Part shown: piece after piece, positions 1 through 64,000 of the stretch
Numbering within the stretch: the first letter of the stretch is position 1
How the letters are laid out: every line of letters starts with the position of its first letter
NCBI GenBank assembly: GCA_009692845.1
Contig: SHYK01000007.1
Location: 6,631 to 70,630 of the forward strand
DNA from: Chloroflexota bacterium
Lineage (GTDB): Bacteria > Chloroflexota > UBA6077 > SHYK01
DNA length: 64,000 bases
Direction: 5' to 3'
The notes under the pieces: model-generated
What the model was told of the DNA's origin: nothing
What the model saw: only the letters and a program-made list of their open reading frames with translations
Database searches by the model: none
Position numbers and translations under genes: made by a program

Positions 1-742
1 GTCCGGAAGGCAAGTTGACATCTCGCAGGGCGTCAATGAGCAGATCGCTGAGGTCGCCGGGTGTCTTGCCCCGAAAGAGCCAGTTCACTTCAACAGCGGC
101 CTGGGCGTCGAAGGGCTGCCGCTCTGAGGGGCCGCTGACCTCGAGGTAAAGAAGAGCCGAAGCGGTCGCCGGTAGAGCTTCAGCCAGGCCGAAGACCGCC
201 GGAATCGCTGTCTCGTCGCCAACCAGCAAATACCAGTCAGCACTTGGGTCGAGAGACCGGCGGACCAGCGGCCCAGAGATCTCCATGCGATCACCCGGCC
301 GCGCTGATGAGATCCAACGAACGCCGGGTCCGTCTCCGTGCAGAACAAAGTCGACGTCCAGCAGTTTTTCGATCGGATCGAATCGGCGAGTCGTGTAGTG
401 GCGGTGGGTGGATTGCCCAGTTACTGGTTGACCATCGTCCGAAGGGAAGAACAGCACAAAATCGGCCGCTGCCTCGTGGGTGAATTCCTCTAGGTTTTCG
501 CCGCCGAACCGCACCCGCTTCACGTCAGGCGTGACGTCGACGATTTCGGAGACCGTAACTGACCATAGTGGGCGATCAGGCGGTCTCGCGGTTCGCTGCC
601 CGCCTGGTCCAGACGTTGGGCCGCCTAGGGTTCGTGAGATCCAGCGCTCCTCCCCAGGGTCCCAATACTTGCCGGGTGGTCGCGTGGATGGGGGCGCCGG
701 TGTCGCAGCGGGATCGCTGGGGGCATCGCCTTCAACGTCCAT
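1..742 (-). CDS. Siderophore-interacting protein (FAD-binding SIP/ViuB family); its 3' end runs off the window
   Basis: I translated the minus strand from the ATG at 742-740: ...WSVTVSEIVDVTPDVKRVRFGGENLEEF...HRHYTTRRFDP..LDVDFVLHGDGPGVRWISSARPGDRMEISGP...DWYLLVGDETAIPAV. It stays open to position 1 and is absent from the ORF track because it has no in-window stop. Confidence 0.6.
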   Translation of the reverse strand, partial: MDVEGDAPSDPAATPAPPSTRPPGKYWDPGEERWISRTLGGPTSGPGGQRTARPPDRPLWSVTVSEIVDVTPDVKRVRFGGENLEEFTHEAAADFVLFFPSDDGQPVTGQSTHRHYTTRRFDPIEKLLDVDFVLHGDGPGVRWISSARPGDRMEISGPLVRRSLDPSADWYLLVGDETAIPAVFGLAEALPATASALLYLEVSGPSERQPFDAQAAVEVNWLFRGKTPGDLSDLLIDALRDVNLPSG

Positions 743-1198
743 GCGGGTCTGATCCCGGGGTCCGTCTTGGTGACTCAATGACTGAGATCCTCCTTGATGC
801 GTTCAGAAAATCGACTTGGTGGCGTTCAAGCATGAAAGATGGCTTCGCGGGTCAGCCTCTTGATCTTAAGAGGCGTTAGACGACCGTCCTCTCGCGCTGA
901 AGGCCGTCAGTGGCTCAATGTTTGGCGCGCAGTGCGCCCTATCAGGCGGGCATTTAGGACGCCAGGCTGGGCAGGAAGCGCTTCGCATTCTCGCCGAGCA
1001 GTTTGATCTTGGCGGGTTCGGGCCTGGTAGTTCACGGTGTTCCTCCTGAGTACCCTGCGTGGTTGACGACGAGGCTAAAGCCGTCCGTTGGTGGTCAGTA
1101 TTCCGAGCAATAGGGTTGATGCCGAACTTTCCCGGTCAATTGGCTGACCGATTTTATCCATTGCGAGGGTAAATATGCTCTCAAAAACAGGTTTGCCC

Positions 1199-2221
1199 TC
1201 AGACGCCTTCGATGATGTGTCCGAAAAGCTGACGCAGGCGAGCGGAGTCCTTGGCCGGCAGGGGCGTCCCCAGGATGGTTGCGATGTTTTCTTCAAGATG
1301 GTGGGCGTTCCCCGTTCCAACCACCACCGAGCTAACCGCCTCGGGCGCAATCGCGAACTTGTAACCGGCTACAATGACCGAGCTGACCTCGCCGTGGACC
1401 AGGAATCCCAGCGGATCGTGCTCCGGGAGGGCATCGGCTTCCACCAGCCCGCGCGTCTTCCAGTCCGCGATCAGTGCTTCCAGTTGGTCCGGCTGGACCA
1501 GCTTCACCCGCACGGCGCTCATATTGAGCACCCCCACCCCTCGGGCCGCGGCGGTGGGCAAGATCTCCCGCTCCGCCACCTGATTGAGGATCCCGTACTT
1601 GATCCCGAGCACATCCCAGAGGTCATCCTGCAGAGCGCGCGCGGCCATGTCGTGGGCCGGGTCGCCTCCAGGCCGCATCCGATTGGACTGCCTCGGCCCC
1701 GACGGGGATCCGGCGGCTCGGTTCGGCAACGAACCGGCCGATTGACCCCGCCCGTCTTGACGCTCGGTGAGGCCGAGGAACCGCACCTTTCCCTGCTCTT
1801 TGAGCCGGAGGGCGGTCGGATAGAGCTGCTCGACTACCGCGTCGTAGTCGTCGGGCCCGACGTTGTGGAACATCATGCCGTCGATGTAATCAGTTCGGAG
1901 CCGCCGCAGGCTTTGTTCGAAGGTCGCGACGATCTCTTCAGGTGCCGCCAGAGCGCCCCGGCTGACGATCGTAGCTTTGGTCGCGATCAGGTACTCGGCG
2001 CGCGGCATGTCCTGGAGGGCGTCTCCTACGATTTCCTCCGCGTCAACGTAGGTGGGGGCGGTGTCGATCAGGTTGATCCCGAGATCGAGCGCCCGCCGCA
2101 CTACCCGCTCGGATTCGCGACGGTCCTTATGGGTCGCCTGGCCGAGTCGGCTATCGCCGCCGGTCCCTAGGCTGACGACCGACACTTTGATCCTGGTCCG
2201 GCCCAGCGTCCGGTAGGTCAT
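1199..2221 (-). CDS. Aldo/keto reductase
   Basis: MTYRTLGRTRIKVSVVSLGTGG...RRALDLGINLIDTAPTYVDAEEIVG...LIATK...LRRLRTDYIDGMMFH is the AKR pattern. I took the start at the internal ATG (2221) rather than the ORF maximum at 2287. Confidence 0.85.
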   Translation of the reverse strand: MTYRTLGRTRIKVSVVSLGTGGDSRLGQATHKDRRESERVVRRALDLGINLIDTAPTYVDAEEIVGDALQDMPRAEYLIATKATIVSRGALAAPEEIVATFEQSLRRLRTDYIDGMMFHNVGPDDYDAVVEQLYPTALRLKEQGKVRFLGLTERQDGRGQSAGSLPNRAAGSPSGPRQSNRMRPGGDPAHDMAARALQDDLWDVLGIKYGILNQVAEREILPTAAARGVGVLNMSAVRVKLVQPDQLEALIADWKTRGLVEADALPEHDPLGFLVHGEVSSVIVAGYKFAIAPEAVSSVVVGTGNAHHLEENIATILGTPLPAKDSARLRQLFGHIIEGV

Positions 2222-2362
2222 GTCCAACTGCTGCACCACGCTCCTTTCGCCACGTGGCGGGAATGATAGGGAAACTGTCGTTTGCATGTGCCTCAGGCGT
2301 CTGATAGGTTCTCAAAAGAACGAGGCTTGCATCGGGGTGCACGAGGCGAGGGAGGCAGCGCG

Positions 2363-3433
2363 ATGGGTGAGGTTCTGGGGCTCGGCATCACGCATTACCC
2401 GAACCTGGCCTTCAAGGTGAACCTGGCTGGCCGGATCAATTTGCTCCTCCGTGATCCTGCGCTTCCGGAACGTCTCCGCTCGCCGGAAAACTGGCCGCCC
2501 CCCATGCGCGAGCAATGGGCGAATGACGAGGGTCATGCCCACTCGGCGGCCCACCGACAGGCCATGATTGATGAGTTCCGCAAGGCACGTCACGAACTCG
2601 ACGCCTTCCAGCCTGACTTCATCGTCTTATGGGGCGACGACCAGTATGAGAATTTCCAGGAGGATTGCGTCCCGGCGTTCTCGGTTCTGGCCTACGATTC
2701 GGCGGAGGCGCAGCCCTGGCTGCCCGAGCACGCCCGCGGCCCGAATTCCTGGGATGAGCCCGACGGCCAGCTCTTCACCATCAAAGGCAGCCGGGCGTAC
2801 GGCAAATTCGTGGCTTCGGCGCTCCTGGCCCAGGGCTTCGATATCGCCTACGGCTACAAGCCGCTCCATGCCCCCGGCCTGGGCCATGCCTTCGTCAACT
2901 CGGTTCTCTATCTCGATTGGGATCGTCAAGGCTTTCCCTATCCCCTCGTTCCGATTGCTGTGAACAGCTACGGGAGGACTCTCGTTGGCTCCGGGGGCAA
3001 GCCGCTCATGCCATCCGAAGCCAAAGCGATCGAGTGGGACTTCGATCCCCCTGGTCCCCAGCCGTGGCGCTGCTTCCAGCTCGGCGCCGCGGTCGCTCGG
3101 GCCGCCGCCGAAAGCCCCTGGAAGATCGCGCTCATCGCATCGTCCAGCTGGTCCCATTCCTTCCTGGTCCCCAAGCACGCTCTCATGTACCCCGACGTCG
3201 AGGCGGACCGCCGATTCTACGAAGCGTTGGTCGAGGGCGACTGGGAGGTCTGGCGCCACACTTCAATAGAAGAAGCGGAAGACCGTGGGCATCAGGAGCT
3301 TCTCAACTGGTTCTGTTTGGCCGGCGCCATGGCGGAGCTCGACCGCAAACCCGACTACTCAGTCTTCCTCGAGTCCTGGATCACCAATTCGGACAAAGTC
3401 TTCGCCGTCTTTCGACCATCGCCCAAATCATAG
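2363..3433 (+). CDS. LigB-family (class III extradiol dioxygenase-like) protein
   Basis: The ATG at 2363 is preceded by gagggagg. MGEVLGLGITHYPNL...FQPDFIVLWGDDQYENFQEDCVPAFSV...SSSWSHSF resembles LigB/PF02900-type proteins. The assignment is from memory only. Confidence 0.5.
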   Translation: MGEVLGLGITHYPNLAFKVNLAGRINLLLRDPALPERLRSPENWPPPMREQWANDEGHAHSAAHRQAMIDEFRKARHELDAFQPDFIVLWGDDQYENFQEDCVPAFSVLAYDSAEAQPWLPEHARGPNSWDEPDGQLFTIKGSRAYGKFVASALLAQGFDIAYGYKPLHAPGLGHAFVNSVLYLDWDRQGFPYPLVPIAVNSYGRTLVGSGGKPLMPSEAKAIEWDFDPPGPQPWRCFQLGAAVARAAAESPWKIALIASSSWSHSFLVPKHALMYPDVEADRRFYEALVEGDWEVWRHTSIEEAEDRGHQELLNWFCLAGAMAELDRKPDYSVFLESWITNSDKVFAVFRPSPKS

Positions 3434-3550
3434 TCACGTTTCCTGGGGCTGCGGCCCATCACCCCGCCGAGCAGCGAAGGCTGCATGATGAGCGGCGGGG
3501 GACAAGCCCCCGCCCTACCGGAGGGTCATCAATTTCTGCGAGCTCGATTC

Positions 3551-3599
3551 AAAAAAAAACTGGCCGGTCGCCGAAGGGCGGCCGGCCAGTTTTGTTTTT
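3551..3599. terminator. Bidirectional rho-independent terminator between the convergent LigB-like gene and lon
   Basis: aaaaaaaaa-CTGGCCGG-tcgccgaagggc-CCGGCCAG-ttttgttttt: a perfect 8-bp GC stem flanked by an A-tract and a T-tract. Confidence 0.75.
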
Positions 3600-3615
3600 G
3601 ATCTCCGGGGCTAGA

Positions 3616-5967
3616 CTACGCGGCGACCAACACCTTTGCGGTGCTCTCCACCGCTGGCTCAAGGGCCAGCTTCAGGACCTCGGCCACGTCCCCCACCAGG
3701 TGGATCTGCAGCTCGTCGCGCACCTGGCTGGGCACGTCATCGAGATCGGGTTCATTGCGACGGGGCAGGATGACTTCTTTGAGGCCGGCCCGATGGGCGG
3801 CCAGCAGCTTCTGCTTGACTCCCCCTATCGGGAGCACTTTGCCCTGCAAGGTCACCTCGCCGGTCATCCCAACCTGGCTGCGCACCGGCCGCCCGGTGAG
3901 CAAGCTCGCGAGCGCGGTGGTCATGGTGATCCCAGCCGAGGGGCCATCCTTGGGCACCGCGCCCGCCGGAACGTGGACGTGGAAGCGCTTCCCGGTGAAT
4001 GCCGACGGATCGATGCCGAGGGCCACCGCATGCGAGCGCACATAGGAGAGTGCGATCTGAACCGACTCGGCCATCACGTCGCCCAGCTGACCGGTCACGG
4101 TCAGTCCGGCTTCGCCGTCCATGACCGTCGCCTCGATGAAGAGCACATCGCCGCCCGCGCCGGTGACGGCCAGCCCGGTTGCCACTCCCGGGGTCTCGGT
4201 TCGCTCGGCCACTTCCGGCTCGAAGCGAGGCCGCCCGAGATGCGCCCGAAGATCGGCCTTATCGATCACCACCGGAGCCGGCAGCTCACCGGCGTCGATC
4301 TTGGCCGCTACCTTGCGGAGCAGCTTGCCAATCTGGCGCTCCAGATTACGCACGCCGGCCTCTCGGGTATGACCTTCGATCACGGTCAGCATCGCGTCAT
4401 CCGTGATGGAGACTTCTTCGGCGTCCAGCCCATTGCGCTCGAGCTGGCGGCGGACCAGATGGTCGCGAGCGATAGCCAGCTTCTCCTGGACAGTGTAGCC
4501 ATCGAGCTGAACGATCTCCATGCGGTCCAGCAAGGGACCGGGAATCGTGTCGACCACGTTGGTGGTGGGAATGAACAGCACGTCCGACAAATCCAGATCG
4601 ACTTCCAGGTAATGGTCCCGGAACGTGTGGTTCTGGGCCGGGTCGAGCACCTCCAGCAGCGCGGAAGACGGGTCCCCCCGCCAGTCGCTGCCGACTTTGT
4701 CGATCTCGTCCAGCATGATCACCGGGTTCATCGTGCCGGCTTCCTTCAATGCGCGGGCGATACGGCCAGGAATCGCACCGACGTAGGTGCGCCGGTGGCC
4801 TCGGATTTCCGCCTCATCATGGATACCCCCGAGGGACACCCGGGTGAACTTTCTGCCCAGCGCTCGGGCGACCGATTCACCAAGCGACGTCTTGCCGACG
4901 CCCGGAGGGCCCACCAGCGTGATGATGGCGCCTGAACCACGGCCCTCAACCGGCTGGAGCTTTCGGTTTTCCCGACGTTTCTTCACGGCCAGGAATTCAA
5001 TGATTCGGTCCTTCACGTCGGCTAGGCCGGTGTGGTCCGCATCCAGGATGCGGCGCGCTTCGGCGATGTCGAAGTTGTCGTCGGAACGTTTCCCCCAGGG
5101 CAGCTCGAGCATCCAGTCCAAGTAATTGCGGATCCATCCGTACTCAGGGTTCTGCTCGCTGGTTCGTTCCAAGCGATCCAGCTCGCGCTCGACCTCCTTG
5201 CGGACGTTCTCGGGGAAAGGCGTGTCGGCGATCTTCTGGCGGTACTCCGAGCCGGTTTCGCCGTCGTGGTCGCCCAGCTCCTTCTTGATCGCCGCCATCT
5301 GCTCGCGCAGGTAGTATTCGCGCTGGCGCTTCTCGAGGCCCTCGTTCACTTCACTGCGGATCTTCTCTTTGAGCGAAGCACCGGCCAGGCGGTCCCGGCT
5401 CCAGGCGATCAGCTTCTCGAGTCGTGCCATGACATCGCGCTCTTCGAGGATTTCCACCTGTTGCTGAACGCTCAGGTCGGGCGAATAGCCGGACAGGTCG
5501 GCCAGCTCACCGGGATGCTCGACTCCCCGCAACATTCGAGCGATGTGGCGGGAACCACGCAGATCGAGGAGATTTTCCAGGATGGCACGATACTCGTTGC
5601 CCAGCGCCTTTACCTTACCCGGGAGCTCAGCAAGCTCCGGGTCGGGGGCCGGCTCGACGGTGATCCAGAGTGCACCGGTTCGCTCGACGGCGGCCCCATT
5701 CAAAATACCCCGATAGAGGCCGTGGATCGCGCTCGCTTCCCGTCCGTCCGGCAAGCGGCCAGTCTCTTCGATACTTGCAATGGTCCCGATCTTGGCATAG
5801 CGGCCATCGATCCGAGGAACCAGAAGGACCATGCCGCTGCTCTGACGAGAAGCGTTGATGGCCGCACGCGCAGCGTCCGACTCGAGAGCCACCGGCACGG
5901 CCATGTGGGGCAAAATCACCCGGTCGTCCAGGGCAAGTAATGGAAGCAGTACTTCTTTTTCCGACAT
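3616..5967 (-). CDS. lon: ATP-dependent Lon protease (LonA type)
   Basis: 783 aa with an N-terminal LON domain, Walker [10 protein letters not shown], and the protease serine motif [11 protein letters not shown]. ggagga lies upstream of the ATG. Confidence 0.95.
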   Translation of the reverse strand: MSEKEVLLPLLALDDRVILPHMAVPVALESDAARAAINASRQSSGMVLLVPRIDGRYAKIGTIASIEETGRLPDGREASAIHGLYRGILNGAAVERTGALWITVEPAPDPELAELPGKVKALGNEYRAILENLLDLRGSRHIARMLRGVEHPGELADLSGYSPDLSVQQQVEILEERDVMARLEKLIAWSRDRLAGASLKEKIRSEVNEGLEKRQREYYLREQMAAIKKELGDHDGETGSEYRQKIADTPFPENVRKEVERELDRLERTSEQNPEYGWIRNYLDWMLELPWGKRSDDNFDIAEARRILDADHTGLADVKDRIIEFLAVKKRRENRKLQPVEGRGSGAIITLVGPPGVGKTSLGESVARALGRKFTRVSLGGIHDEAEIRGHRRTYVGAIPGRIARALKEAGTMNPVIMLDEIDKVGSDWRGDPSSALLEVLDPAQNHTFRDHYLEVDLDLSDVLFIPTTNVVDTIPGPLLDRMEIVQLDGYTVQEKLAIARDHLVRRQLERNGLDAEEVSITDDAMLTVIEGHTREAGVRNLERQIGKLLRKVAAKIDAGELPAPVVIDKADLRAHLGRPRFEPEVAERTETPGVATGLAVTGAGGDVLFIEATVMDGEAGLTVTGQLGDVMAESVQIALSYVRSHAVALGIDPSAFTGKRFHVHVPAGAVPKDGPSAGITMTTALASLLTGRPVRSQVGMTGEVTLQGKVLPIGGVKQKLLAAHRAGLKEVILPRRNEPDLDDVPSQVRDELQIHLVGDVAEVLKLALEPAVESTAKVLVAA

Positions 5968-6041
5968 TTCGATCCTCCAGGCCCTCGATTGGGCTGAAGA
6001 CAGTATACATCAATGATTTAGTACCTAAAGTGTTTGTAACC

Positions 6042-6070
6042 TAGACTATCGACCAGTTTATCCATATAAT
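6042..6070 (+). promoter_or_regulatory. Candidate sigma70-type promoter of the MarR gene (-35 TAGACT, 17-bp spacer, -10 TATAAT)
   Basis: TATAAT at 6065-6070 ends 6 nt before the GTG at 6077, which suggests a leaderless or near-leaderless transcript. It lies in an AT-rich divergent lon/marR intergenic region. Confidence 0.3.
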
Positions 6071-6076
6071 GGCAGC

Positions 6077-6535
6077 GTGAATAGCTCGTTGAGGACTCCA
6101 TCCCCAGGGGCGATGCCGCTAGCCGACCGGGTCTGGGGCCTGCTGATCCAGGTCTCGCTCGATCGGGTGCATCGGCATTTCGCTCTAACCGCAGCCGAGC
6201 TCGAGCTGGCCCCGGCTCAGGCGCTGGCGCTCCAGCAGCTACAGACGGATTGCCCGATTTCCATGCGCGAGCTGGCGGCTCGCCTGAAATGCGATCCGTC
6301 CAATATCACCGGTCTGATCGACCGACTCGAAATTCGCGGCCTGGTCGAGCGTCGAGCCCATCCGGCCGACCGACGGGTCAAATATTTGTTGCTCACCGGG
6401 GCGGGGCAGGATTTGCGCGAACGCCTGGAAGCCAGACTCTTTAGCGCGCCCCGTTTCATTTCAGAGCTGCTCGAGCACGAACAAGCCGCACTGAGCAAGC
6501 TGTTGGCCGAGATTCTGGGCGAGCGGCGGACGTAG
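6077..6535 (+). CDS. MarR family transcriptional regulator
   Basis: LAPAQALALQQL...PISMRELAARLKCDPSNITGLIDRLEIRGLVERRAHPADRRVKYLLLTGAG is a winged-HTH MarR signature. Confidence 0.85.
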   Translation: MNSSLRTPSPGAMPLADRVWGLLIQVSLDRVHRHFALTAAELELAPAQALALQQLQTDCPISMRELAARLKCDPSNITGLIDRLEIRGLVERRAHPADRRVKYLLLTGAGQDLRERLEARLFSAPRFISELLEHEQAALSKLLAEILGERRT

Positions 6536-6727
6536 GTCGCCGCCAGACTGGTGTCGTGAGTCAGGAATCCCCGGACGAAGGTCGGCCAGCCCACAATCGC
6601 ACCCCCCACCGCGGTGCCTGGTCCTCCGGGCGGCAGCCGTCCTCTCCGGTACCTCCGTACCCTACCATTGCAAGCGGTGACCGGCCGAGGGCTGTGCCTC
6701 GGGCATGGCAATGGGCTGTTTAAGCTC

Positions 6728-7308
6728 TCATCTGCCTACCAGCAACTGCTCAACGTACCGCGCAACGAGATCCGTTTCCAGATTTGCCCGGTCCCCAACC
6801 TTCCTAAGCATTAGGTTCGTATGCCGCTGGGTGTGCTGAACCAAAGAGACTGAAAACGACCGGCTAGTTTTGGCAATTACGGTCAACGAGACGCCATCTA
6901 CGCAGACTGGCCCCTTCAACGCGATGTAACGGAGGTATTCCGGGCCAACCGAGTATTCCACGACGACAGCTTCTCCGTCGGGCTCCACACGATCTATCAC
7001 ACAAGTAGTCTCGACAACCCCGCGAACAAGGTGTCCCGAAAGCCGGTCAATTGGCCGAACGGAGCGCTCCCCAGGTTTATCGCCTCGTCAGGCACCAGGT
7101 TTGCCAGGTTCGACCTGCGAAATGTCTCTGGCATCCCGTCGAACGTTAGCAAGCTTCCGTCGCAGTCTCGGACTGTCAGGTCCACGCCATTGACGGCTAT
7201 TGAGTCACCCAGTTTGACGTCAGCTGCAACAACGTCAGCGCTCACCACCAAGCAGCCCTGATCCGAACTCTCCACGCGGCCGACTTCCTCAACAATGCCC
7301 GTGAACAT
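6728..7308 (-). pseudogene. ribE: Riboflavin synthase alpha chain, interrupted by a 1-nt frameshift
   Basis: The N-terminal half MFTGIVEEVG...GDSIAVNGVDLTV...EAINL lies in ORF 6997..7431. The C-terminal half VIDRVEPDG...GPVCVDGVSLTV lies in ORF 6728..7000. Reading the -1 frame across 7000-7075 gives ERSVRPIDRLSGHLVRGVVETTCVIDRVEPDG, which joins the two halves. The shift sits at the run cccc at 7069-7072 (gggg on the coding strand). Confidence 0.8.
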
Positions 7309-7720
7309 ATCCCCCCCAAAACCCTGGCCGGCGACACTTGGCTCGCCTGGTGAGTTTGGACCCCTCTCGCGCTGGTGCGTGAACACTCGCCAGTAGAGCA
7401 CAAGCGGGACGGCCAGTCCAATCTGAGCCATCGACAGAGTGCTCGGAGTGCCGAGCCGTCAGCCAGCGCGAGCGACCCTGGGGTCGATCAGCGCGCTGGC
7501 AAGCGGGGACGCCACGCGAATCGATAAGGTTGCCGCCCACCAGGACCGCGAGCAAATCACGTCGGGCTCTAGGCTTGCCAACTGCACTTCGCGACGTCCG
7601 AACGGCCTGATGGGTCGAGCCGTATTAGCTGGAGCCGGGGCGGGCGATTGCTGCGAGTCGTTTCGGAGGTCAGCCCCAGGCGATAGCCTCGGAGTCGGCA
7701 CCATACCTACGAGGCATAGA

Positions 7721-8620
7721 ATGCTGCTCATGAAGCGAGACTTCCTTGCCCTAAACAGCCTCACGTCGGATACCGTCACGCGGTTGCTGGATAGCGCACA
7801 AGTCTTCAGCCGAGCGTTTACCGACAGGTCGATGCCTCAGCTACTGGCGGGAAAGTCCGTCGCGATCTGGTTCCCAGATTCCGGATTCCGGAACCGTGTT
7901 GCCTTCGACCTGGGCGTTCAACTCATGGGTGGCAAAGTCACACACGTTCCTGGTGAGCTCGGTGAGCGAGAAGATCCTGCGGATGTCGGTGCCTACCTCT
8001 CCAACTGGTTCGACGCCATAGTGGTGCGCGCGCCTGATATCGCTCGGGTCCGTGAGCTGGCGCGAGGCGCCTCGATCCCGGTCATTAATGGGCGTACGAG
8101 CCACAATCACCCCTGCGAAATCCTTGGCGACCTGGCCTTTATCCAGTCCGCAAGGGGCAGCCTCAGCGGCCTGCAAGTCGCTTTCGTGGGGCCCGCTGGC
8201 AATATCTGCCACTCCTGGTTCGAGGCGTCCGCTACTCTTCCAATTCACGTCACCCAAGTTTGCCCGCCGGGCTTTGAGGCATCAGAGACCTTTCTCTCAG
8301 AGCTACGTGAAAGCGCGGCCGGTGAGATGACCACTACCCCGGATATCTACGGTGCGCTCAAGCACGCGGACGTGATTTGTACCGATACGTGGCCTGGTGG
8401 GATCCCCGAAATCGCGGACCAATTTCGTCCGTACCAGATCACTGCGGAAATACTCGCGCCCATACCACAAGAATGCCTGTTCCTCCCGTGTCCACCAGTC
8501 CACCGCGGAGAAGAGGTCGACGCCGGCGCCATGATGGACCCCCGCTGTCGAGTCACCCAGGCCAAAGCGTTCTTGCTCCATGCCCAGAACGCGTTGCTTG
8601 CGGAGCTCACCGATGCATAG
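7721..8620 (+). CDS. Aspartate/ornithine carbamoyltransferase-family protein with non-canonical motifs
   Basis: The OTCase/ATCase fold pattern is present (LAGKSVAIWF..., HPCEILGDL, LQVAFVGPAGN). However STRTR is replaced by SGFRNR, DxWxSMG by DTWPGG, and HCLP by PCPP. I took the start at ATG 7721 (MLLMKRDF). Confidence 0.65.
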   Translation: MLLMKRDFLALNSLTSDTVTRLLDSAQVFSRAFTDRSMPQLLAGKSVAIWFPDSGFRNRVAFDLGVQLMGGKVTHVPGELGEREDPADVGAYLSNWFDAIVVRAPDIARVRELARGASIPVINGRTSHNHPCEILGDLAFIQSARGSLSGLQVAFVGPAGNICHSWFEASATLPIHVTQVCPPGFEASETFLSELRESAAGEMTTTPDIYGALKHADVICTDTWPGGIPEIADQFRPYQITAEILAPIPQECLFLPCPPVHRGEEVDAGAMMDPRCRVTQAKAFLLHAQNALLAELTDA

Positions 8621-9082
8621 AGCCCTTCATCGTCGCGAACTCCCTCAACAGGGACCCACGCGAATGGCCTCTTGGAGGGCTCTGCCTGACTCCCCGCTAG
8701 ACGGCCCAGGCCGAGCCACGCAAGCTTTCATGGCACACGGTCTCCTTGGTTTTCGAGAAGCCGAGCGCCACTTGTCCGAGCTTCCCTACGGGCGAACCAG
8801 TGACCGCGCCGGCTTTGAGCTTGTGCTCGCTGAGGGCCGAGGCACTTGCAGCACCAAGTCTTCGGCACTGGGCCACCTCATCGGATTCGGCTCGCCACCT
8901 CGGATTTGACGCGCTGTGGCACGTCCGCGAGAACTGTATTGCCGCCATCTCTGAATGACCGGTGCCGGTGCCCCTGTGGGTCTGTCGAATATGCACGGGA
9001 TTGCGTCACAGGTGGACCGTACCGGGTGGGGCTGGTCGGCTTCTTCAACGGATTCCCAAATCACCACACTAGCCTTTCGGCG

Positions 9083-9850
9083 CTACATGGCGACCGCCAC
9101 AATGAACATTCGGCGGAATGGGAATAGAGTGCGGCCGTCGGGACACATCGGATACGCCTGACGGACCAGGTCGGCGTAGTGGGCCTCGAACTGTGTTTTC
9201 CACGGCTCATCGAGGGCGTCGAGCAAGGGCTTGAGCCAGGTTCCTTTGGTCCACTCTTTCACCGGGTCCGGGCCTTCGAGAACCTGGAGGTACTCGGTCT
9301 CCCAGATGTCGACCGAGGCCGCCCGAGTAGCGAGCAGGTCAAAATAAAAGTCGGGGTCGTTGACCGGCGCCGGCCGCAAGAGCGGTTCCAAGGTTGCCAG
9401 CCAGGGACCCGTCCGAGCCGCTTCTGAGATGGCCAGATGCGAAGGGGCAGCGAAGTTTCTGGGCATCTGCACAGCCAGCACACCCCCGGCCGCGAGATCC
9501 CCCAGGAGCGCCGGGAAAAGTCGATCGTGCCCGTCCAGCCAGTGCAGGGCCGCGTTCGAGTAGATCACGTTAGCCGGTGTGGACGGCTGCCAACGCCCCA
9601 GATCCGCCTGCTGCCAATGGATATTCGGCCCGTCCGCCTGGGCCTTGACCAGCATCTCCTCTGAAGCATCCACCCCGGTCACCGCGGCGTTGGGCCAGCG
9701 GGCCTGGAGAAGTCGGGTCGCGTTTCCAGTCCCGGCCCCCAGGTCGTAGACGTCGGACGGATCGTCGAAATCGATTCGGTTCAGGAGATCGACCGCCGGC
9801 CGCAGCCGATAGTCAGCGAATTTCAGGTATTGGGCCGGATCCCACGGCAA
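9083..9850 (-). CDS. tam: Trans-aconitate 2-methyltransferase-like SAM-dependent methyltransferase
   Basis: WDPAQYLKFADYRLRPAVDLLNRI...VYDLGAGTGNATRLL...SNAALHWLDGHDRLF is the Tam pattern. It uses a TTG start. Confidence 0.8.
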   Translation of the reverse strand: MPWDPAQYLKFADYRLRPAVDLLNRIDFDDPSDVYDLGAGTGNATRLLQARWPNAAVTGVDASEEMLVKAQADGPNIHWQQADLGRWQPSTPANVIYSNAALHWLDGHDRLFPALLGDLAAGGVLAVQMPRNFAAPSHLAISEAARTGPWLATLEPLLRPAPVNDPDFYFDLLATRAASVDIWETEYLQVLEGPDPVKEWTKGTWLKPLLDALDEPWKTQFEAHYADLVRQAYPMCPDGRTLFPFRRMFIVAVAM

Positions 9851-9866
9851 CTGCCGCCTCCATCGA

Positions 9867-9940
9867 CTTGGGGCTCTGCCCCAAACCCCGCGAACTTGGG
9901 GCTCTGCCCCAAACCCCGCTAAAGCTCGCTCCGCTCGTGA
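9867..9940. repeat. REP-like family A: two tandem 25-nt copies (28-nt period) plus a shared flank
   Basis: cttggggctctgccccaaaccccgc occurs at 9867-9891 and again at 9895-9919, with an internal palindrome ggggcNNNgcccc. An inverted copy with its flank lies at 50872-50916 (tcacgagcggagcgNgctttagcggggtttggggcagagccccaa). Confidence 0.8.
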
Positions 9941-10161
9941 CTGAAGTTAATGCGAAGCGGCTCCGATTGTCGAAGAATTCACTCGCTTCCCAGTTATAAG
10001 CGGCCTTTCTGTGACATTCGAGCGCATTGACGCGCGGCCGCTGCATGCTACTGTACGCTAACGCTCGCTGGTGCGCATTGCACCCCCCCCCAGGACGTTC
10101 CTATACTCGAAATAGGCGACATCCAGCGCCGGCAGCGCTGCGGACCGGCAATGGAGGATTT

Positions 10162-12642
10162 GTGACGGAAGAAAACCCAGGAACGACGAGAAGGCGGACG
10201 AAGAGCTCGCCACCCAAGCCACTAACGGTGACGGTCGAGCTCCCTGCCATTGCTCTGACGGATTCAGTCGTGCTGCCCCAGATGATCGTTCCCCTCCACC
10301 TCGATGCCTGGGCCCAGGTCCAGGCCGTCGAAATGGCCCTACTTGGGGACAAACGGATTTTTGTGGCGCCCCGAAGCGGCGAAGGTGAAGATGCGGAAAC
10401 GATCGGTCGGATAGGCGTCATTGCCACGGTCGAGGAGTCTCGCCCGTCTCGACGCGGCGGCCAGCGGGTGGTCGTTCGCGGCCTGAAGCGCGCTCGGCTC
10501 GACTCCGTGGCGCAAACGGAGCCGTATCTACGGATAAGCTGCCTACCCCAGCCCGATCCTGAAGTCGTTGCTCCAGAGGCTGCCGAACTCATGAACGAGC
10601 TCCTCGCGGTCACCGAGAACATCGTCGAGCTCAATCCAGACGTCCCATCTCAGGAGATCCTGCGCTACGTGCGGGGAATCAAAGAGCCGGGCTTGCTGGC
10701 CGACCATACCGCTTATTCTCCGGAGTGCTCCTTTGAAGAGCGGGTGAAGATTCTTGACACAATCGACCCGGTCGAGCGGCTTCGGATCGCCTTCGAGATT
10801 AGCCGTCGACATCTCCACGTGCAGCAGCTGCGGAGCAAGATTCGCGAGGACGTGAAGTCCGCCGTCGATAAGGCCCAGCGCGAGTTCGTGCTGCGCGAGC
10901 AGCTCCGGGCGATCCAGCGCGAGCTGGGCGAAGGCGAAGGCGAAGCGGCCATCGTGGATGAGCTCCGGGAGAAGATCCGGGCGGCCGGAATGCCCCCTGA
11001 ACCCGAGGAGAAGGCGCTCCGCGAGCTCGCCCGGCTCAACATCATCGGGATGCACTCGGCCGAGCAAGGAGTGATTCGCACCTACCTCGAATTGCTGACC
11101 GAGCTGCCCTGGTCAGTCAGTTCCGAGGATCACGAAGATATCAGCGAGGCTGCCCGCATCCTGGACGAAGACCACTACGGCCTAGAGAAGGTCAAGGAGC
11201 GCATCCTTGAATACATCGCTGTCCGCACGCTGGCCGGAACGAAGATGCGGAGTCCGATTCTTTGTTTCGTTGGACCTCCGGGGGTCGGCAAGACCTCGCT
11301 TGGCCGCTCCATCGCCCGAGCGCTCGGGCGCAACTTCTGGCGAACCAGCCTGGGCGGGGTGCGCGACGAGGCGGAGATTCGCGGGCATCGGCGCACCTAC
11401 GTGGGCGCGCTCCCCGGCCGCATCGTGCAGGGGATCCGCAACGCCAAGAGCAACAATCCGGTCTTCATGCTCGATGAGATCGACAAAGTCGGAAACGATT
11501 TTCGGGGAGATCCATCCTCGGCTCTCCTGGAAGTGCTCGATCCCGAGCAGAACTTCGCCTTCAGCGACCATTACCTAGAGGTCCCCTTCGATCTCTCCAA
11601 GGTCATTTTTATTCTGACCGCGAACATGCTGGACACGATTCCACCGGCCCTGCGCGACCGTATGGAGGTAATCAGCCTGCCCGGCTATACCGAGGACGAG
11701 AAGGTCAAAATCGCCGAGCAGTTCCTGGTTCCCAAGCAGCGCGAGGCGCACGGCTTGAGGCCTGAGCAGGCCACCGTACCGGAGCCGACGCTACGGAAGA
11801 TGATCGGCGGGTACACCCGGGAGGCCGGGGTCCGGAACCTGGAGCGGGAGATCGCCAACCTCTGTCGGAAGATCGCTCGCCGCGTCGTGGCCAAAGAAGT
11901 GGAGACGGTCACCATCCAGCCGGCCGACCTGGCCGAGCAGCTCGGGCCCGAAAAGTACACCTTCAACCTGGCCGAAGAGGTGGACGAGATCGGTACGGCG
12001 ACCGGGGTTGCCTGGACCGAGACTGGCGGCGAGCTTCTCTCCATTGAGGTCAGCATCATGGAGGGGAAGGGCGAGCCCATGCTGACCGGGCATCTCGGCA
12101 AAGTCATGCAGGAGTCAGCCCGGGCCGCGCTCACCTACGCCCGTTCCCACGCGCATCAACTTGGGGTCGACCCAGCGTTCTTTGACACTCACTCGATCCA
12201 CGTCCACGTGCCCGCTGGAGCCGTCCCTAAGGACGGTCCTTCGGCCGGAATCGCCCTCACGACCGCTTTAATTTCCGCTCTCAGCGGCCGACCGGTGCGG
12301 AAGGACGTCGCCATGACCGGCGAGGTCACCTTGCGGGGACGAGTTCTCCCCATCGGCGGCCTGAAAGAGAAGATGCTGGCCGCCCATCGCGCGGGAATCA
12401 AGACCTTCATTCTCCCCAAGCGGAATGCCAAAGACCTGATCGACATCCCGGCGAAGGTCCGCGAGATGGAGATCATCGAAGTCGAGCACGTTGATGAGGT
12501 GCTCGCCCACGCATTGCTGGCCGCGGCGCCCGCCGAGGCGCCATCGGTCAACGGGCATGTCGATGCAAAGAAGGTGGAGCCGCCCAAGCCGATCCTACGC
12601 TCCCGGAAAGGTAGCGTGGCCGCCCAGCCTCTCGCTTCTTAG
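10162..12642 (+). CDS. lon: ATP-dependent Lon protease, second paralogue
   Basis: [20 protein letters not shown] and an N-terminal LON domain are present. I preferred the GTG at 10162 because ggagga lies 5 nt upstream; the ORF maximum starts at 10027. Confidence 0.9.
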
Positions 12643-12976
12643 GTCCTAGCGGTCGCGGGGGGATCTCCTGCCAAGCCCAAGAGTTTGGCGGGGTAGAACT
12701 CCGCGCCGAGGACCTCGCTGATGGCTGGCTAGCCGAAGAAAGAGGAGAGACAGGCGGTCCTTCGGCCGAGCAAGCCTCAGCGAAAACGTCCGGCTGGTTC
12801 CTAACGGACGCCGTCCCGACGGAACACTTCGCACGAACTCGCCCAGAACAGGGAGGGTGAGGGCGGGTCGCCCTCGGGCCCGTCGGAGCCCACCTGTCTC
12901 GGTAATTACTTTAAGACCTGCTTGACAGCTCGGCCGCTCCGTGGATTGAAACCTGGGTAAATTTCCGCTTCGGCGG

Positions 12977-13140
12977 TTAGGCAGGGCCTTGCAACCTCGG
13001 TCTGCTCCACGACTCTTGAGGCAGCCGCCACCCTCGTTCAACCTTAGCAGCGGGCCGTGGCCACCTCGATCTACTCCATGACCATTGAAGGTAGCCGCTA
13101 ACCGCGCTTCAGCCCTTAGCAGCGAGCCTTGCCCGCTAGA
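12977..13140. repeat. Degenerate tandem repeat with a unit of about 67-72 nt (2 full copies plus a partial third)
   Basis: The units start with ttagGCAGggcc (12977), ttagCAGCgggcc (13044) and ttagCAGCgagcc (13116). Units 1 and 2 also share acctcgNtctNctccaNgac...ttgaNgNagccgc. I estimate about 70% identity by eye. Confidence 0.5.
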
Positions 13141-13148
13141 ATCGCCCA

Positions 13149-14378
13149 ATGCACACTCCGGTTTGGCTCTCGGCGCAGCTCAGCATCCACCCGTCGCTCC
13201 AGTTTCGCGATTTCCGCTTTTTCATCGTGGCCTCGGCTTTTGGCGGCTTCGCGATGATGGGTGAGATGGTGATAATCGGCTGGCTCGCTCTTGAGCTCAC
13301 CGATTCGCCGCTGGCGGTGGGTCTAGCTTCCAGCCTGCGCGCTGCCCCGGGGCTGCTGCTGGGGATCCCGGCCGGCGCGATCGCCGATTTTGTAGATCGG
13401 CGGCGGTTCATCCGCGCGCTCAGCCTGGTCGCGCTCATCCCGACGGTTGGCCCAGCCGTGCTGATCACCGCCGGGCTGATGGACTTTCACTTTGTCCTCC
13501 TGTTCGCTTTTCTGTCCGGCTGTGTTCAGGCCTTCCGCCAGACCACGGGTCAGAGCTTCACCTACGACATCGTCGGGCCGACTGGCGCGGCTAGGGGCAT
13601 GGCGATCATCGCTTTGGCGCAGCGAAGTGGCGGTCTGGCAGGGGCCGTCGCCGCCGGGGCCAGCATCCAGCAGTTGGGTGCCAACTATGCCTATGGGCTG
13701 CTTGCGGTCGCTCATCTCTGCGCTTTTGGGGTCCAGACGGCCATTCGCCTACGGGGGCAGGCAGCGCCGCTCGACCAATCTCACTTCGTCCAGAATCTAC
13801 GCGAGTTCGTGACCGAAGCTCGCCGCAACCGCACTCTGCTCACCTTATCCATGCTGACCGCCGGGGTCGAAGTCCTCGGTTTTTCGCACCAGGTGCTACT
13901 GCCCAGCCTGGCGAGGGACTTGCTCCATCTCGGTCCGGATGGGCTGGGAGTGTTGAGCGGCGCCCGCTCGATGGGCGGAATCATTGGCCTGCTGGCGCTC
14001 TCTCTAGTGGGTGAGATCCGACGCAAGGGCATCGCATTTCTGATCGTGATCCACGTCTTTGGTGCGCTGCTCGTGCTCCTCGGTCACGCCGATAGCCTGC
14101 CGCTCATATTGATCTGCCTGATCTTTCTGAGCGGCGTTGCGGCGCTTTCTGACGTCTTGTCCCAGGCGATGATGCAACTCAGCGTTTCCAATGAGCTTCG
14201 CGGCCGCGCGATGGGGTCGTGGATCGTCGCGATCGGGGCAGGTCCGTTGGGACAAACCCAGATCGGAGCAGTCGCGGCACTGGCCGGGGTGAGCTTTGCG
14301 CTTTCGCTCAACGGACTAGCTCTCGTCGCACTCGGCCTGGCGGCCGCGGTGGCAGTGCCCAGCCTGCGACGCCTCTAG
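13149..14378 (+). CDS. MFS transporter
   Basis: About 12 predicted hydrophobic segments, with FRDFRFFIVASAFGGF...LELTDSPLAVGL...IADFVDRRR typical of MFS_3/EntS-like exporters. Confidence 0.8.
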   Translation: MHTPVWLSAQLSIHPSLQFRDFRFFIVASAFGGFAMMGEMVIIGWLALELTDSPLAVGLASSLRAAPGLLLGIPAGAIADFVDRRRFIRALSLVALIPTVGPAVLITAGLMDFHFVLLFAFLSGCVQAFRQTTGQSFTYDIVGPTGAARGMAIIALAQRSGGLAGAVAAGASIQQLGANYAYGLLAVAHLCAFGVQTAIRLRGQAAPLDQSHFVQNLREFVTEARRNRTLLTLSMLTAGVEVLGFSHQVLLPSLARDLLHLGPDGLGVLSGARSMGGIIGLLALSLVGEIRRKGIAFLIVIHVFGALLVLLGHADSLPLILICLIFLSGVAALSDVLSQAMMQLSVSNELRGRAMGSWIVAIGAGPLGQTQIGAVAALAGVSFALSLNGLALVALGLAAAVAVPSLRRL

Positions 14379-14380
14379 GG

Positions 14381-14430
14381 GGGACGCCCCACCCGCCCCC
14401 TGTGGCCTTCGGCCCCTGACCCCCGAAGGG
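14381..14430. repeat. REP-like family B copy in reverse orientation, between convergent genes
   Basis: cccacccgccccctgtggccttcggcccctgaccccc resembles the reverse complement of ggggttcgggggccgaagcccc...gggtggg seen at 40971-41030. Confidence 0.55.
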
Positions 14431-14485
14431 TGAGCGAGGGGTTCGTGTGGTGTCCAGGCTGACCTTACGCCCTGTCTGATCGCCG

Positions 14486-15370
14486 CTAGAGCTCTTTGTC
14501 GAGACCCCTCAGAAAACGCTCGATCTCGGGCGATAGCCCGGTCGGAGGCTCAGCGGAAGGCGCCGTCGTCTCGTAAGTCCGGTCATAGTGCGCTTCCAGT
14601 CGTGAGATGACCGACTTCACTTCAGGTTGGGTCTCGATTGCGCTATCAAGCTCCCGGTACTGGCGTTCCGCCCGGCGAGTCGGTACCACCGTTGATGGAA
14701 AATCGTAGTAGGCGTTCAACACCTGGAGCATGCGCGCCGTGCCGGCAAAGTCTTCTTCGAGCTGGGCGTAATGAGGCAGATGAGCCATGAAGTTCATGAC
14801 GCCCGCCCCCATCTGAGTCGCCGACTCAGTCAGCAGGTTCATGATCGTGGTGGGCCCCTCATAGGAGCTGCCCCGCTGCTGGGTTAGGGGCGGCGTAGCT
14901 CCGGGCCGCGGCTCGATGGAACCGGTATTCCCGGTGACGACAATCGGTCGCGTGTGGGGGACCGAATCGTACATCGCCCCGACTCGACAGTAGACACTCA
15001 CCTGGAAATACTTCAGTAGCTCCACGATGGAGTCGATATAGTCTTCGGCCATCGCGTGAGGCTCCAGGAGATGGAGAAACATCAGATCGGGCCCATTCTC
15101 GGGCTGCGCGACGTTGATGATGCTGTTGGGGAAAGTTGTCACCCGCTGTCCGTCGACATTTCGGACGGTGGGCCGATACCGGGTCAGGTCAAAGAAAGTG
15201 CCCGGCCGGGCGAGCTTGCCCAACTCCTTCGCCTCATAGTGGCGCTCGAGCCGTGCGAGGGTCAGCGTTCCGACGCTCCCCACATCAACCCAGGGTCGAA
15301 TCATGATCAGGGCGTGCGGAGTCCGCAGCTCGGGAACCGGATCGGGTAGTTCGAAAGCCCCAATCTTCAC
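14486..15370 (-). CDS. PAC2 (proteasome assembly chaperone 2-like) family protein
   Basis: ALIMIRPWVDVGSVGTLTLARL...LMFLHLLEPHAMAEDY resembles bacterial PAC2-family proteins. The assignment is from memory. Confidence 0.55.
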   Translation of the reverse strand: MKIGAFELPDPVPELRTPHALIMIRPWVDVGSVGTLTLARLERHYEAKELGKLARPGTFFDLTRYRPTVRNVDGQRVTTFPNSIINVAQPENGPDLMFLHLLEPHAMAEDYIDSIVELLKYFQVSVYCRVGAMYDSVPHTRPIVVTGNTGSIEPRPGATPPLTQQRGSSYEGPTTIMNLLTESATQMGAGVMNFMAHLPHYAQLEEDFAGTARMLQVLNAYYDFPSTVVPTRRAERQYRELDSAIETQPEVKSVISRLEAHYDRTYETTAPSAEPPTGLSPEIERFLRGLDKEL

Positions 15371-15753
15371 AGTGCAATAGTACGTTCACCGGCGCGCGGT
15401 GCCAAGGCAACTCCTGCGGGACATGGGCAATCGGCAATGGCTCAGTAGGCAAATATCGTAAATTGCCTGCTGTAGTCACCCAGGGATGACCTGGGAGCCT
15501 GCCGCGGTCAATTTAGGCGCGCCACGGGGGTTTCTCTAGTCAATGCAAAGCTTTTCGAAGAAGCTGATCGCCGCATGGCGTCTCAGCCGAACCCCTAGTC
15601 CGACAGGCCCCGCCCAGCTTCCAAGTGGGGAAGGAGCAATTCTTCTTGGCCGCGAGCACAGCAGCCTGAGCACTTTTTTTTGGGCTCTACATCGAGGTGC
15701 CGCGCCCGCCGACCCAGTTGCTCACCATATTGGGCTGAACCCGGCAATCTGGA

Positions 15754-16380
15754 ATGAATTTCGAACCCGTCTTTCTGCCGCGCCTGGAGTTCCTTCCTGA
15801 GAGTGAATATTCAGGATGGAAAGTGAGGCCGGAGAGCTTTTTCTGGCGAACCATCGAGCGGGGCATGCTCCCAACCGAGGCTGCGGCGCTGCCGGGCCAA
15901 TGGGCCCTGTTCGACACCACACCAAAGCCCCCCGCCGGCGACCTCGTCTATGAGGAAGACCCGCTGGCCGACTTGATCACGGAGCTGCGCGCCGCAGGGG
16001 CGATCAGACGAACCGATGGAGTCCCAGACGGGTCGCGGGTGGGAATCTCGCTGCTCGAGCTCGACGACCTGGTTTTTCCGCGGCTCGCCCATGGATTGGG
16101 GATCGGGAGCTCGGGAAACGTCCAGATCTGGGTGCCGCGGGAGATCGAGCACAATTTCCTCGGGAATTTGCGCTATCCGATGCTCGGCGACGGCGTCGTT
16201 CGTGAGTGGCTGGCCGACCCGGTCGAGGAGTTCGATCGACTGGTCGCTGGTTTTCGACTACACACGGTCGACCTCTACCTGGCGTCCACCCGGCACGCCA
16301 CCCTTGGCTTTCGACCGCTCATCCTCTTCCCGGCGCCCATACCGGCCGGCCCAACCCGCCGCTCGAATAAGAGGGAGTAG
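15754..16380 (+). CDS. Hypothetical protein
   Basis: A 208-aa ORF with coding-like composition. I recognise no family. Confidence 0.4.
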   Translation: MNFEPVFLPRLEFLPESEYSGWKVRPESFFWRTIERGMLPTEAAALPGQWALFDTTPKPPAGDLVYEEDPLADLITELRAAGAIRRTDGVPDGSRVGISLLELDDLVFPRLAHGLGIGSSGNVQIWVPREIEHNFLGNLRYPMLGDGVVREWLADPVEEFDRLVAGFRLHTVDLYLASTRHATLGFRPLILFPAPIPAGPTRRSNKRE

Positions 16381-16390
16381 CGCCTCGCGG

Positions 16391-17374
16391 TCAGCCGGTC
16401 GAAATCGCCCGCTGGACGCCCGGCCAGACCAACGGGTCTTCTCCGCCCATGCGCCAGATAGCATAGCCGGCAACTCCTAACTCCTGCCCGACCGCCATGA
16501 GCGCGCTCACCGTTTCACCGTCCGGGATCCAGACCTCGTGAGCGGCCCCCGAGCGTGTGTACTGCAACACCATGTGCCGATCACTGGCTTCGCGGTGTGG
16601 CTCCACACCGTGCGCGCGAGCGAGCTCGATGAGGTCACGATAGGTCCGATACTCGGCTTTCTCGCTCCCCGACCAATCGTATCCGTAGAACGGGATCCCC
16701 TGAAACACCCGCTCGGCCGGGATTCGCGACAGCGCGAACTGGAGGATGTCCCGGCTCCAGCTGACTGATGCGATCGGACCGGGCCGGGACGGATTCTCAT
16801 CGTAAGTCATGACGACAATTCGATCCGCTGCCGTCCCGAGGTTGGACCAATCTTGCGCCTGGGCGCCCGGCCATGGGCCGGGTTCAACCAGTTTCGCGTG
16901 CACAGCGAGCGAGAGAGTCTTCCCACGTGCGTGCAGCGCCGCGGCGAGCTCCGCTATGAAGGCGCTGTACGGCTCACGATCATCAGCGGACAGATTCTCG
17001 TAGTCCAGCTCCAGGCCCGGATATCGCCCATCGACCACGAGAGCGACCAGATGCTGGAGATGCGCCTGACGCACCTGTGGATCGGTCAGCACCCCTGCCA
17101 CCCGCGCTCGGTCCCACTGGCCTCCGATCAGGTTGGTTACCATCGGGACTACATGAATACCGGTCTCGCGAATCGCGAGCGGCGCTGGCCCCAGTCCTGG
17201 ATACTGCTTCACGCGCCCATCCGGCTCCAGGCCGTATTGGAAGAGCGAAATACCGGTCAGGAGAGCAGCATGGGATCGCACGGAGGCCCAGGCAGCCGTC
17301 CGGTCATACTCCGGCACGTAGCCCCAGACCTGGCGCTTTCGTCGTTCGCTCGTCTGAGGCTGACTGAACGTCAT
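16391..17374 (-). CDS. Glycoside hydrolase family 18 (chitinase / YaaH-like) protein
   Basis: GLELDYENL matches the GH18 catalytic DxxDxDxE motif, and the pattern is TIM-barrel-like. I took the start at ATG 17374. Confidence 0.7.
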   Translation of the reverse strand: MTFSQPQTSERRKRQVWGYVPEYDRTAAWASVRSHAALLTGISLFQYGLEPDGRVKQYPGLGPAPLAIRETGIHVVPMVTNLIGGQWDRARVAGVLTDPQVRQAHLQHLVALVVDGRYPGLELDYENLSADDREPYSAFIAELAAALHARGKTLSLAVHAKLVEPGPWPGAQAQDWSNLGTAADRIVVMTYDENPSRPGPIASVSWSRDILQFALSRIPAERVFQGIPFYGYDWSGSEKAEYRTYRDLIELARAHGVEPHREASDRHMVLQYTRSGAAHEVWIPDGETVSALMAVGQELGVAGYAIWRMGGEDPLVWPGVQRAISTG

Positions 17375-17412
17375 TTCAGGCCCGCTCAACGCACGATCAC
17401 CATGGGGAAATC

Positions 17413-18582
17413 GTGTTTCCGGTAGACCGCGATAGGACCACATTCACGGAGCGGTTCGGCGGCCGGCCAGAAGTCTTGGCGATTGCGCCGGGGCGAGTGA
17501 ATCTCATTGGAGGCCATCAAGACTACCACGAAGGGCTGGTGCTGCCTCTCGCCATCGATCGCCACATCGCTATCTACGCCCGCCCGAGAGAAGACTCCAG
17601 CGTCCGGGTCTATTCCGAAACGACCGACACCGCGGTCGAGTTCGAATTGCACGACCTCAGCCGCCATCCAGCCACCCTCGCTCAGTATTGCCAGGGAGCA
17701 GCCAGAGCGCTGGCCGCAGCGCACCCTTTGGAGCACGGTTGCGACGCCTTGATCTCCGGAAACCTTCCGGCCGGGGCTGGCCTGTCTTCCTCTTCAGCCC
17801 TTGTTGTGGCCTTCATTGGCATCCTCGCCCGGCTAAACCACTTGTCGCTCGAGCCGCTCGAATTGGCCCAATGCGCCTGCGATGCCGAGCATTGGTTCGG
17901 CACGACCGGCGGCATTATGGACCAGTACGTCATCACCCACGGCCGAGCCAGCCACGCGCTGCTCATTGATTGCCGAGCGCTCACCCACCAGGCCCTGCCA
18001 ATGCCCGAAAGCTGCCTGGTAGTCGCGCACACCGGCTCCTCGCATCACCAGGCGGCCACCCCCTTCGCCCGCCGGCGACAAGAAGCGGAAGCCGGGCTTG
18101 CCGTGCTCCAAACCCTCGTTCCAGGAATTCGAACCCTCCGGGATGTCAGTCCCGAGCTGCTGGAGGAGCACCGGGCCAAGCTTGTGGCGGCTGACCCGTC
18201 GGAAATTCTGTGGCGCCGCTGCCGGCACGTGGTAACTGAGCTCCAGAGAGTCCGAGTCGCAGCGACCGCGCTGGCGGGAAGCGATCTCGCAGGCTTCGGC
18301 CGCCTCATGAAGGAGGCTCATTGCAGCTTGCGCGACGACTACGAAGTCTCGTCAGCCCCGGTAGAGGCAATGTTTGAAGCGGCCATCACCGACCCTGCCT
18401 GCTATGGAGCACGGATGACTGGTGGAGGCTTCGGCGGATGCACCGTCAACCTGGTGGCCGCCGATCAATCAGAACCATTTCGAATTCGTTTGGCCGAGGC
18501 GTACCGACGCGCAACCGGAGAGGAATCGATCATCTTTCCCGTGCAAGCTTCCGATGGCTTCAGCTTGCGAGAATTGAATTGA
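17413..18582 (+). CDS. galK: Galactokinase (GHMP kinase)
   Basis: APGRVNLIGGHQDYHEGLVLPLAI is the galactokinase signature, and PAGAGLSSSSAL is the GHMP ATP motif. Confidence 0.85.
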   Translation: MFPVDRDRTTFTERFGGRPEVLAIAPGRVNLIGGHQDYHEGLVLPLAIDRHIAIYARPREDSSVRVYSETTDTAVEFELHDLSRHPATLAQYCQGAARALAAAHPLEHGCDALISGNLPAGAGLSSSSALVVAFIGILARLNHLSLEPLELAQCACDAEHWFGTTGGIMDQYVITHGRASHALLIDCRALTHQALPMPESCLVVAHTGSSHHQAATPFARRRQEAEAGLAVLQTLVPGIRTLRDVSPELLEEHRAKLVAADPSEILWRRCRHVVTELQRVRVAATALAGSDLAGFGRLMKEAHCSLRDDYEVSSAPVEAMFEAAITDPACYGARMTGGGFGGCTVNLVAADQSEPFRIRLAEAYRRATGEESIIFPVQASDGFSLRELN

Positions 18583-18642
18583 CGAAGCCACCGCTCTTCC
18601 GAACCCGACCTGGAAGATGGCCGGGACTCTACGTCCATGGGT

Positions 18643-19605
18643 TCAGGCCAGCTCCGCCAGGAGCGAGCGCCAGGCCTCGCTTTCCGTTTCCGGGGCCACC
18701 AGCGCGGCGGCTCGCTGCCCATAGGCCCTCAGGCTCTCGTAGAAGCCTGGATCGCTCTCCGCGCATCCTAAGAGCTCGGCTAGGGCCCTCGTGTCCCCCA
18801 CCGGGAAGTAACCCGGGTAATCATCGCCGAGAGTTCCGATTAGGCCACTGATCCGTGACGCCACCACGGGTGTTGGCGACGTGAGTGCCTCGCCCAGCAC
18901 ATTCGAGCTGCCTTCCATGATGGAAGTAATCGCAACCAGATGGCTGCTCGCGAGCAGCCCGCGAGCTCGCCAGTGGGGCAGGGCGCCCGTCCAGCGATAC
19001 CGCGGGTTTTGCGCCGCCTCTTCGCGGGCCGCGGCTCCCAGGTCCGGGCTCAGGGCCGCCCCAACCTGGACCACCCTGATCAAGGACGAGCTGGCCAGGA
19101 GGCGAGCCGCGGCCGCCGTGCGGAGAGGGTCTTTCTCCGGTCGCAGGTGGCCGATCACCGCCACCCGGAAGTAGGTGGTGGGGCGCTTCGCCTGGCCGCG
19201 AAACGGGGGACAGGACTGGTAGATCACCCGCGCTTTGCTCTGGAGCGACCCGGGTAGCTCAGCGAGTCCCATTCGCTGCAGCACCACCAGCCGAGTGGCC
19301 AGATCCAGAGAGCGCTGGGCCTCCGCATCGATCCTGATGTCGTGGTAGAGGTCGGTACCAGTGAGCACCAGCACCAAAGGCTTGTTCGGGTGGCGCTCGA
19401 CGAACTCTCGGATGGAAGGCGCGCTGCGTCGGGCGTGCAGGCCAATCAGGACGTCACAGGGACCGCTGGTATAGGAAAGTTCGACGTCGACGCGGTGTCC
19501 AAGCTGGCGCAGGATACGTCCGTAGCGCATGGCGGTCATCACATTTCCTGAGCGGACCTGGGGAACAGACGGGGTGACGACGCGGATGTGGAGCCGGCTA
19601 TCCAT
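18643..19605 (-). CDS. senB: SenB-like glycosyltransferase (putative selenosugar synthase; TIGR04348-type as I recall it)
   Basis: MDSRLHIRVVTPSVPQVRSGNVMTAMRYGRILRQLGHRV...VIGHLRPEKDP...SIMEGSSNVLGEAL. The ATG at 19605-19603 lies 2 nt after the stop of the EgtB-like gene. The locus context includes selD and egtD. Confidence 0.65.
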   Translation of the reverse strand: MDSRLHIRVVTPSVPQVRSGNVMTAMRYGRILRQLGHRVDVELSYTSGPCDVLIGLHARRSAPSIREFVERHPNKPLVLVLTGTDLYHDIRIDAEAQRSLDLATRLVVLQRMGLAELPGSLQSKARVIYQSCPPFRGQAKRPTTYFRVAVIGHLRPEKDPLRTAAAARLLASSSLIRVVQVGAALSPDLGAAAREEAAQNPRYRWTGALPHWRARGLLASSHLVAITSIMEGSSNVLGEALTSPTPVVASRISGLIGTLGDDYPGYFPVGDTRALAELLGCAESDPGFYESLRAYGQRAAALVAPETESEAWRSLLAELA

Positions 19606-20932
19606 CGAGTGCGCAGGTGCGGAATCCGGCCCATACGTCCCGCCGGTCGGGCGGGTAGAAGTTCCGATAAGCACTCCGGATGAGCCTGGATCGGGTGGCC
19701 CAACATCCCCCCCGAAGCACTTTGTGGCCGAAAAACCAGGGCTCCGAATATTCCTTATAAGGTCCTGGAGCAAAACCCGGGAAGGGACCAAAATCGGTAG
19801 CCGTCCACTCCCAGACGTTACCGATCATTTGCCGGCACCCAAAGGCGCTGTCCCCGGCCGGAAGGGCGGACACCGGAAGGGTCCCCATCACCGCCCAGTC
19901 GAGGTTGGCCCGGTCGGGCGTCGGCGCCTCATCGCCCCAAGGGTAAACCCGCTTAGAGCCAGCATCCCCGCCGGGAGTCCCAGTCGCGGCAAGCTCCCAC
20001 TCCACTTCGGTGGGCAGGCGACGCCCGGCCCACCGGCAAAAGGCGTCGGCTTCGTACCAGTTGACGTGAAGGACCGGCAGGGCCGCTTCCAGCGAGACCC
20101 AGTGGTCGAAGTTTCTGCGTAACCATTCGCCATTCGGACCTTGCTGCCAGTAGACAGGGTGCTCGGCGCCCACGCTGTTGCGCCACCACCATCCCTCGGC
20201 CGTCCAGAGATCTCTCCGCCCGTAGCCCCCGTCCTCGACAAAATTCAGATACTCGCGGTTGCTCACGGCGGTCCGGGCGAGGGCGAAAGGCTTCACTTCG
20301 ACGGGGTGCGCCCACTGCTCGTTGTCGAAAACGAACGGTTCGGTGGGCCGGCTGCCAAGGTACAACGTCGCCCCCGGAACGTGCGCATCCCCGAGCGCCG
20401 GGCTCAGCTCTTCGATCCTGTGGCCAGGCAGCGCGGCTTCCCGGCCTGGGAAGCGCGGCGCTGGATAGCCCAGGGTTTGGCGGGTGTACGTGAAAGCCTC
20501 GTCGTGCATTCCCTCATGGAGAAGCGCGAGCTCCATGAAGTACGGGCCGCGGTAGCCATCCCGATCACGCGGCTCCTCGAGCTCGTGCTCGCGCTCGCAG
20601 ATCGTGTCCAGCACCCGCTGCATGTACCCGAGCGTGCTATCCCGGTCCAACAGAGGAAGCGCCCAGCGCGGATCGTGCGGAACCGTGGCGGAGTTGTAGA
20701 GTGCATCCCCATCGCTCAGAATGGGCTCCGCCCCCAGGAAATACCGCAGCACAAAATACTCGTAGAACCAGGCCACGTGTCCGATCTCCCAGCGGAGCGG
20801 ATTCACGAGGGGTAGGCTTAGCCCCATCAGCTGCTGCTCGTCGAGGTCAGCCACTAGAGCGAGGGTCCGCTCGCGAGCCTCCCGCAACGCGGGAATGAGC
20901 TCAGCCGCGGAACGGGAGCTTCTCAAAGTCAT
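19598..20932 (-). CDS. senA: EgtB-family DinB_2 + FGE-sulfatase-domain enzyme; SenA-like (putative selenoneine synthase) by adjacency to senB
   Basis: NPLRWEIGHVAWFYEYF is DinB-like. HVNWYEADAFCRWAGRRLPTEVEWE...GNVWEWT...RGGCWAT is the FGE-sulfatase part. The start is ambiguous: ATG 20932 or TTG 20971. Confidence 0.7.
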   Translation of the reverse strand: MTLRSSRSAAELIPALREARERTLALVADLDEQQLMGLSLPLVNPLRWEIGHVAWFYEYFVLRYFLGAEPILSDGDALYNSATVPHDPRWALPLLDRDSTLGYMQRVLDTICEREHELEEPRDRDGYRGPYFMELALLHEGMHDEAFTYTRQTLGYPAPRFPGREAALPGHRIEELSPALGDAHVPGATLYLGSRPTEPFVFDNEQWAHPVEVKPFALARTAVSNREYLNFVEDGGYGRRDLWTAEGWWWRNSVGAEHPVYWQQGPNGEWLRRNFDHWVSLEAALPVLHVNWYEADAFCRWAGRRLPTEVEWELAATGTPGGDAGSKRVYPWGDEAPTPDRANLDWAVMGTLPVSALPAGDSAFGCRQMIGNVWEWTATDFGPFPGFAPGPYKEYSEPWFFGHKVLRGGCWATRSRLIRSAYRNFYPPDRRDVWAGFRTCALDG

Positions 20933-21073
20933 GGAGCCGCAGTTTGGCAGAAACCATGGGCCGGTTTCCAACTGGTGTGCTCGACCCGCTAACCCAACCG
21001 TGTCCAGGTGACACCTGGAGAAAAGGCGGACATGGTGTGCAAGCGAATTTTGGAGTTTACTGCCCGCTGGGGC

Positions 21074-21973
21074 CTAGGCTCCGTTCTTGGCCTGACGCAG
21101 CACGAAGTCAACGAATCGCCGAGCGACGGGTGGCAACAGACGGCGCTCTTCCCGTACGAGGTAAAGAGTGCGACGGATGGGAACGCCCGCAATACGCACC
21201 GCGACAACCTCATTCTTCTGGGCAGGGTCGATCGCCATGGATGAGACGAAGCCGACCCCGTACCCGGCCCGAACTGCCGACACTATGGCCTGGGTGGTGC
21301 TCAGAGTCATCGCTACTCGGTAAGGAGGCAGGGCGAGACCTCTTTGCCAAAGCGCCCATTTCACATTGAGAATGGTGCCTGAACCGTCCTCCCGTTCCAC
21401 AAACCGCTGAGTGGCGAGCGCAGCAAGTGGAACCTCCGGACCACGAGCGAACGGGTGGCTTCCGGCCACCGCCAGGACGACCTCGTCCTCTCCGACCGGG
21501 TAGAGGTGGAGCCCAGGGCGCTGCATGGGAGCGCCCACGAAGCCCATATGCCAACGGCCCTCCAGAAGCTCCTCAACGACCCGGCTTGACGCGGTCGTGA
21601 ATACGACCGGTCTCACCTCCGGGTAGGCTTCAGTGAACTCGGCCACCAGGCGAGGCACCAGGAATTCGCCGGGAGTGGTGCTCGCAATGATTCGGAGCTC
21701 GCCGCCGAGACTGGCTTCGGCTCCCAGAAGCTCATCGAGCATCTGGTGATGGCGCGCGATGACGTCGCTGGCGAAGGCACGATAGCGCTCGCCGGCTGGG
21801 GTGCAACTCACCCCTTCCCGGGCGCGCGCGAGCAGCGCGACGCCGAGGGAGCGTTCAAGCTTTTGAATCTGGCGGGTGAGGCCCGGCTGGCTGATTCCGA
21901 GCTCTCGAGCGGCCGCTGTAAAACTGCCGCGCTCTGCGACCAACAAGAAATTTTCGAGAGTGCTTACATCCAC
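21074..21973 (-). CDS. LysR family transcriptional regulator
   Basis: LENFLLVAERGSFTAAARELGISQPGLTRQIQKLERSLGVALL is an HTH followed by a LysR substrate-binding domain. It uses a GTG start, is divergent from the permease, and is co-directional with senAB. Confidence 0.9.
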   Translation of the reverse strand: MDVSTLENFLLVAERGSFTAAARELGISQPGLTRQIQKLERSLGVALLARAREGVSCTPAGERYRAFASDVIARHHQMLDELLGAEASLGGELRIIASTTPGEFLVPRLVAEFTEAYPEVRPVVFTTASSRVVEELLEGRWHMGFVGAPMQRPGLHLYPVGEDEVVLAVAGSHPFARGPEVPLAALATQRFVEREDGSGTILNVKWALWQRGLALPPYRVAMTLSTTQAIVSAVRAGYGVGFVSSMAIDPAQKNEVVAVRIAGVPIRRTLYLVREERRLLPPVARRFVDFVLRQAKNGA

Positions 21974-22082
21974 GAAGTAGCTCCAGCGCCAAGCACATAA
22001 AAGCGAACCAACGGGCAGAGACTATTGAGGGGATTTCTATGCGAATTTAGCATGCACTTCGCCTTCTCCGCATCGGTTCTTT

Positions 22083-23210
22083 ATGCTGCGTCTCAATTCA
22101 TCCGGTCATCCGGGCGAGTCTATGGGGGCGAATTTGGACCAGACGACCCAAGTTACCGCAATCGCCCTGAACCGCCGAAACGAATATCTGCGCGGCTTCG
22201 GCTTGCTATTGGTGATCGCGGTTGCCGGGCTCGCTTATGTGAAGTGGGAGCCGTACTGGGCCCGTAGCTTTGTCGTGGCGGTCAGCCACAATCTCGGCGC
22301 TTCAATCGTCTCCGGTCAGGGGGCGGTTGCCCCTGAACCATCGCTGGCCGCCGCGTGGGACTATGCTCGGGTCTATTTCGATCGCATCTGGATGGCAATG
22401 GTACTGGGGCTATTGCTGGCCGCCACGGTGGATGCGCTAGTGCCCCACGATTGGTTGGCCCGAGTGCTTGGCAGTACTCGGCTACGAAGCACAGGTTTGG
22501 GCGCGCTGTTAGCGTTGCCCGGCATGATGTGAAGCTGCTGTGCAGCGCCGGTGGCGCTGTCGCTCCGCAGAGGCGGCGCATCCCTCGGAGCCGCGGTGGC
22601 TTTCGCAGTTGGAAATCCAACCCTCAATATCGCCGTGCTGGTCTGGCTGGTGTTTGCCTTAGGTTGGCAATGGGCAGCTCTCCGACTGGTCTTCGGGATC
22701 GCCCTGGTTTTGGGGGCCGCCGCTCTCGCGACTCGACTTCAGGGTCCGACGTCGGTCCTACCGGATCTGGTAGAGCCGGCCGTCGTTTCATCGCCGGACC
22801 AAACCGGCTGGGCCATGCGATGGGTGCGGTCGCTGCTCCGCTTCACGGTTCAGCTTGTTCCGCTCATGATTGTGCTCGTCTTGTTGATGGGCGGGGCGCG
22901 GGCTTGGCTGTTTCCGGCGATCGGCGCAGACTGGGGTAACAGCTGGATTGCCGTGCTCGGCTTCGCCGTCGCCGGTATGCTGTTCCCGATCCCGACCGGC
23001 GCCGAGATCCCGATTATTCAATCGATGATGGGGTTCGGACTCGGTCCGGCCCCAGCTGCGGCATTGCTGCTCACCCTCGCCCCGACCAACCTCGCATCTC
23101 TGGCCATGATGACTCATGCTTTTTCGTGGCGGGTGGTGGCAGCGATCGCGGGGGTCACGGTAGTTGTAGGCATCGGGGCCGCGATCGTCGCGGGAGCCCT
23201 AGGGCTCTAG
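22083..23210 (+). CDS. UPF0718/ArsP-type (PF03773-like) permease with an in-frame TGA; candidate selenocysteine-containing transporter
   Basis: ORFs 22083..22532 and 22551..23210 are in the same frame. They are separated only by TGA 22530-22532 and six sense codons. The read-through gives ...LLALPGMM-U-SCCAAPVALSLRRGGASLGAAVAFAVGNPTLN. The U aligns with the first Cys of the family's P-x-C-S-C membrane motif. A hairpin follows 10 nt after the TGA. Confidence 0.6.
22543..22559 (+). promoter_or_regulatory. SECIS-like hairpin downstream of the permease TGA
   Basis: CAGCGC(C)-GGU-(G)GCGCUG: a 6-7 bp GC stem whose apical loop contains GGU. The stem starts 10 nt after the UGA, and the loop lies about 20 nt from the U of the UGA. 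Confidence 0.5.
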
Positions 23211-23236
23211 ATACTCGCTGCGCACGGCGGGACATT

Positions 23237-24523
23237 TTATCCGTCGCTAGCGAGCCGAATCCCGGTGAATTGCCAGCGGGCATCGGGCGGGAAGAAGTTC
23301 CGATAGCTCGCCCGAATGTGCGACCGGGGGGTCACGCAGGACCCACCCCGTAACACCATCTGATTCACCACGAATTTCCCGTTGTATTCGCCCAGGTTGC
23401 CGTCAAGCGGGCGGAAGCCCGGGTAGGGCAGGTAAGCGCTCCCGGTCCATTCCCAGACGTCGCCGTAGAGCTGACTGAGGTGAATCGCCGCGCCATTCGT
23501 GGATCGAGCTACCCCGGGATGGAATGCCCCCGATTCGAGGAAGTTGCCCTCGATCGGCTGAGCACTGGCAGCGTGCTCCCATTCCTGCTCGGTGGGCAGG
23601 CGCTCTCCCGCCCAGCGGGCGAAGGCGTCCGCTTCGTAGTAGCTGACGTGGCAGACCGGCGCCGCGAGGTCGACGGGCTGCATGCCCCCGAGGGTAAAGT
23701 TCTGCCATCCGTCGTCGCTCCGTTCCCAGTACCGGGGCGCCTCCCCGCCCTGGGTTTGGGCGCTGGCCCGGCCAGCCGAGAGCCATAGCTCAGGCCGCTC
23801 GTAACCGCCGTCCGCGATGAACTCGAGAAACTCGGCATTCGTGACCAGCCGCGACGCCATCTGGAAAGGCGCCAAGAGGACCTCATGGCGGGGGCCCTCG
23901 TTATCGAAACTGAACCCGTTCCCATCATGCCCAATGGATTGAATTCCGCCCGAAAACCGAACCCACTGGGGAGGCAAGGGGGTGGAGTGACTGGATGGAT
24001 TCGCCTGGAAAACGGGCCGCAGCGGATTTACCGAGAGGTTGAACTTGATATCGGTCAGGAGCAATTCCTGGTGCTGCTGTTCATGGTTAAGCCCTAATTC
24101 CACCCGATCCGCGAATTCTGGCCCGTTCGCCAACTCGAACAGGGCCGCCATCCCATCATCGACGTGGGCCCGATAGGCGAAGACCTCAGCCACCGTGGGT
24201 CGGGAGAGATGACCGCGATTGGGTCGCGAAAACTGAGGACCCACGGTGTTGTAGTAGGAGTTGAAGAGGTACTCGTAGCGGGGATCGATCGGCCGGTAGC
24301 TGGGCAGAAAAGGTTTGAGCAGGAATGTCTCAAAGAACCAGGAGACGTGGGCGAGATGCCACTTGGTGGGGCTGACGTCCGGCATGGCCTGGATGACGAA
24401 GTCTTCGGGAACGAGAGTCGCACAGAGCGCTTCGGTGAGCGAGCGCACTTCCCGGTAGCGGCTGGCCAGGGATCGCCCCTCACCAGTGGGCGCACCTGCC
24501 CCGGGCATCGCAGTTAGGTGCAT
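23237..24523 (-). CDS. egtB: EgtB (hercynine oxygenase / sulfoxide synthase family)
   Basis: PDVSPTKWHLAHVSWFFETF is the DinB_2 part. HVSYYEADAFARWAGERLPTEQEWE...GDVWEWTGSAY...RGGSCVT is the FGE-sulfatase part. gggagg lies 5 nt upstream of the ATG. Confidence 0.8.
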   Translation of the reverse strand: MHLTAMPGAGAPTGEGRSLASRYREVRSLTEALCATLVPEDFVIQAMPDVSPTKWHLAHVSWFFETFLLKPFLPSYRPIDPRYEYLFNSYYNTVGPQFSRPNRGHLSRPTVAEVFAYRAHVDDGMAALFELANGPEFADRVELGLNHEQQHQELLLTDIKFNLSVNPLRPVFQANPSSHSTPLPPQWVRFSGGIQSIGHDGNGFSFDNEGPRHEVLLAPFQMASRLVTNAEFLEFIADGGYERPELWLSAGRASAQTQGGEAPRYWERSDDGWQNFTLGGMQPVDLAAPVCHVSYYEADAFARWAGERLPTEQEWEHAASAQPIEGNFLESGAFHPGVARSTNGAAIHLSQLYGDVWEWTGSAYLPYPGFRPLDGNLGEYNGKFVVNQMVLRGGSCVTPRSHIRASYRNFFPPDARWQFTGIRLASDG

Positions 24524-24701
24524 TTCGCCTCCCGAAAGACGTAGGCCAGCCCATGATGGGGCATCTAAGCGACTAGCTTCGTCCCTGAGGATGCCGAATT
24601 CGCATCATGCTGGCTACAGTAATGCCAAATAGTCATGCAAGAGGCGGTCTCTGAACTGGCTTCGGCAGTGCGAAGCTATAGCGAGCGAGGGGCGCGATGA
24701 G

Positions 24702-25751
24702 CTAGGGCTGAACCAGAATACGGCCGGCTTGGCCTTCGATGAGCTTGCCCACTTGCGCGGCCGCCAGAGTGCCGGCCTCCTTGAGGCGGGCCACTAGCTC
24801 CTCCGCTCGGTCCTCGCTGACCGCGATCAGCAATCCGCCCGAGGTCTGGGCATCGGCGAGAACCGTGCGGGTGGTCGTGTCAACCTCCGCCCAATCGACA
24901 AATGGCTCCAGGAACCCCTCGTTGGCCCGCGTGCCACCTGGGACCACGCCCTCTTCGATGAGCTCTCGCACCCGAGGCAACACCGGCATCGCGCTCGACT
25001 GCAGGACGGCTGCCACGCCGCTCGCTACCGCCATCGTATGAAGATGACCCAGCAGCCCAAACCCGGTCACGTCCGTGCACGCGTGTGGCCCCACCGCCAG
25101 CATCACGTCCCCGGCGGCGCGGTTGAGCTCAGCCATCACTCGAGTCACCTCGGCGATCTCCGACTCAGCCAGCTTCCCAGCTTTGATAGCCGTCGTGAGC
25201 ACGCCGGAGCCGAGGGGCTTGGTGAGGACCAACACATCCCCTGGGCGCCCGCCCGCGTTGCTGATAATCCGATCCGGGTGGATCGTTCCAACTACCGCAT
25301 AACCGCACTTTGGCTCGGGATCGTCAACGGTGTGGCCACCCACCACTTCGACGCCCGCCTCGCGGGCCTTCTCGGCCCCGCCGAGCAGGATTTGCTCGAG
25401 ATCGGACCAGGGCAGCGTTCCCCGCGGGAAGCCGACAAAACTCAGCATTGCGGTCGGCTTGGCGCCCATCGCGTAGACATCCGAGAGCGAGTTCGCCGCC
25501 GCTATCGCGCCAAACTGGTACGGGTCATCCACGACCGGCGTGAAGATATCGATCGTCAACGCGAGCGCTAGCTCGTCATTCAAGCGATAGATAGCGGCGT
25601 CATCGCCGGTGCCGAAACCTACCAGGACATTCGGATCGATGCTAACTGGGAGCGCGCCCAACACGCGGGCGAGATCGGCGGCGCCGATCTTGCCTGCTCA
25701 ACCAGCGCAGTGGGACAGGCTAGTTAGCCGAATGATGTCTTCACGAGTCAC
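24702..25751 (-). CDS. selD: Selenide, water dikinase (selenophosphate synthetase) with selenocysteine at the catalytic position; SenC equivalent
   Basis: The track ORF (24702..25664) lacks the N-terminus. Extending in frame gives GTG(25751) TREDIIRLTSLSHCAG-TGA(25700-25698)-AGKIGAADLARVLGALP. This aligns with E. coli ...LTQYSHGAGCGCKI, with the TGA on Cys17. The SD gggggtga lies upstream, and an in-frame stop lies just 5' of the GTG. Confidence 0.9.
25672..25690 (-). promoter_or_regulatory. SECIS-like hairpin downstream of the selD TGA
   Basis: On the coding strand, AGAUCGG-CGCCG-CCGAUCU (7-8 bp stem) starts 7 nt after the UGA. Confidence 0.45.
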
Positions 25752-25907
25752 GAAAGCTCACCCCCTTCTTCATGGCCTCGAAGTCTGAACGAGTCATGCG
25801 GAGTAGGATACGCAATTCCACCCGCCGGTAGGGTCAGGGCTCGTGCTGATCGCGGTATAACAGCGCGCACCCAGAGTCCCGCACCCAGAGTCCATGAGAG
25901 GCCATTG

Positions 25908-26897
25908 ATGCAAGTCGCGAGCGAAGACCGTCTAAAGATCGAAGTATGCTTCGACCCGGCTGACCAAGCCGGGACCATGGCGGATGAGGTGCGGCGGGGC
26001 CTCACCGCAACCCAAAAGTGGCTTCCCTGCAAGTATTTTTACGACGAGACGGGCTCAGCTCTTTTCGAGCAGATTACCGAGCTACCGGAGTACTACCTCA
26101 CCCGGACCGAGCTCGCGATCTTGCAAAACATCGCCACCCCCCTCGCCCTGGCCCATCCGTTCGAGGAAGTCGTCGAAATCGGGGCCGGCTCGGCCAAGAA
26201 GACGACGACGTTGCTCGACGCGCTCGCGGCGGCCGGCTCCCTCCGCCGCTACCTCCCGATCGACGTGGATGGGACGATGGTGCTCAGCTGCGGGCAGGCG
26301 ATGCTGGCGCGATACCCGCAACTGGAGGTGAGCGGCCTGGTGGCCGACTTCCAGAAACACCTGAGTCGAGTAGCCCCGGCCCGCGGGCGTCGCCTGGTCA
26401 TCTTCCTCGGCAGTACCTTCGGAAACCTGAATGAGGAAGAACGGCAGCGGTTTTTGGCCGAGGTCCGGCCGCTGCTGGGGCCGACCGACCGCTTCCTGAT
26501 GGGCATCGACCTCGTAAAGGACGTCGCCACCCTCGAGGCGGCCTATGACGACGCCGCCGGAGTGACCGCCGCGTTCAATCGCAACATCCTGACCGTCTTA
26601 AATTCCGCATTGAAAGCCGACTTCGACCCGGCTGCCTATCGACACCGGGCGTTCTTTAACCGAGCGCTGGATCGCATCGAGATGCACCTGGCCCCCGCGA
26701 CAGCCCAGCACGTCGTGCTGCAGGCGCTGGACCTCGCTATCACGGTGCAGGCCAACGAAACGATCTTCACCGAAATCTCCTGCAAGTACACTCGAGCAAC
26801 GCTGGAGCACCTCCTGGCTGAAACGGATTTCAGCCTCACCGAATGGCACACCGACCCTGAGGGGAAGTTCGCCGTATTGCTCGCCGGACCGAGATAG
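25908..26897 (+). CDS. egtD: L-histidine N-alpha-methyltransferase (hercynine synthase)
   Basis: LPCKYFYDETGSALFEQITELPEYYLTRTELAIL...EIGAGSAKKT...FLGSTFGN is the EgtD signature. The gene is divergent from selD. Confidence 0.9.
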   Translation: MQVASEDRLKIEVCFDPADQAGTMADEVRRGLTATQKWLPCKYFYDETGSALFEQITELPEYYLTRTELAILQNIATPLALAHPFEEVVEIGAGSAKKTTTLLDALAAAGSLRRYLPIDVDGTMVLSCGQAMLARYPQLEVSGLVADFQKHLSRVAPARGRRLVIFLGSTFGNLNEEERQRFLAEVRPLLGPTDRFLMGIDLVKDVATLEAAYDDAAGVTAAFNRNILTVLNSALKADFDPAAYRHRAFFNRALDRIEMHLAPATAQHVVLQALDLAITVQANETIFTEISCKYTRATLEHLLAETDFSLTEWHTDPEGKFAVLLAGPR

Positions 26898-26970
26898 CCA
26901 GGTCTGGGCTCGCACGAGGGCGACCCCTTGGAGCGCGAGCTAATCGAGTTTCCCCCTGGGAGGAGCGTTT

Positions 26971-27918
26971 TTGAGGCCTGATCATTCCGAGACGCCCCAA
27001 CTGCCCCATGAGATCATGCAGCGATGGAACGTTGCGCCGACGGACTATTTGGGCGGTCGGCACAACCAGCACTGGCTTGTCCAATCCAGGGGGAGCCGGC
27101 TCGTGGTGCGTGGCTACTCTCCGGAGACCTGGGACGACATTGCCTACGAGCTAGAGGTCTTGCGGCAACTGGCAGCGCTCGGATGGCCAGTCCCCACCCT
27201 GGTCGAGCCACCGACTCATTTCGCGGGACAGACCTGGTGCTTGTTCACCTGGCTCCCCGGGGCACCACCCGAACTAGCAGATAGTTCAAAAGAGAGACGG
27301 GCAAGAGGGCGGCTCCTCGCCGAGCTGCACGAATCGACCGCCCTCATTGGGGACATGGGTCAACGAGGCGGCTTCTGCCGGTCGGACGATCTTGTGGGCG
27401 ATCCCGAGCTTCTGTCCTTGGTTCAGCACTACGAACGCGTTTGTCCGGCTGAGGGACACATCCTCCGATGGCATCTCGACCAGGCGCGAGAGAGCTTTGA
27501 ACGGATCGACCTCAATGGCGCAGAGACGCTTGTGCTGCACAGCGACTTTGCCCCATGGAACCTCTTACTCCGGGATGAGCGGCTCAGCGGTGTACTGGAT
27601 TTCGAGTCGACCCACCTGAACTATCGGGTCGCTGACTTTGCGCTGGCCTGGCGCGGCGATCAGGACGAGATCCTTGACGGCTACCAGGAAGTCCATAAGT
27701 TGACTGACCTGGATTGGAACCTGCTCGTTCCTGTGTACTGGGCATGGATGTTCCTCGGCGTCAAGAAGGGCATCAGGGCGATGACATCGGGAGCATTGCC
27801 CTCACCAAACTTTGATTGGCAGATCAAGCATCTACTCAAGCACTCCGGGTTGGTTGGTCAGCTGGCGCCTCCATATCCGGGGCGGGCAGGGAATCAAACT
27901 GGGGCGACCCTTGAATGA
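26971..27918 (+). CDS. Phosphotransferase (APH / choline-kinase-like) family protein
   Basis: LVLHSDFAPWNLLLRDERLSGVLDFESTHLNYRVADFA is the Brenner/APH catalytic-loop pattern. Confidence 0.7.
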   Translation: MRPDHSETPQLPHEIMQRWNVAPTDYLGGRHNQHWLVQSRGSRLVVRGYSPETWDDIAYELEVLRQLAALGWPVPTLVEPPTHFAGQTWCLFTWLPGAPPELADSSKERRARGRLLAELHESTALIGDMGQRGGFCRSDDLVGDPELLSLVQHYERVCPAEGHILRWHLDQARESFERIDLNGAETLVLHSDFAPWNLLLRDERLSGVLDFESTHLNYRVADFALAWRGDQDEILDGYQEVHKLTDLDWNLLVPVYWAWMFLGVKKGIRAMTSGALPSPNFDWQIKHLLKHSGLVGQLAPPYPGRAGNQTGATLE

Positions 27919-27931
27919 TGCGGAGGACGCC

Positions 27932-28480
27932 GTGATTGAGCTCCCAAGCGACGACCTCTGCGTGCTTAACGCGAGCCGGATAGTCCTCTCGCCTATGGTC
28001 GCCAGCGATGCGGACGAGCTATTTGAACTCCTCGTGGAGCCGAGCCTCTATGAATTTACCGGTGGAGCGGGACCAGTCTCAGTCGAGGAGTTGCGCGAGC
28101 AGCTCCGCAAATGGGAAAGCCGACATTCGCCCCAGGGCAATGAACTCTGGCTGAACTGGACCCTTCGGCTAAGGGGAACTGGAACCCTGGTAGGTTACGT
28201 ACAGGCGTCGATCAGGGGCAGCCGAGCCGAGCTAGCCTGGGTGGTCGGTTTGCCACATCAAGGAAAAGGATACGCGTCCGAAGCGAGCCAGTCGATCAGT
28301 GAATGGCTGAGGGCGCGCCTGGGTGTTGAGGAACTGCGGGCCAACATCCAAGCACGTCATCTCGCGTCCCAAGCCGTAGCCCGGAAGCTAGGACTCGAAA
28401 AAACGCCGAAAATGAGCGGCGACGAGGAGGTGTGGTCGTCGGCGCCCGGTCTCACGCTCGGACGCGCGGAGGCTCACTAA
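27932..28480 (+). CDS. GNAT family N-acetyltransferase (RimJ/RimL-like)
   Basis: IVLSPMVASDADELFELL...LVGYVQAS...AELAWVVGLPHQGKGYASEA...ANIQARHLASQAVARKLGL. I chose the GTG at 27932 because ggagga lies upstream. Confidence 0.8.
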   Translation: MIELPSDDLCVLNASRIVLSPMVASDADELFELLVEPSLYEFTGGAGPVSVEELREQLRKWESRHSPQGNELWLNWTLRLRGTGTLVGYVQASIRGSRAELAWVVGLPHQGKGYASEASQSISEWLRARLGVEELRANIQARHLASQAVARKLGLEKTPKMSGDEEVWSSAPGLTLGRAEAH

Positions 28481-28933
28481 TACACGCATCCGATTTCGAC
28501 ACACTGATCCGGCACCATACCTGGGCCTACGAACGCCTCCTCGATACGGCGGCTCTCGTCCGGCCGGAGCGGTTGGCGACGGGCTCGCTTAGCCAGGGCA
28601 CCCTGTTCACAACCATGCGCTATGTGGCCGACGTGAGCCAATCCTGGGGAGAGCCGCCCGAGGCCAGCCCGACTACGGCGAGGAGAAACTGGAACGCGAG
28701 TTGGTTGATCTCGCCTCCCTCCGCGCCTTCTGGCTGGCGGAGGATGCCTAGCTGATCGCCTTCACCGCCTCACTGTCGACGACCGGCCCATCTTGTGGAA
28801 GCAGCGAAGCTACCAGATCTGGCAGATCCTCTTCCATATCACCAACCATCGCATGAACCACGGAAGCGAAATCGGCTGGCATTTGACAGGCTCGGGCACT
28901 CACTGGGCGAAATGGCTTCATGGCCTTCATTGA
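28432..28933 (+). pseudogene. DinB-family protein, degraded (two or more frameshifts plus an in-frame TAG)
   Basis: Frame 1 reads FDTLIRHHTWAYERLLDTAA...MRYVADVSQSW. Frame 2 reads GQPDYGEEKLERELVDLASLRAFWLAEDA-TAG(28749-28751)-LIAFTASL. Frame 3 reads DDRPILWKQRSYQIWQILFHITNHRMNHGSEIGWHLTGSG. Together they rebuild a DinB four-helix protein. Confidence 0.5.
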
Positions 28934-28995
28934 CCTACAGCCCCCAACTGGTAGTCGCGAGCTGGCATCTGCTCTCGCCTGTTCCGCGATGGGCA

Positions 28996-30327
28996 TCACC
29001 CTTCCCGGGAGGCAACCAGTGCGTGTTCGCTCGGTATACGCGGGCGGCGGCAGTTGTAGTAACCGAGCGCGGCGACGCAGTCGGCCAGAGCGAAAACCAG
29101 GATGACGATGCTGTAGCTCTGGGTGGTATCGAAGACCCAGCCGGCCAGCACCGGGCCGACTATCGATAGTGGGGTGGCTCCCACGCTGAGGATGCCCCAT
29201 AGACGAGCGTAGTGCGTGTAGCCAAAATAGTCGCCCAACAGGACCCGATTGAGGGTGTGCACCCCGATCGCGAAGCCATAACCAGCTACGAAAAGCCAGA
29301 TCGTCCAGCCCGCTCCCCCCACGAACAGGATCATCAGGGAGAGCGACTCGACAACCACGACGGCCGCTGCGACGAGGCGCCGCTCGAAATGATCGGCCAG
29401 ATAGCCAATCGCGATGGCCCCAATGATTCCCATGAACGCCAGCAGGCCCACCATGGTGCCCGCCTGGACGCTGCTTAACCCAAGATCCTGGAGCATCGGC
29501 GACAGGTGCAGCATCACGCCGCCCTGGACGAGCTGACGCAGTCCAAAAGACAAATTCAAGATCCAGAGCGTCGGGGTGCGGACCGCCTGCTTTAACGTGA
29601 AGCTGATCGTCGGCGGTCCCTCCAAATCGGGACCCTCCGTAGCCCCTTCCGGACGCTCAGATTCCAAAATCGGAAGGTCCCCGTCCGGGAGCAGTCCCAT
29701 ATCCGACGGCCGAGTACGCATCACCCGGGACAGCGGCACCGCGGTCACCAGGACGAATATGCCCGTGATTACCGCGGCCGTGCGCCAATCCCACAGGGCG
29801 ATCAGTAAAGCCAGCACGGGAGCCATGAGGAGCCCGCCCATCGACTGGGCCGCCATCCCTGTCCCCATCGCCCGCCCCTTGCCTCGAATGAACCAATTGT
29901 TGAGAGCAGCCCAGATCGGCGCAAAGCCCCCAATGCTGCCCCCCAGCGCCACCATGAGGCTCCAAGTCAGCACCAGGGTCAGAAGCGAGTTAGCAAACAG
30001 ACCGAACAGAATCAGTCCGACGCCCATCAGGCTCATGCCGAAAGCAATGGCCGGCCGGGGGCCGAATCGATCGATCGAGTAGCCCACGAAGAAGGCGAAG
30101 ATACTGTTCTCGAGGCGGGCGAACGACGTCGCGACCGAAGTCGCGGCATAGCTCAGCCCGAGGGCCGTGGACACCGGGACAAAGAAGATGGTCGCGGCAT
30201 AGCTGGAGACCCCCGAGGCCACACCCATGACGCCGCAGCCGGCCGCCAGCACCCACCACCCGTAGAACACCCGGGGGCGGCGACTGGAGCTCGGTCCTGG
30301 CTCGGTGGGAGCTTGGGCTATGGTCAT
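28996..30327 (-). CDS. MFS transporter (oxalate/formate antiporter-like)
   Basis: 443 aa and 12 TM-like segments, with FYGWWVLAAGCGVMGVASG...VGYSIDRFGPR. Confidence 0.85.
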   Translation of the reverse strand: MTIAQAPTEPGPSSSRRPRVFYGWWVLAAGCGVMGVASGVSSYAATIFFVPVSTALGLSYAATSVATSFARLENSIFAFFVGYSIDRFGPRPAIAFGMSLMGVGLILFGLFANSLLTLVLTWSLMVALGGSIGGFAPIWAALNNWFIRGKGRAMGTGMAAQSMGGLLMAPVLALLIALWDWRTAAVITGIFVLVTAVPLSRVMRTRPSDMGLLPDGDLPILESERPEGATEGPDLEGPPTISFTLKQAVRTPTLWILNLSFGLRQLVQGGVMLHLSPMLQDLGLSSVQAGTMVGLLAFMGIIGAIAIGYLADHFERRLVAAAVVVVESLSLMILFVGGAGWTIWLFVAGYGFAIGVHTLNRVLLGDYFGYTHYARLWGILSVGATPLSIVGPVLAGWVFDTTQSYSIVILVFALADCVAALGYYNCRRPRIPSEHALVASREG

Positions 30328-30382
30328 GGAGCGCCCCGCCTATTCAAAGCCGGTGCGCCTGAGGGTTCGGCTCAGGTCCTTA

Positions 30383-30925
30383 TCAGTCGCGCCCGCCCAC
30401 TCGAATGACCCGCTTGCCTTCGAGATCGAACCGGTTCCGCCAGATCGGCCCAACATAGCCGCGCACCACGAAGTTGAGCGCCGGTTCGGTGGTGGTGTTG
30501 TTCTGGTTGTGGATGCCCCAGGGCTCGATGACGTCCACATCTCCGGCCTTCATGACGTACTGACGAACCGGCTTGATCTCGGCATTGTCACCGTCGGAGC
30601 CGTCGTCCAGTCGCTCGTATCGAATCGTTTCGATCGCGCCTTTGCGCACCCCATACACCACCCAGTGCTCGCCGTGATCGTGGGGTCCCGTCTCATGCAT
30701 CGGCCCCGAAACGCCGGCGCTGATCTGGAAGAGGTCGTCGAGATCGTTGTAGACCCAGTGATCGGAGGGGGCGAGCCCCGGATCTCTCAGTGCTTCCCGC
30801 ATCTGGGCGGAGAGCTGGCGGAGCAGCTCGGACAGGGTGCTCGCCTGTTCAAAGCGGGCGCGGACTCCCTCCGCAAAGCTGGTCAACCCGGGTGTGGTTG
30901 TAGTCTCGACCGGTTCTCGCGACAT
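30383..30925 (-). CDS. Cupin-fold metalloprotein (cysteine-dioxygenase-like / COG5553-type), paralogue 1
   Basis: GPHDHGEHWVVYGVRKGAIETIRYERLDDG...IEPWGIHNQ. The SD gaaggagga precedes the ATG at 30925. Confidence 0.55.
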   Translation of the reverse strand: MSREPVETTTTPGLTSFAEGVRARFEQASTLSELLRQLSAQMREALRDPGLAPSDHWVYNDLDDLFQISAGVSGPMHETGPHDHGEHWVVYGVRKGAIETIRYERLDDGSDGDNAEIKPVRQYVMKAGDVDVIEPWGIHNQNNTTTEPALNFVVRGYVGPIWRNRFDLEGKRVIRVGGRD

Positions 30926-31135
30926 TTCGAATCCTCCTTCATGGCAGAAGCGCGAAATTATAGGCGCGGCACCAGGACACCGCATCAGCTCAACAAACCT
31001 GGCGGCACCGGGACCAGGTGCCGCGATGCGAAAGATGTCACAGCTCCTGACTAGAGGCCGAAACCTTTGGTGACGAATTCGCGCTCCTGTCGTTACTCAG
31101 TGTGCAGCTTCGCGAAAAGGAAACAAGGAGGTTTC

Positions 31136-31783
31136 ATGCGACATCGATTTTCCAGGCTTGCGGCGGTTCTCACCTTACTCGCAATGGGACTATCCCCGAC
31201 GGCTAGAGTCGTCGCGGCCGACACACTGCCGGTCGTCAGCATCAGGGCCAGCGACCGCACGGCCTCGGAGCCGGGGACGAATCCGGGCGCCTTCACCGTT
31301 ACCCGGACCGGCGATACGAGAACCTCCCTCACCGTGGGCTACACCGTATCCGGTACCGCTACTACCGGAGTCGATTACACCGCGCTTTCGGGCTCGGTCG
31401 TGATTCCAGCGGGCGCCCGCACCGCCACGATTCTCGTGACACCCCTGGACGACCTCACAATCGAGCGCCCCGAGACGGTCGTGGTTGCCCTCGCGACGAG
31501 CCTCCCCTACACGATCGGCACGCCCAGCGCTGCGATTATCCGCGTCCAAGACAACGACGGCAGGGAGCGCCGGGAGACCGAAGACGAGCGGCCCGGGTGG
31601 GGTCGGGGCGATGACAACCACGAGCACTTCGGACCTCCGGGCCTTGGTTGCCGCGCCACGGATTCCTGCAAAGATGATGATGATGACCGTGTGCTGAGCG
31701 CAGTCGGTTCACGTCATCAGGACAAGGACGACGCCCCTTCTGCCCACGGCCGTGGTCGCGAGCAGAGTCGCGGTCGCCGCTAG
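31136..31783 (+). CDS. Secreted Calx-beta-domain protein with a charged, low-complexity C-terminal tail
   Basis: A signal peptide MRHRFSRLAAVLTLLAMGLSPTARVVAA is present. PVVSIRASDRTASEPGTNPGAFTVTRTGDT...GTATTGVDYTALSGSVVIPAGARTATILVTPLDD is the Calx-beta pattern. The SD aaggagg is present. Confidence 0.65.
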   Translation: MRHRFSRLAAVLTLLAMGLSPTARVVAADTLPVVSIRASDRTASEPGTNPGAFTVTRTGDTRTSLTVGYTVSGTATTGVDYTALSGSVVIPAGARTATILVTPLDDLTIERPETVVVALATSLPYTIGTPSAAIIRVQDNDGRERRETEDERPGWGRGDDNHEHFGPPGLGCRATDSCKDDDDDRVLSAVGSRHQDKDDAPSAHGRGREQSRGRR

Positions 31784-31845
31784 AAGCTCTTTCGCGCGGT
31801 TACATCGCTGTCCTCTCTTCAGTCGAAGAGGGGGCAGCGACACGA

Positions 31846-32394
31846 TCAGGCGGCTGGGCCGCCGATTCGGGTGACCCGCCTCGTCTCCAGATCGAATTTA
31901 TTCCGCAAGTAGGTCGGGTTCGGATTACCCCTCAGCACGAAATCGAATGCCGTTTGGTCGGTAGCGTTCTTCTGGTTGTGGATGCCCCACGGCTCGATGG
32001 CATCGACGTCACCCGGGCCGAGCACGAATTGGTTGACCGAGCGCAGCTCGGCATAATCGGCGTCTGAGCCGTCATCCAAACGCTCGTAGCGGGTCGTCTC
32101 GAGCGCCCCTCGTCGGACCCCGTACACGACCCAGTGCTCGCCGTGGTCATGCGGCCCAGTGTCATTTCCTGGGGCCGAAGGACCGGCGTGGATCTGGAAA
32201 AGCTGGTGGGGATCCGTGTAGGACCAGCGCTCCCCCGGCAGAAACTGCGGGTCTCGCAACGCTTCGCGCATCTGCGTTGAAAGCTGCCTCAACAGCTCAG
32301 ACAACGTGGTGGCTCGCTCCATGCTGGCCTGCACCCCTTGAGTGAATCGTTCTAGGGTCGAGCCCGGTTCCATTTCGACTGCGTGCTCCGACAT
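31846..32394 (-). CDS. Cupin-fold metalloprotein, paralogue 2
   Basis: It is collinear with 30383..30925 (TLSELLRQLS.QMREALRDP...GPHDHGEHWVVYGVRRGALETTRYERLDDGSD...IEPWGIHNQ). The SD aaggaggg is present. Confidence 0.55.
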   Translation of the reverse strand: MSEHAVEMEPGSTLERFTQGVQASMERATTLSELLRQLSTQMREALRDPQFLPGERWSYTDPHQLFQIHAGPSAPGNDTGPHDHGEHWVVYGVRRGALETTRYERLDDGSDADYAELRSVNQFVLGPGDVDAIEPWGIHNQKNATDQTAFDFVLRGNPNPTYLRNKFDLETRRVTRIGGPAA

Positions 32395-32437
32395 GTCGCC
32401 CTCCTTGTTCGAGAACGCCGGATTATAGAGACGCGCG

Positions 32438-33592
32438 CTACCGTGAATGCCAAAATCGCTTGAGAATCGGCGTCTCAGGCGCACCCGGTGCCCGGGATTC
32501 GGACTGCCCGCAGGATTTCAACTGCCTGCGCTGACGGGGCGGCTGACGATCCATGAAAAATATGGCATGGATATTGCGTCTATCGTCCGTTCCGTCGAGC
32601 GCGCGTTCAAGCTCTATCCTGCCGATCACCTCTGGCTCAATCCCGATTGCGGTTTCGGCACCTTCTCCAATCGACCGGTGAATACATCGCAGCTGGCCTT
32701 TGAGAAGCTCCAAGCGATCGTCGCGGCGGCGGCCCAATTGCGAGCGCAACCCCGCAGCTAGCTGGGTTCTTGGCTCTCCCAGGCGGTGATGTGGCCGAAG
32801 GAGTTGGGCCCCCTCGTCACGGATGACGTGGGGCGGATCGACGTCTTCCGCCACATCGGAGATCGCCCGGTGGAGGACTCCGCGCAAAGCAACGATGCCC
32901 TCATCGGTCGGGGCCAGGAACTCGCGCGTGCGATCCATGATCGGGCCCTGGCTCTCGGCCAACCGGATGGAGTGCAGGACAAATTCGCCGGCCGGAGTCG
33001 TCCGGGGGTCCGCCGTCGAGTCGGGCCCATCGCTTAACCCACTGGTCGCCCCGTTGGACTGAGCTTGCTCGTCGGAGACCGGCCCGGTTCGCTGAAAGAC
33101 GAACACATAGCGCCAGTGGCTCAGGTCATCGATCGGTACGTGCCAGTGCACCGCATAACCCTCGATCTCCATACCGGGCAGGGTGGTAAGGCCGGGCAGC
33201 ACGAAGTCCCGCGTCTCGATCCGCGGGCGATGCTCTGTCCCAGGTTCGGAGCTCACCAGCCGGAACCCATATTCGGCGAGCTCGGAGGCGAGTGTCGTCT
33301 CGGCGATTCCGGCTGGCCCGCCTGGCTCAGCCGGGGGACCAAGGCGGCTGCGGAACAGCAGACGGGGGATCGGGTCCATCCCACCCTCAACCCCCTGGAG
33401 GTAATTGCATTGCACCGGGTAGCGGGCTACTCGCCGATTCGCTTCGGGTACCGAGAGAAAATCATAGGCTGGCAGCAGCGGGGGCTCGCCTGGCCCGAGA
33501 TAAGCGAACACGATACCCGCGCGTTCCAGAGCAGGGTAGGCGGGATGACGGGCGGCCTCCCGCAGCCCGCGTGACTGCGCTTCGATACGCAA
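32438..33592 (-). pseudogene. Rieske-type oxygenase alpha-subunit catalytic domain, lacking the N-terminal Rieske domain
   Basis: YPALERAGIVFAYLGPGEPPLLPAYDFLSV...VQCNYLQGVEGGMDP...HWHVPIDDLSHWRYVF...ESQGPIMDRTREFLAPTDEGI. No CxH...CxxH region precedes it. Homology seems to end near 32790, and the remaining ORF tail overlaps the MetE fragment antisense. Confidence 0.5.
32540..32761 (+). pseudogene. C-terminal fragment of a cobalamin-independent methionine synthase (MetE-like) family gene
   Basis: ...IASIVRSVERAFKLYPADHLWLNPDCGFGTFSNRPVNTSQLAFEKLQAIVAAAAQLR covers only about the last 70 aa of the fold. No upstream coding partner is possible because the cupin gene is on the other strand. Confidence 0.5.
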
Positions 33593-34213
33593 CGCATGTT
33601 CAACTTTCGATCCGCATGCGCATCTCCAGAATATTTATTTCTAGCTAATTTGATTAGCTAAGGCCAGTCGAGCCAGCAACATTCGTCAACCGCCTGCTTC
33701 TGAGAGCCCCCGGCGGGTCTTCCTGGCGATTTGGACCACCCGAAGCGTTTGCCACTCAGAATCGGGTCGCCCTTCGAGTTTGGATATACTTCCGCGCTGA
33801 ACTCGACTGGGGAAATCCCTCGCCTGCCATCCCGTGGTTGCGGCTGACACCAACCCGGTGAGGGCGCCGCCGTTCGGCGTAGCGCCCATCAGGCTCGAAC
33901 AACAGCCCTCCGGAGGTCGCCGTTGGATACACTCATCGTTGCGACCGTCGTCGTTGGCGCCGGCGCAGCTACTGTGGGCGCCTACCGGTTGTTTGCGAGA
34001 CGGCAGCCCAAGCCCGAGCCGCCCGACAAGGGGTCGGAGAAGGCCCTGGAATCTCGAACCGTTATTTCTTTCAAGCCGGATGCTGCTTCGGCAGAAGGCG
34101 GGTAGGCAAAGACGCCATTCTGACCGTGGAAGATCTGTCTGGACCGCTCGAAGGGATGGGGCTCCACCGCCATGAAGCGGTAATGGCCCTCTCTCTCATT
34201 CAAAATAAGCTGC

Positions 34214-34875
34214 TCAGCGACTCCAACGGAACAGTTGCCGAGGCGCCGAAGGAATCTGCTCGCAGCCCACTCCAAAGCCACCGAAGATCTCCGACAAGTG
34301 ATCCGACTGCACGCGTCTTCGGGAGACCTCCGGTGGTTGAACCTCGGCAGCTTGCTCTATGAAATCGTCGGTTGTGCCTCCGCGCAGGACCAGCCTCGGA
34401 TTCGTCGCCGCCTGGTGGAGGCAATCGACACTCTTGGGTTCGTCGTCGACCGAATAAAGTGGGTGACAGTTTTTGACAGTCGTGGTCGTCTGCTATATGT
34501 AACAGTGGGTCAGCCCGGCCGACGAGGTCAGGCGGTGGTGGCGCAGATACTGGACGGATTCCCCCAGGTCCATCGAGTTGATCTGGTAGCGCATGGAGAT
34601 ACGCTGGTCTAACGCAGCGAAGATGCCCAGGCAGCGCTCGGGCGAGGGTGGTCTGGGGCCGGCCAGCAACAACGCAAAGGGGTTCAGGGAGTCCATCTCC
34701 GCATTGGTCAAGAGGCGGATCTCTTCCAGTTGGTCGGGGCTCAGCAGGTGGACCTCATCCACGAATCGAGAACCACCCGGCGGCGACGCTCCTGCTCCTC
34801 GGCGGCCAGCAGGGTCTGGGCCCTGGCGATCAACTCGGCCTCATGGAAGCGGGGCAGGAGACGTAAATATAGGAG
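34214..34875 (-). pseudogene. ExeA/TniB-like AAA+ ATPase of a transposable element, decayed
   Basis: RFHEAELIARAQTLLAAEEQERRRRVVLD / (frameshift near 34763) / DEVHLLSPDQLEEIRLLTNAEMDSLNPFALLLAG...FAALDQRISMRYQINSMDLGESVQYLRHH / TAG at 34493 / HPLYSVDDEPKSVDCLHQAATNPRL. The Walker A N-terminus is missing. Confidence 0.5.
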
Positions 34876-34929
34876 CTACGCTAGTGAACTCAACAAGCGA
34901 TATTGCTCAGCAGTGACAACTTATGACAA

Positions 34930-35006
34930 TGGCGGGCTCGAGGGGATTCGAACCCCCGATCTCGGCCTTGACAGGGCCGCATGTTTGGCCACTACACCAC
35001 GAGCCC
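34930..35006 (-). tRNA. tRNA-Asp (anticodon GTC), CCA encoded
   Basis: Hand-folded cloverleaf with acceptor GGGCTCG/CGAGCCC and anticodon arm CGGCC-CTGTCAA-GGCCG. The T arm is GGGGG-TTCGAAT-CCCCT, the discriminator is G, and CCA is encoded. Confidence 0.9.
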
Positions 35007-35031
35007 TCGGTCGCCCATTCTAACACGGCCT

Positions 35032-35802
35032 TCACTCACCGGCTCGCCGTTTGCGCAACGCCTCAGTCGCGGCCAGGACCGCGAAAGCAGGCAGAGCGAG
35101 CTGCCGCCTCCAACGCCACGGCTCCTTCGCCAGCCGATATGCCCACTCCAGCTCCAGTCGGCGTACCCATTCCGGGGCCCGAGGCACTTGTCCGGACAAG
35201 AAATCCAGCACCCCGCCGACGCCCATCTGAACAGGGACGCCGGTCGCCGCCTGGTTGCGCTCGATCCAGCGTTCCTGGGCCCCACCTCCATAGGCCACCA
35301 ACAGGACCTGCACCTCGCCGGAGGCCGCGATCTGTTCGCGAATGGCCCGATCTTCGGATGGATCCGGGGCGCCGGCGTACGTCCCTGCGATCTGTAGCTT
35401 CGGGAAATCCTGGCCAAGTCGGGCCGCCGCCGCTTCCGCCACACCCGGCCGTCCGCCGACCAGAAACCAGCGCCAGCCTCGCTCGGCCGACCGCCGGGCG
35501 AGGCGCCGCACCAGATCCGTGCCCCGGACGTGGGCGCGCAGAGGGTGCCCGTTGGCGCGAGCGGCCAGCAGCAGGCCAATCCCGTCCGGGATCGCCAGGT
35601 CCGAACGGTTGAGCAAGGCCCGGTAACCAGGATCGCGTCGGGCCAACATCACAATCTCCGGATTGGGCGTCACCACTCGGCGCGCGACGCCCTCCTCGAC
35701 GAAGCGTTCCAGAAGCGCGAGGGCCTCGTCCTCGGTGACGTCGTGGATACGTACCCCGAGCACGTCTACTGCCGACAATAGAGCCTGAACCATGCGAGCC
35801 AT
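35032..35802 (-). CDS. WecB/TagA/CpsF family glycosyltransferase
   Basis: VLGVRIHDVTEDEAL...VVTPNPEIVMLARRD...DLAIPDGIGLLLAAR...LVAYGGGAQERW...GVGGVLDFLSGQVPRAP. Confidence 0.85.
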   Translation of the reverse strand: MARMVQALLSAVDVLGVRIHDVTEDEALALLERFVEEGVARRVVTPNPEIVMLARRDPGYRALLNRSDLAIPDGIGLLLAARANGHPLRAHVRGTDLVRRLARRSAERGWRWFLVGGRPGVAEAAAARLGQDFPKLQIAGTYAGAPDPSEDRAIREQIAASGEVQVLLVAYGGGAQERWIERNQAATGVPVQMGVGGVLDFLSGQVPRAPEWVRRLELEWAYRLAKEPWRWRRQLALPAFAVLAATEALRKRRAGE

Positions 35803-35867
35803 GATAGCAACGGCAGCGGGAATCCCTGGTAAAGTGGATCGTGGCCGGGAGGCGCTGACCAGAATCC

Positions 35868-36830
35868 ATGGCATATCTCGTGACGGGCCTGGGCTACATC
35901 GGCAGCGCAGTAGCTGCCCGCCTATTGGCCGACGGCGAGGAGGTCGTGGGCGTCGATAATTTCTTTTCCACCCAGCGTGAAGCTATCGGGCCGCTGGAGG
36001 CCGCCAGCCGGTTCCGCCTGGTTGCAGGCTCGTTAACCGATCCGACTGTCCTGGCAGAAGCATTCGACGGCCCGCCCATCGATACCTTGATTCAATTGGC
36101 CGGCCAGGCCAGCGCCCATGCAGCTGCCGCCTCCCTGGACTACACGGTGTCCACCAATATCCTCGGGATCCAACAACTCCTGCGCGCTTGCGCTTCCCAC
36201 CTGGTGCCGCGCGTCGTCTTGGCTAGCTCGATGCGGAACTACGCCCTCCCATTTCCGCGGCGGCTGACCGAGCGGGCGCCGCTCAATCCACCGGACATGG
36301 TGCATCTCTCCCAGTTCGTGGGCGAGACCCTTCTTGGCACGGTGCAGCACGAACACCCGGACTGGAACACCCGCGCCACCGCGGTCAGGATTGGCACGGT
36401 CCACGGAGTCGGGCCGGTCATGAAGACCGATCCCCATTTCCTGGCCGCGCCTCAGCTGTTCTGCTGGAAGGCGGCTCGTGGTGAGGAGCTCTACGTCAAT
36501 ACCGATCCGTCAGCGGTGCTCGCCTTCGTGCAGCTAACCGACGCCGTCGAAGGACTCATCCACTGTGCGGCTCAGTGCGAGGCGTCGCTGGTGAACCTGG
36601 CCACCGAAGTACGCTCGGTTCAGGAGGTGGCAGAAATCGTTCGCGATCTCGGCCGCCAGCGTGGGCTCGACATCCACATCGAAGCGTCCGGACGGGCGCG
36701 GCGTCCCGCCCGATGCACCATCGGCTCCGCCCTCGAGAACAGTGGGTTTCGGCCGAGTGGTCGCCTCGAGGACTCGCTGGGCGAGGTCCTGGACTATTAC
36801 CTGACCCTGCCCGTGATCTCGGAATCCTGA
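35868..36830 (+). CDS. NAD-dependent epimerase/dehydratase
   Basis: MAYLVTGLGYIGSAVAARLLADGEEVVGVDNF is a Rossmann GxxGxxG motif. Confidence 0.85.
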   Translation: MAYLVTGLGYIGSAVAARLLADGEEVVGVDNFFSTQREAIGPLEAASRFRLVAGSLTDPTVLAEAFDGPPIDTLIQLAGQASAHAAAASLDYTVSTNILGIQQLLRACASHLVPRVVLASSMRNYALPFPRRLTERAPLNPPDMVHLSQFVGETLLGTVQHEHPDWNTRATAVRIGTVHGVGPVMKTDPHFLAAPQLFCWKAARGEELYVNTDPSAVLAFVQLTDAVEGLIHCAAQCEASLVNLATEVRSVQEVAEIVRDLGRQRGLDIHIEASGRARRPARCTIGSALENSGFRPSGRLEDSLGEVLDYYLTLPVISES

Positions 36831-37714
36831 TGCGGGTGCTGGTCACGGGCGCTAGCGGCTTTATCGGCCGGCACCTGGTGAAAACGTTAGCGGCCGAGGG
36901 CCACACTTTGGTCACCGCCTCCCGGTCAGACGGCTCAGCTTCGGAAGAGCACGTCCGATATGACTTTGCTTCGGCGGAACCGTTCCCCGAGATTGCGCCG
37001 GTCGACGCCGTCGTGCATCTCGCCGCGCATAGCAGCGCATCTGACGGGCTGCCTGCGGACGAGATCGCTCGCGTCAACGTTCAAGGAACCTTGACGGCCC
37101 TGCTAGTCGCGCGTCGCAGCCATGCGCGATTCGTCCTGGCTTCGAGCCAACGAGTTTATCGGCCGGGCTCGCAGGCGATCTCCGAGGGCGGGCCCACCGA
37201 ACCCATCGACGTGTACGGCTATACCAAGCTGGCCGCCGAGCTCTACACCCAGATGACTGCGCGGCTTTTCGATGTGCCGGCCACGATCCCTCGCTTCTTC
37301 TCGGTGTATGGCCCTGGCCAGGTTGTCACCCAGGGGACCAGCGGCGTCGTTTCGATCCTCGCTCAACGCGCGCTGGCGGGTGCGCCGATGGTAGTGATGA
37401 CCAGGCAGCCCAAGGACTTCGTCGAAGTCTCGGATGCTGTACGCGGCATCATCCTCTGTCTGAGCGCCTGCCGCGTTCCGTCCCCGGCGTACAATATCGC
37501 CACCGGCGTGCCTACTTCGGTGCTCACGCTCGCACGCGAGATTCACACCTGGACCGGGAGCACCTCTCCGATTACTGAAGACTACTCGATAGACGAGCCC
37601 GGCGGTCTGGTGGCTGACATTGAGCGGGCTCGCCAAGAGCTTGGTTACGAGCCCAAGATCGGGCTCGCCGAAGGACTGTGCAACTATGTCAACTGGCTCC
37701 GCACCACTCGCTAA
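36830..37714 (+). CDS. NAD-dependent epimerase/dehydratase
   Basis: MRVLVTGASGFIGRHLVKTL...YGYTKLAAE is the SDR YxxxK motif. The ATG overlaps the upstream TGA (tgATG). Confidence 0.85.
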   Translation: MRVLVTGASGFIGRHLVKTLAAEGHTLVTASRSDGSASEEHVRYDFASAEPFPEIAPVDAVVHLAAHSSASDGLPADEIARVNVQGTLTALLVARRSHARFVLASSQRVYRPGSQAISEGGPTEPIDVYGYTKLAAELYTQMTARLFDVPATIPRFFSVYGPGQVVTQGTSGVVSILAQRALAGAPMVVMTRQPKDFVEVSDAVRGIILCLSACRVPSPAYNIATGVPTSVLTLAREIHTWTGSTSPITEDYSIDEPGGLVADIERARQELGYEPKIGLAEGLCNYVNWLRTTR

Positions 37715-38645
37715 GATCCTGCTCAAGGCGCGGCCTACTCCAACTCAGCTGGAAAATCGCTTCGCTCCGCCCTGGCCCGACGGACTCGAGCTTTATCTCG
37801 ACCGCGCCGACGTCGTCACTCCCGAAGAATGCCGAGCCGTTATCGATCGGATCAGGGAGCACGAACTGCCGGATGGCTTCAAATTCGTGGTCGAGGGGCC
37901 GATCCGCTCGCTCGACAACGAGTACGTCGACATCACCGCTTGCACCGAAGCCACCCGAGAGCTGATTCGCCGACTGGGCGCTATGGCCGCTGAGCTCGGC
38001 GCCGAAGGGGTAGTGATGCACTGCATCGTCCCCCGGTTTACCTTGACCGACGAGGATTGGGCGAATCGCGAGCGCCACCTGGAGTCTTGCTTGGAGTTCG
38101 CCCAGTTCTACGCCGACACCTTGCTCCCGCTTGGGGTCGTCCCCACCCTGGAGAATGTGCCGCCGGTCCTCCGCATGCGCGAAGGGCGCTACCTTTTTAC
38201 GCCGGTGGGAATGGCTCCGGAGGATCTGCGCTGGTTCTTGGACCGAGTACCTGGCCTCCAGACCACCCTGGACGTTTCACATGGGCAACTTTATGTCAAT
38301 GCATGGGAGATGGCCCAGCGAGGGGAAGGGGACGAAGCCGTCCAGCCGCTCATGCACCACCTCCGCCATTTCGCCCCAATCCAATCGGTTGAAGGGTTTA
38401 TCGATCTCAATGGCCCCCAAATCTTCGAGGCGCACGTATCGAATGCGTCCGGACTGCTGGGCGAGGGCGCCCGCTATTCCGACGGGGACATCGACATGCA
38501 GCGGGTGATCGGACGCCTGGCCCGAACCGCCCGGTTCCTAGTCACCGAGACCCTGGAACCCGACAACGACGTGGCCGAATACATGCGCGAGGCTCAGGAG
38601 GGAATGGCGTCGGTGCTCGAATCCCTGAGCGAAACCGAGGAATGA
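37686..38645 (+). CDS. Sugar phosphate isomerase/epimerase (xylose-isomerase-like TIM barrel)
   Basis: GLELYLD...VVEGPIRS...VVMHCI...TLENVPP...LDVSHGQL...VTETLEP suggests an AP-endonuclease-2/TIM-barrel layout. The assignment is tentative. Confidence 0.5.
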   Translation: MSTGSAPLAKILLKARPTPTQLENRFAPPWPDGLELYLDRADVVTPEECRAVIDRIREHELPDGFKFVVEGPIRSLDNEYVDITACTEATRELIRRLGAMAAELGAEGVVMHCIVPRFTLTDEDWANRERHLESCLEFAQFYADTLLPLGVVPTLENVPPVLRMREGRYLFTPVGMAPEDLRWFLDRVPGLQTTLDVSHGQLYVNAWEMAQRGEGDEAVQPLMHHLRHFAPIQSVEGFIDLNGPQIFEAHVSNASGLLGEGARYSDGDIDMQRVIGRLARTARFLVTETLEPDNDVAEYMREAQEGMASVLESLSETEE

Positions 38646-39718
38646 GCTTCGAAGCTTCCTTTTTTGACTGGGCCGACGTCACTCAGATACTGGCCCGCCC
38701 GCTGCGATCCATCCCGACCCATGCGGGCATCGAGAGCCTAACCGGGGCTAGGGTTCTCGTCACTGGTGCCGGCGGCTCGGTAGGGAATGCCCTGGTCGCG
38801 CGCCTGGCCGCGCTGCCGGTCCAATCCATCATCGCCCTCGACCATCATGAGGCCTCGCTGTTCCGTCTGGGACGCGATTTTCCCGGTGCCCCGCTCGACT
38901 TGGTCCTCGCCGATATCCGCAACCAAGACAAGGTGCACCGAGTGCTGGCCGAGAACCGGCCCCGGGTTGTCTTCCACCTGGCCGCCTACAAGCACGTGCC
39001 CCTCGGCGAAGCGGGAGTTGATGAGCTGGTGGGCGTAAATGTGTTTGGAACTGAGAATGTCGCCCGGGCCGCCGCCGAGACGGGGGTCGAGCACTTTCTC
39101 TACCCGTCCAGCGATAAAGCGGTGAATCCTCCGAGCGCTTACGGGGCGACCAAGCGCATCGCGGAAACACTTCTCCTGGCCTTGGATGACGAGACGCCGT
39201 CCATGGCCATTCACATCGCCCGCTTCGTCAATATCCTGGGCAGCGCCGGCAGCGCCTCCGAAACCTTTGCGCGTCAGGCCAGCACTGGTGCCCCACTCAC
39301 GCTGACCGATCCCCTGATGACCCGCTATTGGATGGCCATGGATGAAGCAATCGACCTGCTCATCCACGGTTTGGGGCTCCCGGGGGGTTCATTGACCACC
39401 CTCGACACCGGTGAGCCAATTCCGGCCCAGACGGTAGCTGAGCGAATCTACCAGATGGCTTCCCACTCAGACACCATGCCTCGATTTGCCGTGACCGGCG
39501 CACGGCCTGGCGAGCGATTGTTCGAAGAGCTCGCGAGCGTCAGCGAGGCCATCGAGCGAATCGGCGAAGACCCCGTGTGGCGCATCGCCGGCGAGGAGGG
39601 TGTCGAGCGGCCAGGCGCCCGCGCGGCCGGACTGACCGAGCTCCGTCGCTTGTTCGACTGCGGGGACCAACATAGCTTGCACCAGCGAATGATGGAGCTG
39701 GCGCACCAGCTCCAGTAG
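38642..39718 (+). CDS. Polysaccharide biosynthesis protein, CapD/PseB-like 4,6-dehydratase
   Basis: RVLVTGAGGSVGNAL...FHLAAYKHVPLGE...YPSSDKAVNPPSAYGATKRIAE. Confidence 0.8.
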   Translation: MSFEASFFDWADVTQILARPLRSIPTHAGIESLTGARVLVTGAGGSVGNALVARLAALPVQSIIALDHHEASLFRLGRDFPGAPLDLVLADIRNQDKVHRVLAENRPRVVFHLAAYKHVPLGEAGVDELVGVNVFGTENVARAAAETGVEHFLYPSSDKAVNPPSAYGATKRIAETLLLALDDETPSMAIHIARFVNILGSAGSASETFARQASTGAPLTLTDPLMTRYWMAMDEAIDLLIHGLGLPGGSLTTLDTGEPIPAQTVAERIYQMASHSDTMPRFAVTGARPGERLFEELASVSEAIERIGEDPVWRIAGEEGVERPGARAAGLTELRRLFDCGDQHSLHQRMMELAHQLQ

Positions 39719-39724
39719 GCACCG

Positions 39725-40813
39725 GTGAGCCTGGAAACCTGGTATGCCCTCGTCGTGATGCTGGCTGCCCTGGCTGCCATCCCCGCGGTGGTGGGCATGG
39801 AGCGAGTCGGCTGGGCCCTCGGCCTGGTCGATCGACCCCGACCCGGCGAAGTCCAGCATCGGCCTCTCGCCCGAACCGGCGGTTATGGCGTCTTCATTGC
39901 TTTTTGGGCCGCCATCGGCGCCAGTTTTCTCCTCGCGCCTTCCAACCTCGAGCGGTTGCCGGCTGACAATTGGCGGCTGCTGGGACTGCTGCTTGGGTCG
40001 CTCGTCATCATCCCGTTGGCACTGCTTGATGACTTCAAACGCCTCGGTCCGGCCCCTCAGATCGTCGGCCATTTCGTCATCGCCACGATTCCGGTGCTCT
40101 TCGGCCTGAGGGTCGAAGAGCTAGCCACCCCATTCGGGATTCTTGCGATCCCGGCTCCGCTGGCCGGGCCGCTTGCTGCCCTCTGGATCGTCGGAATGAT
40201 CAATGCGATCAACTTCATCGACACCATGGATGGCTTGGCATCTGGCGTCGGCGTTATCGCCGCTGGAGTGCTCTTCTTACGAAGCGCCTGGTTCGGACAG
40301 GCCTCGATCGCTGTGCTACCCCTCGCCCTGGCCGGCGCATGCGCTGGCTTCCTGACCCGCAACTGGCCCCCGGCCCGAGTGATCCTCGGGTCATCCGGGT
40401 CCCTGTTCCTCGGCTATGTGCTTGGAGCAACCGCGGTAATCGGGGGTGCGAAGATCGGTACTGCCTTTCTAGTGCTCGCGGTCCCGATCCTCGATGTCGC
40501 TTGGGTCGTTTATCGACGAGTCGCAGAGCACCGGTCCCCATTTCGAGGCGGTGATTCCGCCCACCTCGCGCATCGCTTGCGCCTGCTCGGATTCGCCGAT
40601 TCGACCATCGCCCTCACCCTTTACGCCATCACCGCTGCGGTGGGTGCGGCAATTCTGCTTTCCCACACACCGCTTCCCACCCTGGGCAAGCTCTACCTGG
40701 CCGCCGCCGTCATTGCCGCAGTGTCGGCCCTGCTGATCGGCGTCAACCGCGCCGCATCCGCGCGCCTCCGCAAGCAGCAAACCGAGCCCTCAGTCCCAGA
40801 CCCCGTGGACTAG
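39725..40813 (+). CDS. Glycosyltransferase family 4 (WecA/TagO/MraY-like polyprenyl-phosphate sugar-1-phosphate transferase)
   Basis: LLDDFKRLGP...GMINAINFIDTMDGLASG, with multiple TM segments. Confidence 0.85.
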   Translation: MSLETWYALVVMLAALAAIPAVVGMERVGWALGLVDRPRPGEVQHRPLARTGGYGVFIAFWAAIGASFLLAPSNLERLPADNWRLLGLLLGSLVIIPLALLDDFKRLGPAPQIVGHFVIATIPVLFGLRVEELATPFGILAIPAPLAGPLAALWIVGMINAINFIDTMDGLASGVGVIAAGVLFLRSAWFGQASIAVLPLALAGACAGFLTRNWPPARVILGSSGSLFLGYVLGATAVIGGAKIGTAFLVLAVPILDVAWVVYRRVAEHRSPFRGGDSAHLAHRLRLLGFADSTIALTLYAITAAVGAAILLSHTPLPTLGKLYLAAAVIAAVSALLIGVNRAASARLRKQQTEPSVPDPVD

Positions 40814-40970
40814 CTATCCCAGCCCGGTGGGCACTCGGCTCTAGATCGGCCTTCGACCGGCTAGGATGGAAATTGGCCCTCACCCCTCTCCCATGGCGAT
40901 GGGCGAAGGAAAACGTCTCGCCTGGCTGCCGTAGCGGGAGAGGCCGGCCAAGGTCGGGTGAGGGAGGCGC

Positions 40971-41030
40971 GCCCACCCCGGGGGTTCGGGGGCCGAAGCC
41001 CCGGGGTGGGCGCGGGTGGGCGGGCCTCCC
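40971..41030. repeat. REP-like family B element / stem-loop abutting the rny stop codon
   Basis: gcccaccccgg-GGGTTCGGGGGCCGAAGCCCC-ggggtgggc is a nested perfect hairpin. It is followed by gggtgggcgggcctccctct, which runs into the TAA of rny (41036-41038). Confidence 0.75.
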
Positions 41031-41035
41031 TCTAA

Positions 41036-42571
41036 TTAGTGAGCGATATCGAAGGCCCGAGTTTCGCGCACCACCGTCACCCGAACTTGACCCGGGTACT
41101 GGAGCGTTTCCTCGATCTTCTTAGCCAAGTCCCGAGCCAGGCGAATCGAGCCAAGGTCGTCCACTTCTTCCGGCTGCACGATGACTCGAATCTCTCGGCC
41201 GGCCTGGATGGCGAAGCTGCGCTCGACGCCTTCAAAAGAATTCGCGGTTTGCTCCAGGGCTTCGAGTCGGTGGATGTAATGCTCGACCGACTCGTGTCGG
41301 GCGCCCGGTCGCGCTCCTGAAATTGCGTCGGATACTTGGACGATGACCGCCTCCGCCGAAACGGTTTCAGGATCGTTGTCATGATGCTCGGCGATGGCGT
41401 CCGCAACCTTCGGAGATTCTCCGAACTGGCGTACGAAATCAGCGGCGATGATGTGGTGAGGTCCCTCGACTTCCTGACCCATCACCTTCCCGATGTCATG
41501 GAGGAGCGCACCCCGAGCGCTAATTTCCGGGTCGGCCCCGAGCTCGTGGGCCAGCATCCGTGCGATGTGGGACGCTTCCACCGAGTGCCGTAGTTGATTC
41601 TGGCCATAGCTGGTCCGGTACTTCATACGGCCGAGGATCTTCATGATTTCTGGATGCAGACCGGCGACGCCTGCTTCCAAAGCGGCTTCTTCGCCCGACT
41701 TCATTATTCCTTCTTCGACTTCGATCTGGGCTTTGGCAACGACTTCCTCGACCCGAGTCGGATGGATACGTCCATCTTGAACCAGCTTGGTGAGCGCTAT
41801 TCGTGCCACTTCGCGTCGTATCGGGTCAAAGCCAGACAGCATGACCGCATCAGGGGTCTCGTCGACGATGATATCGACACCAGTTGCGGCTTCGAGGGCC
41901 CGGATATTTCGACCCTCCCGCCCGATGATGCGTCCCTTCATTTCCTCATTCGGGATCGGCACAGTTGTAACCGTCGTTTCACTGACCAGATCGCCGGCCA
42001 ACCGCTGAACGCAGAGAGTCACCACCCGCCGCGCCTCTTCGTCCGCGTTTAGCCGGGCCTGGGCGAGAATGTGACGGGCGCGGCGCGCGGATTCATCGCG
42101 CATCTCCACATCGATGCGCCCCAGGATGATCCCTCGGGCCTCCTCACGGCTGAGAGAAGAGACCCGTTCCAATTCTCGGGCTTGCTCGGCGTGCAGCTCA
42201 TCGATTTCTTTCGCGTGCACCTCGACCTGTTGCTCGCGACCGGTCAGCCGACGGTCCCGCTGCTCTAGGGTCTCGGTCTTACGATCGAGCGATTCTTCTT
42301 TCTGGCGCAACCGATTTTGATCGATTTTCAGCTCGTTTCGCTGCTGGCGGGCGTCCTGTTCGGCCCCCGAGCGGATCTTTACCGCTTCTTCTTTCGCTTC
42401 GAGGAGCAATTCCTTCTGCCGTGCCTCGGCGTCGTTAACAACCTCAGCGGCTCGAGTTTCGGCCGAAGCTAGTCGGCCGAAAACCCCCCTTCGGCTAAGC
42501 TGCTGCCCAGCGAAGATTCCAATTCCCCCCGCTGCTAAACCAACCAGGATCGTAATTACAGTCTCTAACAA
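41036..42571 (-). CDS. rny: Ribonuclease Y
   Basis: It has an N-terminal TM segment, a coiled-coil, a KH domain (GRIIGREGRNIRALE) and an HD domain (HSVEASHIARMLA...LLHDIGK). Confidence 0.95.
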   Translation of the reverse strand: MLETVITILVGLAAGGIGIFAGQQLSRRGVFGRLASAETRAAEVVNDAEARQKELLLEAKEEAVKIRSGAEQDARQQRNELKIDQNRLRQKEESLDRKTETLEQRDRRLTGREQQVEVHAKEIDELHAEQARELERVSSLSREEARGIILGRIDVEMRDESARRARHILAQARLNADEEARRVVTLCVQRLAGDLVSETTVTTVPIPNEEMKGRIIGREGRNIRALEAATGVDIIVDETPDAVMLSGFDPIRREVARIALTKLVQDGRIHPTRVEEVVAKAQIEVEEGIMKSGEEAALEAGVAGLHPEIMKILGRMKYRTSYGQNQLRHSVEASHIARMLAHELGADPEISARGALLHDIGKVMGQEVEGPHHIIAADFVRQFGESPKVADAIAEHHDNDPETVSAEAVIVQVSDAISGARPGARHESVEHYIHRLEALEQTANSFEGVERSFAIQAGREIRVIVQPEEVDDLGSIRLARDLAKKIEETLQYPGQVRVTVVRETRAFDIAH

Positions 42572-42756
42572 TCCAATTTCTCCTTCCGAATGGAACCGAA
42601 AATTCTGTCCGAACGGATATCAAGTAACCTCTTATTTTTCTAAAAGCCCAAGCTATCATAGGGATAGGGTCAGAGAGCCGTCAACCGCCCGTCTGTGCCG
42701 AAATGACCAAAAAAGGCGGGCCCAGCCATAAGTTTAAAGAGCGCAGCACGGCGACA

Positions 42757-42960
42757 GGGGTTTGGGGGGCCGTCGGCTGCCTCCGGGTTAGGTGGCCGTA
42801 GACGTACCAGGGGTTCGGGGGCCGTAGGGCCCCATCAGGACTCCGTAACCGCCCTATTATTATTGATTTCAGTGGACGGAGGCTCGCTCCCTGCTCCAAG
42901 GCAGTAGGACCGCGGGGGGTTCGGGGGCCGCAGCCCCCGACTTAAATGGGCGGGCGGGCC
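42757..42960. repeat. Cluster of three REP-like family B copies upstream of rny / downstream of purH
   Basis: The copies are ggggtttggggggccgtcggc (42757), ggggttcgggggccgtagggcccc (42810-42833) and ggggttcgggggccgcagccccc (42916-42938). The last is followed by gggcgggcgggccttcctcttcc, which runs into the purH stop. Confidence 0.75.
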
Positions 42961-42969
42961 TTCCTCTTC

Positions 42970-44520
42970 CTAATGTCGATAGTGGCGTTGGTGGGTAAAG
43001 ATCATCGCCATGTGCGCATGGTTGGCCACTTCGATTACGTGCTCGTCCCGACTCGATCCACCCGGCTGGATAATCGCCGTCACCCCCGCCTCGGCAGCCC
43101 GCTCGACCGCATCCGGGAACAGTAGAAAGGCGTCCGACGCGAGGACTGATCCGACTGCCCGCTCTCCGGCTTTGTGACAGGCAAGCTCCACACTATCCGC
43201 CCGGCTCATCTGGCCCGCGCCAACCCCGACCAGGGCGAGCTTCTTAGCCAGGACAGTTGCATGCGAGCGAACGTGCTTTACCGCCCGCCAAGCGAACAGC
43301 AAGCTCGTCACCTCTTCCAAGGTCGGGTGTCGAGTCGTCACCACGACCCGGGCCAGTGCGCCCTCCGGAACCGTGTCGCGGGTTTCGACCAGGAAGCCCC
43401 CCGAAACCCGCTGATAGTCGAGATCCAGAAATTGACCCGAGCTGGATTTGCCGTTGCCGCTGACTGGAGCCTTCAGCACCCGCAGATCGGCTTTTTGGCG
43501 AAGCAGATCGAGAGCCTCGGGAGCATAGTCCGGGGCAATGATGTCCTCAAAAAACACGGGCGCAATCTCTTCAGCAGCTGCCCTATCCACCATACGATTG
43601 AACGCGACGGCCCCACCAAGTGCGGCCTGCGGATCGCAATCCAGCGCCCTCCGGAAAGCTTCGGCCAGATTCGAGTCGCAGGCCAGGCCGCATGGATTGC
43701 CGTGGTTCACCACCGCCACCGTCGGCGCGTTGAAGTCGCGGACCGCTGTCCAGGCGACGTCCAGATCGAAAGTGTTGTTGTAGGCGGGGGCCATTCCGTG
43801 CAGCTGCTCCGCTTCAGCGATTCCCTCGGCGAGCTGGCGGGCCGAGAGATCTCGATAGAAGGCAGCCAATTGATGTGGGTTTTCTCCATATCGGAAGCTC
43901 GTGATTTTTTCCAAGGCCACAGTCATCGTTTTCGGAAACAGCTCATCGGATGCTCCCAAGTAGCTCGCGATGCAGCTGTCGTACACCGCGCAATGCTGGA
44001 AAGCCTTGGCGGCGAGCCGTTGGCGAGTGTCTTCGCGGACGCCGCCTGGTCTGCGGAGCCCGTCCATGACTTCCGGATAATCGGCCGGATCGCAGACCGC
44101 CAGCACGTGCTGGAAGTTTTTGGCGGCAGCCCGTAGTAGCGTGACGCCGCCAATATCGATGAGCTCGACCGCCTGCTCCATTGTCGCCGACGGATCCCGC
44201 ACGCCTTCGACGAACGGATAAAGATTGCACACAACCAGGTCGATCGGCGTGAATCCGTGCTGATCGAGCTCGCTGATGTCTTTAAGATCGCCTCTTCGGG
44301 CGAGAATGCCGGCGTGGATGGCGGGATGCAGCGTCTTGACCCGTCCGCCGAGCATTTCAGGGAAGCCCGTCACATCCTGGACCGGGCGCACGGCGAGGCC
44401 GGCACTTCGCAGAAATTCTTCCGTCCCGCCGGTGGATATGAGCTCCACGCCCATCTCCAGCAAATAACGGGCCAGCTCTTCCAATCCAGTCTTATCGTAG
44501 ACGCTCATAAGAGCGCGCAT
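42970..44520 (-). CDS. purH: Bifunctional AICAR transformylase / IMP cyclohydrolase
   Basis: MRALMSVYDKTGLEELARYL...ELISTGGT is the MGS-like IMPCH domain. RYGENPHQ and the AICARFT domain are also present. Confidence 0.95.
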   Translation of the reverse strand: MRALMSVYDKTGLEELARYLLEMGVELISTGGTEEFLRSAGLAVRPVQDVTGFPEMLGGRVKTLHPAIHAGILARRGDLKDISELDQHGFTPIDLVVCNLYPFVEGVRDPSATMEQAVELIDIGGVTLLRAAAKNFQHVLAVCDPADYPEVMDGLRRPGGVREDTRQRLAAKAFQHCAVYDSCIASYLGASDELFPKTMTVALEKITSFRYGENPHQLAAFYRDLSARQLAEGIAEAEQLHGMAPAYNNTFDLDVAWTAVRDFNAPTVAVVNHGNPCGLACDSNLAEAFRRALDCDPQAALGGAVAFNRMVDRAAAEEIAPVFFEDIIAPDYAPEALDLLRQKADLRVLKAPVSGNGKSSSGQFLDLDYQRVSGGFLVETRDTVPEGALARVVVTTRHPTLEEVTSLLFAWRAVKHVRSHATVLAKKLALVGVGAGQMSRADSVELACHKAGERAVGSVLASDAFLLFPDAVERAAEAGVTAIIQPGGSSRDEHVIEVANHAHMAMIFTHQRHYRH

Positions 44521-44598
44521 AGGCCTATTTACCTCTCTTTTTTAGGCGGATCTGGGCAGCATCTGATCCATCTACCGCTACTGTACACGAGCGGCGGG

Positions 44599-45768
44599 TC
44601 AATGGTGGAAGAGCCGTACTCCAGACAAGATCATGACCATTTCATAGGCATCCGCCGCCACAACCAGGTCTTCATCCCGCAGGGCGCCGCCCGCCTGCAG
44701 CACGTACCGCACTCCACTCCGGGCGGCCCTATCAATACTGTCCCGGAACGGAAAGAATGCATCGGAGCTCAACGCAACCTCGCCCAGTCGGTCTAGCCAG
44801 TCTCGTTTCACGGTCGGTTCCGGGGGCGAGGACGGATAGGCCAGCGCAGCGGCGAGAGTCTCATCTTCGAAGGATGTCCGGGCATCTGAGAGGTACAGGT
44901 CGATCGCATTGTCACGGTCAGACCGACTGGTTCCGCGCTGGAACTTCAGGCTCCGAACCTGGGGATGCTGGCGGAGCCACCAGAGATCCGCTTTCCCCGA
45001 AGCGAGCCGAGTGCAGTGGATACGCGATTGCTGACCAGCCCCGAGTCCGATCACTTGTCCATCGTAAGCGAGGCACACCGAGTTCGATTGCGTGTACTTG
45101 CAGGCGATAGTTGCCACCAGGAGGTCGCGTTGGGCTGAGGCAGGCAGATCGCGGCGCGCCGTCACGACATTTTCAAACAGACTCGGCGAGGCGATCAGAT
45201 CATTCCGCCGCTGCTCGAAAGCAACCCCAAACACCTGGCGCGTCTCCATAATCGGCGGCTCATAGCTTGGATCGATCTGCAGGACGACGTAGCCCCCGTT
45301 TTTCTTTCGGCTCAGGATCGAGAGCGCCTCATCCTCGTAACCAGGCGCGATCACGACGTCCGAAACCTCGCGGCGCAACAACTCGGCGGTCGGGACGTCG
45401 ACCACATCGCTGAGCGCGACGCAGTCACCGTAGGATGAAACCCGGTCGGCTCCCCGAGCACGCGCATAAGCGGCGGCCAGCGGAGAAAGATCGGAATCGG
45501 CCGTAAAGTAGGCATCCCGAAGTGCATCGGAGAGCGGCAATCCGATCGCGGCTCCGGCCGGACTCACATGCTTGAAGGAGGCGGCGGCGGGCCACCCGAG
45601 AGCACCTTTTAGCTCCCGCACCAACTGCCACGCGTTCAGGGCATCCAGGAGATTGATGTACCCGGGCGCGCCGTTACGCACGGTGATCGGCAGATTGCCG
45701 CCGTCCATGTAGACGCGGGCCGGTTTCTGATGGGGGTTCATCCCATAGCGGAGCCCAAGCTCAGCCAC
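44599..45768 (-). CDS. PurH-like AICAR-transformylase-domain protein without the IMP cyclohydrolase domain
   Basis: [17 protein letters not shown]...[13 protein letters not shown]...[10 protein letters not shown]. The start is uncertain: the GTG at 45768 overlaps the purN stop, and ATG 45741 is an alternative. Confidence 0.7.
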
Positions 45769-46447
45769 GATCTTGTCCTTTGCCCGGAGCCTGCTCTTCG
45801 AGAGCCTCAGGGCGAACGGGCTGGGGGGGCAGGATGCGAACCCGGCGACCTTCGATCTGGAGGCGATCCTCCGCGAAGAGCTGAATGGCGGCCGGGAGCA
45901 GACGATGCTCCACCTCATGAATCCGCGTCATGAGCGACTCCTCGGTATCGCCTTCCTCGATCGGCAAGGCTTCTTGAAGAATGATTGGCCCCGCATCTAG
46001 GTCATCGGTGGAGAAATGAACGGTGACTCCAGTCACTTTCGCTCCCCAATCCAGGGCATCGCGCGCGGCATGCAGCCCGCCCCCGAATGCGGGAAGGAGT
46101 GAAGGATGAATATTGAATCTCGGGCCATCAAATCGTTCCTGAAAGGCTCCCCGCAGAATTTGATCCAAGCCGGGCGTCACCGCGAGCTCAACCTCGTGCT
46201 CGACGAGGGCGTCCGCCATCGCTGCTTGTTGCGCGGCCCTACTCGGATAGTCAGCCCGGGCAAACACCAGAGTTGGTACACCATGGTCTCTGCCGAATTG
46301 GATCCCTGGCGCTGCAGGACGATTGGTGATCGCCACCCTCACCTCAGCGTCGATGGCTCGTCGTTCGCAGGCATCCAGGATGGCCTTCAAGTTGGTCCCC
46401 GCTCCAGAGAAAAGCACTCCCAGCCGGAGCGGGGCGGAGCGGGTCAC
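45761..46447 (-). CDS. purN: Phosphoribosylglycinamide formyltransferase
   Basis: [20 protein letters not shown]...[17 protein letters not shown]. The GTG start overlaps the purF TGA (GTGA at 46447-46444). Confidence 0.9.
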
Positions 46448-47853
46448 CGCGCTTCGAGCACCAGCTTGTCGAGATCCAGCTGGACCTCCATGGGGTAATT
46501 GCCGGTGAAACAAGCGTCGCAGAAGGTCGACTCGGGCAAGCCAATTGCCTTCATGAGCCCATCCCGGCTGAGATAACCCAGCGTGTCGGCGCCGATATAT
46601 TCACAGATTTCGGGAACACTAAGGCTCGCTGCGATCAGCTCATGCCGACGAGCGGTATCGATTCCCAGATAGCACGGGTTCACCATGGGCGGCGCGGTGA
46701 TCCGAACGTGGACCTCCTTCGCCCCTGCCCGCCGCAGCATCGCCACCGTCTGTAGCTTGGTGGTCCCCCGGACGATGCTGTCGTCCACCATCACGACTCG
46801 CTTGCCTTTCAGCACGTCCGGAAGCGGGTTCAACTTGAGCGCCACTCCCTCTTCCCGGAGTCGCTGATCGGGCTGAATAAACGTTCGGCCGATGTAGCGA
46901 TTCTTGATGAAGCCCTCCCGATATGGCAGGCCCGAGGACCGGGCATAGCCCACCGCCGCCGGAATGCCGCCGTCCGGCACCCCGATCACCAGATCCGCAT
47001 CGATCGGCTGTTCCTTTGCCAGGCGCTCCCCCATCCGCTCGCGGGCGAGGTACACCAACGTGTCCTCAATGACGCTGTCGGGACGGGCAAAGTAGATGTA
47101 CTCGAACACGCAGAGCGCCCGCCGCGACGCCGAATCCATCGAGTACGACCGTGGTCCGTTCTCATCGATGCAAATGATCTCGCCCGGCAGAATCTCTCTC
47201 AGCAGCTCGGCCCCGATCGTATCCAGCGCGCACGACTCCGATGCCACCACCCAGGAGTTTCCGAGCCGGCCCAGACAAAGCGGGCGGATCCCGAACGGAT
47301 CCCGCACGGCGATCAGCTCGGTCGAGGTCAGCATCACCAGGCTATAAGCGCCCTTCACCACGGGGAGGGTCCTCCGAATCCGATCGATCCAGGTGGCTCC
47401 GGGCGCACTGGCAATGAGCCTGGCCATGAGCTCTGAGTCGGTGATGGATGACGTGACAACGTCCTCGCGCTTCTGGAGCTGGTCGGCCAGGAATGACGTG
47501 TTCACGAGATTCCCGTTGTGGGCGAATGCAAGAGTCCCAAGATCGCTCTCGACGCGAATTGGCTGAGCATTTTCGATGCAGCTGGATCCAGTCGTCGAAT
47601 ACCGACTGTGCCCGATCGCAATATGTCCACGGAGATTCGCCAGGTTCTCTTCGGAAAAGACTTGATTGACCAGGCCCATATCAGCAAAGAGGTGCAGCCG
47701 AGTGCCGTCGGCGGTCGCGATTCCCGCGCTCTCCTGGCCGCGATGCTGCAGCGCATATAGACCAAAGAACGTTAGCCGGGCGACGTCTTCTCCAGGGCCA
47801 TAGACCCCGAATACACCGCACGCTTCATGAAGCCCGTCGCCACCCAAAGCCAC
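46444..47853 (-). CDS. purF: Amidophosphoribosyltransferase
   Basis: ACGVFGVYG is the N-terminal nucleophile Cys. RGQESAGIA and the PRTase motif VVMVDDSIVRGTT are also present. Confidence 0.95.
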   Translation of the reverse strand: MALGGDGLHEACGVFGVYGPGEDVARLTFFGLYALQHRGQESAGIATADGTRLHLFADMGLVNQVFSEENLANLRGHIAIGHSRYSTTGSSCIENAQPIRVESDLGTLAFAHNGNLVNTSFLADQLQKREDVVTSSITDSELMARLIASAPGATWIDRIRRTLPVVKGAYSLVMLTSTELIAVRDPFGIRPLCLGRLGNSWVVASESCALDTIGAELLREILPGEIICIDENGPRSYSMDSASRRALCVFEYIYFARPDSVIEDTLVYLARERMGERLAKEQPIDADLVIGVPDGGIPAAVGYARSSGLPYREGFIKNRYIGRTFIQPDQRLREEGVALKLNPLPDVLKGKRVVMVDDSIVRGTTKLQTVAMLRRAGAKEVHVRITAPPMVNPCYLGIDTARRHELIAASLSVPEICEYIGADTLGYLSRDGLMKAIGLPESTFCDACFTGNYPMEVQLDLDKLVLEAR

Positions 47854-47857
47854 GCGG

Positions 47858-50053
47858 CTATCCCTTCAAGAGTTCATCGAGGGCCCGAAGCCAGGGGCCC
47901 TGGAGACTTTCAAGGGGGACAGAGAGAAGTGAGCCAAAGCTGATCTCCCGCCCGGCCGCCGAGCCGAGCTGAACCAGGGGGGTGTTCCAGCGGTGCGCGG
48001 CCGCTTCGATGTGAGTGGAATTCTCCACCGCCGCCGCGATGATTATGCGGGACGGGGCCTCGCCGAACAATGAAATGTCCGGACGGGGCGCCGACATCCA
48101 GTCCGTGTCACAACGGATGCCAATATTGGACTCGAGTGCCAGCTCGGCCAGCGTGACCGCCAACCCACCATCAGCTACATCAGTCGCCCGCCGCACTGCC
48201 CCGGTTGCGATCAACTCCCGAACGCAAGCTTGGACTCGGCGTTCCATATCGAGATCAATCCGGGGAGAGACAAGCCCGCTCCAGCCATGAATCGCCGCCG
48301 CATATTCACTGCCCGCCAACCACCCTTCCGGTGGCCCTACCAGCCAGAGCATGTCGCCTGCCTCAACCAGCGCAGCCGCGTGCCGCTCGATATTGTCAAT
48401 AAGCCCCAATGCGCCGACGATGGGAGTCGGAAGAATGGGTTCCCCCTCACTTTCGTTGTAAAGCGAGACATTTCCACTGATGATCGGCACGTCGAGTGCC
48501 AGGCAAGCGTCCCGAATTCCTTCAATCGCGCCTACCAGCGCCCACCAAACCTCGGGCCGTTCCGGGTCGCCAAAGTTGAGACAATCAGTCAGAGCGATGG
48601 GACGGCCGCCGCCGCAGACCACATTCCGACAGGCCTCGGCGACTGCGACCGCGCCCCCCGTCCACGGGTCCAACGCGCATACCCGGGGATTGAGTCCCAG
48701 ACCCAGTACGAGCCCCTTCGAGGTGCCCTTCACTCTAAGAACCGCGGCCCCGTCCCCCGGCGGAACGACGGTATTGATTTGCACCATGTGGTCGTATTGC
48801 TCGAAGACCGGACGGCGGCTGCACAGATTGGGATTGGCGATGAGCCGACGGAGCACGTCCCCTAGATCAGATGGAGCTTCAAACGGCGGCTCGTCGGCCA
48901 CAGGCGGCCCGGCTGGCTGCAAAAAAGCAGCCCCCTGGTAGCGCGGCGCACCCTCGGAAAGAAACTCCGCTGGAAGCTCGGCGACAACGTCGTCTCCATC
49001 CCGGACCCGCACCAACCCGTCATCGGTCACCTCGCCGATGGTATCCGCCCGCAGGCCCCACCGCTGAAAGAGGCTCAGCAACTGAGCTTCCCCAGCCGGC
49101 TCGACTACAAACAGCATGCGCTCCTGCGATTCGGAGAGCATGACCTCGTACGGGCTCATACCCGACTCGCGCCGGCTAACTTTGGCAATGTCGATGTCGA
49201 TTCCGCTGCCGCCATGCGCGGCAACCTCCGTAGCAGCTCCAGTAAGCCCGGCCGCCCCGAGATCCTGCACAGCAATCACACCGGGCTGCCCCAGCGCTTC
49301 GAGGCACGCTTCCAGCACCAGCTTTCCCAGGAATGGGTTCCCAACTTGCACCGCCGGGCGCTTCTCTTCATTCGCCTCGCTGAGCTCCACTGAAGCGAAG
49401 CTCGCTCCCGCGATGCCGTCCCGTCCAGTGGCCGAGCCCACCAGCAGCACTCGGTTGTGCGCACCTTGGGCCTTTGCCCGCACGATGTGATCGCTGGAAG
49501 CAATGCCCAGGCAGAGGACATTCACTAGCGGGTTCCCGTTGTAGTGCTGGTCGAAAAACATGCTGCCGCCCACAGTCGGGACGCCGACGCAATTTCCATA
49601 GAAAGCGATCCCCGCCACCACCCCGCCGGTGAGGTACGGAGTGCGTGGCGCATCTGGCGCTCCGAAGCAAAGGGCGTCCATGAGCGCGATTGGCCGCGCG
49701 CCCATCGCGAAGATGTCCCGCAGGATGCCGCCCACCCCGGTGGCCGCCCCCTGAAAAGGCTCGACCGCGCTGGGATGGTTGTGCGACTCGATCTTCATGA
49801 CTGCCGCCAGTCCATCGCCGATGTCGACCGCGCCGGCGTTTTCGCCCGGCCCCTGGAGCACCTGCGGTCCTTCAGTCGGGAAGCGACGCAGCAGTGAACG
49901 GGAGTGTTTGTAGGAGCAATGTTCGCTCCAGAGCACGCCAAACATGCCGAGCTCGAGCGGATTCGGTGCCCGTCCGAGGCTCTCACAAATCAGCGCATAT
50001 TCATGCTCGGTGAGCCCGGCCCGTTGAACGGCGAGCGACTCAGCTTGGGACAA
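47858..50053 (-). CDS. purL: Phosphoribosylformylglycinamidine synthase subunit PurL
   Basis: 731 aa with LGMFGVLWSEHCSYKHS...IESHNHPS..., a duplicated AIR-synthase-like fold. Confidence 0.95.
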   Translation of the reverse strand: MSQAESLAVQRAGLTEHEYALICESLGRAPNPLELGMFGVLWSEHCSYKHSRSLLRRFPTEGPQVLQGPGENAGAVDIGDGLAAVMKIESHNHPSAVEPFQGAATGVGGILRDIFAMGARPIALMDALCFGAPDAPRTPYLTGGVVAGIAFYGNCVGVPTVGGSMFFDQHYNGNPLVNVLCLGIASSDHIVRAKAQGAHNRVLLVGSATGRDGIAGASFASVELSEANEEKRPAVQVGNPFLGKLVLEACLEALGQPGVIAVQDLGAAGLTGAATEVAAHGGSGIDIDIAKVSRRESGMSPYEVMLSESQERMLFVVEPAGEAQLLSLFQRWGLRADTIGEVTDDGLVRVRDGDDVVAELPAEFLSEGAPRYQGAAFLQPAGPPVADEPPFEAPSDLGDVLRRLIANPNLCSRRPVFEQYDHMVQINTVVPPGDGAAVLRVKGTSKGLVLGLGLNPRVCALDPWTGGAVAVAEACRNVVCGGGRPIALTDCLNFGDPERPEVWWALVGAIEGIRDACLALDVPIISGNVSLYNESEGEPILPTPIVGALGLIDNIERHAAALVEAGDMLWLVGPPEGWLAGSEYAAAIHGWSGLVSPRIDLDMERRVQACVRELIATGAVRRATDVADGGLAVTLAELALESNIGIRCDTDWMSAPRPDISLFGEAPSRIIIAAAVENSTHIEAAAHRWNTPLVQLGSAAGREISFGSLLSVPLESLQGPWLRALDELLKG

Positions 50054-50819
50054 GCGGATTCCGGGCTGGCGCCGCGCCGATTCTTGCCCCCCGCTCGGCC
50101 GCCCAACGCTCGACTGACTCGAAAATCAAACGGCCGTCGGTTCCCCCCAGCAGCGGCTCCGCACATCGTTCCGGGTGAGGCATCAGCCCGAAGACATTTC
50201 CGCTCAAGTTACAGACGCCTGCCACGGATCCGGTCGAACCGTTTGGATTCGCCTCCGGAGCCAGCACACCTCGCTCATCGCAGTAGCGCACCACGATTTG
50301 TCCGTGCGCCTCCAATTCGGCCAACGTGGGGGGGTCGAGAAAGTAGCTTCCTTCATGGTGGGCAACCGGCAGCCGCAGAACGCTCGACTCGGACAAACCG
50401 GCCGTAAAGGGCGTAGCCAGTGAATCGACGCGCAGATGGACCCACCGACAAACGAAGCGCAGGCTCGCATTCTGAAGCATGGCCCCCGGCAGCATGCCCG
50501 CCTCGACGAGCACCTGGAAACCATTGCAAATGCCCAGGACCAGGCCGCCATCGGCGGCAAACCGTCGCACGGATTCCATCACCGGAGAAAAGCGGGCGAT
50601 CGCTCCTGCTCGAAGGTAATCGCCGTGGGCGAAGCCGCCCGGGAGCACCAGACAATCGAAAGCCGAGAGGTCGGTCATCTCGTGCCAGACGAGATCGGCC
50701 CGCTGCCCCATCACCTGGGTAAGGACGTGAACCGCGTCCCGTTCACAATTGCTCCCGGGAAAAACGATCACGCCGTAATTCACTTGAACCTCCGCCGAAG
50801 TGGCTCCAAATTTTACCAT
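50040..50819 (-). CDS. purQ: Phosphoribosylformylglycinamidine synthase glutaminase subunit PurQ
   Basis: VIVFPGSNCERD...LVLPGGFAHGDYLR...GICNGFQVL...MPHPER is a class I GATase triad context. The start may lie slightly downstream of 50819. Confidence 0.9.
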   Translation of the reverse strand: MVKFGATSAEVQVNYGVIVFPGSNCERDAVHVLTQVMGQRADLVWHEMTDLSAFDCLVLPGGFAHGDYLRAGAIARFSPVMESVRRFAADGGLVLGICNGFQVLVEAGMLPGAMLQNASLRFVCRWVHLRVDSLATPFTAGLSESSVLRLPVAHHEGSYFLDPPTLAELEAHGQIVVRYCDERGVLAPEANPNGSTGSVAGVCNLSGNVFGLMPHPERCAEPLLGGTDGRLIFESVERWAAERGARIGAAPARNPLVPS

Positions 50820-50871
50820 CCGCCGGACCGCCTTTCTGACCGGACAGCGACTCCCTGTCAGCCAGCAAAAA

Positions 50872-50916
50872 TCACGAGCGGAGCGTGCTTTAGCGGGGTT
50901 TGGGGCAGAGCCCCAA
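50872..50916. repeat. REP-like family A copy, inverted relative to 9895-9940
   Basis: tcacgagcggagcgTgctttagcggggtttggggcagagccccaa compares with the reverse complement of 9895-9940, which carries A in place of the capitalised T. This is about 44/45 matches by eye. Confidence 0.8.
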
Positions 50917-50998
50917 AGTTAAAAAAGCCTCATTTCCGCACGTGGCTCGGCATAGGCACCCCTATAATGCTGAGTCATCAAAATCGGCTGAGGGCAGC

Positions 50999-51658
50999 GT
51001 GTATCACGACGCCTTGAACTTGAGTTCGGGTCGAGGTTCGACCAGTCGAGTCCTCGCAATGCTCTGGGATGTGACCCAGACCATTGGGCTCGCTCTGCTC
51101 ATCTTCTTCTCCATTCGCGTGGTCGCCCAGAACTTCAAGGTCGAGGGCGCATCCATGGAGCCGACCCTGCACAACGGCCAGTTTCTAATCATTGTGAAGG
51201 CCGCCTACGCGCGCGTTGACGGCACTCCGTTCGAGCCGCTCCGCGCGCTAGCCCACAGCAGTTCTTGCGACCCTTGCCCAGTACTTGCGGCACATGAGCC
51301 CGACTTCCTCTTCGGCGGGCCGGAGCGGGGCGACATCGCGGTGTTCCTCTCGCCCACTCCACCCGAGCGTGATTTCATCAAGCGGGTCGTCGGCCTCCCT
51401 GGGGACATAGTCGAGGTCCGGGGCGGACGGGTGCACCTGAACGGGGTGCTGCAGGAGGAGCCGTACATTCGCGGCCCCGCCAACTACCAGAGCCCGCCCC
51501 AGGTTGTTCCCCGAGGCGAGTACTTTGTGCTGGGTGACAACCGATCCAACAGCTCCGACTCCCATATTTGGGGTTTCTTGCCGGCCGATAATCTGATCGG
51601 GAAGGCCTGGCTGACGTACTGGCCGCCACCGCTCTGGGGCATACTGAGCGGCGCCTAG
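50999..51658 (+). CDS. lepB: Signal peptidase I
   Basis: FKVEGASMEPTLHNGQ contains the catalytic Ser box. GDIVVF-like GDIAVF, KRVVGLPGD and GDNRSNSSDSHIWGFLP are also present. The start is uncertain: GTG 50999 or ATG 51059. TATAAT lies at 50963-50968. Confidence 0.85.
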   Translation: MYHDALNLSSGRGSTSRVLAMLWDVTQTIGLALLIFFSIRVVAQNFKVEGASMEPTLHNGQFLIIVKAAYARVDGTPFEPLRALAHSSSCDPCPVLAAHEPDFLFGGPERGDIAVFLSPTPPERDFIKRVVGLPGDIVEVRGGRVHLNGVLQEEPYIRGPANYQSPPQVVPRGEYFVLGDNRSNSSDSHIWGFLPADNLIGKAWLTYWPPPLWGILSGA

Positions 51659-51698
51659 CCGTGCCCAGCCATATCGCGATTATCGGTGCCCCTCCGCC

Positions 51699-52541
51699 TT
51701 GGGTGGACCGTACCCGGGCCCCGAGCTGGGTCCCAAATGGATCCGAGCCGCCGGCCTCATCGGTAAGCTCGAAGCTGACGGCTTTGAAGTGTGGGATCTG
51801 GGGGATGTCGAGAACCCACCGGTCGGATTGAGTTCCGCTCCAGAACTACGAGGGATGGACACCATGGGTGTCCTGACTCGTGGCCGAGTCGAACATGCCC
51901 TTCAGAAGGGGATGTTCCCGGTGGTTATCGGCGGCGACCACGGCACCGCGCTCGGCCCGATCGCCGCATCTGCGGCCCACCATCCTACCTTAGGGATTCT
52001 CTGGGTCGACGCCCATCCCGACTTCAATACCCTGGAATCGTCAACCACTAAGAATCCCCACGGCATGGTGCTGGCCTTGGCCGCCGGGCTCGGTCCGCGA
52101 TCCGCTCTCGAGTCGCTCGGCCGCGTACCCTTAGTTCCGCCTCGCCGAATCGCCATCCTGGGCGCCCGATCCATCGACGACGCCGAAAGGACCCTACTGG
52201 ATCAGCACGAGGTCCGATGCTCAACCACCGACGAAATCCTCCGGTTCGGTCTCGTCGAGTCAGCCGACGAGGCGATCCGCTATCTCAAGGCTCAGGGAGC
52301 CGAGGCAATTCACCTGAGTATCGACCTCGACATCCTCAACCCGGCTAATTGGCCGGGCGTCTCAACGCCGGTAGACGGAGGGCTTAGCTTCGACGAGCTA
52401 GTGACCTTGGTGGCCTGGACGATGGATGAGGCGAATGTCGTCTCGATCGACGTCTCAGAGCTCAACCCAAACCGAGATCGCCGAGAACAGACGACTGAAG
52501 CGGCCGTGGCCGTCATTCAGTCAGCCGTCGCTGCTCTCTAG
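51699..52541 (+). CDS. Arginase/agmatinase/formiminoglutamase-family hydrolase, with its N-terminus displaced into another frame
   Basis: VVIGGDHGTALG...LWVDAHPDFNT...HLSIDLDILNP are the Mn-binding motifs. The expected N-terminal IAIIGAP motif is encoded from GTG 51661 in a different frame. Confidence 0.8.
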   Translation: MGGPYPGPELGPKWIRAAGLIGKLEADGFEVWDLGDVENPPVGLSSAPELRGMDTMGVLTRGRVEHALQKGMFPVVIGGDHGTALGPIAASAAHHPTLGILWVDAHPDFNTLESSTTKNPHGMVLALAAGLGPRSALESLGRVPLVPPRRIAILGARSIDDAERTLLDQHEVRCSTTDEILRFGLVESADEAIRYLKAQGAEAIHLSIDLDILNPANWPGVSTPVDGGLSFDELVTLVAWTMDEANVVSIDVSELNPNRDRREQTTEAAVAVIQSAVAAL

Positions 52542-52799
52542 ACTTAGCCCGAGCGAGCAGGTCTTCATCAATCTCGATGGTCGTCCGTTTCGGTATGAGT
52601 ACAACTCCCACAATGAGCTGTACATACCGGTTATCTCGGTTTCCAGGCTAGTAGCTCAGCCCGCTTGCCGGGCCAATGCGACCCTGGTTGTTTACCCCAT
52701 TCGCTCACCGCTTTTGCTGAGCTGCTGAACTTCGAGAGCATCCGTCCACCCATTTCGGCATTGGTCGTCAAGATCGACCAACCGACTACCAGGTGGCGC

Positions 52800-53591
52800 T
52801 TAGGCCGCGGCCGCCGGGCAGGTTGGGCAGCAGAGGAGTAAGCAACCCGGGACTGCCGTTTCGATGACGACGCCGCACGCATCGTCCACGCAGAGGGCTC
52901 CGCTCGCCCAGGCTTTCCGTCCTTCGTAGAGGGCCAATCCCGCTACCGCCAGGGCGGCGACCGAATCCATCCACCACCAACCGAGGAACGCGTTGGCGGC
53001 GAGCCCGACCAGAACCACCGCGGACAGATAGGTGCAAAGCTGGGTCTCCGATGCATCCGCCTGTAGCGAGACCGATCCCAGGCCGGTGGCAACGCGCCGC
53101 TTGGCCCATGCGAGACCGGGCATCACCACCAGGGAGGTCGCTACGAGCACTAACCCAACGGTGCTGTGCTCGGCCGCCTCTCCGATCCCGAGGAGGCGGC
53201 TACCAGCGTCGTAGATCACGTATGCCCCGATTGCAAAGAATGACAGGGCAATGAGCCGTACGGCGCGATGTTCGGAGCGCTCCCGGGCTTCCTCATCTTC
53301 ATCCTTCCGGGTGAGGAGCCAGACGATCACGAGGGCGCTGCTCACTTCCACGACGGAGTCGAGCCCAAAGCCGACCAGCGCGATCGAGCCTGCCATCAGT
53401 CCGCTGGCAATGGCGACGACCGCTTCGACGACGTTCCAGGCAATGGTGGCTCCGGTCAGGACCCAGGCAGTCCGGCGGAGCCCGAGCGGCGAGGGGGCAG
53501 CCTGGTCTTCGCATTCGCAGCATTCGTCGCACGGCTCACAGGGATCGGTACAGGCAACGGTCAAAAGGGTTGGTTCGATGGTCGCAGTCAA
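52800..53591 (-). CDS. Cation diffusion facilitator (CDF) family metal efflux protein with Cys-rich termini
   Basis: WNVVEAVVAIASGLMAGSIALVGFGLDSVVEVSSAL is the CDF TM1-2 signature. The N-terminus reads CTDPCEPCDECCECE and the C-terminus reads CVDDACG...GCLLLCCPTCP. The TTG start overlaps the arsR-family stop (TTGA). Confidence 0.75.
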   Translation of the reverse strand: MTATIEPTLLTVACTDPCEPCDECCECEDQAAPSPLGLRRTAWVLTGATIAWNVVEAVVAIASGLMAGSIALVGFGLDSVVEVSSALVIVWLLTRKDEDEEARERSEHRAVRLIALSFFAIGAYVIYDAGSRLLGIGEAAEHSTVGLVLVATSLVVMPGLAWAKRRVATGLGSVSLQADASETQLCTYLSAVVLVGLAANAFLGWWWMDSVAALAVAGLALYEGRKAWASGALCVDDACGVVIETAVPGCLLLCCPTCPAAAA

Positions 53592-53920
53592 TGGGCCTCC
53601 TCCAGCAGGTCGCAGTTGCCCAGACGAGCAGCGATGCGCTCGATGAGTGGCTCGTGGTCGGTGAGCAGGTCCTCGATACCATCCGCCAACCGGTAGTAGA
53701 CGTGGCGCCAGTCCAGGCGCGCTTCGATCAAGCCGCAGTCGCGAAGACAGGCAAGGTGTCGGCTGGCGTTGCTGAGTGAGAGCCCTGCTTCATTGGCGAC
53801 CTCGGTGACCCCGAGCTCACCGTCGCGCAAAGCGTCGAGGATGGCCAGGCGCGCAGGCTCAGCCAGGCCGTGGTAGAAGCGGGCCCGCATTTCTGGGGTG
53901 AGCGAGACTTTCGTTTGCAT
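53588..53920 (-). CDS. ArsR/SmtB family metalloregulator
   Basis: FYHGLAEPARLAILDALRDGELGVTEVANEAGLSLSNASRHLACLRDCGLI. Confidence 0.9.
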   Translation of the reverse strand: MQTKVSLTPEMRARFYHGLAEPARLAILDALRDGELGVTEVANEAGLSLSNASRHLACLRDCGLIEARLDWRHVYYRLADGIEDLLTDHEPLIERIAARLGNCDLLEEAH

Positions 53921-53956
53921 ATGTACGCAAATGATACGCTCACTTGCGTGTATATG
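53918..53956. promoter_or_regulatory. Candidate ArsR/SmtB operator (imperfect 13-bp inverted repeat)
   Basis: catatgtacgcaa-N13-ttgcgtgtatatg matches 11/13 when the arms are compared as reverse complements. It lies directly upstream of and overlaps the regulator's ATG, in the divergent region shared with the ZIP gene. Confidence 0.45.
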
Positions 53957-54140
53957 CCAAACGACGTGAGAAATCCAGGGGAGTTCCCTAGTTGAGCGCA
54001 GCGGGTGAGAGTCCAGATGCCCGTTTGCATTGACGTGAGACTGGCATTTCGGCTACATAGGCGTACCCGATCCGCGACGAAAATCATCGCGTCATCCTCG
54101 CGGGTCTCGCCTTGTCAGAGCCCCTCGGCGCACGCCCGCA

Positions 54141-54950
54141 GTGTTCCATTTCACGTTTACGCCTTGGGAGGAACTTGTGCCTATTGGTATTCTGCTCGCT
54201 GGTTTCGCCGGACTCTCTGATCTCCTCGGCGCCGCGCTGGTGCTTCGCGGCGGACGGATCGTGTCCGTCTGGTTCGACTACATCCTGGCCTATGGCACCG
54301 GGTTTGCGTTGTCAATCGCGTTGGCCGAGCTGATTCCTAGCGGTCTGGCGGGTGGCGGAGAGACCGGCCCCTTTTGGGTGCTCGCAGGCTTCTCAACCCT
54401 GTACCTCGTGGACAAGCTCCTCGAAGGTAGCGGCGAAGAAGTACAGAAGGCCGGGCGCGGAATCATGTCGGGCCTGGGGATCACGATCGTAGGTGTGGCG
54501 ATCTGCGACTTCTTCGATGGGTTTGCGGTAGCGTCTGTGGTCACTGGGGCAGCCGCCCTGGGCGCCACGGAAGCGGCGGAGAGTACCGCCAGTGGATGGC
54601 TATTGCTGGCTGGTCTGTTTCCGCATAACTTTCTGGAGGGCGCAAGCATCACGCTTTTATTGCTCGGCGCGGGCATGTCCCGCGGGAGTACGTGGGTGCT
54701 TGTCATCTTACTCGGGCTTTCGAGCCTCCTGGGAGGCTTCGCGGTCCAGATGGCGATTCCTGTGGCAGCCCGCGCGGCGGTTCAGGCCTTCGCCGGGGGA
54801 CTGCTCTTGCACCTGGTCGCGTCGGAGCGAATCCCGAGCTTCGAGGGGAAACGCGCAAAGACTATGGCGATCCTGGTGGTCGCCGGCATCATTACCTTCG
54901 TGGCAACCGAGCTATTGATCAGCGGAATGGGCCTCGAAGGCGGGGGCTGA
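54141..54950 (+). CDS. ZIP family metal transporter (ZupT-like)
   Basis: It is multi-TM. LFPHNFLEGASI matches the ZIP HNxxEG motif, and DFFDGFAV is also present. Confidence 0.8.
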   Translation: MFHFTFTPWEELVPIGILLAGFAGLSDLLGAALVLRGGRIVSVWFDYILAYGTGFALSIALAELIPSGLAGGGETGPFWVLAGFSTLYLVDKLLEGSGEEVQKAGRGIMSGLGITIVGVAICDFFDGFAVASVVTGAAALGATEAAESTASGWLLLAGLFPHNFLEGASITLLLLGAGMSRGSTWVLVILLGLSSLLGGFAVQMAIPVAARAAVQAFAGGLLLHLVASERIPSFEGKRAKTMAILVVAGIITFVATELLISGMGLEGGG

Positions 54951-55207
54951 CGATGGGCCTTGTAGGGTCTGTCCTTCCCGGTGGTGTCTAGGAAAGCTCA
55001 GGAGCTAGTTCCGGCCTCGTCTGGTTTGGATGAAGTGTCTGGTTCAGCCGGCCCGTCCTGCTGACGGTGGAGCTGGATAAATGAATCGATCGCGTACCAG
55101 AACACCAGGAAAGCTGGTACCTGGGTGAAGCCCAGGCCAAGCGTCCAGCTGCCCAAGCTTGCTCATAGATCCGGGCCTAGCTTGTCAGAACGGGCATCGT
55201 TCTTCCG

Positions 55208-55241
55208 CTTGCACCTGGGGTGGGCTTGCACCTGGGGTGGG
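55208..55241. repeat. Perfect 17-bp tandem duplication (intergenic)
   Basis: cttgcacctggggtggg occurs twice, at 55208-55224 and 55225-55241. Confidence 0.9.
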
Positions 55242-55323
55242 CGGCTGTTAGGCTGAGGCTCAGAGACGTCGGTCCGGACGACGGACTGGCCGCGCCGGTT
55301 CGTCGGGCGACCCTCGTGCGGAG

Positions 55324-55719
55324 GTGAGAGCAGTGTCAATATGGCTGGTCCATGCAGCGGAGGCGGCCCTGGGCCCCTGGGGTCTCGCGGTCGCCGCAGG
55401 GGTTGGAGTCGTTGCCATCGCTCGGCGACGGCGTGGTCCCTCGGTCGCTGAGCTAAGTGACGGCGGGCGAGGCAGGCTTCTCCGTGCCCCAGTCGCCCTT
55501 GTTGTTGGCGGAATGGCCCTTTCTCAGCGGGTGCGCTCCAAGGTAGCGCAGGCTGGCGAATGGGCCAGCGACATCTATGCAGAGGCGCGATCTGATTGGG
55601 ATGGGCGCCATGCGGAGTCTCCCGGTGAGCATGGTGAGAAAGCGGACGCTGTAGAGGCCGCAGCCGAGATTAGCGCTGGGCGACGTACCCGCGCAGCGAA
55701 CGGCCCGGTCCAGGGATAG
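55324..55719 (+). CDS. Hypothetical small membrane-associated protein
   Basis: A 131-aa ORF with one hydrophobic segment (GPWGLAVAAGVGVVAIA). I recognise no family. Confidence 0.25.
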   Translation: MRAVSIWLVHAAEAALGPWGLAVAAGVGVVAIARRRRGPSVAELSDGGRGRLLRAPVALVVGGMALSQRVRSKVAQAGEWASDIYAEARSDWDGRHAESPGEHGEKADAVEAAAEISAGRRTRAANGPVQG

Positions 55720-56099
55720 CCCGGGCCCGCTCACTCCAAATAGGAGACCGCCTCAGTCCTCCGGCACCGGGGAGCAGGAGCCGTCGCCTTTTCCACGGCG
55801 TCTCGAATTCTTTTAGAACCTGACTGATCGCGATCCCCAGCAAGAGCTCACTCGGTCCCATGCATCTGAGCCTTTAACCATTCTCTGAGATGGAGAATAC
55901 CGGCCATACATTGGCGGGCTATCAGAATTGGCTAAAGCTAGCCGCCATGAGACGAAAAGACCGGGAAAAGAAAGGGAGGCGGTAAATGCTGAGCATGTGG
56001 AAGAGGGCCCGCTGAAGATCGTCGGGGGCCGCTATGACCTGGACACTGGCCAGGTGGAGCTGGTCGCCTAGCTACCCGAACGGCTGATCCGCCGGCCTC

Positions 56100-56345
56100 T
56101 TAGACCTGAGTTACCGTCGCAACCGGATAGTCCTCACCGGCGAGCACGACCTTGAGATTGTCGAAGTCCAGTGCAGACTCGTCGAATTCGAGATGGACGA
56201 GCTTGTGTCGGATATCGACCCGTACCGACTGGACGCCGGCCAACGGACCCAGGGCGGTCTTTACCGTGCGCTCGCAGTCTTCACAGTAATGTTGGGGACG
56301 GTCAGGATGACCTTCTTCACAGGTGCTTCCTCCAGCTTTGCTCAT
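56100..56345 (-). CDS. Heavy-metal-associated (HMA) domain protein
   Basis: HYCEDCERTVKTALGPLAGVQSVRVDIRHKLVHLEFDES...LAGEDYPV is a CxxC ferredoxin-like HMA pattern. Confidence 0.6.
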   Translation of the reverse strand: MSKAGGSTCEEGHPDRPQHYCEDCERTVKTALGPLAGVQSVRVDIRHKLVHLEFDESALDFDNLKVVLAGEDYPVATVTQV

Positions 56346-56486
56346 ACCACTGGGCGGTTTCCGCTCGGACCCGTCCGCACATTAAACCAAACCGAGCCTC
56401 CTAACCACTATTCTTGATCGGGTATTCTCGACCCCGGGGCGCCGCGCCTTCTAAGTTACGCTTGTGCGAGGAAGAAAGGATCCGTA

Positions 56487-57068
56487 ATGCACCTCTTGGC
56501 CTCGATTGCCCGATTTCCAAAGATCCGCGGAGGCACCGCATCAGTAGCCATCCTGCTCGCGGCAGTATTGATTACCCTGTCGTGGGGTCAGGTCAGGGCA
56601 CAAGAACCGCCAACCCTGTCTTCCCTGACCGACGGCGTTACTGAGGTTGTCCGTCAGGTCCTGGGGTCGACCATTCCGGATACCGCGCCTGGCCAGGACC
56701 TCGCATTGAGCCGCGTCATCATTCCGGCCGGCGAGCCTATCAGGCTGCACACTCACCCCGGTCCACAGTTTGCCTTGATCGTGGAGGGCACCCTCACCTA
56801 CACGGCCCATTGGGGCGTGGTCCAAGTCACCCGAGCCGCCGGCACCGAGGATTCTCGAGAGGAATTCGCCGGCGCGGGCCAGACGGTTGAGCTTCAGGTC
56901 GGCGATTCTTTGCTGGAGATGCCGACACTGGTTCACGAGGCCAGAAACGCTACCGATACACCTGTGGTCATCTACCTCGCCACACTGTTCCCCGAAGGAG
57001 CTCCGGCGAGCGCTCCGTTCACCGGCATCGTTCCGTCCTCTAGTGGCGGCATTGCTCAGGACTCCTAG
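56487..57068 (+). CDS. Secreted cupin-domain protein
   Basis: A signal-like N-terminus (VAILLAAVLITLSWGQVRAQ) is present. VIIPAGEPIRLHTHPGPQFALIVEGTL...HEARN is the cupin_2 pattern. Confidence 0.55.
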   Translation: MHLLASIARFPKIRGGTASVAILLAAVLITLSWGQVRAQEPPTLSSLTDGVTEVVRQVLGSTIPDTAPGQDLALSRVIIPAGEPIRLHTHPGPQFALIVEGTLTYTAHWGVVQVTRAAGTEDSREEFAGAGQTVELQVGDSLLEMPTLVHEARNATDTPVVIYLATLFPEGAPASAPFTGIVPSSSGGIAQDS

Positions 57069-57126
57069 CCGTTCGGAGCGGACGGAATACCATGGATAAG
57101 GCGGACGGAGTGCGAGGCCTGGGCGT

Positions 57127-57929
57127 TTGATCGTCGCCGTTGCTACACAGAAGGGCGGCAGCGCCAAGACGACGACCGTGGTGAACTTTGGCGCTGCGCT
57201 GGCGGAGCGAGGCGAGCGCACTCTAATCATTGACCTCGACGCTCAGTCTCACGCCACGCTCTGGCTCCTGGGTTCGACCGCCCGCCAGGTTGGTCCATTT
57301 GTCCACGACTGGCTGGATGATCGAGTCGAACCGGACGCGGCGGTGCGACCGACCCGGTGGTGCGACCGACCCGGTGGTGGCACCTCGATGTGCTCCCAGC
57401 AAATCTCAGCCTAAACGAGCTCCGGGACCGACTTCATGCAGCCGTCCGGCCAGCGGATGCGAGCGTGCTCAAGAGCCATCTCATCAAGCTCGCTCCCTCC
57501 TACGACTGGATATTGCTCGACTGCCCAGCTGGGCTAGATTCCCTCACTATCAACGCGCTCGTGGCAAGCGATGGTCTGGTAATTCCTGTGGCGCCCCCTG
57601 ACGTTTTGGCAGCCGACGGAACCTTTCATATGCTCACCACGGTGGATCGGATCCGGGCGGGCGCGAACCCGAGACTGAGAATGCTCGGAGTGCTCCTGGC
57701 CAACACCCACCTGGATCGCGCGAGCGAGCGACGGCAAATCGCGGAGCTCGCCCGCTCGGGGCTGCCGCTCCTGACCACGGTCATTCCGTCCAGCGCTAGA
57801 GTCGGAGCAGCGCTCGCAGCCTTCTGCCCAATTGTCGTGCACGCGCCCAAAAGCACCGTGGCTGCGGCCTTCCGCGAGCTCGCCGCCGAGATCCGTGCTC
57901 TCGCTAATCTGGGGAGCGTCTACATCTAG
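57127..57929 (+). pseudogene. ParA/Soj-family ATPase interrupted by a 17-bp tandem duplication
   Basis: IVAVATQKGGSAKTTTVVNFGAALA...LIIDLDAQ is the deviant Walker A. It continues in ORF 57357..57929 (DWILLDCPAGL...VIPSSARV). Removing one 17-nt copy restores one frame: ...EPDAAVRPTRWWHLDVLPANL. Confidence 0.8.
57342..57375. repeat. Perfect 17-bp tandem duplication inside parA
   Basis: ggtgcgaccgacccggt occurs twice, at 57342-57358 and 57359-57375, followed by a partial ggtg. Confidence 0.9.
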
Positions 57930-57973
57930 AACGTCACCAGCCCGCGACCAGGGCTTGGCCGCCTTGGCTCAGG

Positions 57974-58693
57974 CTACTTGGGGCGCCGCATGACCAGGGA
58001 CTGGAAATACAGCTCGTTGCGGCTCTCCGGCAGCAAGACCCGGCAGAAGCGCACCAGCTCGAAGACTTCGCCCGCCGCCTGCATGATCTCGTCGTCGGTG
58101 AAAAACGAGAAGAAGCGCTTCGGGTCATAGCGGTCCATCGGATCGACCGCCTCGGAGCTCATCCCCCCGTACTGGCCGAGATAGAAGAGGCCGCCCGGTT
58201 CGACCACTCCGCGGATCGCATTGAGAGCTGCGGAAAGGCTTGCCCTCGGGACGTGCAACAGGCAGTTCATAGCGAATGCGGCGTGAAACTGCTGTCCCCC
58301 AAAGTCGAGGTCCATGAAATCCATCACATGGGCGATGAGCCGCTTGCCCTGGCACAGGCGCACCATCTCGGGGGATGCGTCAGTGCAAACGACCTCCAGA
58401 CCTTCATCCTGGAAGAACCGGGCATGCACACCCGTACCGGCCCCAACATCGAGCAGCAACCGTCGCCGCTCGTGCTTCATGACGGCGAGGAAGCGCAAGC
58501 GCTCTTCGAGCTTCCACTGCGGGATCGGGCTGAGATCGCGTTCGGCGGCCATTCGGTCGTAGGCCAGCCGGTGGTTGACCGCAATCTCCAGGTAGTTTGC
58601 CTTCGGCCCATGCCCGTTCAGTCCAGTCACCGAAGACTTCCTCCGCCGTTTGCAAATTTGCATGAGCCAATTTGATCGAAACGATTGTGCCAC
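57974..58693 (-). CDS. Class I SAM-dependent methyltransferase
   Basis: LLLDVGAGTGVHARFFQDEGLEVVCTDASPEMV is motif I. The start is uncertain. Confidence 0.8.
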   Translation of the reverse strand: MAQSFRSNWLMQICKRRRKSSVTGLNGHGPKANYLEIAVNHRLAYDRMAAERDLSPIPQWKLEERLRFLAVMKHERRRLLLDVGAGTGVHARFFQDEGLEVVCTDASPEMVRLCQGKRLIAHVMDFMDLDFGGQQFHAAFAMNCLLHVPRASLSAALNAIRGVVEPGGLFYLGQYGGMSSEAVDPMDRYDPKRFFSFFTDDEIMQAAGEVFELVRFCRVLLPESRNELYFQSLVMRRPK

Positions 58694-58949
58694 GATCCGA
58701 GCTCAGGCGGATCTGTTGACCACCGCCCAACATGTGGGCTGGCCACCGCCATTGCTCGGATGCCGATCCGCCAATAGAATCAGGCGCTCGTCCGATGGGC
58801 GTTTGAGCGCGCCGCCCTCGGTGAGTGAACAGGAAAGTGAAAGCGAGCCGGGTAGAGGTGCCTATGAGCTGACCGGGCGCGGCCGAAGGGTTTGACAGAA
58901 TCGTTTCACCACGGCGTAAGAGATCAGAATCTGAAGGAGCGCGAAGCCA

Positions 58950-59927
58950 ATGATCATTGATGCGCACGCCCACACGAATGGGGGGAACCTCGGGAACTAC
59001 AAAGCAGGACTGCTTTCCGCCCGAGCCCTCGGCCAGGGCAACTTTCACCAGGACGAAGAGACGCTCAAGAAAGCAGTCGACAACCACGTCAAAACCATCA
59101 TGGATGACGTTGGAACCGACATTCAGTTCATCTCTCCCCGACCCTTCCAGTTGATGCACTCAGAAACCCCGACCAAGCTTGTTCATTACTACTGCGAGGC
59201 CTCGAACGACGTGGACGCCATGACCGTCAAGATGGCGCCGACTCGTTACCGAGCGGTTGCGGCGATCCCCCAGGTTCCCACCGAGCCGGTTTCCACCTGG
59301 ATCCCGGAGCTCGAGCGCTGCGTCAACGACCTCGGCATGATCGGCCTCTTGATCAACCCGGACCCATACGAAGGGAAGGCCACCTTCCCAGGCATGGGCG
59401 ACGAGATCTGGTTCCCGCTTTACGAGAAGATGTGCCAGTTGGACGTGCCCGCGCTGATCCACTCCGCAACCACGGTCAACCCCTGGGACTACTACCAGAA
59501 CTACTTCATCACCACCGAAACCTCCTGCATTCTTCAGATGATCGAGAAGCGCGTCTTCAACACCTTCCCCAACCTGAAGATCATCGTCTCCCACGGTGGC
59601 GGCTCGATCCCCTACCAGATCGGTCGCTGGCGGTCGAACTTCGGCCGCATGATGGGCCTGGACTTCGATGAAGAGCTGCACAAGTTCTACTTCGACACCG
59701 GCCTATACAACGTCGAGTCGCTGGAGCTCCTCTTCAAGATCGTTGGCACCGATCGCTGCATGTTCGGCACCGAGAACCCTGGCACCGGCACCTACCGCTG
59801 GCCGCGCACCGGCCTGATGCTCGACGACACGAAGCCAGTCATCGAAAGCATCGAATGGCTGTCCGACCAGGACAAGAAGAACATCTTCGAGGACACTGCG
59901 AAGAAGGCCTTCTCCCGCTTCAAGTAA
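58950..59927 (+). CDS. Amidohydrolase-2 family protein (ACMSD/LigW-like decarboxylase/hydrolase)
   Basis: MIIDAHAHT...IHSAT...IIVSHGGGSIPYQIGRW...FGTENPG. Confidence 0.75.
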   Translation: MIIDAHAHTNGGNLGNYKAGLLSARALGQGNFHQDEETLKKAVDNHVKTIMDDVGTDIQFISPRPFQLMHSETPTKLVHYYCEASNDVDAMTVKMAPTRYRAVAAIPQVPTEPVSTWIPELERCVNDLGMIGLLINPDPYEGKATFPGMGDEIWFPLYEKMCQLDVPALIHSATTVNPWDYYQNYFITTETSCILQMIEKRVFNTFPNLKIIVSHGGGSIPYQIGRWRSNFGRMMGLDFDEELHKFYFDTGLYNVESLELLFKIVGTDRCMFGTENPGTGTYRWPRTGLMLDDTKPVIESIEWLSDQDKKNIFEDTAKKAFSRFK

Positions 59928-59944
59928 GCCTCGACACACCAACT

Positions 59945-59985
59945 AAAGAGGGTGGGCCCGGAGCTTGTCCGGGCCCACCCTCTTT
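59945..59985 (+). terminator. Rho-independent terminator after the amidohydrolase gene
   Basis: aaagagggtgggcccgg-agcttgt-ccgggcccaccctcttt is a perfect 17-bp stem, followed by cattg. Confidence 0.75.
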
Positions 59986-60170
59986 CATTGCAATAGGCAA
60001 ATCGCTCGTGCTGAGGCCGCGGAAGACGCTAAGCCATAAATACCCCAATTGAGTGATGCTGGTTCACCCGATTGGGTGATCCGCTAGTCGGGTGGCCTCT
60101 CGTAGGATTTGTCCACCAGGTGAAGGGATGCTCTGGACGGTCAAAAACTGACCCATATCGGAGTTGATCT

Positions 60171-61286
60171 ATGGTAGCCATCTGGCCCCTTCTCGCCGCT
60201 TACGTCGCGACTCCACCGATTGACTCCGAAGCCGCCACCAGCATGGTCTGGGGTTGGGGCGCCAACGCCAATGGGCGGCTTGGAGATGGCGGCACTCTCG
60301 ACCGCACCTCGGCCGCTCCAGTTCTGAATCTTCCCCACGCCGTCGCGGTTTCGGCTGGTTTTCAGCATAGCCTGGGCCTGACTTTCGATGGTCGCGTCTG
60401 GTCCTGGGGCAACAACTCCATGGGTCGACTTGGGACAGGCGTACATTCCTATCACTGCACGCCTTTGGAGCTCACCTCCATTGACGGCGTCACGGCCATA
60501 GCCGCCGGTTCCGCGCACAGCCTGGTTCTGCGCGAGGATGGCACCGTCTGGGGGTGGGGAAGCAATTCGTTGGGTCAGATGGGGACTGGTAACCGCGAAT
60601 ATCGTCGGGAACCGGTCCGCGTTCCTCATTTGTCCGAGATTCAGGCGATCGCCGCCGGGTCTGACTTCAACCTTGCCCTGCGGTCCGATGGATCAGTGTG
60701 GGGCTGGGGCAGCAATTCCCACGGTCAGCTCGGGGATGGGACCAGAGTCACTCGAACCGCCCCCACCCAGGTCTTGCGACTCCCTCGGGCCAGGCTGATA
60801 AGCGCGGGGACGCACCACTCACTGGCCTTAACCGTGGAAGGTGAGCTGCTGGCCTGGGGTAGGAATGACGCGGGGCAAGTGGGAGACAGCACTCTAGCTG
60901 ACCGTGGCTGCCCTAAAGACTTGCTCGGTGACTTCATAGCCATCGGCGCCGGCGGGAGCCACAGTGTGGCACTGGGCTCCAACGGCGAGGTCTTCGCCTG
61001 GGGCGCCAACTGCACCGGCCAGCTCGGAGACGGCACGTTCACTAGCCGCCCGTTCCCCCGACCTGTGTCTGGCCTAGAGGGGATCGTGGGTCTGGCCGCC
61101 GGAGCGGCGCACAATCTGGCCCGCCGATGGTCGGGGACCGTGTGGGCGTGGGGGAACAACACGACTGGGCAGCTCGGAGATGGAACCACCAAAATGAGAC
61201 CAGCTCCGGTTCCGGTGCTCGGCTGCGTCGCCGTTCGCCACTTCTCTGCGGGCTTTCACCACAATCTCGTGATCACCAGTTCCTGA
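60171..61286 (+). CDS. RCC1/BLIP-II repeat protein
   Basis: About seven repeats of WGWG.N..GQLGDG....R..P. Confidence 0.85.
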   Translation: MVAIWPLLAAYVATPPIDSEAATSMVWGWGANANGRLGDGGTLDRTSAAPVLNLPHAVAVSAGFQHSLGLTFDGRVWSWGNNSMGRLGTGVHSYHCTPLELTSIDGVTAIAAGSAHSLVLREDGTVWGWGSNSLGQMGTGNREYRREPVRVPHLSEIQAIAAGSDFNLALRSDGSVWGWGSNSHGQLGDGTRVTRTAPTQVLRLPRARLISAGTHHSLALTVEGELLAWGRNDAGQVGDSTLADRGCPKDLLGDFIAIGAGGSHSVALGSNGEVFAWGANCTGQLGDGTFTSRPFPRPVSGLEGIVGLAAGAAHNLARRWSGTVWAWGNNTTGQLGDGTTKMRPAPVPVLGCVAVRHFSAGFHHNLVITSS

Positions 61287-61443
61287 GGCCGCCCCCCGGT
61301 AGTGAGGCTTTGCCCGGCCTGTGTGCCGTATGCATTGAGGCCAGCCCAGAACCCCGAATCGGCTCCTCTATACTCAGCCACGAGATGGCGCCCCAGTGCT
61401 CGGCCTAGAATGACGGCGAGCAGATCTGCTGGCGCCTCAACCG

Positions 61444-61515
61444 GGGCCGGTGGCGCAATGGCAGCGCAGTGGACTTTTAATCCATTGGTTGAGGGTTCGA
61501 ATCCCTCTCGGCCCA
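61444..61515 (+). tRNA. tRNA-Lys (anticodon TTT), CCA not encoded
   Basis: Hand-folded cloverleaf with acceptor GGGCCGG/TCGGCCC (one G-U pair) and D arm GCGC-AATGGCA-GCGC. The anticodon arm is GTGGA-CTTTTAA-TCCAT and the T arm is GAGGG-TTCGAAT-CCCTC. Confidence 0.85.
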
Positions 61516-61613
61516 CCCCATTCTAGGCACGAAATCATCCGTCGGCCGGCGTCGCCCGAACGAATGTTAACGAGCGACATGCTCAGCGGAAGTAAACGGC
61601 CTGGAATAGGATT

Positions 61614-62654
61614 TTGGCCTCAACGCGAATGACATCAGCCTTTGACCCGTTTCGGCTGGCCGGCCACCCAGTCCTGGTAACCGTGGTCTTCGATACCTAC
61701 TGGCGGTTCGCGGCAGATCGTCAGGCACTATTCATGGGGCGGATTTCTGGCACACCGCCTCCCTGGACTGAGGATCCGATCCTGATTGCGCACCGATTCA
61801 CCAACGTCTATCGCGCTTCTGATCGGGTGAGCCAATACCTCATTCGAAACGTCCTCTACCAGGGCGTCCAAACGGGTGAGGAAATCTTCTTCCGAACCCT
61901 GCTCTTCAGGCTTTTCAATCGCATCGAGACCTGGGATGCCCTGACCGAGCAACTCGGGACGCTCACATGGGCCGCCTTCGATTTTGAGCGCTATGCCAAT
62001 GTCCTCGACACCCTGATGGAGAGCGGCGAGCCGATCTACTCCACCGCCTACATCGTTCCACCACCCCACCTCGGCGAGACCCGCAAGCATCGGAATCACC
62101 TGCGACTGGTCGAGCACATGATGAAGGACGATGCGCCCCAACGCATTGAGCGGGCTCCAACCCTGTCCGAAGTCTTCGAAGTCTTGCTCTCGTACCCGTC
62201 ATTCGGGAGCTTTCTTTCGTATCAGCTCGCCATCGATCTCAACTACAGCGCGATGATCGATTTCTCCGAAATGGATTTCGTCGCGGCCGGGCCTGGGGCC
62301 CGGGATGGGCTACGAAAGTGCTTCATCGAGACCGGCGGCCTGAGCGACGATCAGATCATCCGGGCCATGGCCGAGATCGCTCCCCGCGAATTCGAGCGGC
62401 GCGGCCTGCCTTTTCAAACCCTCTGGGGACGGCCTCTTCAGCTCATCGACTGCCAAAATCTATTCTGCGAAATCGGTAAATACGCGCGTCTCGCCCACCC
62501 TGAAATCGCAGGGCTTTCAAAGCGCCTACGGATCAAGCAGCGATTCGTCCCAAGATCCGGAGGGTTGCCGCAGTGGTATCCCCCGAAGTGGGGTATTGAG
62601 ATACCGCAGAACCTAGCTGGAACGCTCCAGCCCGCTCTGCGGGCGGTGGGCTAG
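61614..62654 (+). CDS. Homologue of phage DNA thymidine-hypermodification enzymes (5-hmdU DNA kinase helical domain / aGPT-pyrophosphorylase-like)
   Basis: YWRFAADRQALFMGRISGTPPPWTEDPILIAHRFTNVYRASDRVSQYLI...LFRLFNRIETW matches my recollection of the 'nucleotide kinase domain / putative DNA base hypermodification' family. This needs an HMM check. Confidence 0.4.
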   Translation: MASTRMTSAFDPFRLAGHPVLVTVVFDTYWRFAADRQALFMGRISGTPPPWTEDPILIAHRFTNVYRASDRVSQYLIRNVLYQGVQTGEEIFFRTLLFRLFNRIETWDALTEQLGTLTWAAFDFERYANVLDTLMESGEPIYSTAYIVPPPHLGETRKHRNHLRLVEHMMKDDAPQRIERAPTLSEVFEVLLSYPSFGSFLSYQLAIDLNYSAMIDFSEMDFVAAGPGARDGLRKCFIETGGLSDDQIIRAMAEIAPREFERRGLPFQTLWGRPLQLIDCQNLFCEIGKYARLAHPEIAGLSKRLRIKQRFVPRSGGLPQWYPPKWGIEIPQNLAGTLQPALRAVG

Positions 62655-63058
62655 GGTAAGTCCAGGTAAAGCTCGCCGCCTTCGGCTTTGACCATGGCCC
62701 GGATGCCCGCCATCGCAGGGTTCACCGGCGGGCGAGGTGGCTCGGGAGCAGCCTGAACCAGCTCCGCGACGGCCACGCCGGCTCCGACACCCGCACCGAC
62801 GGCCACTGGTGCCGCTGCGACCGCGGCGGCCTGCAACGCCAGGCTCACCGGCGGACTGATCATTTCGCCGGTCACCAGGCTGAACCTTGCCGCGTGCATC
62901 GGGCAGCTGACGACATCACCATCAATCTCGCCCCGCGAGAGCGGACCATTCATGTGGCCACATCGATCTTCAATCGCGTACACGTGCCCATTCACGCGGG
63001 TGACGCAGATGTCGAGCGTTTCGTTGAGGGTCACCCGGATTGGCACGTTTTCTTCCAA
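62651..63058 (-). CDS. Rieske [2Fe-2S] domain protein (NirD / small ferredoxin type)
   Basis: AIEDRCGHMNGPLSRGEIDGDVVSCPMHAARFSL is the CxH...CxxH motif. Confidence 0.8.
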   Translation of the reverse strand: MEENVPIRVTLNETLDICVTRVNGHVYAIEDRCGHMNGPLSRGEIDGDVVSCPMHAARFSLVTGEMISPPVSLALQAAAVAAAPVAVGAGVGAGVAVAELVQAAPEPPRPPVNPAMAGIRAMVKAEGGELYLDLP

Positions 63059-63257
63059 TTCATGTTCCGCACAGAGTCATTCGCGCATGCTTGTTCTTTC
63101 TCCACCCATTAGGATTCAGGATCAATCATAGGGGGCCAAAGCCCCTACTCACAACGAGATCGCGATTTTCACGGATGCCCAAGTGTGAATTCTTTCATTG
63201 GCGAAGGTCTTCTCCATCTGCGTAAGATGATGAGAAGCACCCGCTTGCACGCAGGCG

Positions 63258-64000
63258 ATGAGCTTACGAGGTGGCGCGATCCGCAAGGTGATCTCCGTGG
63301 CAATTAGCTCACTCCTCATTTTCGCGAGCCTGGCCTCGGCCGCCTCCGCCGTCGCAGCGGCTACTTCCGGAACCGTGTGGTCCTGGGGCTACAACGTCAA
63401 CGGACGCCTGGGGGACGGCACGGCGGTCAATCGGTCAGCGCCTATCCAGGCGGCGGCCCTGACCGGAGCTATCGCCGTCTCGGCCGGCTTCCAGCACAGT
63501 CTGGGTCTCAAAAGCGATGGCACGGTGTGGGCCTGGGGAAACAATGGCTCTGGCCGGCTCGGAGATGGCGCGCTGACGTCCCGATGGTCCCCGACCAAGC
63601 TGGCCGGGATCGCGAATACCATTGCTATTTCGGCGGGTAACTCCCACAGCTTGGCGGTAAAGAGCGACGGTACGGTCTGGGCATGGGGCGCTAACGGCTT
63701 TGGGCAGCTCGGCGACGGCTCCAGTATTCGAGAGCTCAGTCCGAAGCAAGTCCCCGGCCTGAGCGGCATCATCGCGGTCGCGGCCGGTTCGGACCACAGC
63801 CTCGTCCTGAAAAGTGATGGCACCGTCTGGGCCTGGGGCCTCAACAGCTCTGGACAGCTCGGAGACGGCACCACGATCCGCCGCTCATCACCCCAGCAGA
63901 TCGGTGCGCTGTCCGGTGTGATTGGCATCGCGGCCGGCGAGCACCACAGTCTGGCCTTGATCAGCGATGGCACCGTGTCCACCTGGGGCCTCAACAGCTC
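63258..64000 (+). CDS. Secreted RCC1/BLIP-II repeat protein; its 3' end runs off the window
   Basis: I translated from ATG 63258: MSLRGGAIRKVISVAISSLLIFASLASAASAVAAATSGTVWSWGYNVNGRLGDG..., followed by repeated DGTVWAWG.N..GQLGDG units. It is open to the window end, and the track lists only antisense and shadow ORFs here. Confidence 0.85.
   Translation, partial: MSLRGGAIRKVISVAISSLLIFASLASAASAVAAATSGTVWSWGYNVNGRLGDGTAVNRSAPIQAAALTGAIAVSAGFQHSLGLKSDGTVWAWGNNGSGRLGDGALTSRWSPTKLAGIANTIAISAGNSHSLAVKSDGTVWAWGANGFGQLGDGSSIRELSPKQVPGLSGIIAVAAGSDHSLVLKSDGTVWAWGLNSSGQLGDGTTIRRSSPQQIGALSGVIGIAAGEHHSLALISDGTVSTWGLNS

What the first reader, a model, noticed from the sequence alone, without database searches (positions are those of the whole stretch)
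22083..23210. Permease in the selenium locus appears to be a selenoprotein: TGA replaces the first Cys of the C-S-C membrane motif
Seen in sequence: the two track ORFs (22083-22532 and 22551-23210) share one frame. Only TGA 22530-22532 interrupts them. Read-through gives PGMM-[TGA]-SCCAAPVALSL...GNPTLN. A GC hairpin, CAGCGC(C)GGU(G)GCGCUG, starts 10 nt after the TGA and places a GGU-containing loop about 20 nt from the codon. Established knowledge: UPF0718/ArsP (PF03773) permeases carry a conserved P-x-C-S-C-(S/G) motif in a transmembrane helix, with the Cys pair functionally important in ArsP as I recall. Bacterial SECIS elements are hairpins immediately 3' of UGA with a G/U-containing apical loop. 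Sec almost always substitutes for a catalytic or ligand Cys. The neighbouring selD also uses TGA-Sec, so the decoding machinery should exist. Inference: this is a single protein of about 375 aa with a U-S-C-C site. It would be a candidate selenium (selenide, selenite or selenoneine) transporter with a Sec ligand. It is divergently paired with the LysR gene that sits upstream of senAB. I do not recall this family among described bacterial selenoproteins.
Basis: partly seen in the sequence, partly recalled or inferred. Interest (0 to 1): 0.9.

Follow-up and report, generated by a model that had tools for sequence, protein, structure and literature searches.

The report
Selenocysteine-containing YraQ-type permease in selenoneine locus
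The two short "permease" reading frames are one membrane transporter whose in-frame TGA almost certainly encodes selenocysteine, and the transporter's relatives sit beside selenium-handling genes in several bacterial phyla, which makes it a testable candidate for a dedicated bacterial selenium transporter.

Summary
Positions 22083-23210 form one frame, broken only by TGA at 22530-22532.

- **One protein.** Joined, the two halves match Pfam PF03773 as a single domain.
- **Cys column.** The TGA falls on an invariant Cys (119/119 homologues) in the motif PGMM-C-[ST]-C-C-A-A-P.
- **Recurrence.** The same TGA occurs in 35 other sequences from Chloroflexota and Bacillota, including the isolate Ammoniphilus resinae. 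All but one frameshifted copy keep open frames on both sides. dN/dS downstream of the TGA is 0.10-0.33.
- **Hairpin.** Sec forms carry a stem-loop 12-30 nt after UGA that is longer than synonymous recoding predicts. Twelve Cys forms do not.
- **Decoding.** The adjacent selD also carries TGA at its known Sec site, and TGA ends 6 of 18 other genes.

A pseudogene, a sequencing error and a split gene are effectively excluded.

The novelty claim needs correcting. USC-for-CSC selenoproteins are already described in the related SO_0444 Cu/Zn efflux family of the same Pfam family. This gene belongs to a different clade, that of E. coli YraQ, and databases annotate it as fragments.

The clade sits inside sen operons or beside selD, selU, selA-selB or LysR in four phyla. 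I infer that it transports selenium, probably inward to feed SelD. Direction and substrate are unproven.

The parts
22083..23210 (+). One gene for a ~375-aa YraQ/UPF0718 (PF03773) permease, read through TGA as Sec150. An alternative start at ATG 22122 is possible.
   Evidence: With U replaced by C the protein hits PF03773 as one domain (profile 16-291 of 294, 77.1 bits). The halves score 24.4 and 51.5 bits. Full-length homologues are 340-370 aa.
22530..22532 (+). In-frame TGA, read as the selenocysteine codon (Sec150).
   Evidence: The column is Cys in 119/119 homologues. The same TGA occurs in 35 other sequences. TGA is an ordinary stop in 6 of 18 annotated genes of the window.
22518..22550 (+). 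Coding sequence of the signature motif P-G-M-M-U-S-C-C-A-A-P.
   Evidence: P146, M148, M149, C150, C152, C153 and P156 are invariant in 55 aligned sequences. In the AF2 model of the Cys form P0001 the triad sits at a helix break.
22540..22563 (+). SECIS-like stem-loop. Core 8 bp at 22542-22549 / 22553-22560, with apical loop GGU at 22550-22552.
   Evidence: Fold energy is -16 kcal/mol. p = 0.002 against synonymous recodings. Equivalent hairpins occur in all 27 unique TGA forms but are not enriched in 12 Cys forms.
21974..22082 (.). Intergenic region of 109 bp shared by the divergent lysR and permease genes. Presumed regulatory region; not analysed.
   Evidence: Gene coordinates. The same divergent LysR-permease pairing is seen in L001, L012, L016, L019 and L020.
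21074..21973 (-). LysR-type regulator, closest to the selenium-metabolism-associated LysR family.
   Evidence: NF040786 scores 213.7 bits, which is below its 250-bit cut-off; it is the best hit. Pfam HTH_1 and LysR_substrate both match.
19598..20971 (-). senA, selenoneine synthase.
   Evidence: NF041186 scores 485 bits against a cut-off of 420.
18643..19791 (-). senB, selenosugar synthase. The true start is probably near 19587.
   Evidence: TIGR04348 scores 371 bits against a cut-off of 300. The match starts at residue 69 of the ORF.
23237..24523 (-). egtB, ergothioneine sulfoxide synthase paralogue.
   Evidence: TIGR03440 scores 581 bits against a cut-off of 360.
24702..25751 (-). selD/senC, selenophosphate synthetase. 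It is itself a selenoprotein, with TGA at 25698-25700 and a hairpin 11 nt downstream.
   Evidence: TIGR00476 scores 345.9 bits. The sequence reads SHCAG-[TGA]-AGKIG. An 8-bp hairpin follows.
25905..26897 (+). egtD, histidine N-alpha-methyltransferase (hercynine supply).
   Evidence: TIGR03438 scores 349 bits against a cut-off of 290.9.

Best explanation
Positions 22083-23210 encode one polytopic permease of the YraQ/UPF0718 clade of PF03773. UGA-150 is decoded as selenocysteine by SelB and tRNA-Sec. A coding-region stem-loop 12-30 nt downstream directs this decoding. The active-site motif therefore reads P-G-M-M-U-S-C-C. Shown: the gene is intact, under selection and recoded at a Cys column. 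Inferred: the U/C-x-C-C triad lies at a helix break in the membrane core and binds the substrate through Se-Se or S-Se bonds, as the conserved Cys residues do in the sulfur transporter YeeE/YedE (my recollection of that structure, not checked here). Inferred: the substrate is a selenium species, because the clade is embedded in sen operons or lies next to selD, selU or selA-selB. Inferred, with about 0.5 probability: transport is inward and feeds selenide or selenite-derived Se to SelD/SenC, which supplies selenophosphate to SenB and SenA. Sec in place of Cys would give a more nucleophilic ligand that exchanges faster. Expression is probably controlled by the divergent LysR. My confidence that this is a genuine selenoprotein permease is about 0.85-0.9.
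For: - The merged protein forms one PF03773 domain.
- The TGA column is Cys in 119/119 homologues, inside the invariant motif PGMMC[ST]CC.
- A DNA pattern scan found 11 genomes and 24 metagenome contigs with TGA at that column. My own estimate of the chance expectation is far below one hit per scan. Open frames lie on both sides in all but one frameshifted copy, L022.
- A 79%-identical protein, P0043, found by protein search, shows the same split layout.
- dN/dS downstream of the TGA is 0.10-0.33, the same as upstream, at dS 0.6-2.2.
- Sec forms are interspersed with Cys forms in a neighbour-joining tree, implying several Cys/Sec switches.
- Hairpins in Sec forms exceed synonymous recodings (window p = 0.002; Fisher 1.8e-12 over 27 related sequences in about 10 hairpin classes). 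Twelve Cys forms do not (Fisher 0.61). Stem score Sec against Cys gives Mann-Whitney p = 0.0018.
- Compensatory third-codon-position changes occur: GCCAGU..ACUGGC, CCCAGU..ACUGGG and UCCGGU..ACCGGG.
- selD carries TGA here and in four other loci with Sec permeases. The one Cys-form locus whose selD I read (Paenibacillus agricola) has Cys-SelD.
- Context: 21 of 36 Sec forms adjoin senA, senB, selD, egtD or LysR.
- Cys forms adjoin selenium genes in seven cases:
  - selU in Burkholderia and Caballeronia;
  - selD-selU in two Paenibacillus species;
  - selA-selB-selD in Luteibacter and Nitrospirillum;
  - LysR in a metagenome contig.
Against: - No selA, selB or tRNA-Sec lies in the window, and the rest of the genome was not available.
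- The fold is not significant against dinucleotide shuffles or in a whole-region MFE test.
- No Rfam family matches.
- My DNA pattern required the codons after the TGA, so their conservation is partly by construction.
- The characterised relatives ArsP and SO_0444 are exporters, which argues against import.
- About half of the Cys-form neighbourhoods sampled have no selenium genes. These include enterobacterial yraQ.
- There is no experimental evidence of Sec insertion or of any transport.
Confidence: 0.85

Rival explanations
1. The same selenoprotein permease works as an exporter. It would export either selenoneine or selenosugar made by SenA and SenB, or excess reactive selenium. The need for Sec during translation would then act as a built-in gate, so that the pump is made only when selenium is plentiful.
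For: The relatives with an assigned function are efflux proteins. ArsP is placed by TCDB in the organo-arsenical exporter family, SO_0444 is named a Cu/Zn efflux transporter, and SaoE is a predicted efflux protein. That ArsP efflux was shown experimentally (Chen et al. 2015) is my recollection; the paper was not held. In many loci the gene is the last or first gene of the senA-senB operon, as product exporters often are.
Against: Cys forms lie next to selD-selU and selA-selB-selD in organisms where no sen genes were found near the permease. No selenoneine is expected to be exported there, which points to a substrate upstream of SelD. A detoxification pump that cannot be made without Sec machinery would be unusual; Haft et al. 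make this argument for SaoE.
Confidence: 0.3
2. The UGA is a true stop. The locus would then make two polypeptides, a 149-aa N-terminal half and a C-terminal half restarted at GTG 22551, that assemble into a split permease.
For: Gene callers and GenBank annotate it this way. Split membrane transporters exist; archaeal YedE is one example (PMC5322559).
Against: A restart at GTG 22551 would delete the S-C-C-A-A-P part of the most conserved motif of the family. No Shine-Dalgarno-like sequence precedes that GTG (my direct reading). The residues at the degenerate pattern positions after the TGA match those of the Cys forms: only S/T at +1, A/T/S at +4 and A/S at +5. The hairpin signal is specific to the TGA forms.
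Confidence: 0.04
3. The gene is a pseudogene or carries a nonsense mutation, or the TGA is a sequencing error for TGC or TGT.
For: A single-base change from TGC or TGT gives TGA.
Against: The sequence is identical in two independent run assemblies. The same TGA occurs in 35 other sequences across two phyla, with dS up to saturation and dN/dS of 0.1-0.3 on both sides.
Confidence: 0.01
4. The UGA is read through without Sec, by a near-cognate tRNA inserting Trp, Cys or Arg, or under an altered genetic code.
For: Low-level UGA read-through occurs in bacteria generally (general knowledge, not tested here).
Against: TGA terminates 6 of 18 well-supported genes in the window, so the code is standard. 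The codon sits on an invariant Cys, is followed by a selected hairpin and co-occurs with Sec-SelD. This is the signature of SelB-dependent recoding.
Confidence: 0.04

Closest known systems
SO_0444 family Cu/Zn efflux transporter selenoproteins (NCBIfam NF033936; e.g. WP_014809615.1 of Desulfomonile tiedjei)
   Same: They belong to the same Pfam family, PF03773 (ArsP superfamily). Sec replaces the first Cys of the conserved C-S-C motif, giving U-S-C. They are already used by NCBI's PGAP as a known selenoprotein family.
   Different: The window protein scores 63 bits against a cut-off of 300 for NF033936 and matches over only 108 residues. Its motif is PGMM-U-[ST]-C-C, with a third Cys. Its neighbours are selenium-utilisation genes, not metal-resistance genes. 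PGAP does not recognise it: the Ammoniphilus resinae copy is a 134-aa 'hypothetical protein'.
E. coli / Klebsiella YraQ (UPF0718), an orphan permease
   Same: It belongs to the same clade. Identity is about 45% over residues 54-316. The Klebsiella protein (WP_002918216.1, 'permease') has the same PGMMCTCC motif; I did not read the E. coli sequences.
   Different: It has Cys, not Sec. It lies in the dolP-yraQ neighbourhood without selenium genes. No function is published, and no paper links it to selenium.
YedE/FdhT (YeeE/YedE family, PF04143), the predicted selenium transporter
   Same: It is a polytopic membrane protein linked to selD by genomic context, it has a functionally important conserved Cys, and some members are selenoproteins with the motif GUxSG. 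This is the closest analogue in function.
   Different: It is not homologous; the window protein has no PF04143 hit. The fold and the motif differ.
ArsP methylarsenite efflux permease (TC 2.A.119)
   Same: It belongs to the same Pfam family. As I recall from Chen et al. 2015, a membrane-embedded Cys pair is needed for binding trivalent organoarsenicals. The paper was not held, so this is unverified.
   Different: No ars genes lie nearby. The motif and subfamily differ. ArsP is an exporter of arsenicals.
sen (selenoneine) biosynthetic gene cluster senA-senB-senC (Kayrouz et al. 2022)
   Same: The window holds senA, senB and selD/senC above the curated thresholds, plus egtD. The authors note an unnamed 'putative selenate transporter' near many sen clusters.
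   Different: The text I could read does not say which family that transporter belongs to, and it says nothing about Sec in it.

Membership tests
PF03773 (ArsP_1 / UPF0718 predicted permease) | Whole-protein HMM score above the Pfam gathering threshold (32.3 bits) as one domain | tested here: met
   77.1 bits over profile positions 16-291 of 294 for the joined protein.
Bacterial selenoprotein (SelB-dependent UGA recoding) | In-frame UGA aligned to Cys in homologues | tested here: met
   Cys in 119/119 homologues.
Bacterial selenoprotein (SelB-dependent UGA recoding) | Coding conservation continues downstream of the UGA, and the UGA recurs in orthologues | tested here: met
   35 further TGA forms, open on both sides except the frameshifted L022. 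dN/dS of 0.10-0.33 downstream.
Bacterial selenoprotein (SelB-dependent UGA recoding) | Stem-loop shortly 3' of the UGA with a G/U-containing apical loop (bacterial SECIS) | tested here: met
   8-bp stem with GGU loop 20 nt from the UGA. It exceeds synonymous recodings, and the enrichment is specific to TGA forms. No dedicated SECIS predictor was available, and Rfam has no match.
Bacterial selenoprotein (SelB-dependent UGA recoding) | selA, selB and tRNA-Sec present in the genome | not testable with these tools
   None lies in the 64-kb window, and the genome was not available. Indirect support: the adjacent selD carries TGA at its known Sec site.
Bacterial selenoprotein (SelB-dependent UGA recoding) | Selenium shown in the protein by 75Se labelling or mass spectrometry | not testable with these tools
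   This needs an experiment.
SO_0444 family Cu/Zn efflux transporter (NF033936) | Score at or above the curated equivalog cut-off (300 bits), full length | tested here: not met
   63.4 bits; residues 106-213 match profile positions 12-119 of 351.
SO_0444 family Cu/Zn efflux transporter (NF033936) | U-S-C in place of the conserved C-S-C motif | tested here: inconclusive
   The window has U-S-C(-C), and the motif region lies inside the matched stretch. I did not align it residue by residue with a SO_0444 sequence.
SaoE efflux transporter (NF040736) | Score at or above the cut-off (325 bits), plus a SAO locus context | tested here: not met
   49.6 bits. None of the neighbouring genes I scanned matched a sao family; they are sen, egt, selD and lysR.
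YedE/FdhT (PF04143) | Pfam PF04143 match | tested here: not met
   PF03773 is the only Pfam hit.
ArsP organoarsenical exporter | ars operon context or arsenical substrate | tested here: not met
   The neighbours are sen, egt, selD and lysR genes. The substrate cannot be tested here.
sen selenoneine gene cluster | senA, senB and selD co-localised, each above its curated threshold | tested here: met
   SenA 485 bits against 420, SenB 371 against 300, SelD 346 against 125.

The most novel reading that the evidence does not exclude
The YraQ/UPF0718 clade defined by PGMM-[C/U]-[ST]-C-C is a dedicated selenium transporter of prokaryotes, which two reviews say has not yet been identified. It would feed SelD for selenocysteine, selenouridine and selenoneine synthesis. 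Its substrate site would be a thiol/selenol triad that carries selenium as a covalent S-Se or Se-Se adduct. The orphan E. coli protein YraQ would then be the enterobacterial member.
Probability: 0.4. Interest if true: 0.85.

Novelty: new variant of a known kind. Interest (0 to 1): 0.68.

Why it matters
- **Annotation.** The gene is split or truncated in public records, for example in Ammoniphilus resinae. The rule 'TGA at the first Cys of PGMMC[ST]CC' would repair at least 36 sequences and add a membrane transporter to the bacterial selenoproteome.
- **Selenium transport.** Two reviews state that no dedicated high-affinity selenium transporter is known in prokaryotes (PMC9312934, PMC13188914). 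This clade is physically linked to selD, selU, selA-selB and the sen operon in Chloroflexota, Bacillota, Beta-, Gamma- and Alphaproteobacteria. In some lineages it uses Sec itself.
- **Testability.** E. coli and Klebsiella carry a member (yraQ), so the idea can be tested in standard strains.
- **Selenoneine production.** Heterologous selenoneine production may need this gene for selenium supply or for product export.

Tried and rejected
- **Whole-region MFE against synonymous recoding (+9..+54).** It did not separate Sec from Cys forms, because GC-rich sequence folds anyway. I replaced it with a position-restricted perfect-stem statistic.
- **Dinucleotide-shuffle z-scores.** They are weak (-0.9 to -1.8), so I do not use them as support.
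- **Rfam, at gathering and permissive thresholds.** Only chance-level hits appeared.
- **Single consensus structure or covariance model for the hairpin.** I abandoned this because the stem sits in different registers in different lineages (loop start +17 to +29).
- **Structure.**
  - Neither the sequence search nor the fold search (best E = 0.15, TM 0.30) found a solved relative.
- **Look-ups that failed.**
  - The U-containing full-length protein was not accepted by the look-up tool.
  - The DNA for P0043 was not retrievable.
  - The ArsP paper PMC4681449 was not held.
- **Search for selA and selB.** None of the ten largest ORFs of the window that I scanned with NCBIfam matched selA or selB.
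- **Rejected explanations.** Pseudogene, sequencing error, split gene and altered genetic code are rejected for the reasons given under the rival explanations.
Full report
**1. The observation.**

Positions 22083-23210 translate as one 376-codon frame whose only internal stop is TGA at 22530-22532. ORF listing splits the region into 22083-22532 and 22551-23210.

Scanned separately, the halves hit Pfam PF03773 weakly. The N half scores 24.4 bits, below threshold and aligned to the wrong part of the profile. The C half scores 51.5 bits, starting at profile position 66.

Joined, with Cys standing in for the stop, they give one continuous PF03773 domain. It covers profile positions 16-291 of 294 at 77.1 bits. 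The stop therefore interrupts a single domain.

Its core is GCAGCGCC-GGU-GGCGCUGU at 22542-22560, and the loop lies 20 nt from the U of UGA.

**2. Is the TGA a real, selected feature?**

- **Cys column.** A protein search returned 278 relatives at E <= 1e-5, and the best 120 were listed. Of those 120, 119 span this column and have Cys there. It lies inside an invariant P-G-M-M-C-[ST]-C-C-A-A-P motif.
- **A second split copy.** The remaining hit, P0043, is 79% identical and is a 219-aa fragment. Its contig has the same layout as the window: an upstream ORF ending 18 nt, in frame, before its start.
- **Recurrence.** I scanned public DNA for CCN-GGN-ATG-ATG-TGA-WSN-TGY-TGY-NCN-GCN-CC.
  - The genome collection gave 11 hits. 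They are Bacillota and Chloroflexota/Thermomicrobiales MAGs, a Sporolactobacillaceae MAG and the isolate Ammoniphilus resinae DSM 24738.
  - A slightly looser pattern gave 24 metagenome contigs.
  - My own estimate of chance hits is far below one per scan.
  - In all 35, the frame is open on both sides of the TGA for the full length available. The exception is L022, which has a frameshift in a variable loop; its twin L029 is intact.
- **Selection.** Between pairs of TGA forms, dN/dS downstream of the TGA is 0.10-0.33. Upstream it is 0.12-0.27, with dS of 0.6-2.2. The codon has persisted through long divergence while the 3' half stayed under purifying selection.
- **Phylogeny.** In a neighbour-joining tree the TGA forms fall into several groups interleaved with Cys forms. 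The nearest relatives of the window, L003 and L032 are Cys forms. This is the usual pattern in families that switch between Cys and Sec.
- **Reproducibility.** The window's gene is identical, TGA included, in assemblies of two different sequencing runs.
- **Genetic code.** TGA ends 6 of 18 well-supported genes in the window, so the code is standard.

Together these results exclude a sequencing error, a pseudogene and a reassigned codon.

**3. The recoding signal.**

Energy tests against dinucleotide shuffles are weak in this 62.6% GC DNA. A whole-region test against synonymous recoding did not discriminate either.

A position-restricted test did. The statistic was the longest perfect stem whose loop lies +17 to +31 from the UGA, compared with 1000 recodings that keep the peptide and the gene's codon usage.

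| Set | n | Result |
|---|---|---|
| Window | 1 | 8-bp stem, p = 0.002 |
| Unique TGA forms | 27 | Fisher combined p = 1.8e-12 |
| Cys forms | 12 | Fisher combined p = 0.61, median p = 0.47 |
| Stem score, Sec against Cys | 27 against 12 | mean 6.1 against 4.5, Mann-Whitney p = 0.0018 |

The Fisher value for the TGA forms is inflated by relatedness. About ten distinct hairpin classes exist, and most are individually at p <= 0.05.

Apical loops are GGU, GGUC, GUG, CGUGA, UGGCA and similar.

Within one register there are compensatory changes at synonymous third positions. The Ala/Gly pair changes from G-C to C-G, and the Pro/Thr pair from A-U to G-C. The stems are GCCAGU..ACUGGC, CCCAGU..ACUGGG and UCCGGU..ACCGGG.

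This fits a bacterial SECIS, as I recall the bSECISearch criteria: a stem-loop whose G-containing apical loop lies 16-37 nt from the UGA. No dedicated predictor was available, and Rfam has nothing.

**4. Decoding capacity.**

The window has no tRNA-Sec. None of the ten large ORFs I scanned matched selA or selB. The rest of the genome was not available.

Indirect evidence is good. The adjacent selD/senC (24702-25751, minus strand) carries TGA at 25698-25700, in the SHxAG-[U/C]-xxK site, and an 8-bp hairpin follows 11 nt downstream. From memory, many bacterial SelD proteins have Sec at this position.

The selD genes next to TGA permeases in L009, L015, L031 and L034 also carry TGA there. The one Cys-form locus whose selD I read, Paenibacillus agricola (L040), has Cys.

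**5. What the protein is.**

It is a PF03773 permease of the clade that JGI names YraQ/UPF0718. Klebsiella YraQ has the identical PGMMCTCC motif, and E. coli records match at about 45% identity.

It is not a member of the curated SO_0444 family (63 bits against a cut-off of 300) or of SaoE (50 bits against 325).

An AlphaFold2 model of the 60%-identical Cys form P0001 is confident (pLDDT 87.6, pTM 0.88). It places the Cys triad at the break between helices 116-126 and 133-145. A second break lies at the invariant I-P-T-x-x-E-I-P motif. From this I infer a pair of broken helices that form a central site, but I could not inspect the coordinates.

No solved structure is related by sequence or by fold.

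**6. Context and likely function.**

The window's locus reads, in order:

- senB (minus strand)
- senA (minus strand)
- lysR (minus strand)
- the permease (plus strand)
- egtB (minus strand)
- selD with Sec (minus strand)
- egtD (plus strand)

.

Of the 36 TGA forms, 21 adjoin senA, senB, selD, egtD or the LysR. The usual layouts are senA-senB-(egtD)-permease or permease-senA-senB in one direction. The rest sit on short contigs or among unrelated genes.

The neighbourhoods of the Cys forms I sampled are these:

| Organism or source | Neighbourhood |
|---|---|
| Burkholderia | LysR-selU-permease, overlapping stop and start |
| Caballeronia | selU-permease |
| Paenibacillus agricola and P. xylaniclasticus | selU-selD divergent from the permease |
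| Luteibacter | selA-selB, then selD divergent from the permease |
| Nitrospirillum | selA-selB, selD divergent from the permease, then fdhE and formate dehydrogenase |
| Metagenome contig | A LysR 60% identical to the window's |
| Three other contigs, one Paenibacillus plasmid and the enterobacterial yraQ locus | No selenium genes |

The link extends to selenouridine and selenocysteine loci where no sen genes were found near the permease. The common denominator is therefore SelD's substrate, not selenoneine.

I infer a selenium transporter. Supply of selenium to SelD is most likely (about 0.5). Export of excess selenium or of selenoneine is the main alternative (about 0.3), and the known relatives are exporters.

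A covalent S-Se or Se-Se relay on the U/C-x-C-C triad is a mechanistic guess. It rests on analogy with YeeE/YedE and on selenotrisulfide chemistry, both from my own knowledge.

**7. Comparison with what is known.**

Haft et al. report that in the SO_0444 Cu/Zn efflux family CSC is 'occasionally replaced by' USC. They say this was one of only two transporter families then in PGAP's selenoprotein reference set (10.1101/2022.07.06.499078). A 2026 review lists it as 'UxC, GenBank annotated' (PMC13188914).

What I did not find described is the following:

- Sec in the YraQ clade. No curated model covers it, and RefSeq calls the A. resinae N-terminal half a 134-aa hypothetical protein.
- The clade's link to selenium genes. 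It is absent from Lin et al. 2015, Zhang et al. 2008 and the 2022 and 2026 reviews.
- Any paper that mentions both yraQ and selenium.

Kayrouz et al. mention an unnamed 'putative selenate transporter' near many sen clusters. It may or may not be this gene.

**8. Verdict.**

- The selenoprotein interpretation is supported, at about 0.85-0.9.
- It is a new variant of a known kind: a Sec-bearing ArsP-superfamily permease from a different clade, with a selenium-metabolism context.
- The functional idea, a dedicated selenium transporter that includes E. coli YraQ, is the interesting part. It is directly testable but rests on a modest, non-systematic sample of neighbourhoods.

Noticed in passing
window 24702-25751 (-), TGA at 25698-25700: selD/senC is itself a selenoprotein. 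An in-frame TGA sits at the Cys17/Sec column (SHCAG-U-AGKIG), with an 8-bp hairpin 11 nt downstream. ORF callers start the gene after the TGA, at 25664. The selD genes beside Sec permeases in L009, L015, L031 and L034 carry the same TGA.
   Followed up: yes
window 18643-26897: One locus combines selenoneine genes (senA, senB, selD) with a true egtB and with egtD. A single hercynine supply could therefore feed both ergothioneine and selenoneine synthesis.
   Followed up: partly
L048 5905-6945 (Klebsiella pneumoniae NZ_CP129771.1); E. coli hits H7, H8, H10: The enterobacterial orphan permease YraQ belongs to the same clade. Identity is about 45%, and the Klebsiella protein carries the identical PGMMCTCC motif. 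It lies in the dolP-yraQ locus without selenium genes. No paper links yraQ to selenium.
   Followed up: partly
L008 4377-5462 (Ammoniphilus resinae DSM 24738, NZ_JAGGKT010000006.1): A cultured isolate carries the TGA form. GenBank splits it into MBP1932383.1 (134 aa) and MBP1932384.1 (218 aa). RefSeq keeps only a 134-aa 'hypothetical protein', WP_342453816.1.
   Followed up: yes
L013/L014 6874-9059; L046; L040; L045; L043; L044: Cys-form homologues sit next to selU (Burkholderia, Caballeronia), selD-selU (two Paenibacillus species) and selA-selB-selD (Luteibacter; Nitrospirillum, there also with fdhE and formate dehydrogenase).
   Followed up: partly
L022 (metagenome contig Ga0187825_10001193): This TGA-form copy changes frame in the variable cytoplasmic loop about 95 codons after the Sec codon. 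L029 is the same sequence, intact. The cause is probably an assembly indel or a recent frameshift.
   Followed up: partly
window 18643-19791 and 19598-20971 (-): The listed senB ORF overlaps senA by about 190 nt. The SenB model match begins at ORF residue 69, so the real senB start is probably near 19587.
   Followed up: no
window 3616-5967 (-) and 10027-12642 (+); 42970-44520 (-) and 44599-45918 (-): The window holds two full-length Lon protease genes. It also holds a bifunctional purH next to a separate AICAR formyltransferase-type gene (PRK07106), within a purF-purL purine cluster.
   Followed up: no

Follow-up and report, generated by a model that had tools for sequence, protein, structure and literature searches.

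A selenocysteine-type selD gene, probably recoded at UGA codon 18, in the selenoneine/ergothioneine locus of an uncultured Chloroflexota bacterium

In this study we find that the selD gene of an uncultured Chloroflexota bacterium carries an in-frame TGA at the position of the catalytic residue of selenophosphate synthetase, and we conclude, with a probability of roughly 0.9, that it is a functional gene in which UGA codon 18 is predicted to be recoded to selenocysteine (Sec). The gene lies in a 64,000-nucleotide stretch of DNA, referred to here as the window, which corresponds to C1:6631-70630 of a 1.88-Mb, 10-contig MAG with a GC content of 62.6% and an estimated completeness of 89%. Standard ORF calling yields a 320-amino acid SelD without the catalytic loop, and the gene therefore wrongly looks dead in a selenium locus. 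Sec-type SelD proteins are common and well documented, and our result on selD is an annotation correction rather than a discovery.

The UGA codon in the catalytic loop of SelD

Translated with TGA read as U, selD (24702..25751, minus strand) comprises 349 codons, the 18th of which specifies Sec, followed by a TAG stop. Read on the minus strand from 25751 the sequence is GTG-TREDIIRLTSLSHCAG-TGA-AGKIGAADLARVLGALP, specifying the protein V-TREDIIRLTSLSHCAG-U-AGKIGAADLARVLGALP, and its codons run GTG ACT CGT ... CAC TGC GCT GGT TGA GCA GGC AAG, the Sec codon occupying 25698..25700 (minus strand). The GTG start codon (25749..25751, minus strand) is the sole ATG, GTG or TTG between the upstream in-frame stop and the Sec codon. 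That stop, a TGA at 25760-25758 on the minus strand, lies 9 nt 5' of the start and overlaps the last base of a Shine-Dalgarno (SD) sequence, AAGGGGGU (25760..25767, minus strand), which is spaced 8 nt from the GTG and can pair with the anti-SD, one of the pairs being a G.U wobble. The GTG, the in-frame TGA, the SD and the upstream stop had been named in the original prediction and can be read directly in the window sequence, as can the truncation of the gene at its in-frame TGA, the standard-code ORF list having only 24702..25664 (320 amino acids) for this frame. The GTG with which the truncated ORF begins (25662..25664, minus strand) is really the codon for Val30, and falls inside the loop of the second of two RNA hairpins described below.

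The product matches the SelD models TIGR00476 (375.6 bits against a cut-off of 125, covering profile positions 1-310 of 311) and NF002098 (340.7 bits against a cut-off of 299), and contains both an AIRS domain (PF00586, 105.5 bits) and an AIRS_C domain (PF02769, 71.3 bits). Its top match among solved structures is E. coli SelD (3u0o; E = 5e-73, residues 4-348 against 3-345), and the alignment is ungapped at the N-terminus, placing U18 on Cys17 and K21 on Lys20 of the G-[C/U]-x-x-K loop. The Aquifex aeolicus structure 2yye aligns likewise, with U18 opposite the Cys of the structure. The earlier claim that the TGA falls on the catalytic residue is thus borne out, the codon lying inside the motif and not outside it. 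Neither Cys17 nor Lys20 is dispensable in the E. coli enzyme, and a product initiated at GTG 25664, without the Sec/Cys and Lys of the loop, would therefore miss essential residues.

The TGA is strongly conserved. A search of 41 related genomes of the same family, order and class returned 34 full-length selD matches, including second copies in two genomes, and every one carries exactly one TGA, whereas the weaker ThiL/HypE/PurM-like paralogues recovered in the same search have none. In a codon-level alignment the TGA is invariant in 30/30 selD orthologues, and the 17 N-terminal codons upstream of it are conserved at the protein level, with the peptide R-L-T-x-x-S-H-x-A-G, the start codon (ATG or GTG) and the SD in the same columns. 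Among more distant selD genes, taken from one-per-species GTDB genomes, the Sec position is occupied by TGA in 60 of 79 and by TGC or TGT in the remaining 19, indicating that Sec-type SelD is common. Two selD copies are found in each of the order-level relatives G018 (C51/C98) and G022 (C114/C42); all have the TGA and are 46-55% identical to the query.

These data bear on the possibility that the TGA is a true stop, with selD either decaying or producing a 320-amino acid protein from GTG 25664 that has no N-terminal loop. This is exactly the frame that the standard code gives, but it is scarcely credible when the codons 5' of the TGA are conserved as protein together with a start codon and SD, when the TGA itself is present in every orthologue and full-length match, and when GTG 25664, an internal codon for Val, lacks an SD and would give a product that has lost the Sec/Cys and Lys of the catalytic loop.

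A second cysteine of the SelD loop is found at -3 relative to Sec (C-A-G-U-A-G-K, residues 15-21, 25709-25689 on the minus strand). This arrangement is seen in SelD proteins of the family to which the window belongs and in some Myxococcota, Deferrimicrobiaceae and Verrucomicrobiota, while SelD in the rest of the order has the cysteine at +2 (G-A-G-U-A-C-K), the position that it also takes in E. coli. The C-x-x-U of the loop could form a protective selenenylsulfide.

Selenocysteine decoding in the genome

The original prediction held that TGA is decoded as Sec in this organism. This is supported both by the position of the TGA on the catalytic residue and by the presence of the insertion machinery in the genome: selA (C5:237441-238775; 556 bits against a profile cut-off of 268), selB (C3:409737-411674; 370 bits, C-terminal part included) and selC, a tRNA-Sec gene with anticodon UCA (C3:222836-222933) that is called tRNA-SeC by ARAGORN and scores 69.5 bits with RF01852 against a gathering score of 47. 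The 8-bp acceptor stem, 6-bp D stem and long variable arm of this tRNA are canonical, and no other tRNA of the genome has a UCA anticodon. Of the 41 relatives, 37 also have selA. ARAGORN additionally reported a 97-nt 'tRNA-?' with the four-base anticodon gggt (C9:10026-10122, minus strand), which has weak D and variable arms and is probably a false positive.

Elsewhere in the genome TGA acts as a stop: when codon usage was scanned across the 1.88 Mb, no more than 17 TGA codons were flanked on both sides by coding signal, most of them at gene junctions. It is thus highly improbable that the UGA of selD is read as Trp, Cys or Gly, through a reassigned code or a suppressor tRNA, given also that the sole UCA-anticodon tRNA is a canonical tRNA-Sec, that selA and selB are both encoded, and that the homologous residue of other SelD proteins is either Cys or Sec. 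Nothing in the data speaks specifically for such a reading, although some insertion of Cys under selenium starvation is compatible with the sequence.

SelD is the second largest prokaryotic selenoprotein family (PMC13188914; PMC1794560) and, together with FdhA, one of the two most widespread bacterial selenoproteins (PMC1794560; PMC13188914). All Sec-decoding bacteria that do not have FdhA were found to have a Sec-type SelD (PMC1794560). Neither FdhA nor selU was found in the 89% complete genome, which fits this rule.

Four other genes have an in-frame TGA that is placed in a redox motif, spanned by a protein domain and followed by a candidate SECIS hairpin, the small loop of which includes G-U or G-G and is 16-22 nt from the UGA. 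A 106-amino acid Rdx/SelW-like protein (C5:371774-372094, minus strand) has the motif CVTU, with PF10262 spanning the TGA and a strong hairpin with loop GUG. A two-domain thioredoxin/glutaredoxin-like protein (C5:97172-97867, minus strand) has UPWC, with Thioredoxin_3 matching across the TGA at 91.7 bits and a hairpin loop GUG, and an AhpC/TSA-like protein (C10:56978-57655, minus strand) has UGKC, with PF00578 spanning the TGA and a hairpin loop AGUU. The fourth is an ArsP_1 permease in the window itself (22083-23210, plus strand), with the motif USCC at a TGA near 22530, Pfam ArsP_1 matching across the TGA, and a hairpin with loop GGU that, at -25 kcal/mol, is the strongest downstream hairpin of the selenoprotein scan. 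The establishment of Sec decoding in the genome validates the reading of such TGA-interrupted genes, for example the permease, as selenoproteins. In two Bacillota/Sulfobacillus loci (L114 and L126) homologues of the permease are likewise encoded no more than 8 kb from selD. The TGA codons at the frdC/frdD junction and in a DUF3303 gene were considered as Sec codons and dismissed as normal stops. It should be noted that the scan was crude, and that even relaxed versions of it missed selD on account of the shortness of its N-terminal segment; what this work adds on other selenoproteins is accordingly a minimum list and not a census.

Candidate recoding hairpins

We propose that translation of selD would begin at GTG 25751 and that, at the UGA (25700-25698), SelB carrying Sec-tRNA(Sec) would be recruited by RNA structure just 3' in the coding sequence, with Sec being placed in the N-terminal glycine-rich loop H-C-A-G-U-A-G-K at the position of E. 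coli Cys17. Two adjacent hairpins are candidates for the recruiting structure. Hairpin 1 is the 19-nt palindrome AGAUCGGCGCCGCCGAUCU (25672..25690, minus strand) pointed out in the original prediction, which is indeed separated from the TGA by 7 nt. It has an 8-bp stem with the loop GCC, is extendable to 25694-25668, and has a folding energy of -11.2 kcal/mol for the core and -17.2 kcal/mol with a 3-bp extension; its loop is 15 nt from the UGA. Hairpin 2 (25655..25671, minus strand), directly 3' of hairpin 1, was found by folding a wider set of selD genes, in which it has the consensus GCNCAG-GUN-CUGNGC. In the window it reads C-GCCCG / CGUGU / UGGGC-G, with a 6-bp stem including one G.U pair, a loop at 25665-25661 that is 32 nt from the UGA, and a folding energy of -8.3 kcal/mol. 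This is weaker than in most relatives, owing to a Gln-to-Arg codon change, as a result of which the loop grows to 5 nt and one of the pairs is a G.U.

Folding of the window selD as a single sequence was not significant (z = -1.25), which for a sequence of 63% GC is uninformative, and an Rfam scan of 24400-26000 gave only a chance miRNA match and no family able to be a SECIS. As groups, TGA-type selD genes fold better than those of the Cys type when each is compared with shuffled sequences, the mean z being -1.62 for the former and -0.30 for the latter (Mann-Whitney p = 6e-5). For hairpin 2, pairing was seen in 84% of cells among 80 distinct Sec-type selD genes from many phyla, with changes on both sides in 6 of the 7 pairs. 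One pair occurs as GC:40, CG:13, UA:7 and AU:2, the third base of an Ala/Ser/Thr codon covarying with the first base of an Arg/Gly/Ser/Cys codon, and another as GC:53 and AU:12, where synonymous CAG/CAA is paired with synonymous CUG/UUG. The hairpin also tells the two types of selD apart and is lacking in the Cys type, the mean number of pairs formed being 5.55 of 7 for TGA forms and 2.79 of 7 for TGY (Cys) forms.

Conservation of hairpin 1 is seen within the order, where pairing was found in 91% of cells across 30 orthologues, compared with 23-37% when the 3' partner was slid. It shows compensatory changes, C-G/A-U and A-U/G-C, one of them at a synonymous Ala third position, though as few as one or two evolutionary events may account for them. 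Across phyla, shifting the register of hairpin 1 by 2 nt gave no better pairing than in slid controls, and in fixed register the hairpin did not separate the two types of selD, with 4.67 of 8 pairs in TGA forms against 4.21 in TGY forms.

A published model of the bacterial SECIS (bSECIS) describes a loop of 3-9 nt, a stem of 4-16 bp, a G in the first two loop positions that is usually followed by G or U, and a distance of 16-37 nt from the UGA, with a minimum free energy of -7.5 kcal/mol or lower (PMC13188914). Hairpin 2 agrees with this model in all four features and hairpin 1 in three, its spacing of 15 nt being one short. Hairpin 1 in addition has no G[G/U] motif in its loop.

Which of the two would be bound by SelB is a matter of weighing these features. 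That it is hairpin 1, with hairpin 2 an unrelated or accessory conserved structure, is suggested by geometry, which taken alone favours hairpin 1: its loop is placed close to the 16-22 nt range of the four other candidate loops, whereas the loop of hairpin 2 is 32 nt from the UGA. Hairpin 1 is also the more stable helix in the window gene, is highly paired within the order with compensatory changes, and has a loop that begins with G. On the other hand, its spacing is just below the published range, and its loop, GCC, is not a G followed by G or U and in relatives often begins with two bases other than G (CCG, AAG, CCA). Its register moves by 2 nt between lineages, it fails in fixed register to tell TGA from TGY forms, and much of its pairing can arise from the G-P-x-D-L codons themselves. 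We therefore regard hairpin 1 as the rather unlikely choice, and a joint requirement for both hairpins in SelB-dependent recoding as more improbable again. Our preference, on comparative sequence grounds and with modest confidence, is that hairpin 2, a covarying hairpin of Sec-type selD that is found across phyla and is possibly the real SelB-binding site, is the element that SelB would bind, hairpin 1 being an accessory helix that would be melted by the ribosome. The palindrome originally singled out is thus genuine and shows conservation within the order, but it is unlikely to be the entire SECIS and is maybe not its main part; hairpin 2, which fits the bSECIS model better and covaries more richly across phyla, is the better-supported SECIS candidate that this work adds.

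The selenoneine locus, selenium self-dependence and comparison with known systems

selD is located among genes for selenoneine and ergothioneine biosynthesis. Immediately downstream on the same strand, at a distance of 178 nt, is egtB (23237..24523, minus strand; TIGR03440, 581 bits against 360), and a promoter/terminator scan, which found no promoters or terminators, gave no terminator-like site between the two genes. The histidine N-alpha-methyltransferase gene egtD (25905..26897, plus strand; TIGR03438, 349 bits against 290.9) is divergent from selD. Beyond egtB and the permease are a gene for a LysR regulator (21074-21973, minus strand), which scores 214 with a selenium-metabolism LysR model and so falls below the cut-off of 250, senA, encoding selenoneine synthase (19598..20971, minus strand; NF041186, 485 bits against 420), and senB, encoding the selenosugar synthase that uses selenophosphate (18643..19605, minus strand; TIGR04348, 371 bits against 300). 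The end of senB at 19605 is 5.1 kb from selD at 24702, so that the genes share an 8-kb locus but are not contiguous, with the LysR gene, the permease and egtB lying between them.

The senC gene of described sen clusters is homologous to selD, and some of these clusters also include egtD (Kayrouz et al., bioRxiv 10.1101/2022.04.13.486033); that survey scanned 5 kb either side of senB. Among the 41 related genomes senB is present in eight, and in four of these (the window genome, G006, G011 and G029) it is within about 6 kb of a Sec-type selD; in G006, a family-level relative, the genes are contiguous in the order selD(TGA)-senA-senB. Of 80 senB loci of other phyla, collected with a SenB alignment as query, 16 have selD within 8 kb: seven TGA-type, from Acidobacteriota, Clostridia, Heliomicrobium and Chloroflexota, and nine Cys-type, mostly from Proteobacteria. 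With seven of 16 being TGA-type, a Sec-type SenC is a recurring arrangement and is not peculiar to the window. The senB gene of G006 itself has an in-frame TGA (L129, G006:C130, ~11988-11990), which was rejected as a Sec codon since it aligns with an Arg of the window SenB (HWRVU against HWRAR); a nonsense mutation of CGA to TGA, or else an error in sequencing, is the probable explanation.

Searching the genome turned up no second selD, although the missing 11% could hold a Cys-type copy. As the only selD found, the gene would supply selenophosphate to SelA for all selenoproteins, SelD itself included, and on the same grounds it very probably also supplies the SenB/SenA selenoneine pathway, acting as the SenC of the cluster. 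This probable dual role is among the additions of this work, and the identification of a Sec-type SelD as the presumptive SenC of a selenoneine/ergothioneine locus goes slightly beyond an annotation fix.

A single Sec-type selD also implies that synthesis of SelD would require its own product, since Sec-tRNA(Sec) is needed for SelD, selenophosphate for Sec-tRNA(Sec), and SelD for selenophosphate, a presumed positive feedback on selenium. Daughter cells would bridge this loop by inheriting SelD protein. Such self-dependence is an old proposal, made both for Sec-type SelD and for SEPHS2. It is discussed for Sec-type SelD also in PMC1794560. The original prediction took the sequence to show that the locus is auto-dependent on selenium; the argument follows logically from a single Sec-type selD and is a reasonable inference, but it is not something that the sequence itself demonstrates. 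More tentatively still, it is possible that in a lineage without FdhA and SelU one Sec-type SelD would form a hub for all use of selenium, serving its own synthesis, the small redox selenoproteins and the SenC function. Recoding of the selD UGA would then act as a selenium-gated feed-forward switch on selenoneine, with a SECIS made of two hairpins and shared across phyla as its signal. The permease may be another selenoprotein of the locus, which also has a LysR regulator of the selenium type.

With E. coli SelD (selenide, water dikinase; PDB 3U0O) the window protein shares a full-length match, the register of the N-terminal loop, the AIRS and AIRS_C domains, and the Asp-containing motifs GDDAA, TxD.F.P, SD.YAMG and TDVTGFG. 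The two differ in that Cys17 of E. coli is replaced by Sec18, and in the second cysteine, which the E. coli loop C-G-C-K has at +2 and the loop C-A-G-U-A-G-K of the window protein at -3. The SelD proteins of Aquifex aeolicus and Haemophilus influenzae contain Sec, and the A. aeolicus structures (PDB 2YYE/2ZOD) were solved with Cys replacing it. As in Sec-containing bacterial SelD generally, the window gene has a UGA at the catalytic position, a hairpin in the coding sequence, and selA, selB and selC in the genome. There is no essential difference from these systems, the gene being set apart by its origin in an uncultured Chloroflexota bacterium and its place in a selenoneine/ergothioneine locus.

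The window protein resembles SenC of Variovorax paradoxus in being a SelD homologue whose gene shares a locus with senA and senB, and egtD is present too, as it is in some of the known clusters. Unlike V. paradoxus senC, however, the gene is 5.1 kb from senB and does not overlap it, and its product is Sec-type and apparently the only SelD of the genome, which means that it would also serve SelA. Kayrouz et al. (bioRxiv 10.1101/2022.04.13.486033) are silent on whether V. paradoxus SenC has Cys or Sec; we assume that it is Cys-type because the protein was made in high yield in E. coli. Mammalian SEPHS2 offers a further parallel, being likewise a selenophosphate synthetase with Sec whose synthesis depends on the selenophosphate that it makes, which is the idea of its autoregulation. 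The SECIS of SEPHS2 is of the eukaryotic kind, located in the 3' UTR and read with other recoding factors, whereas the hairpins of the window selD lie within the coding sequence.
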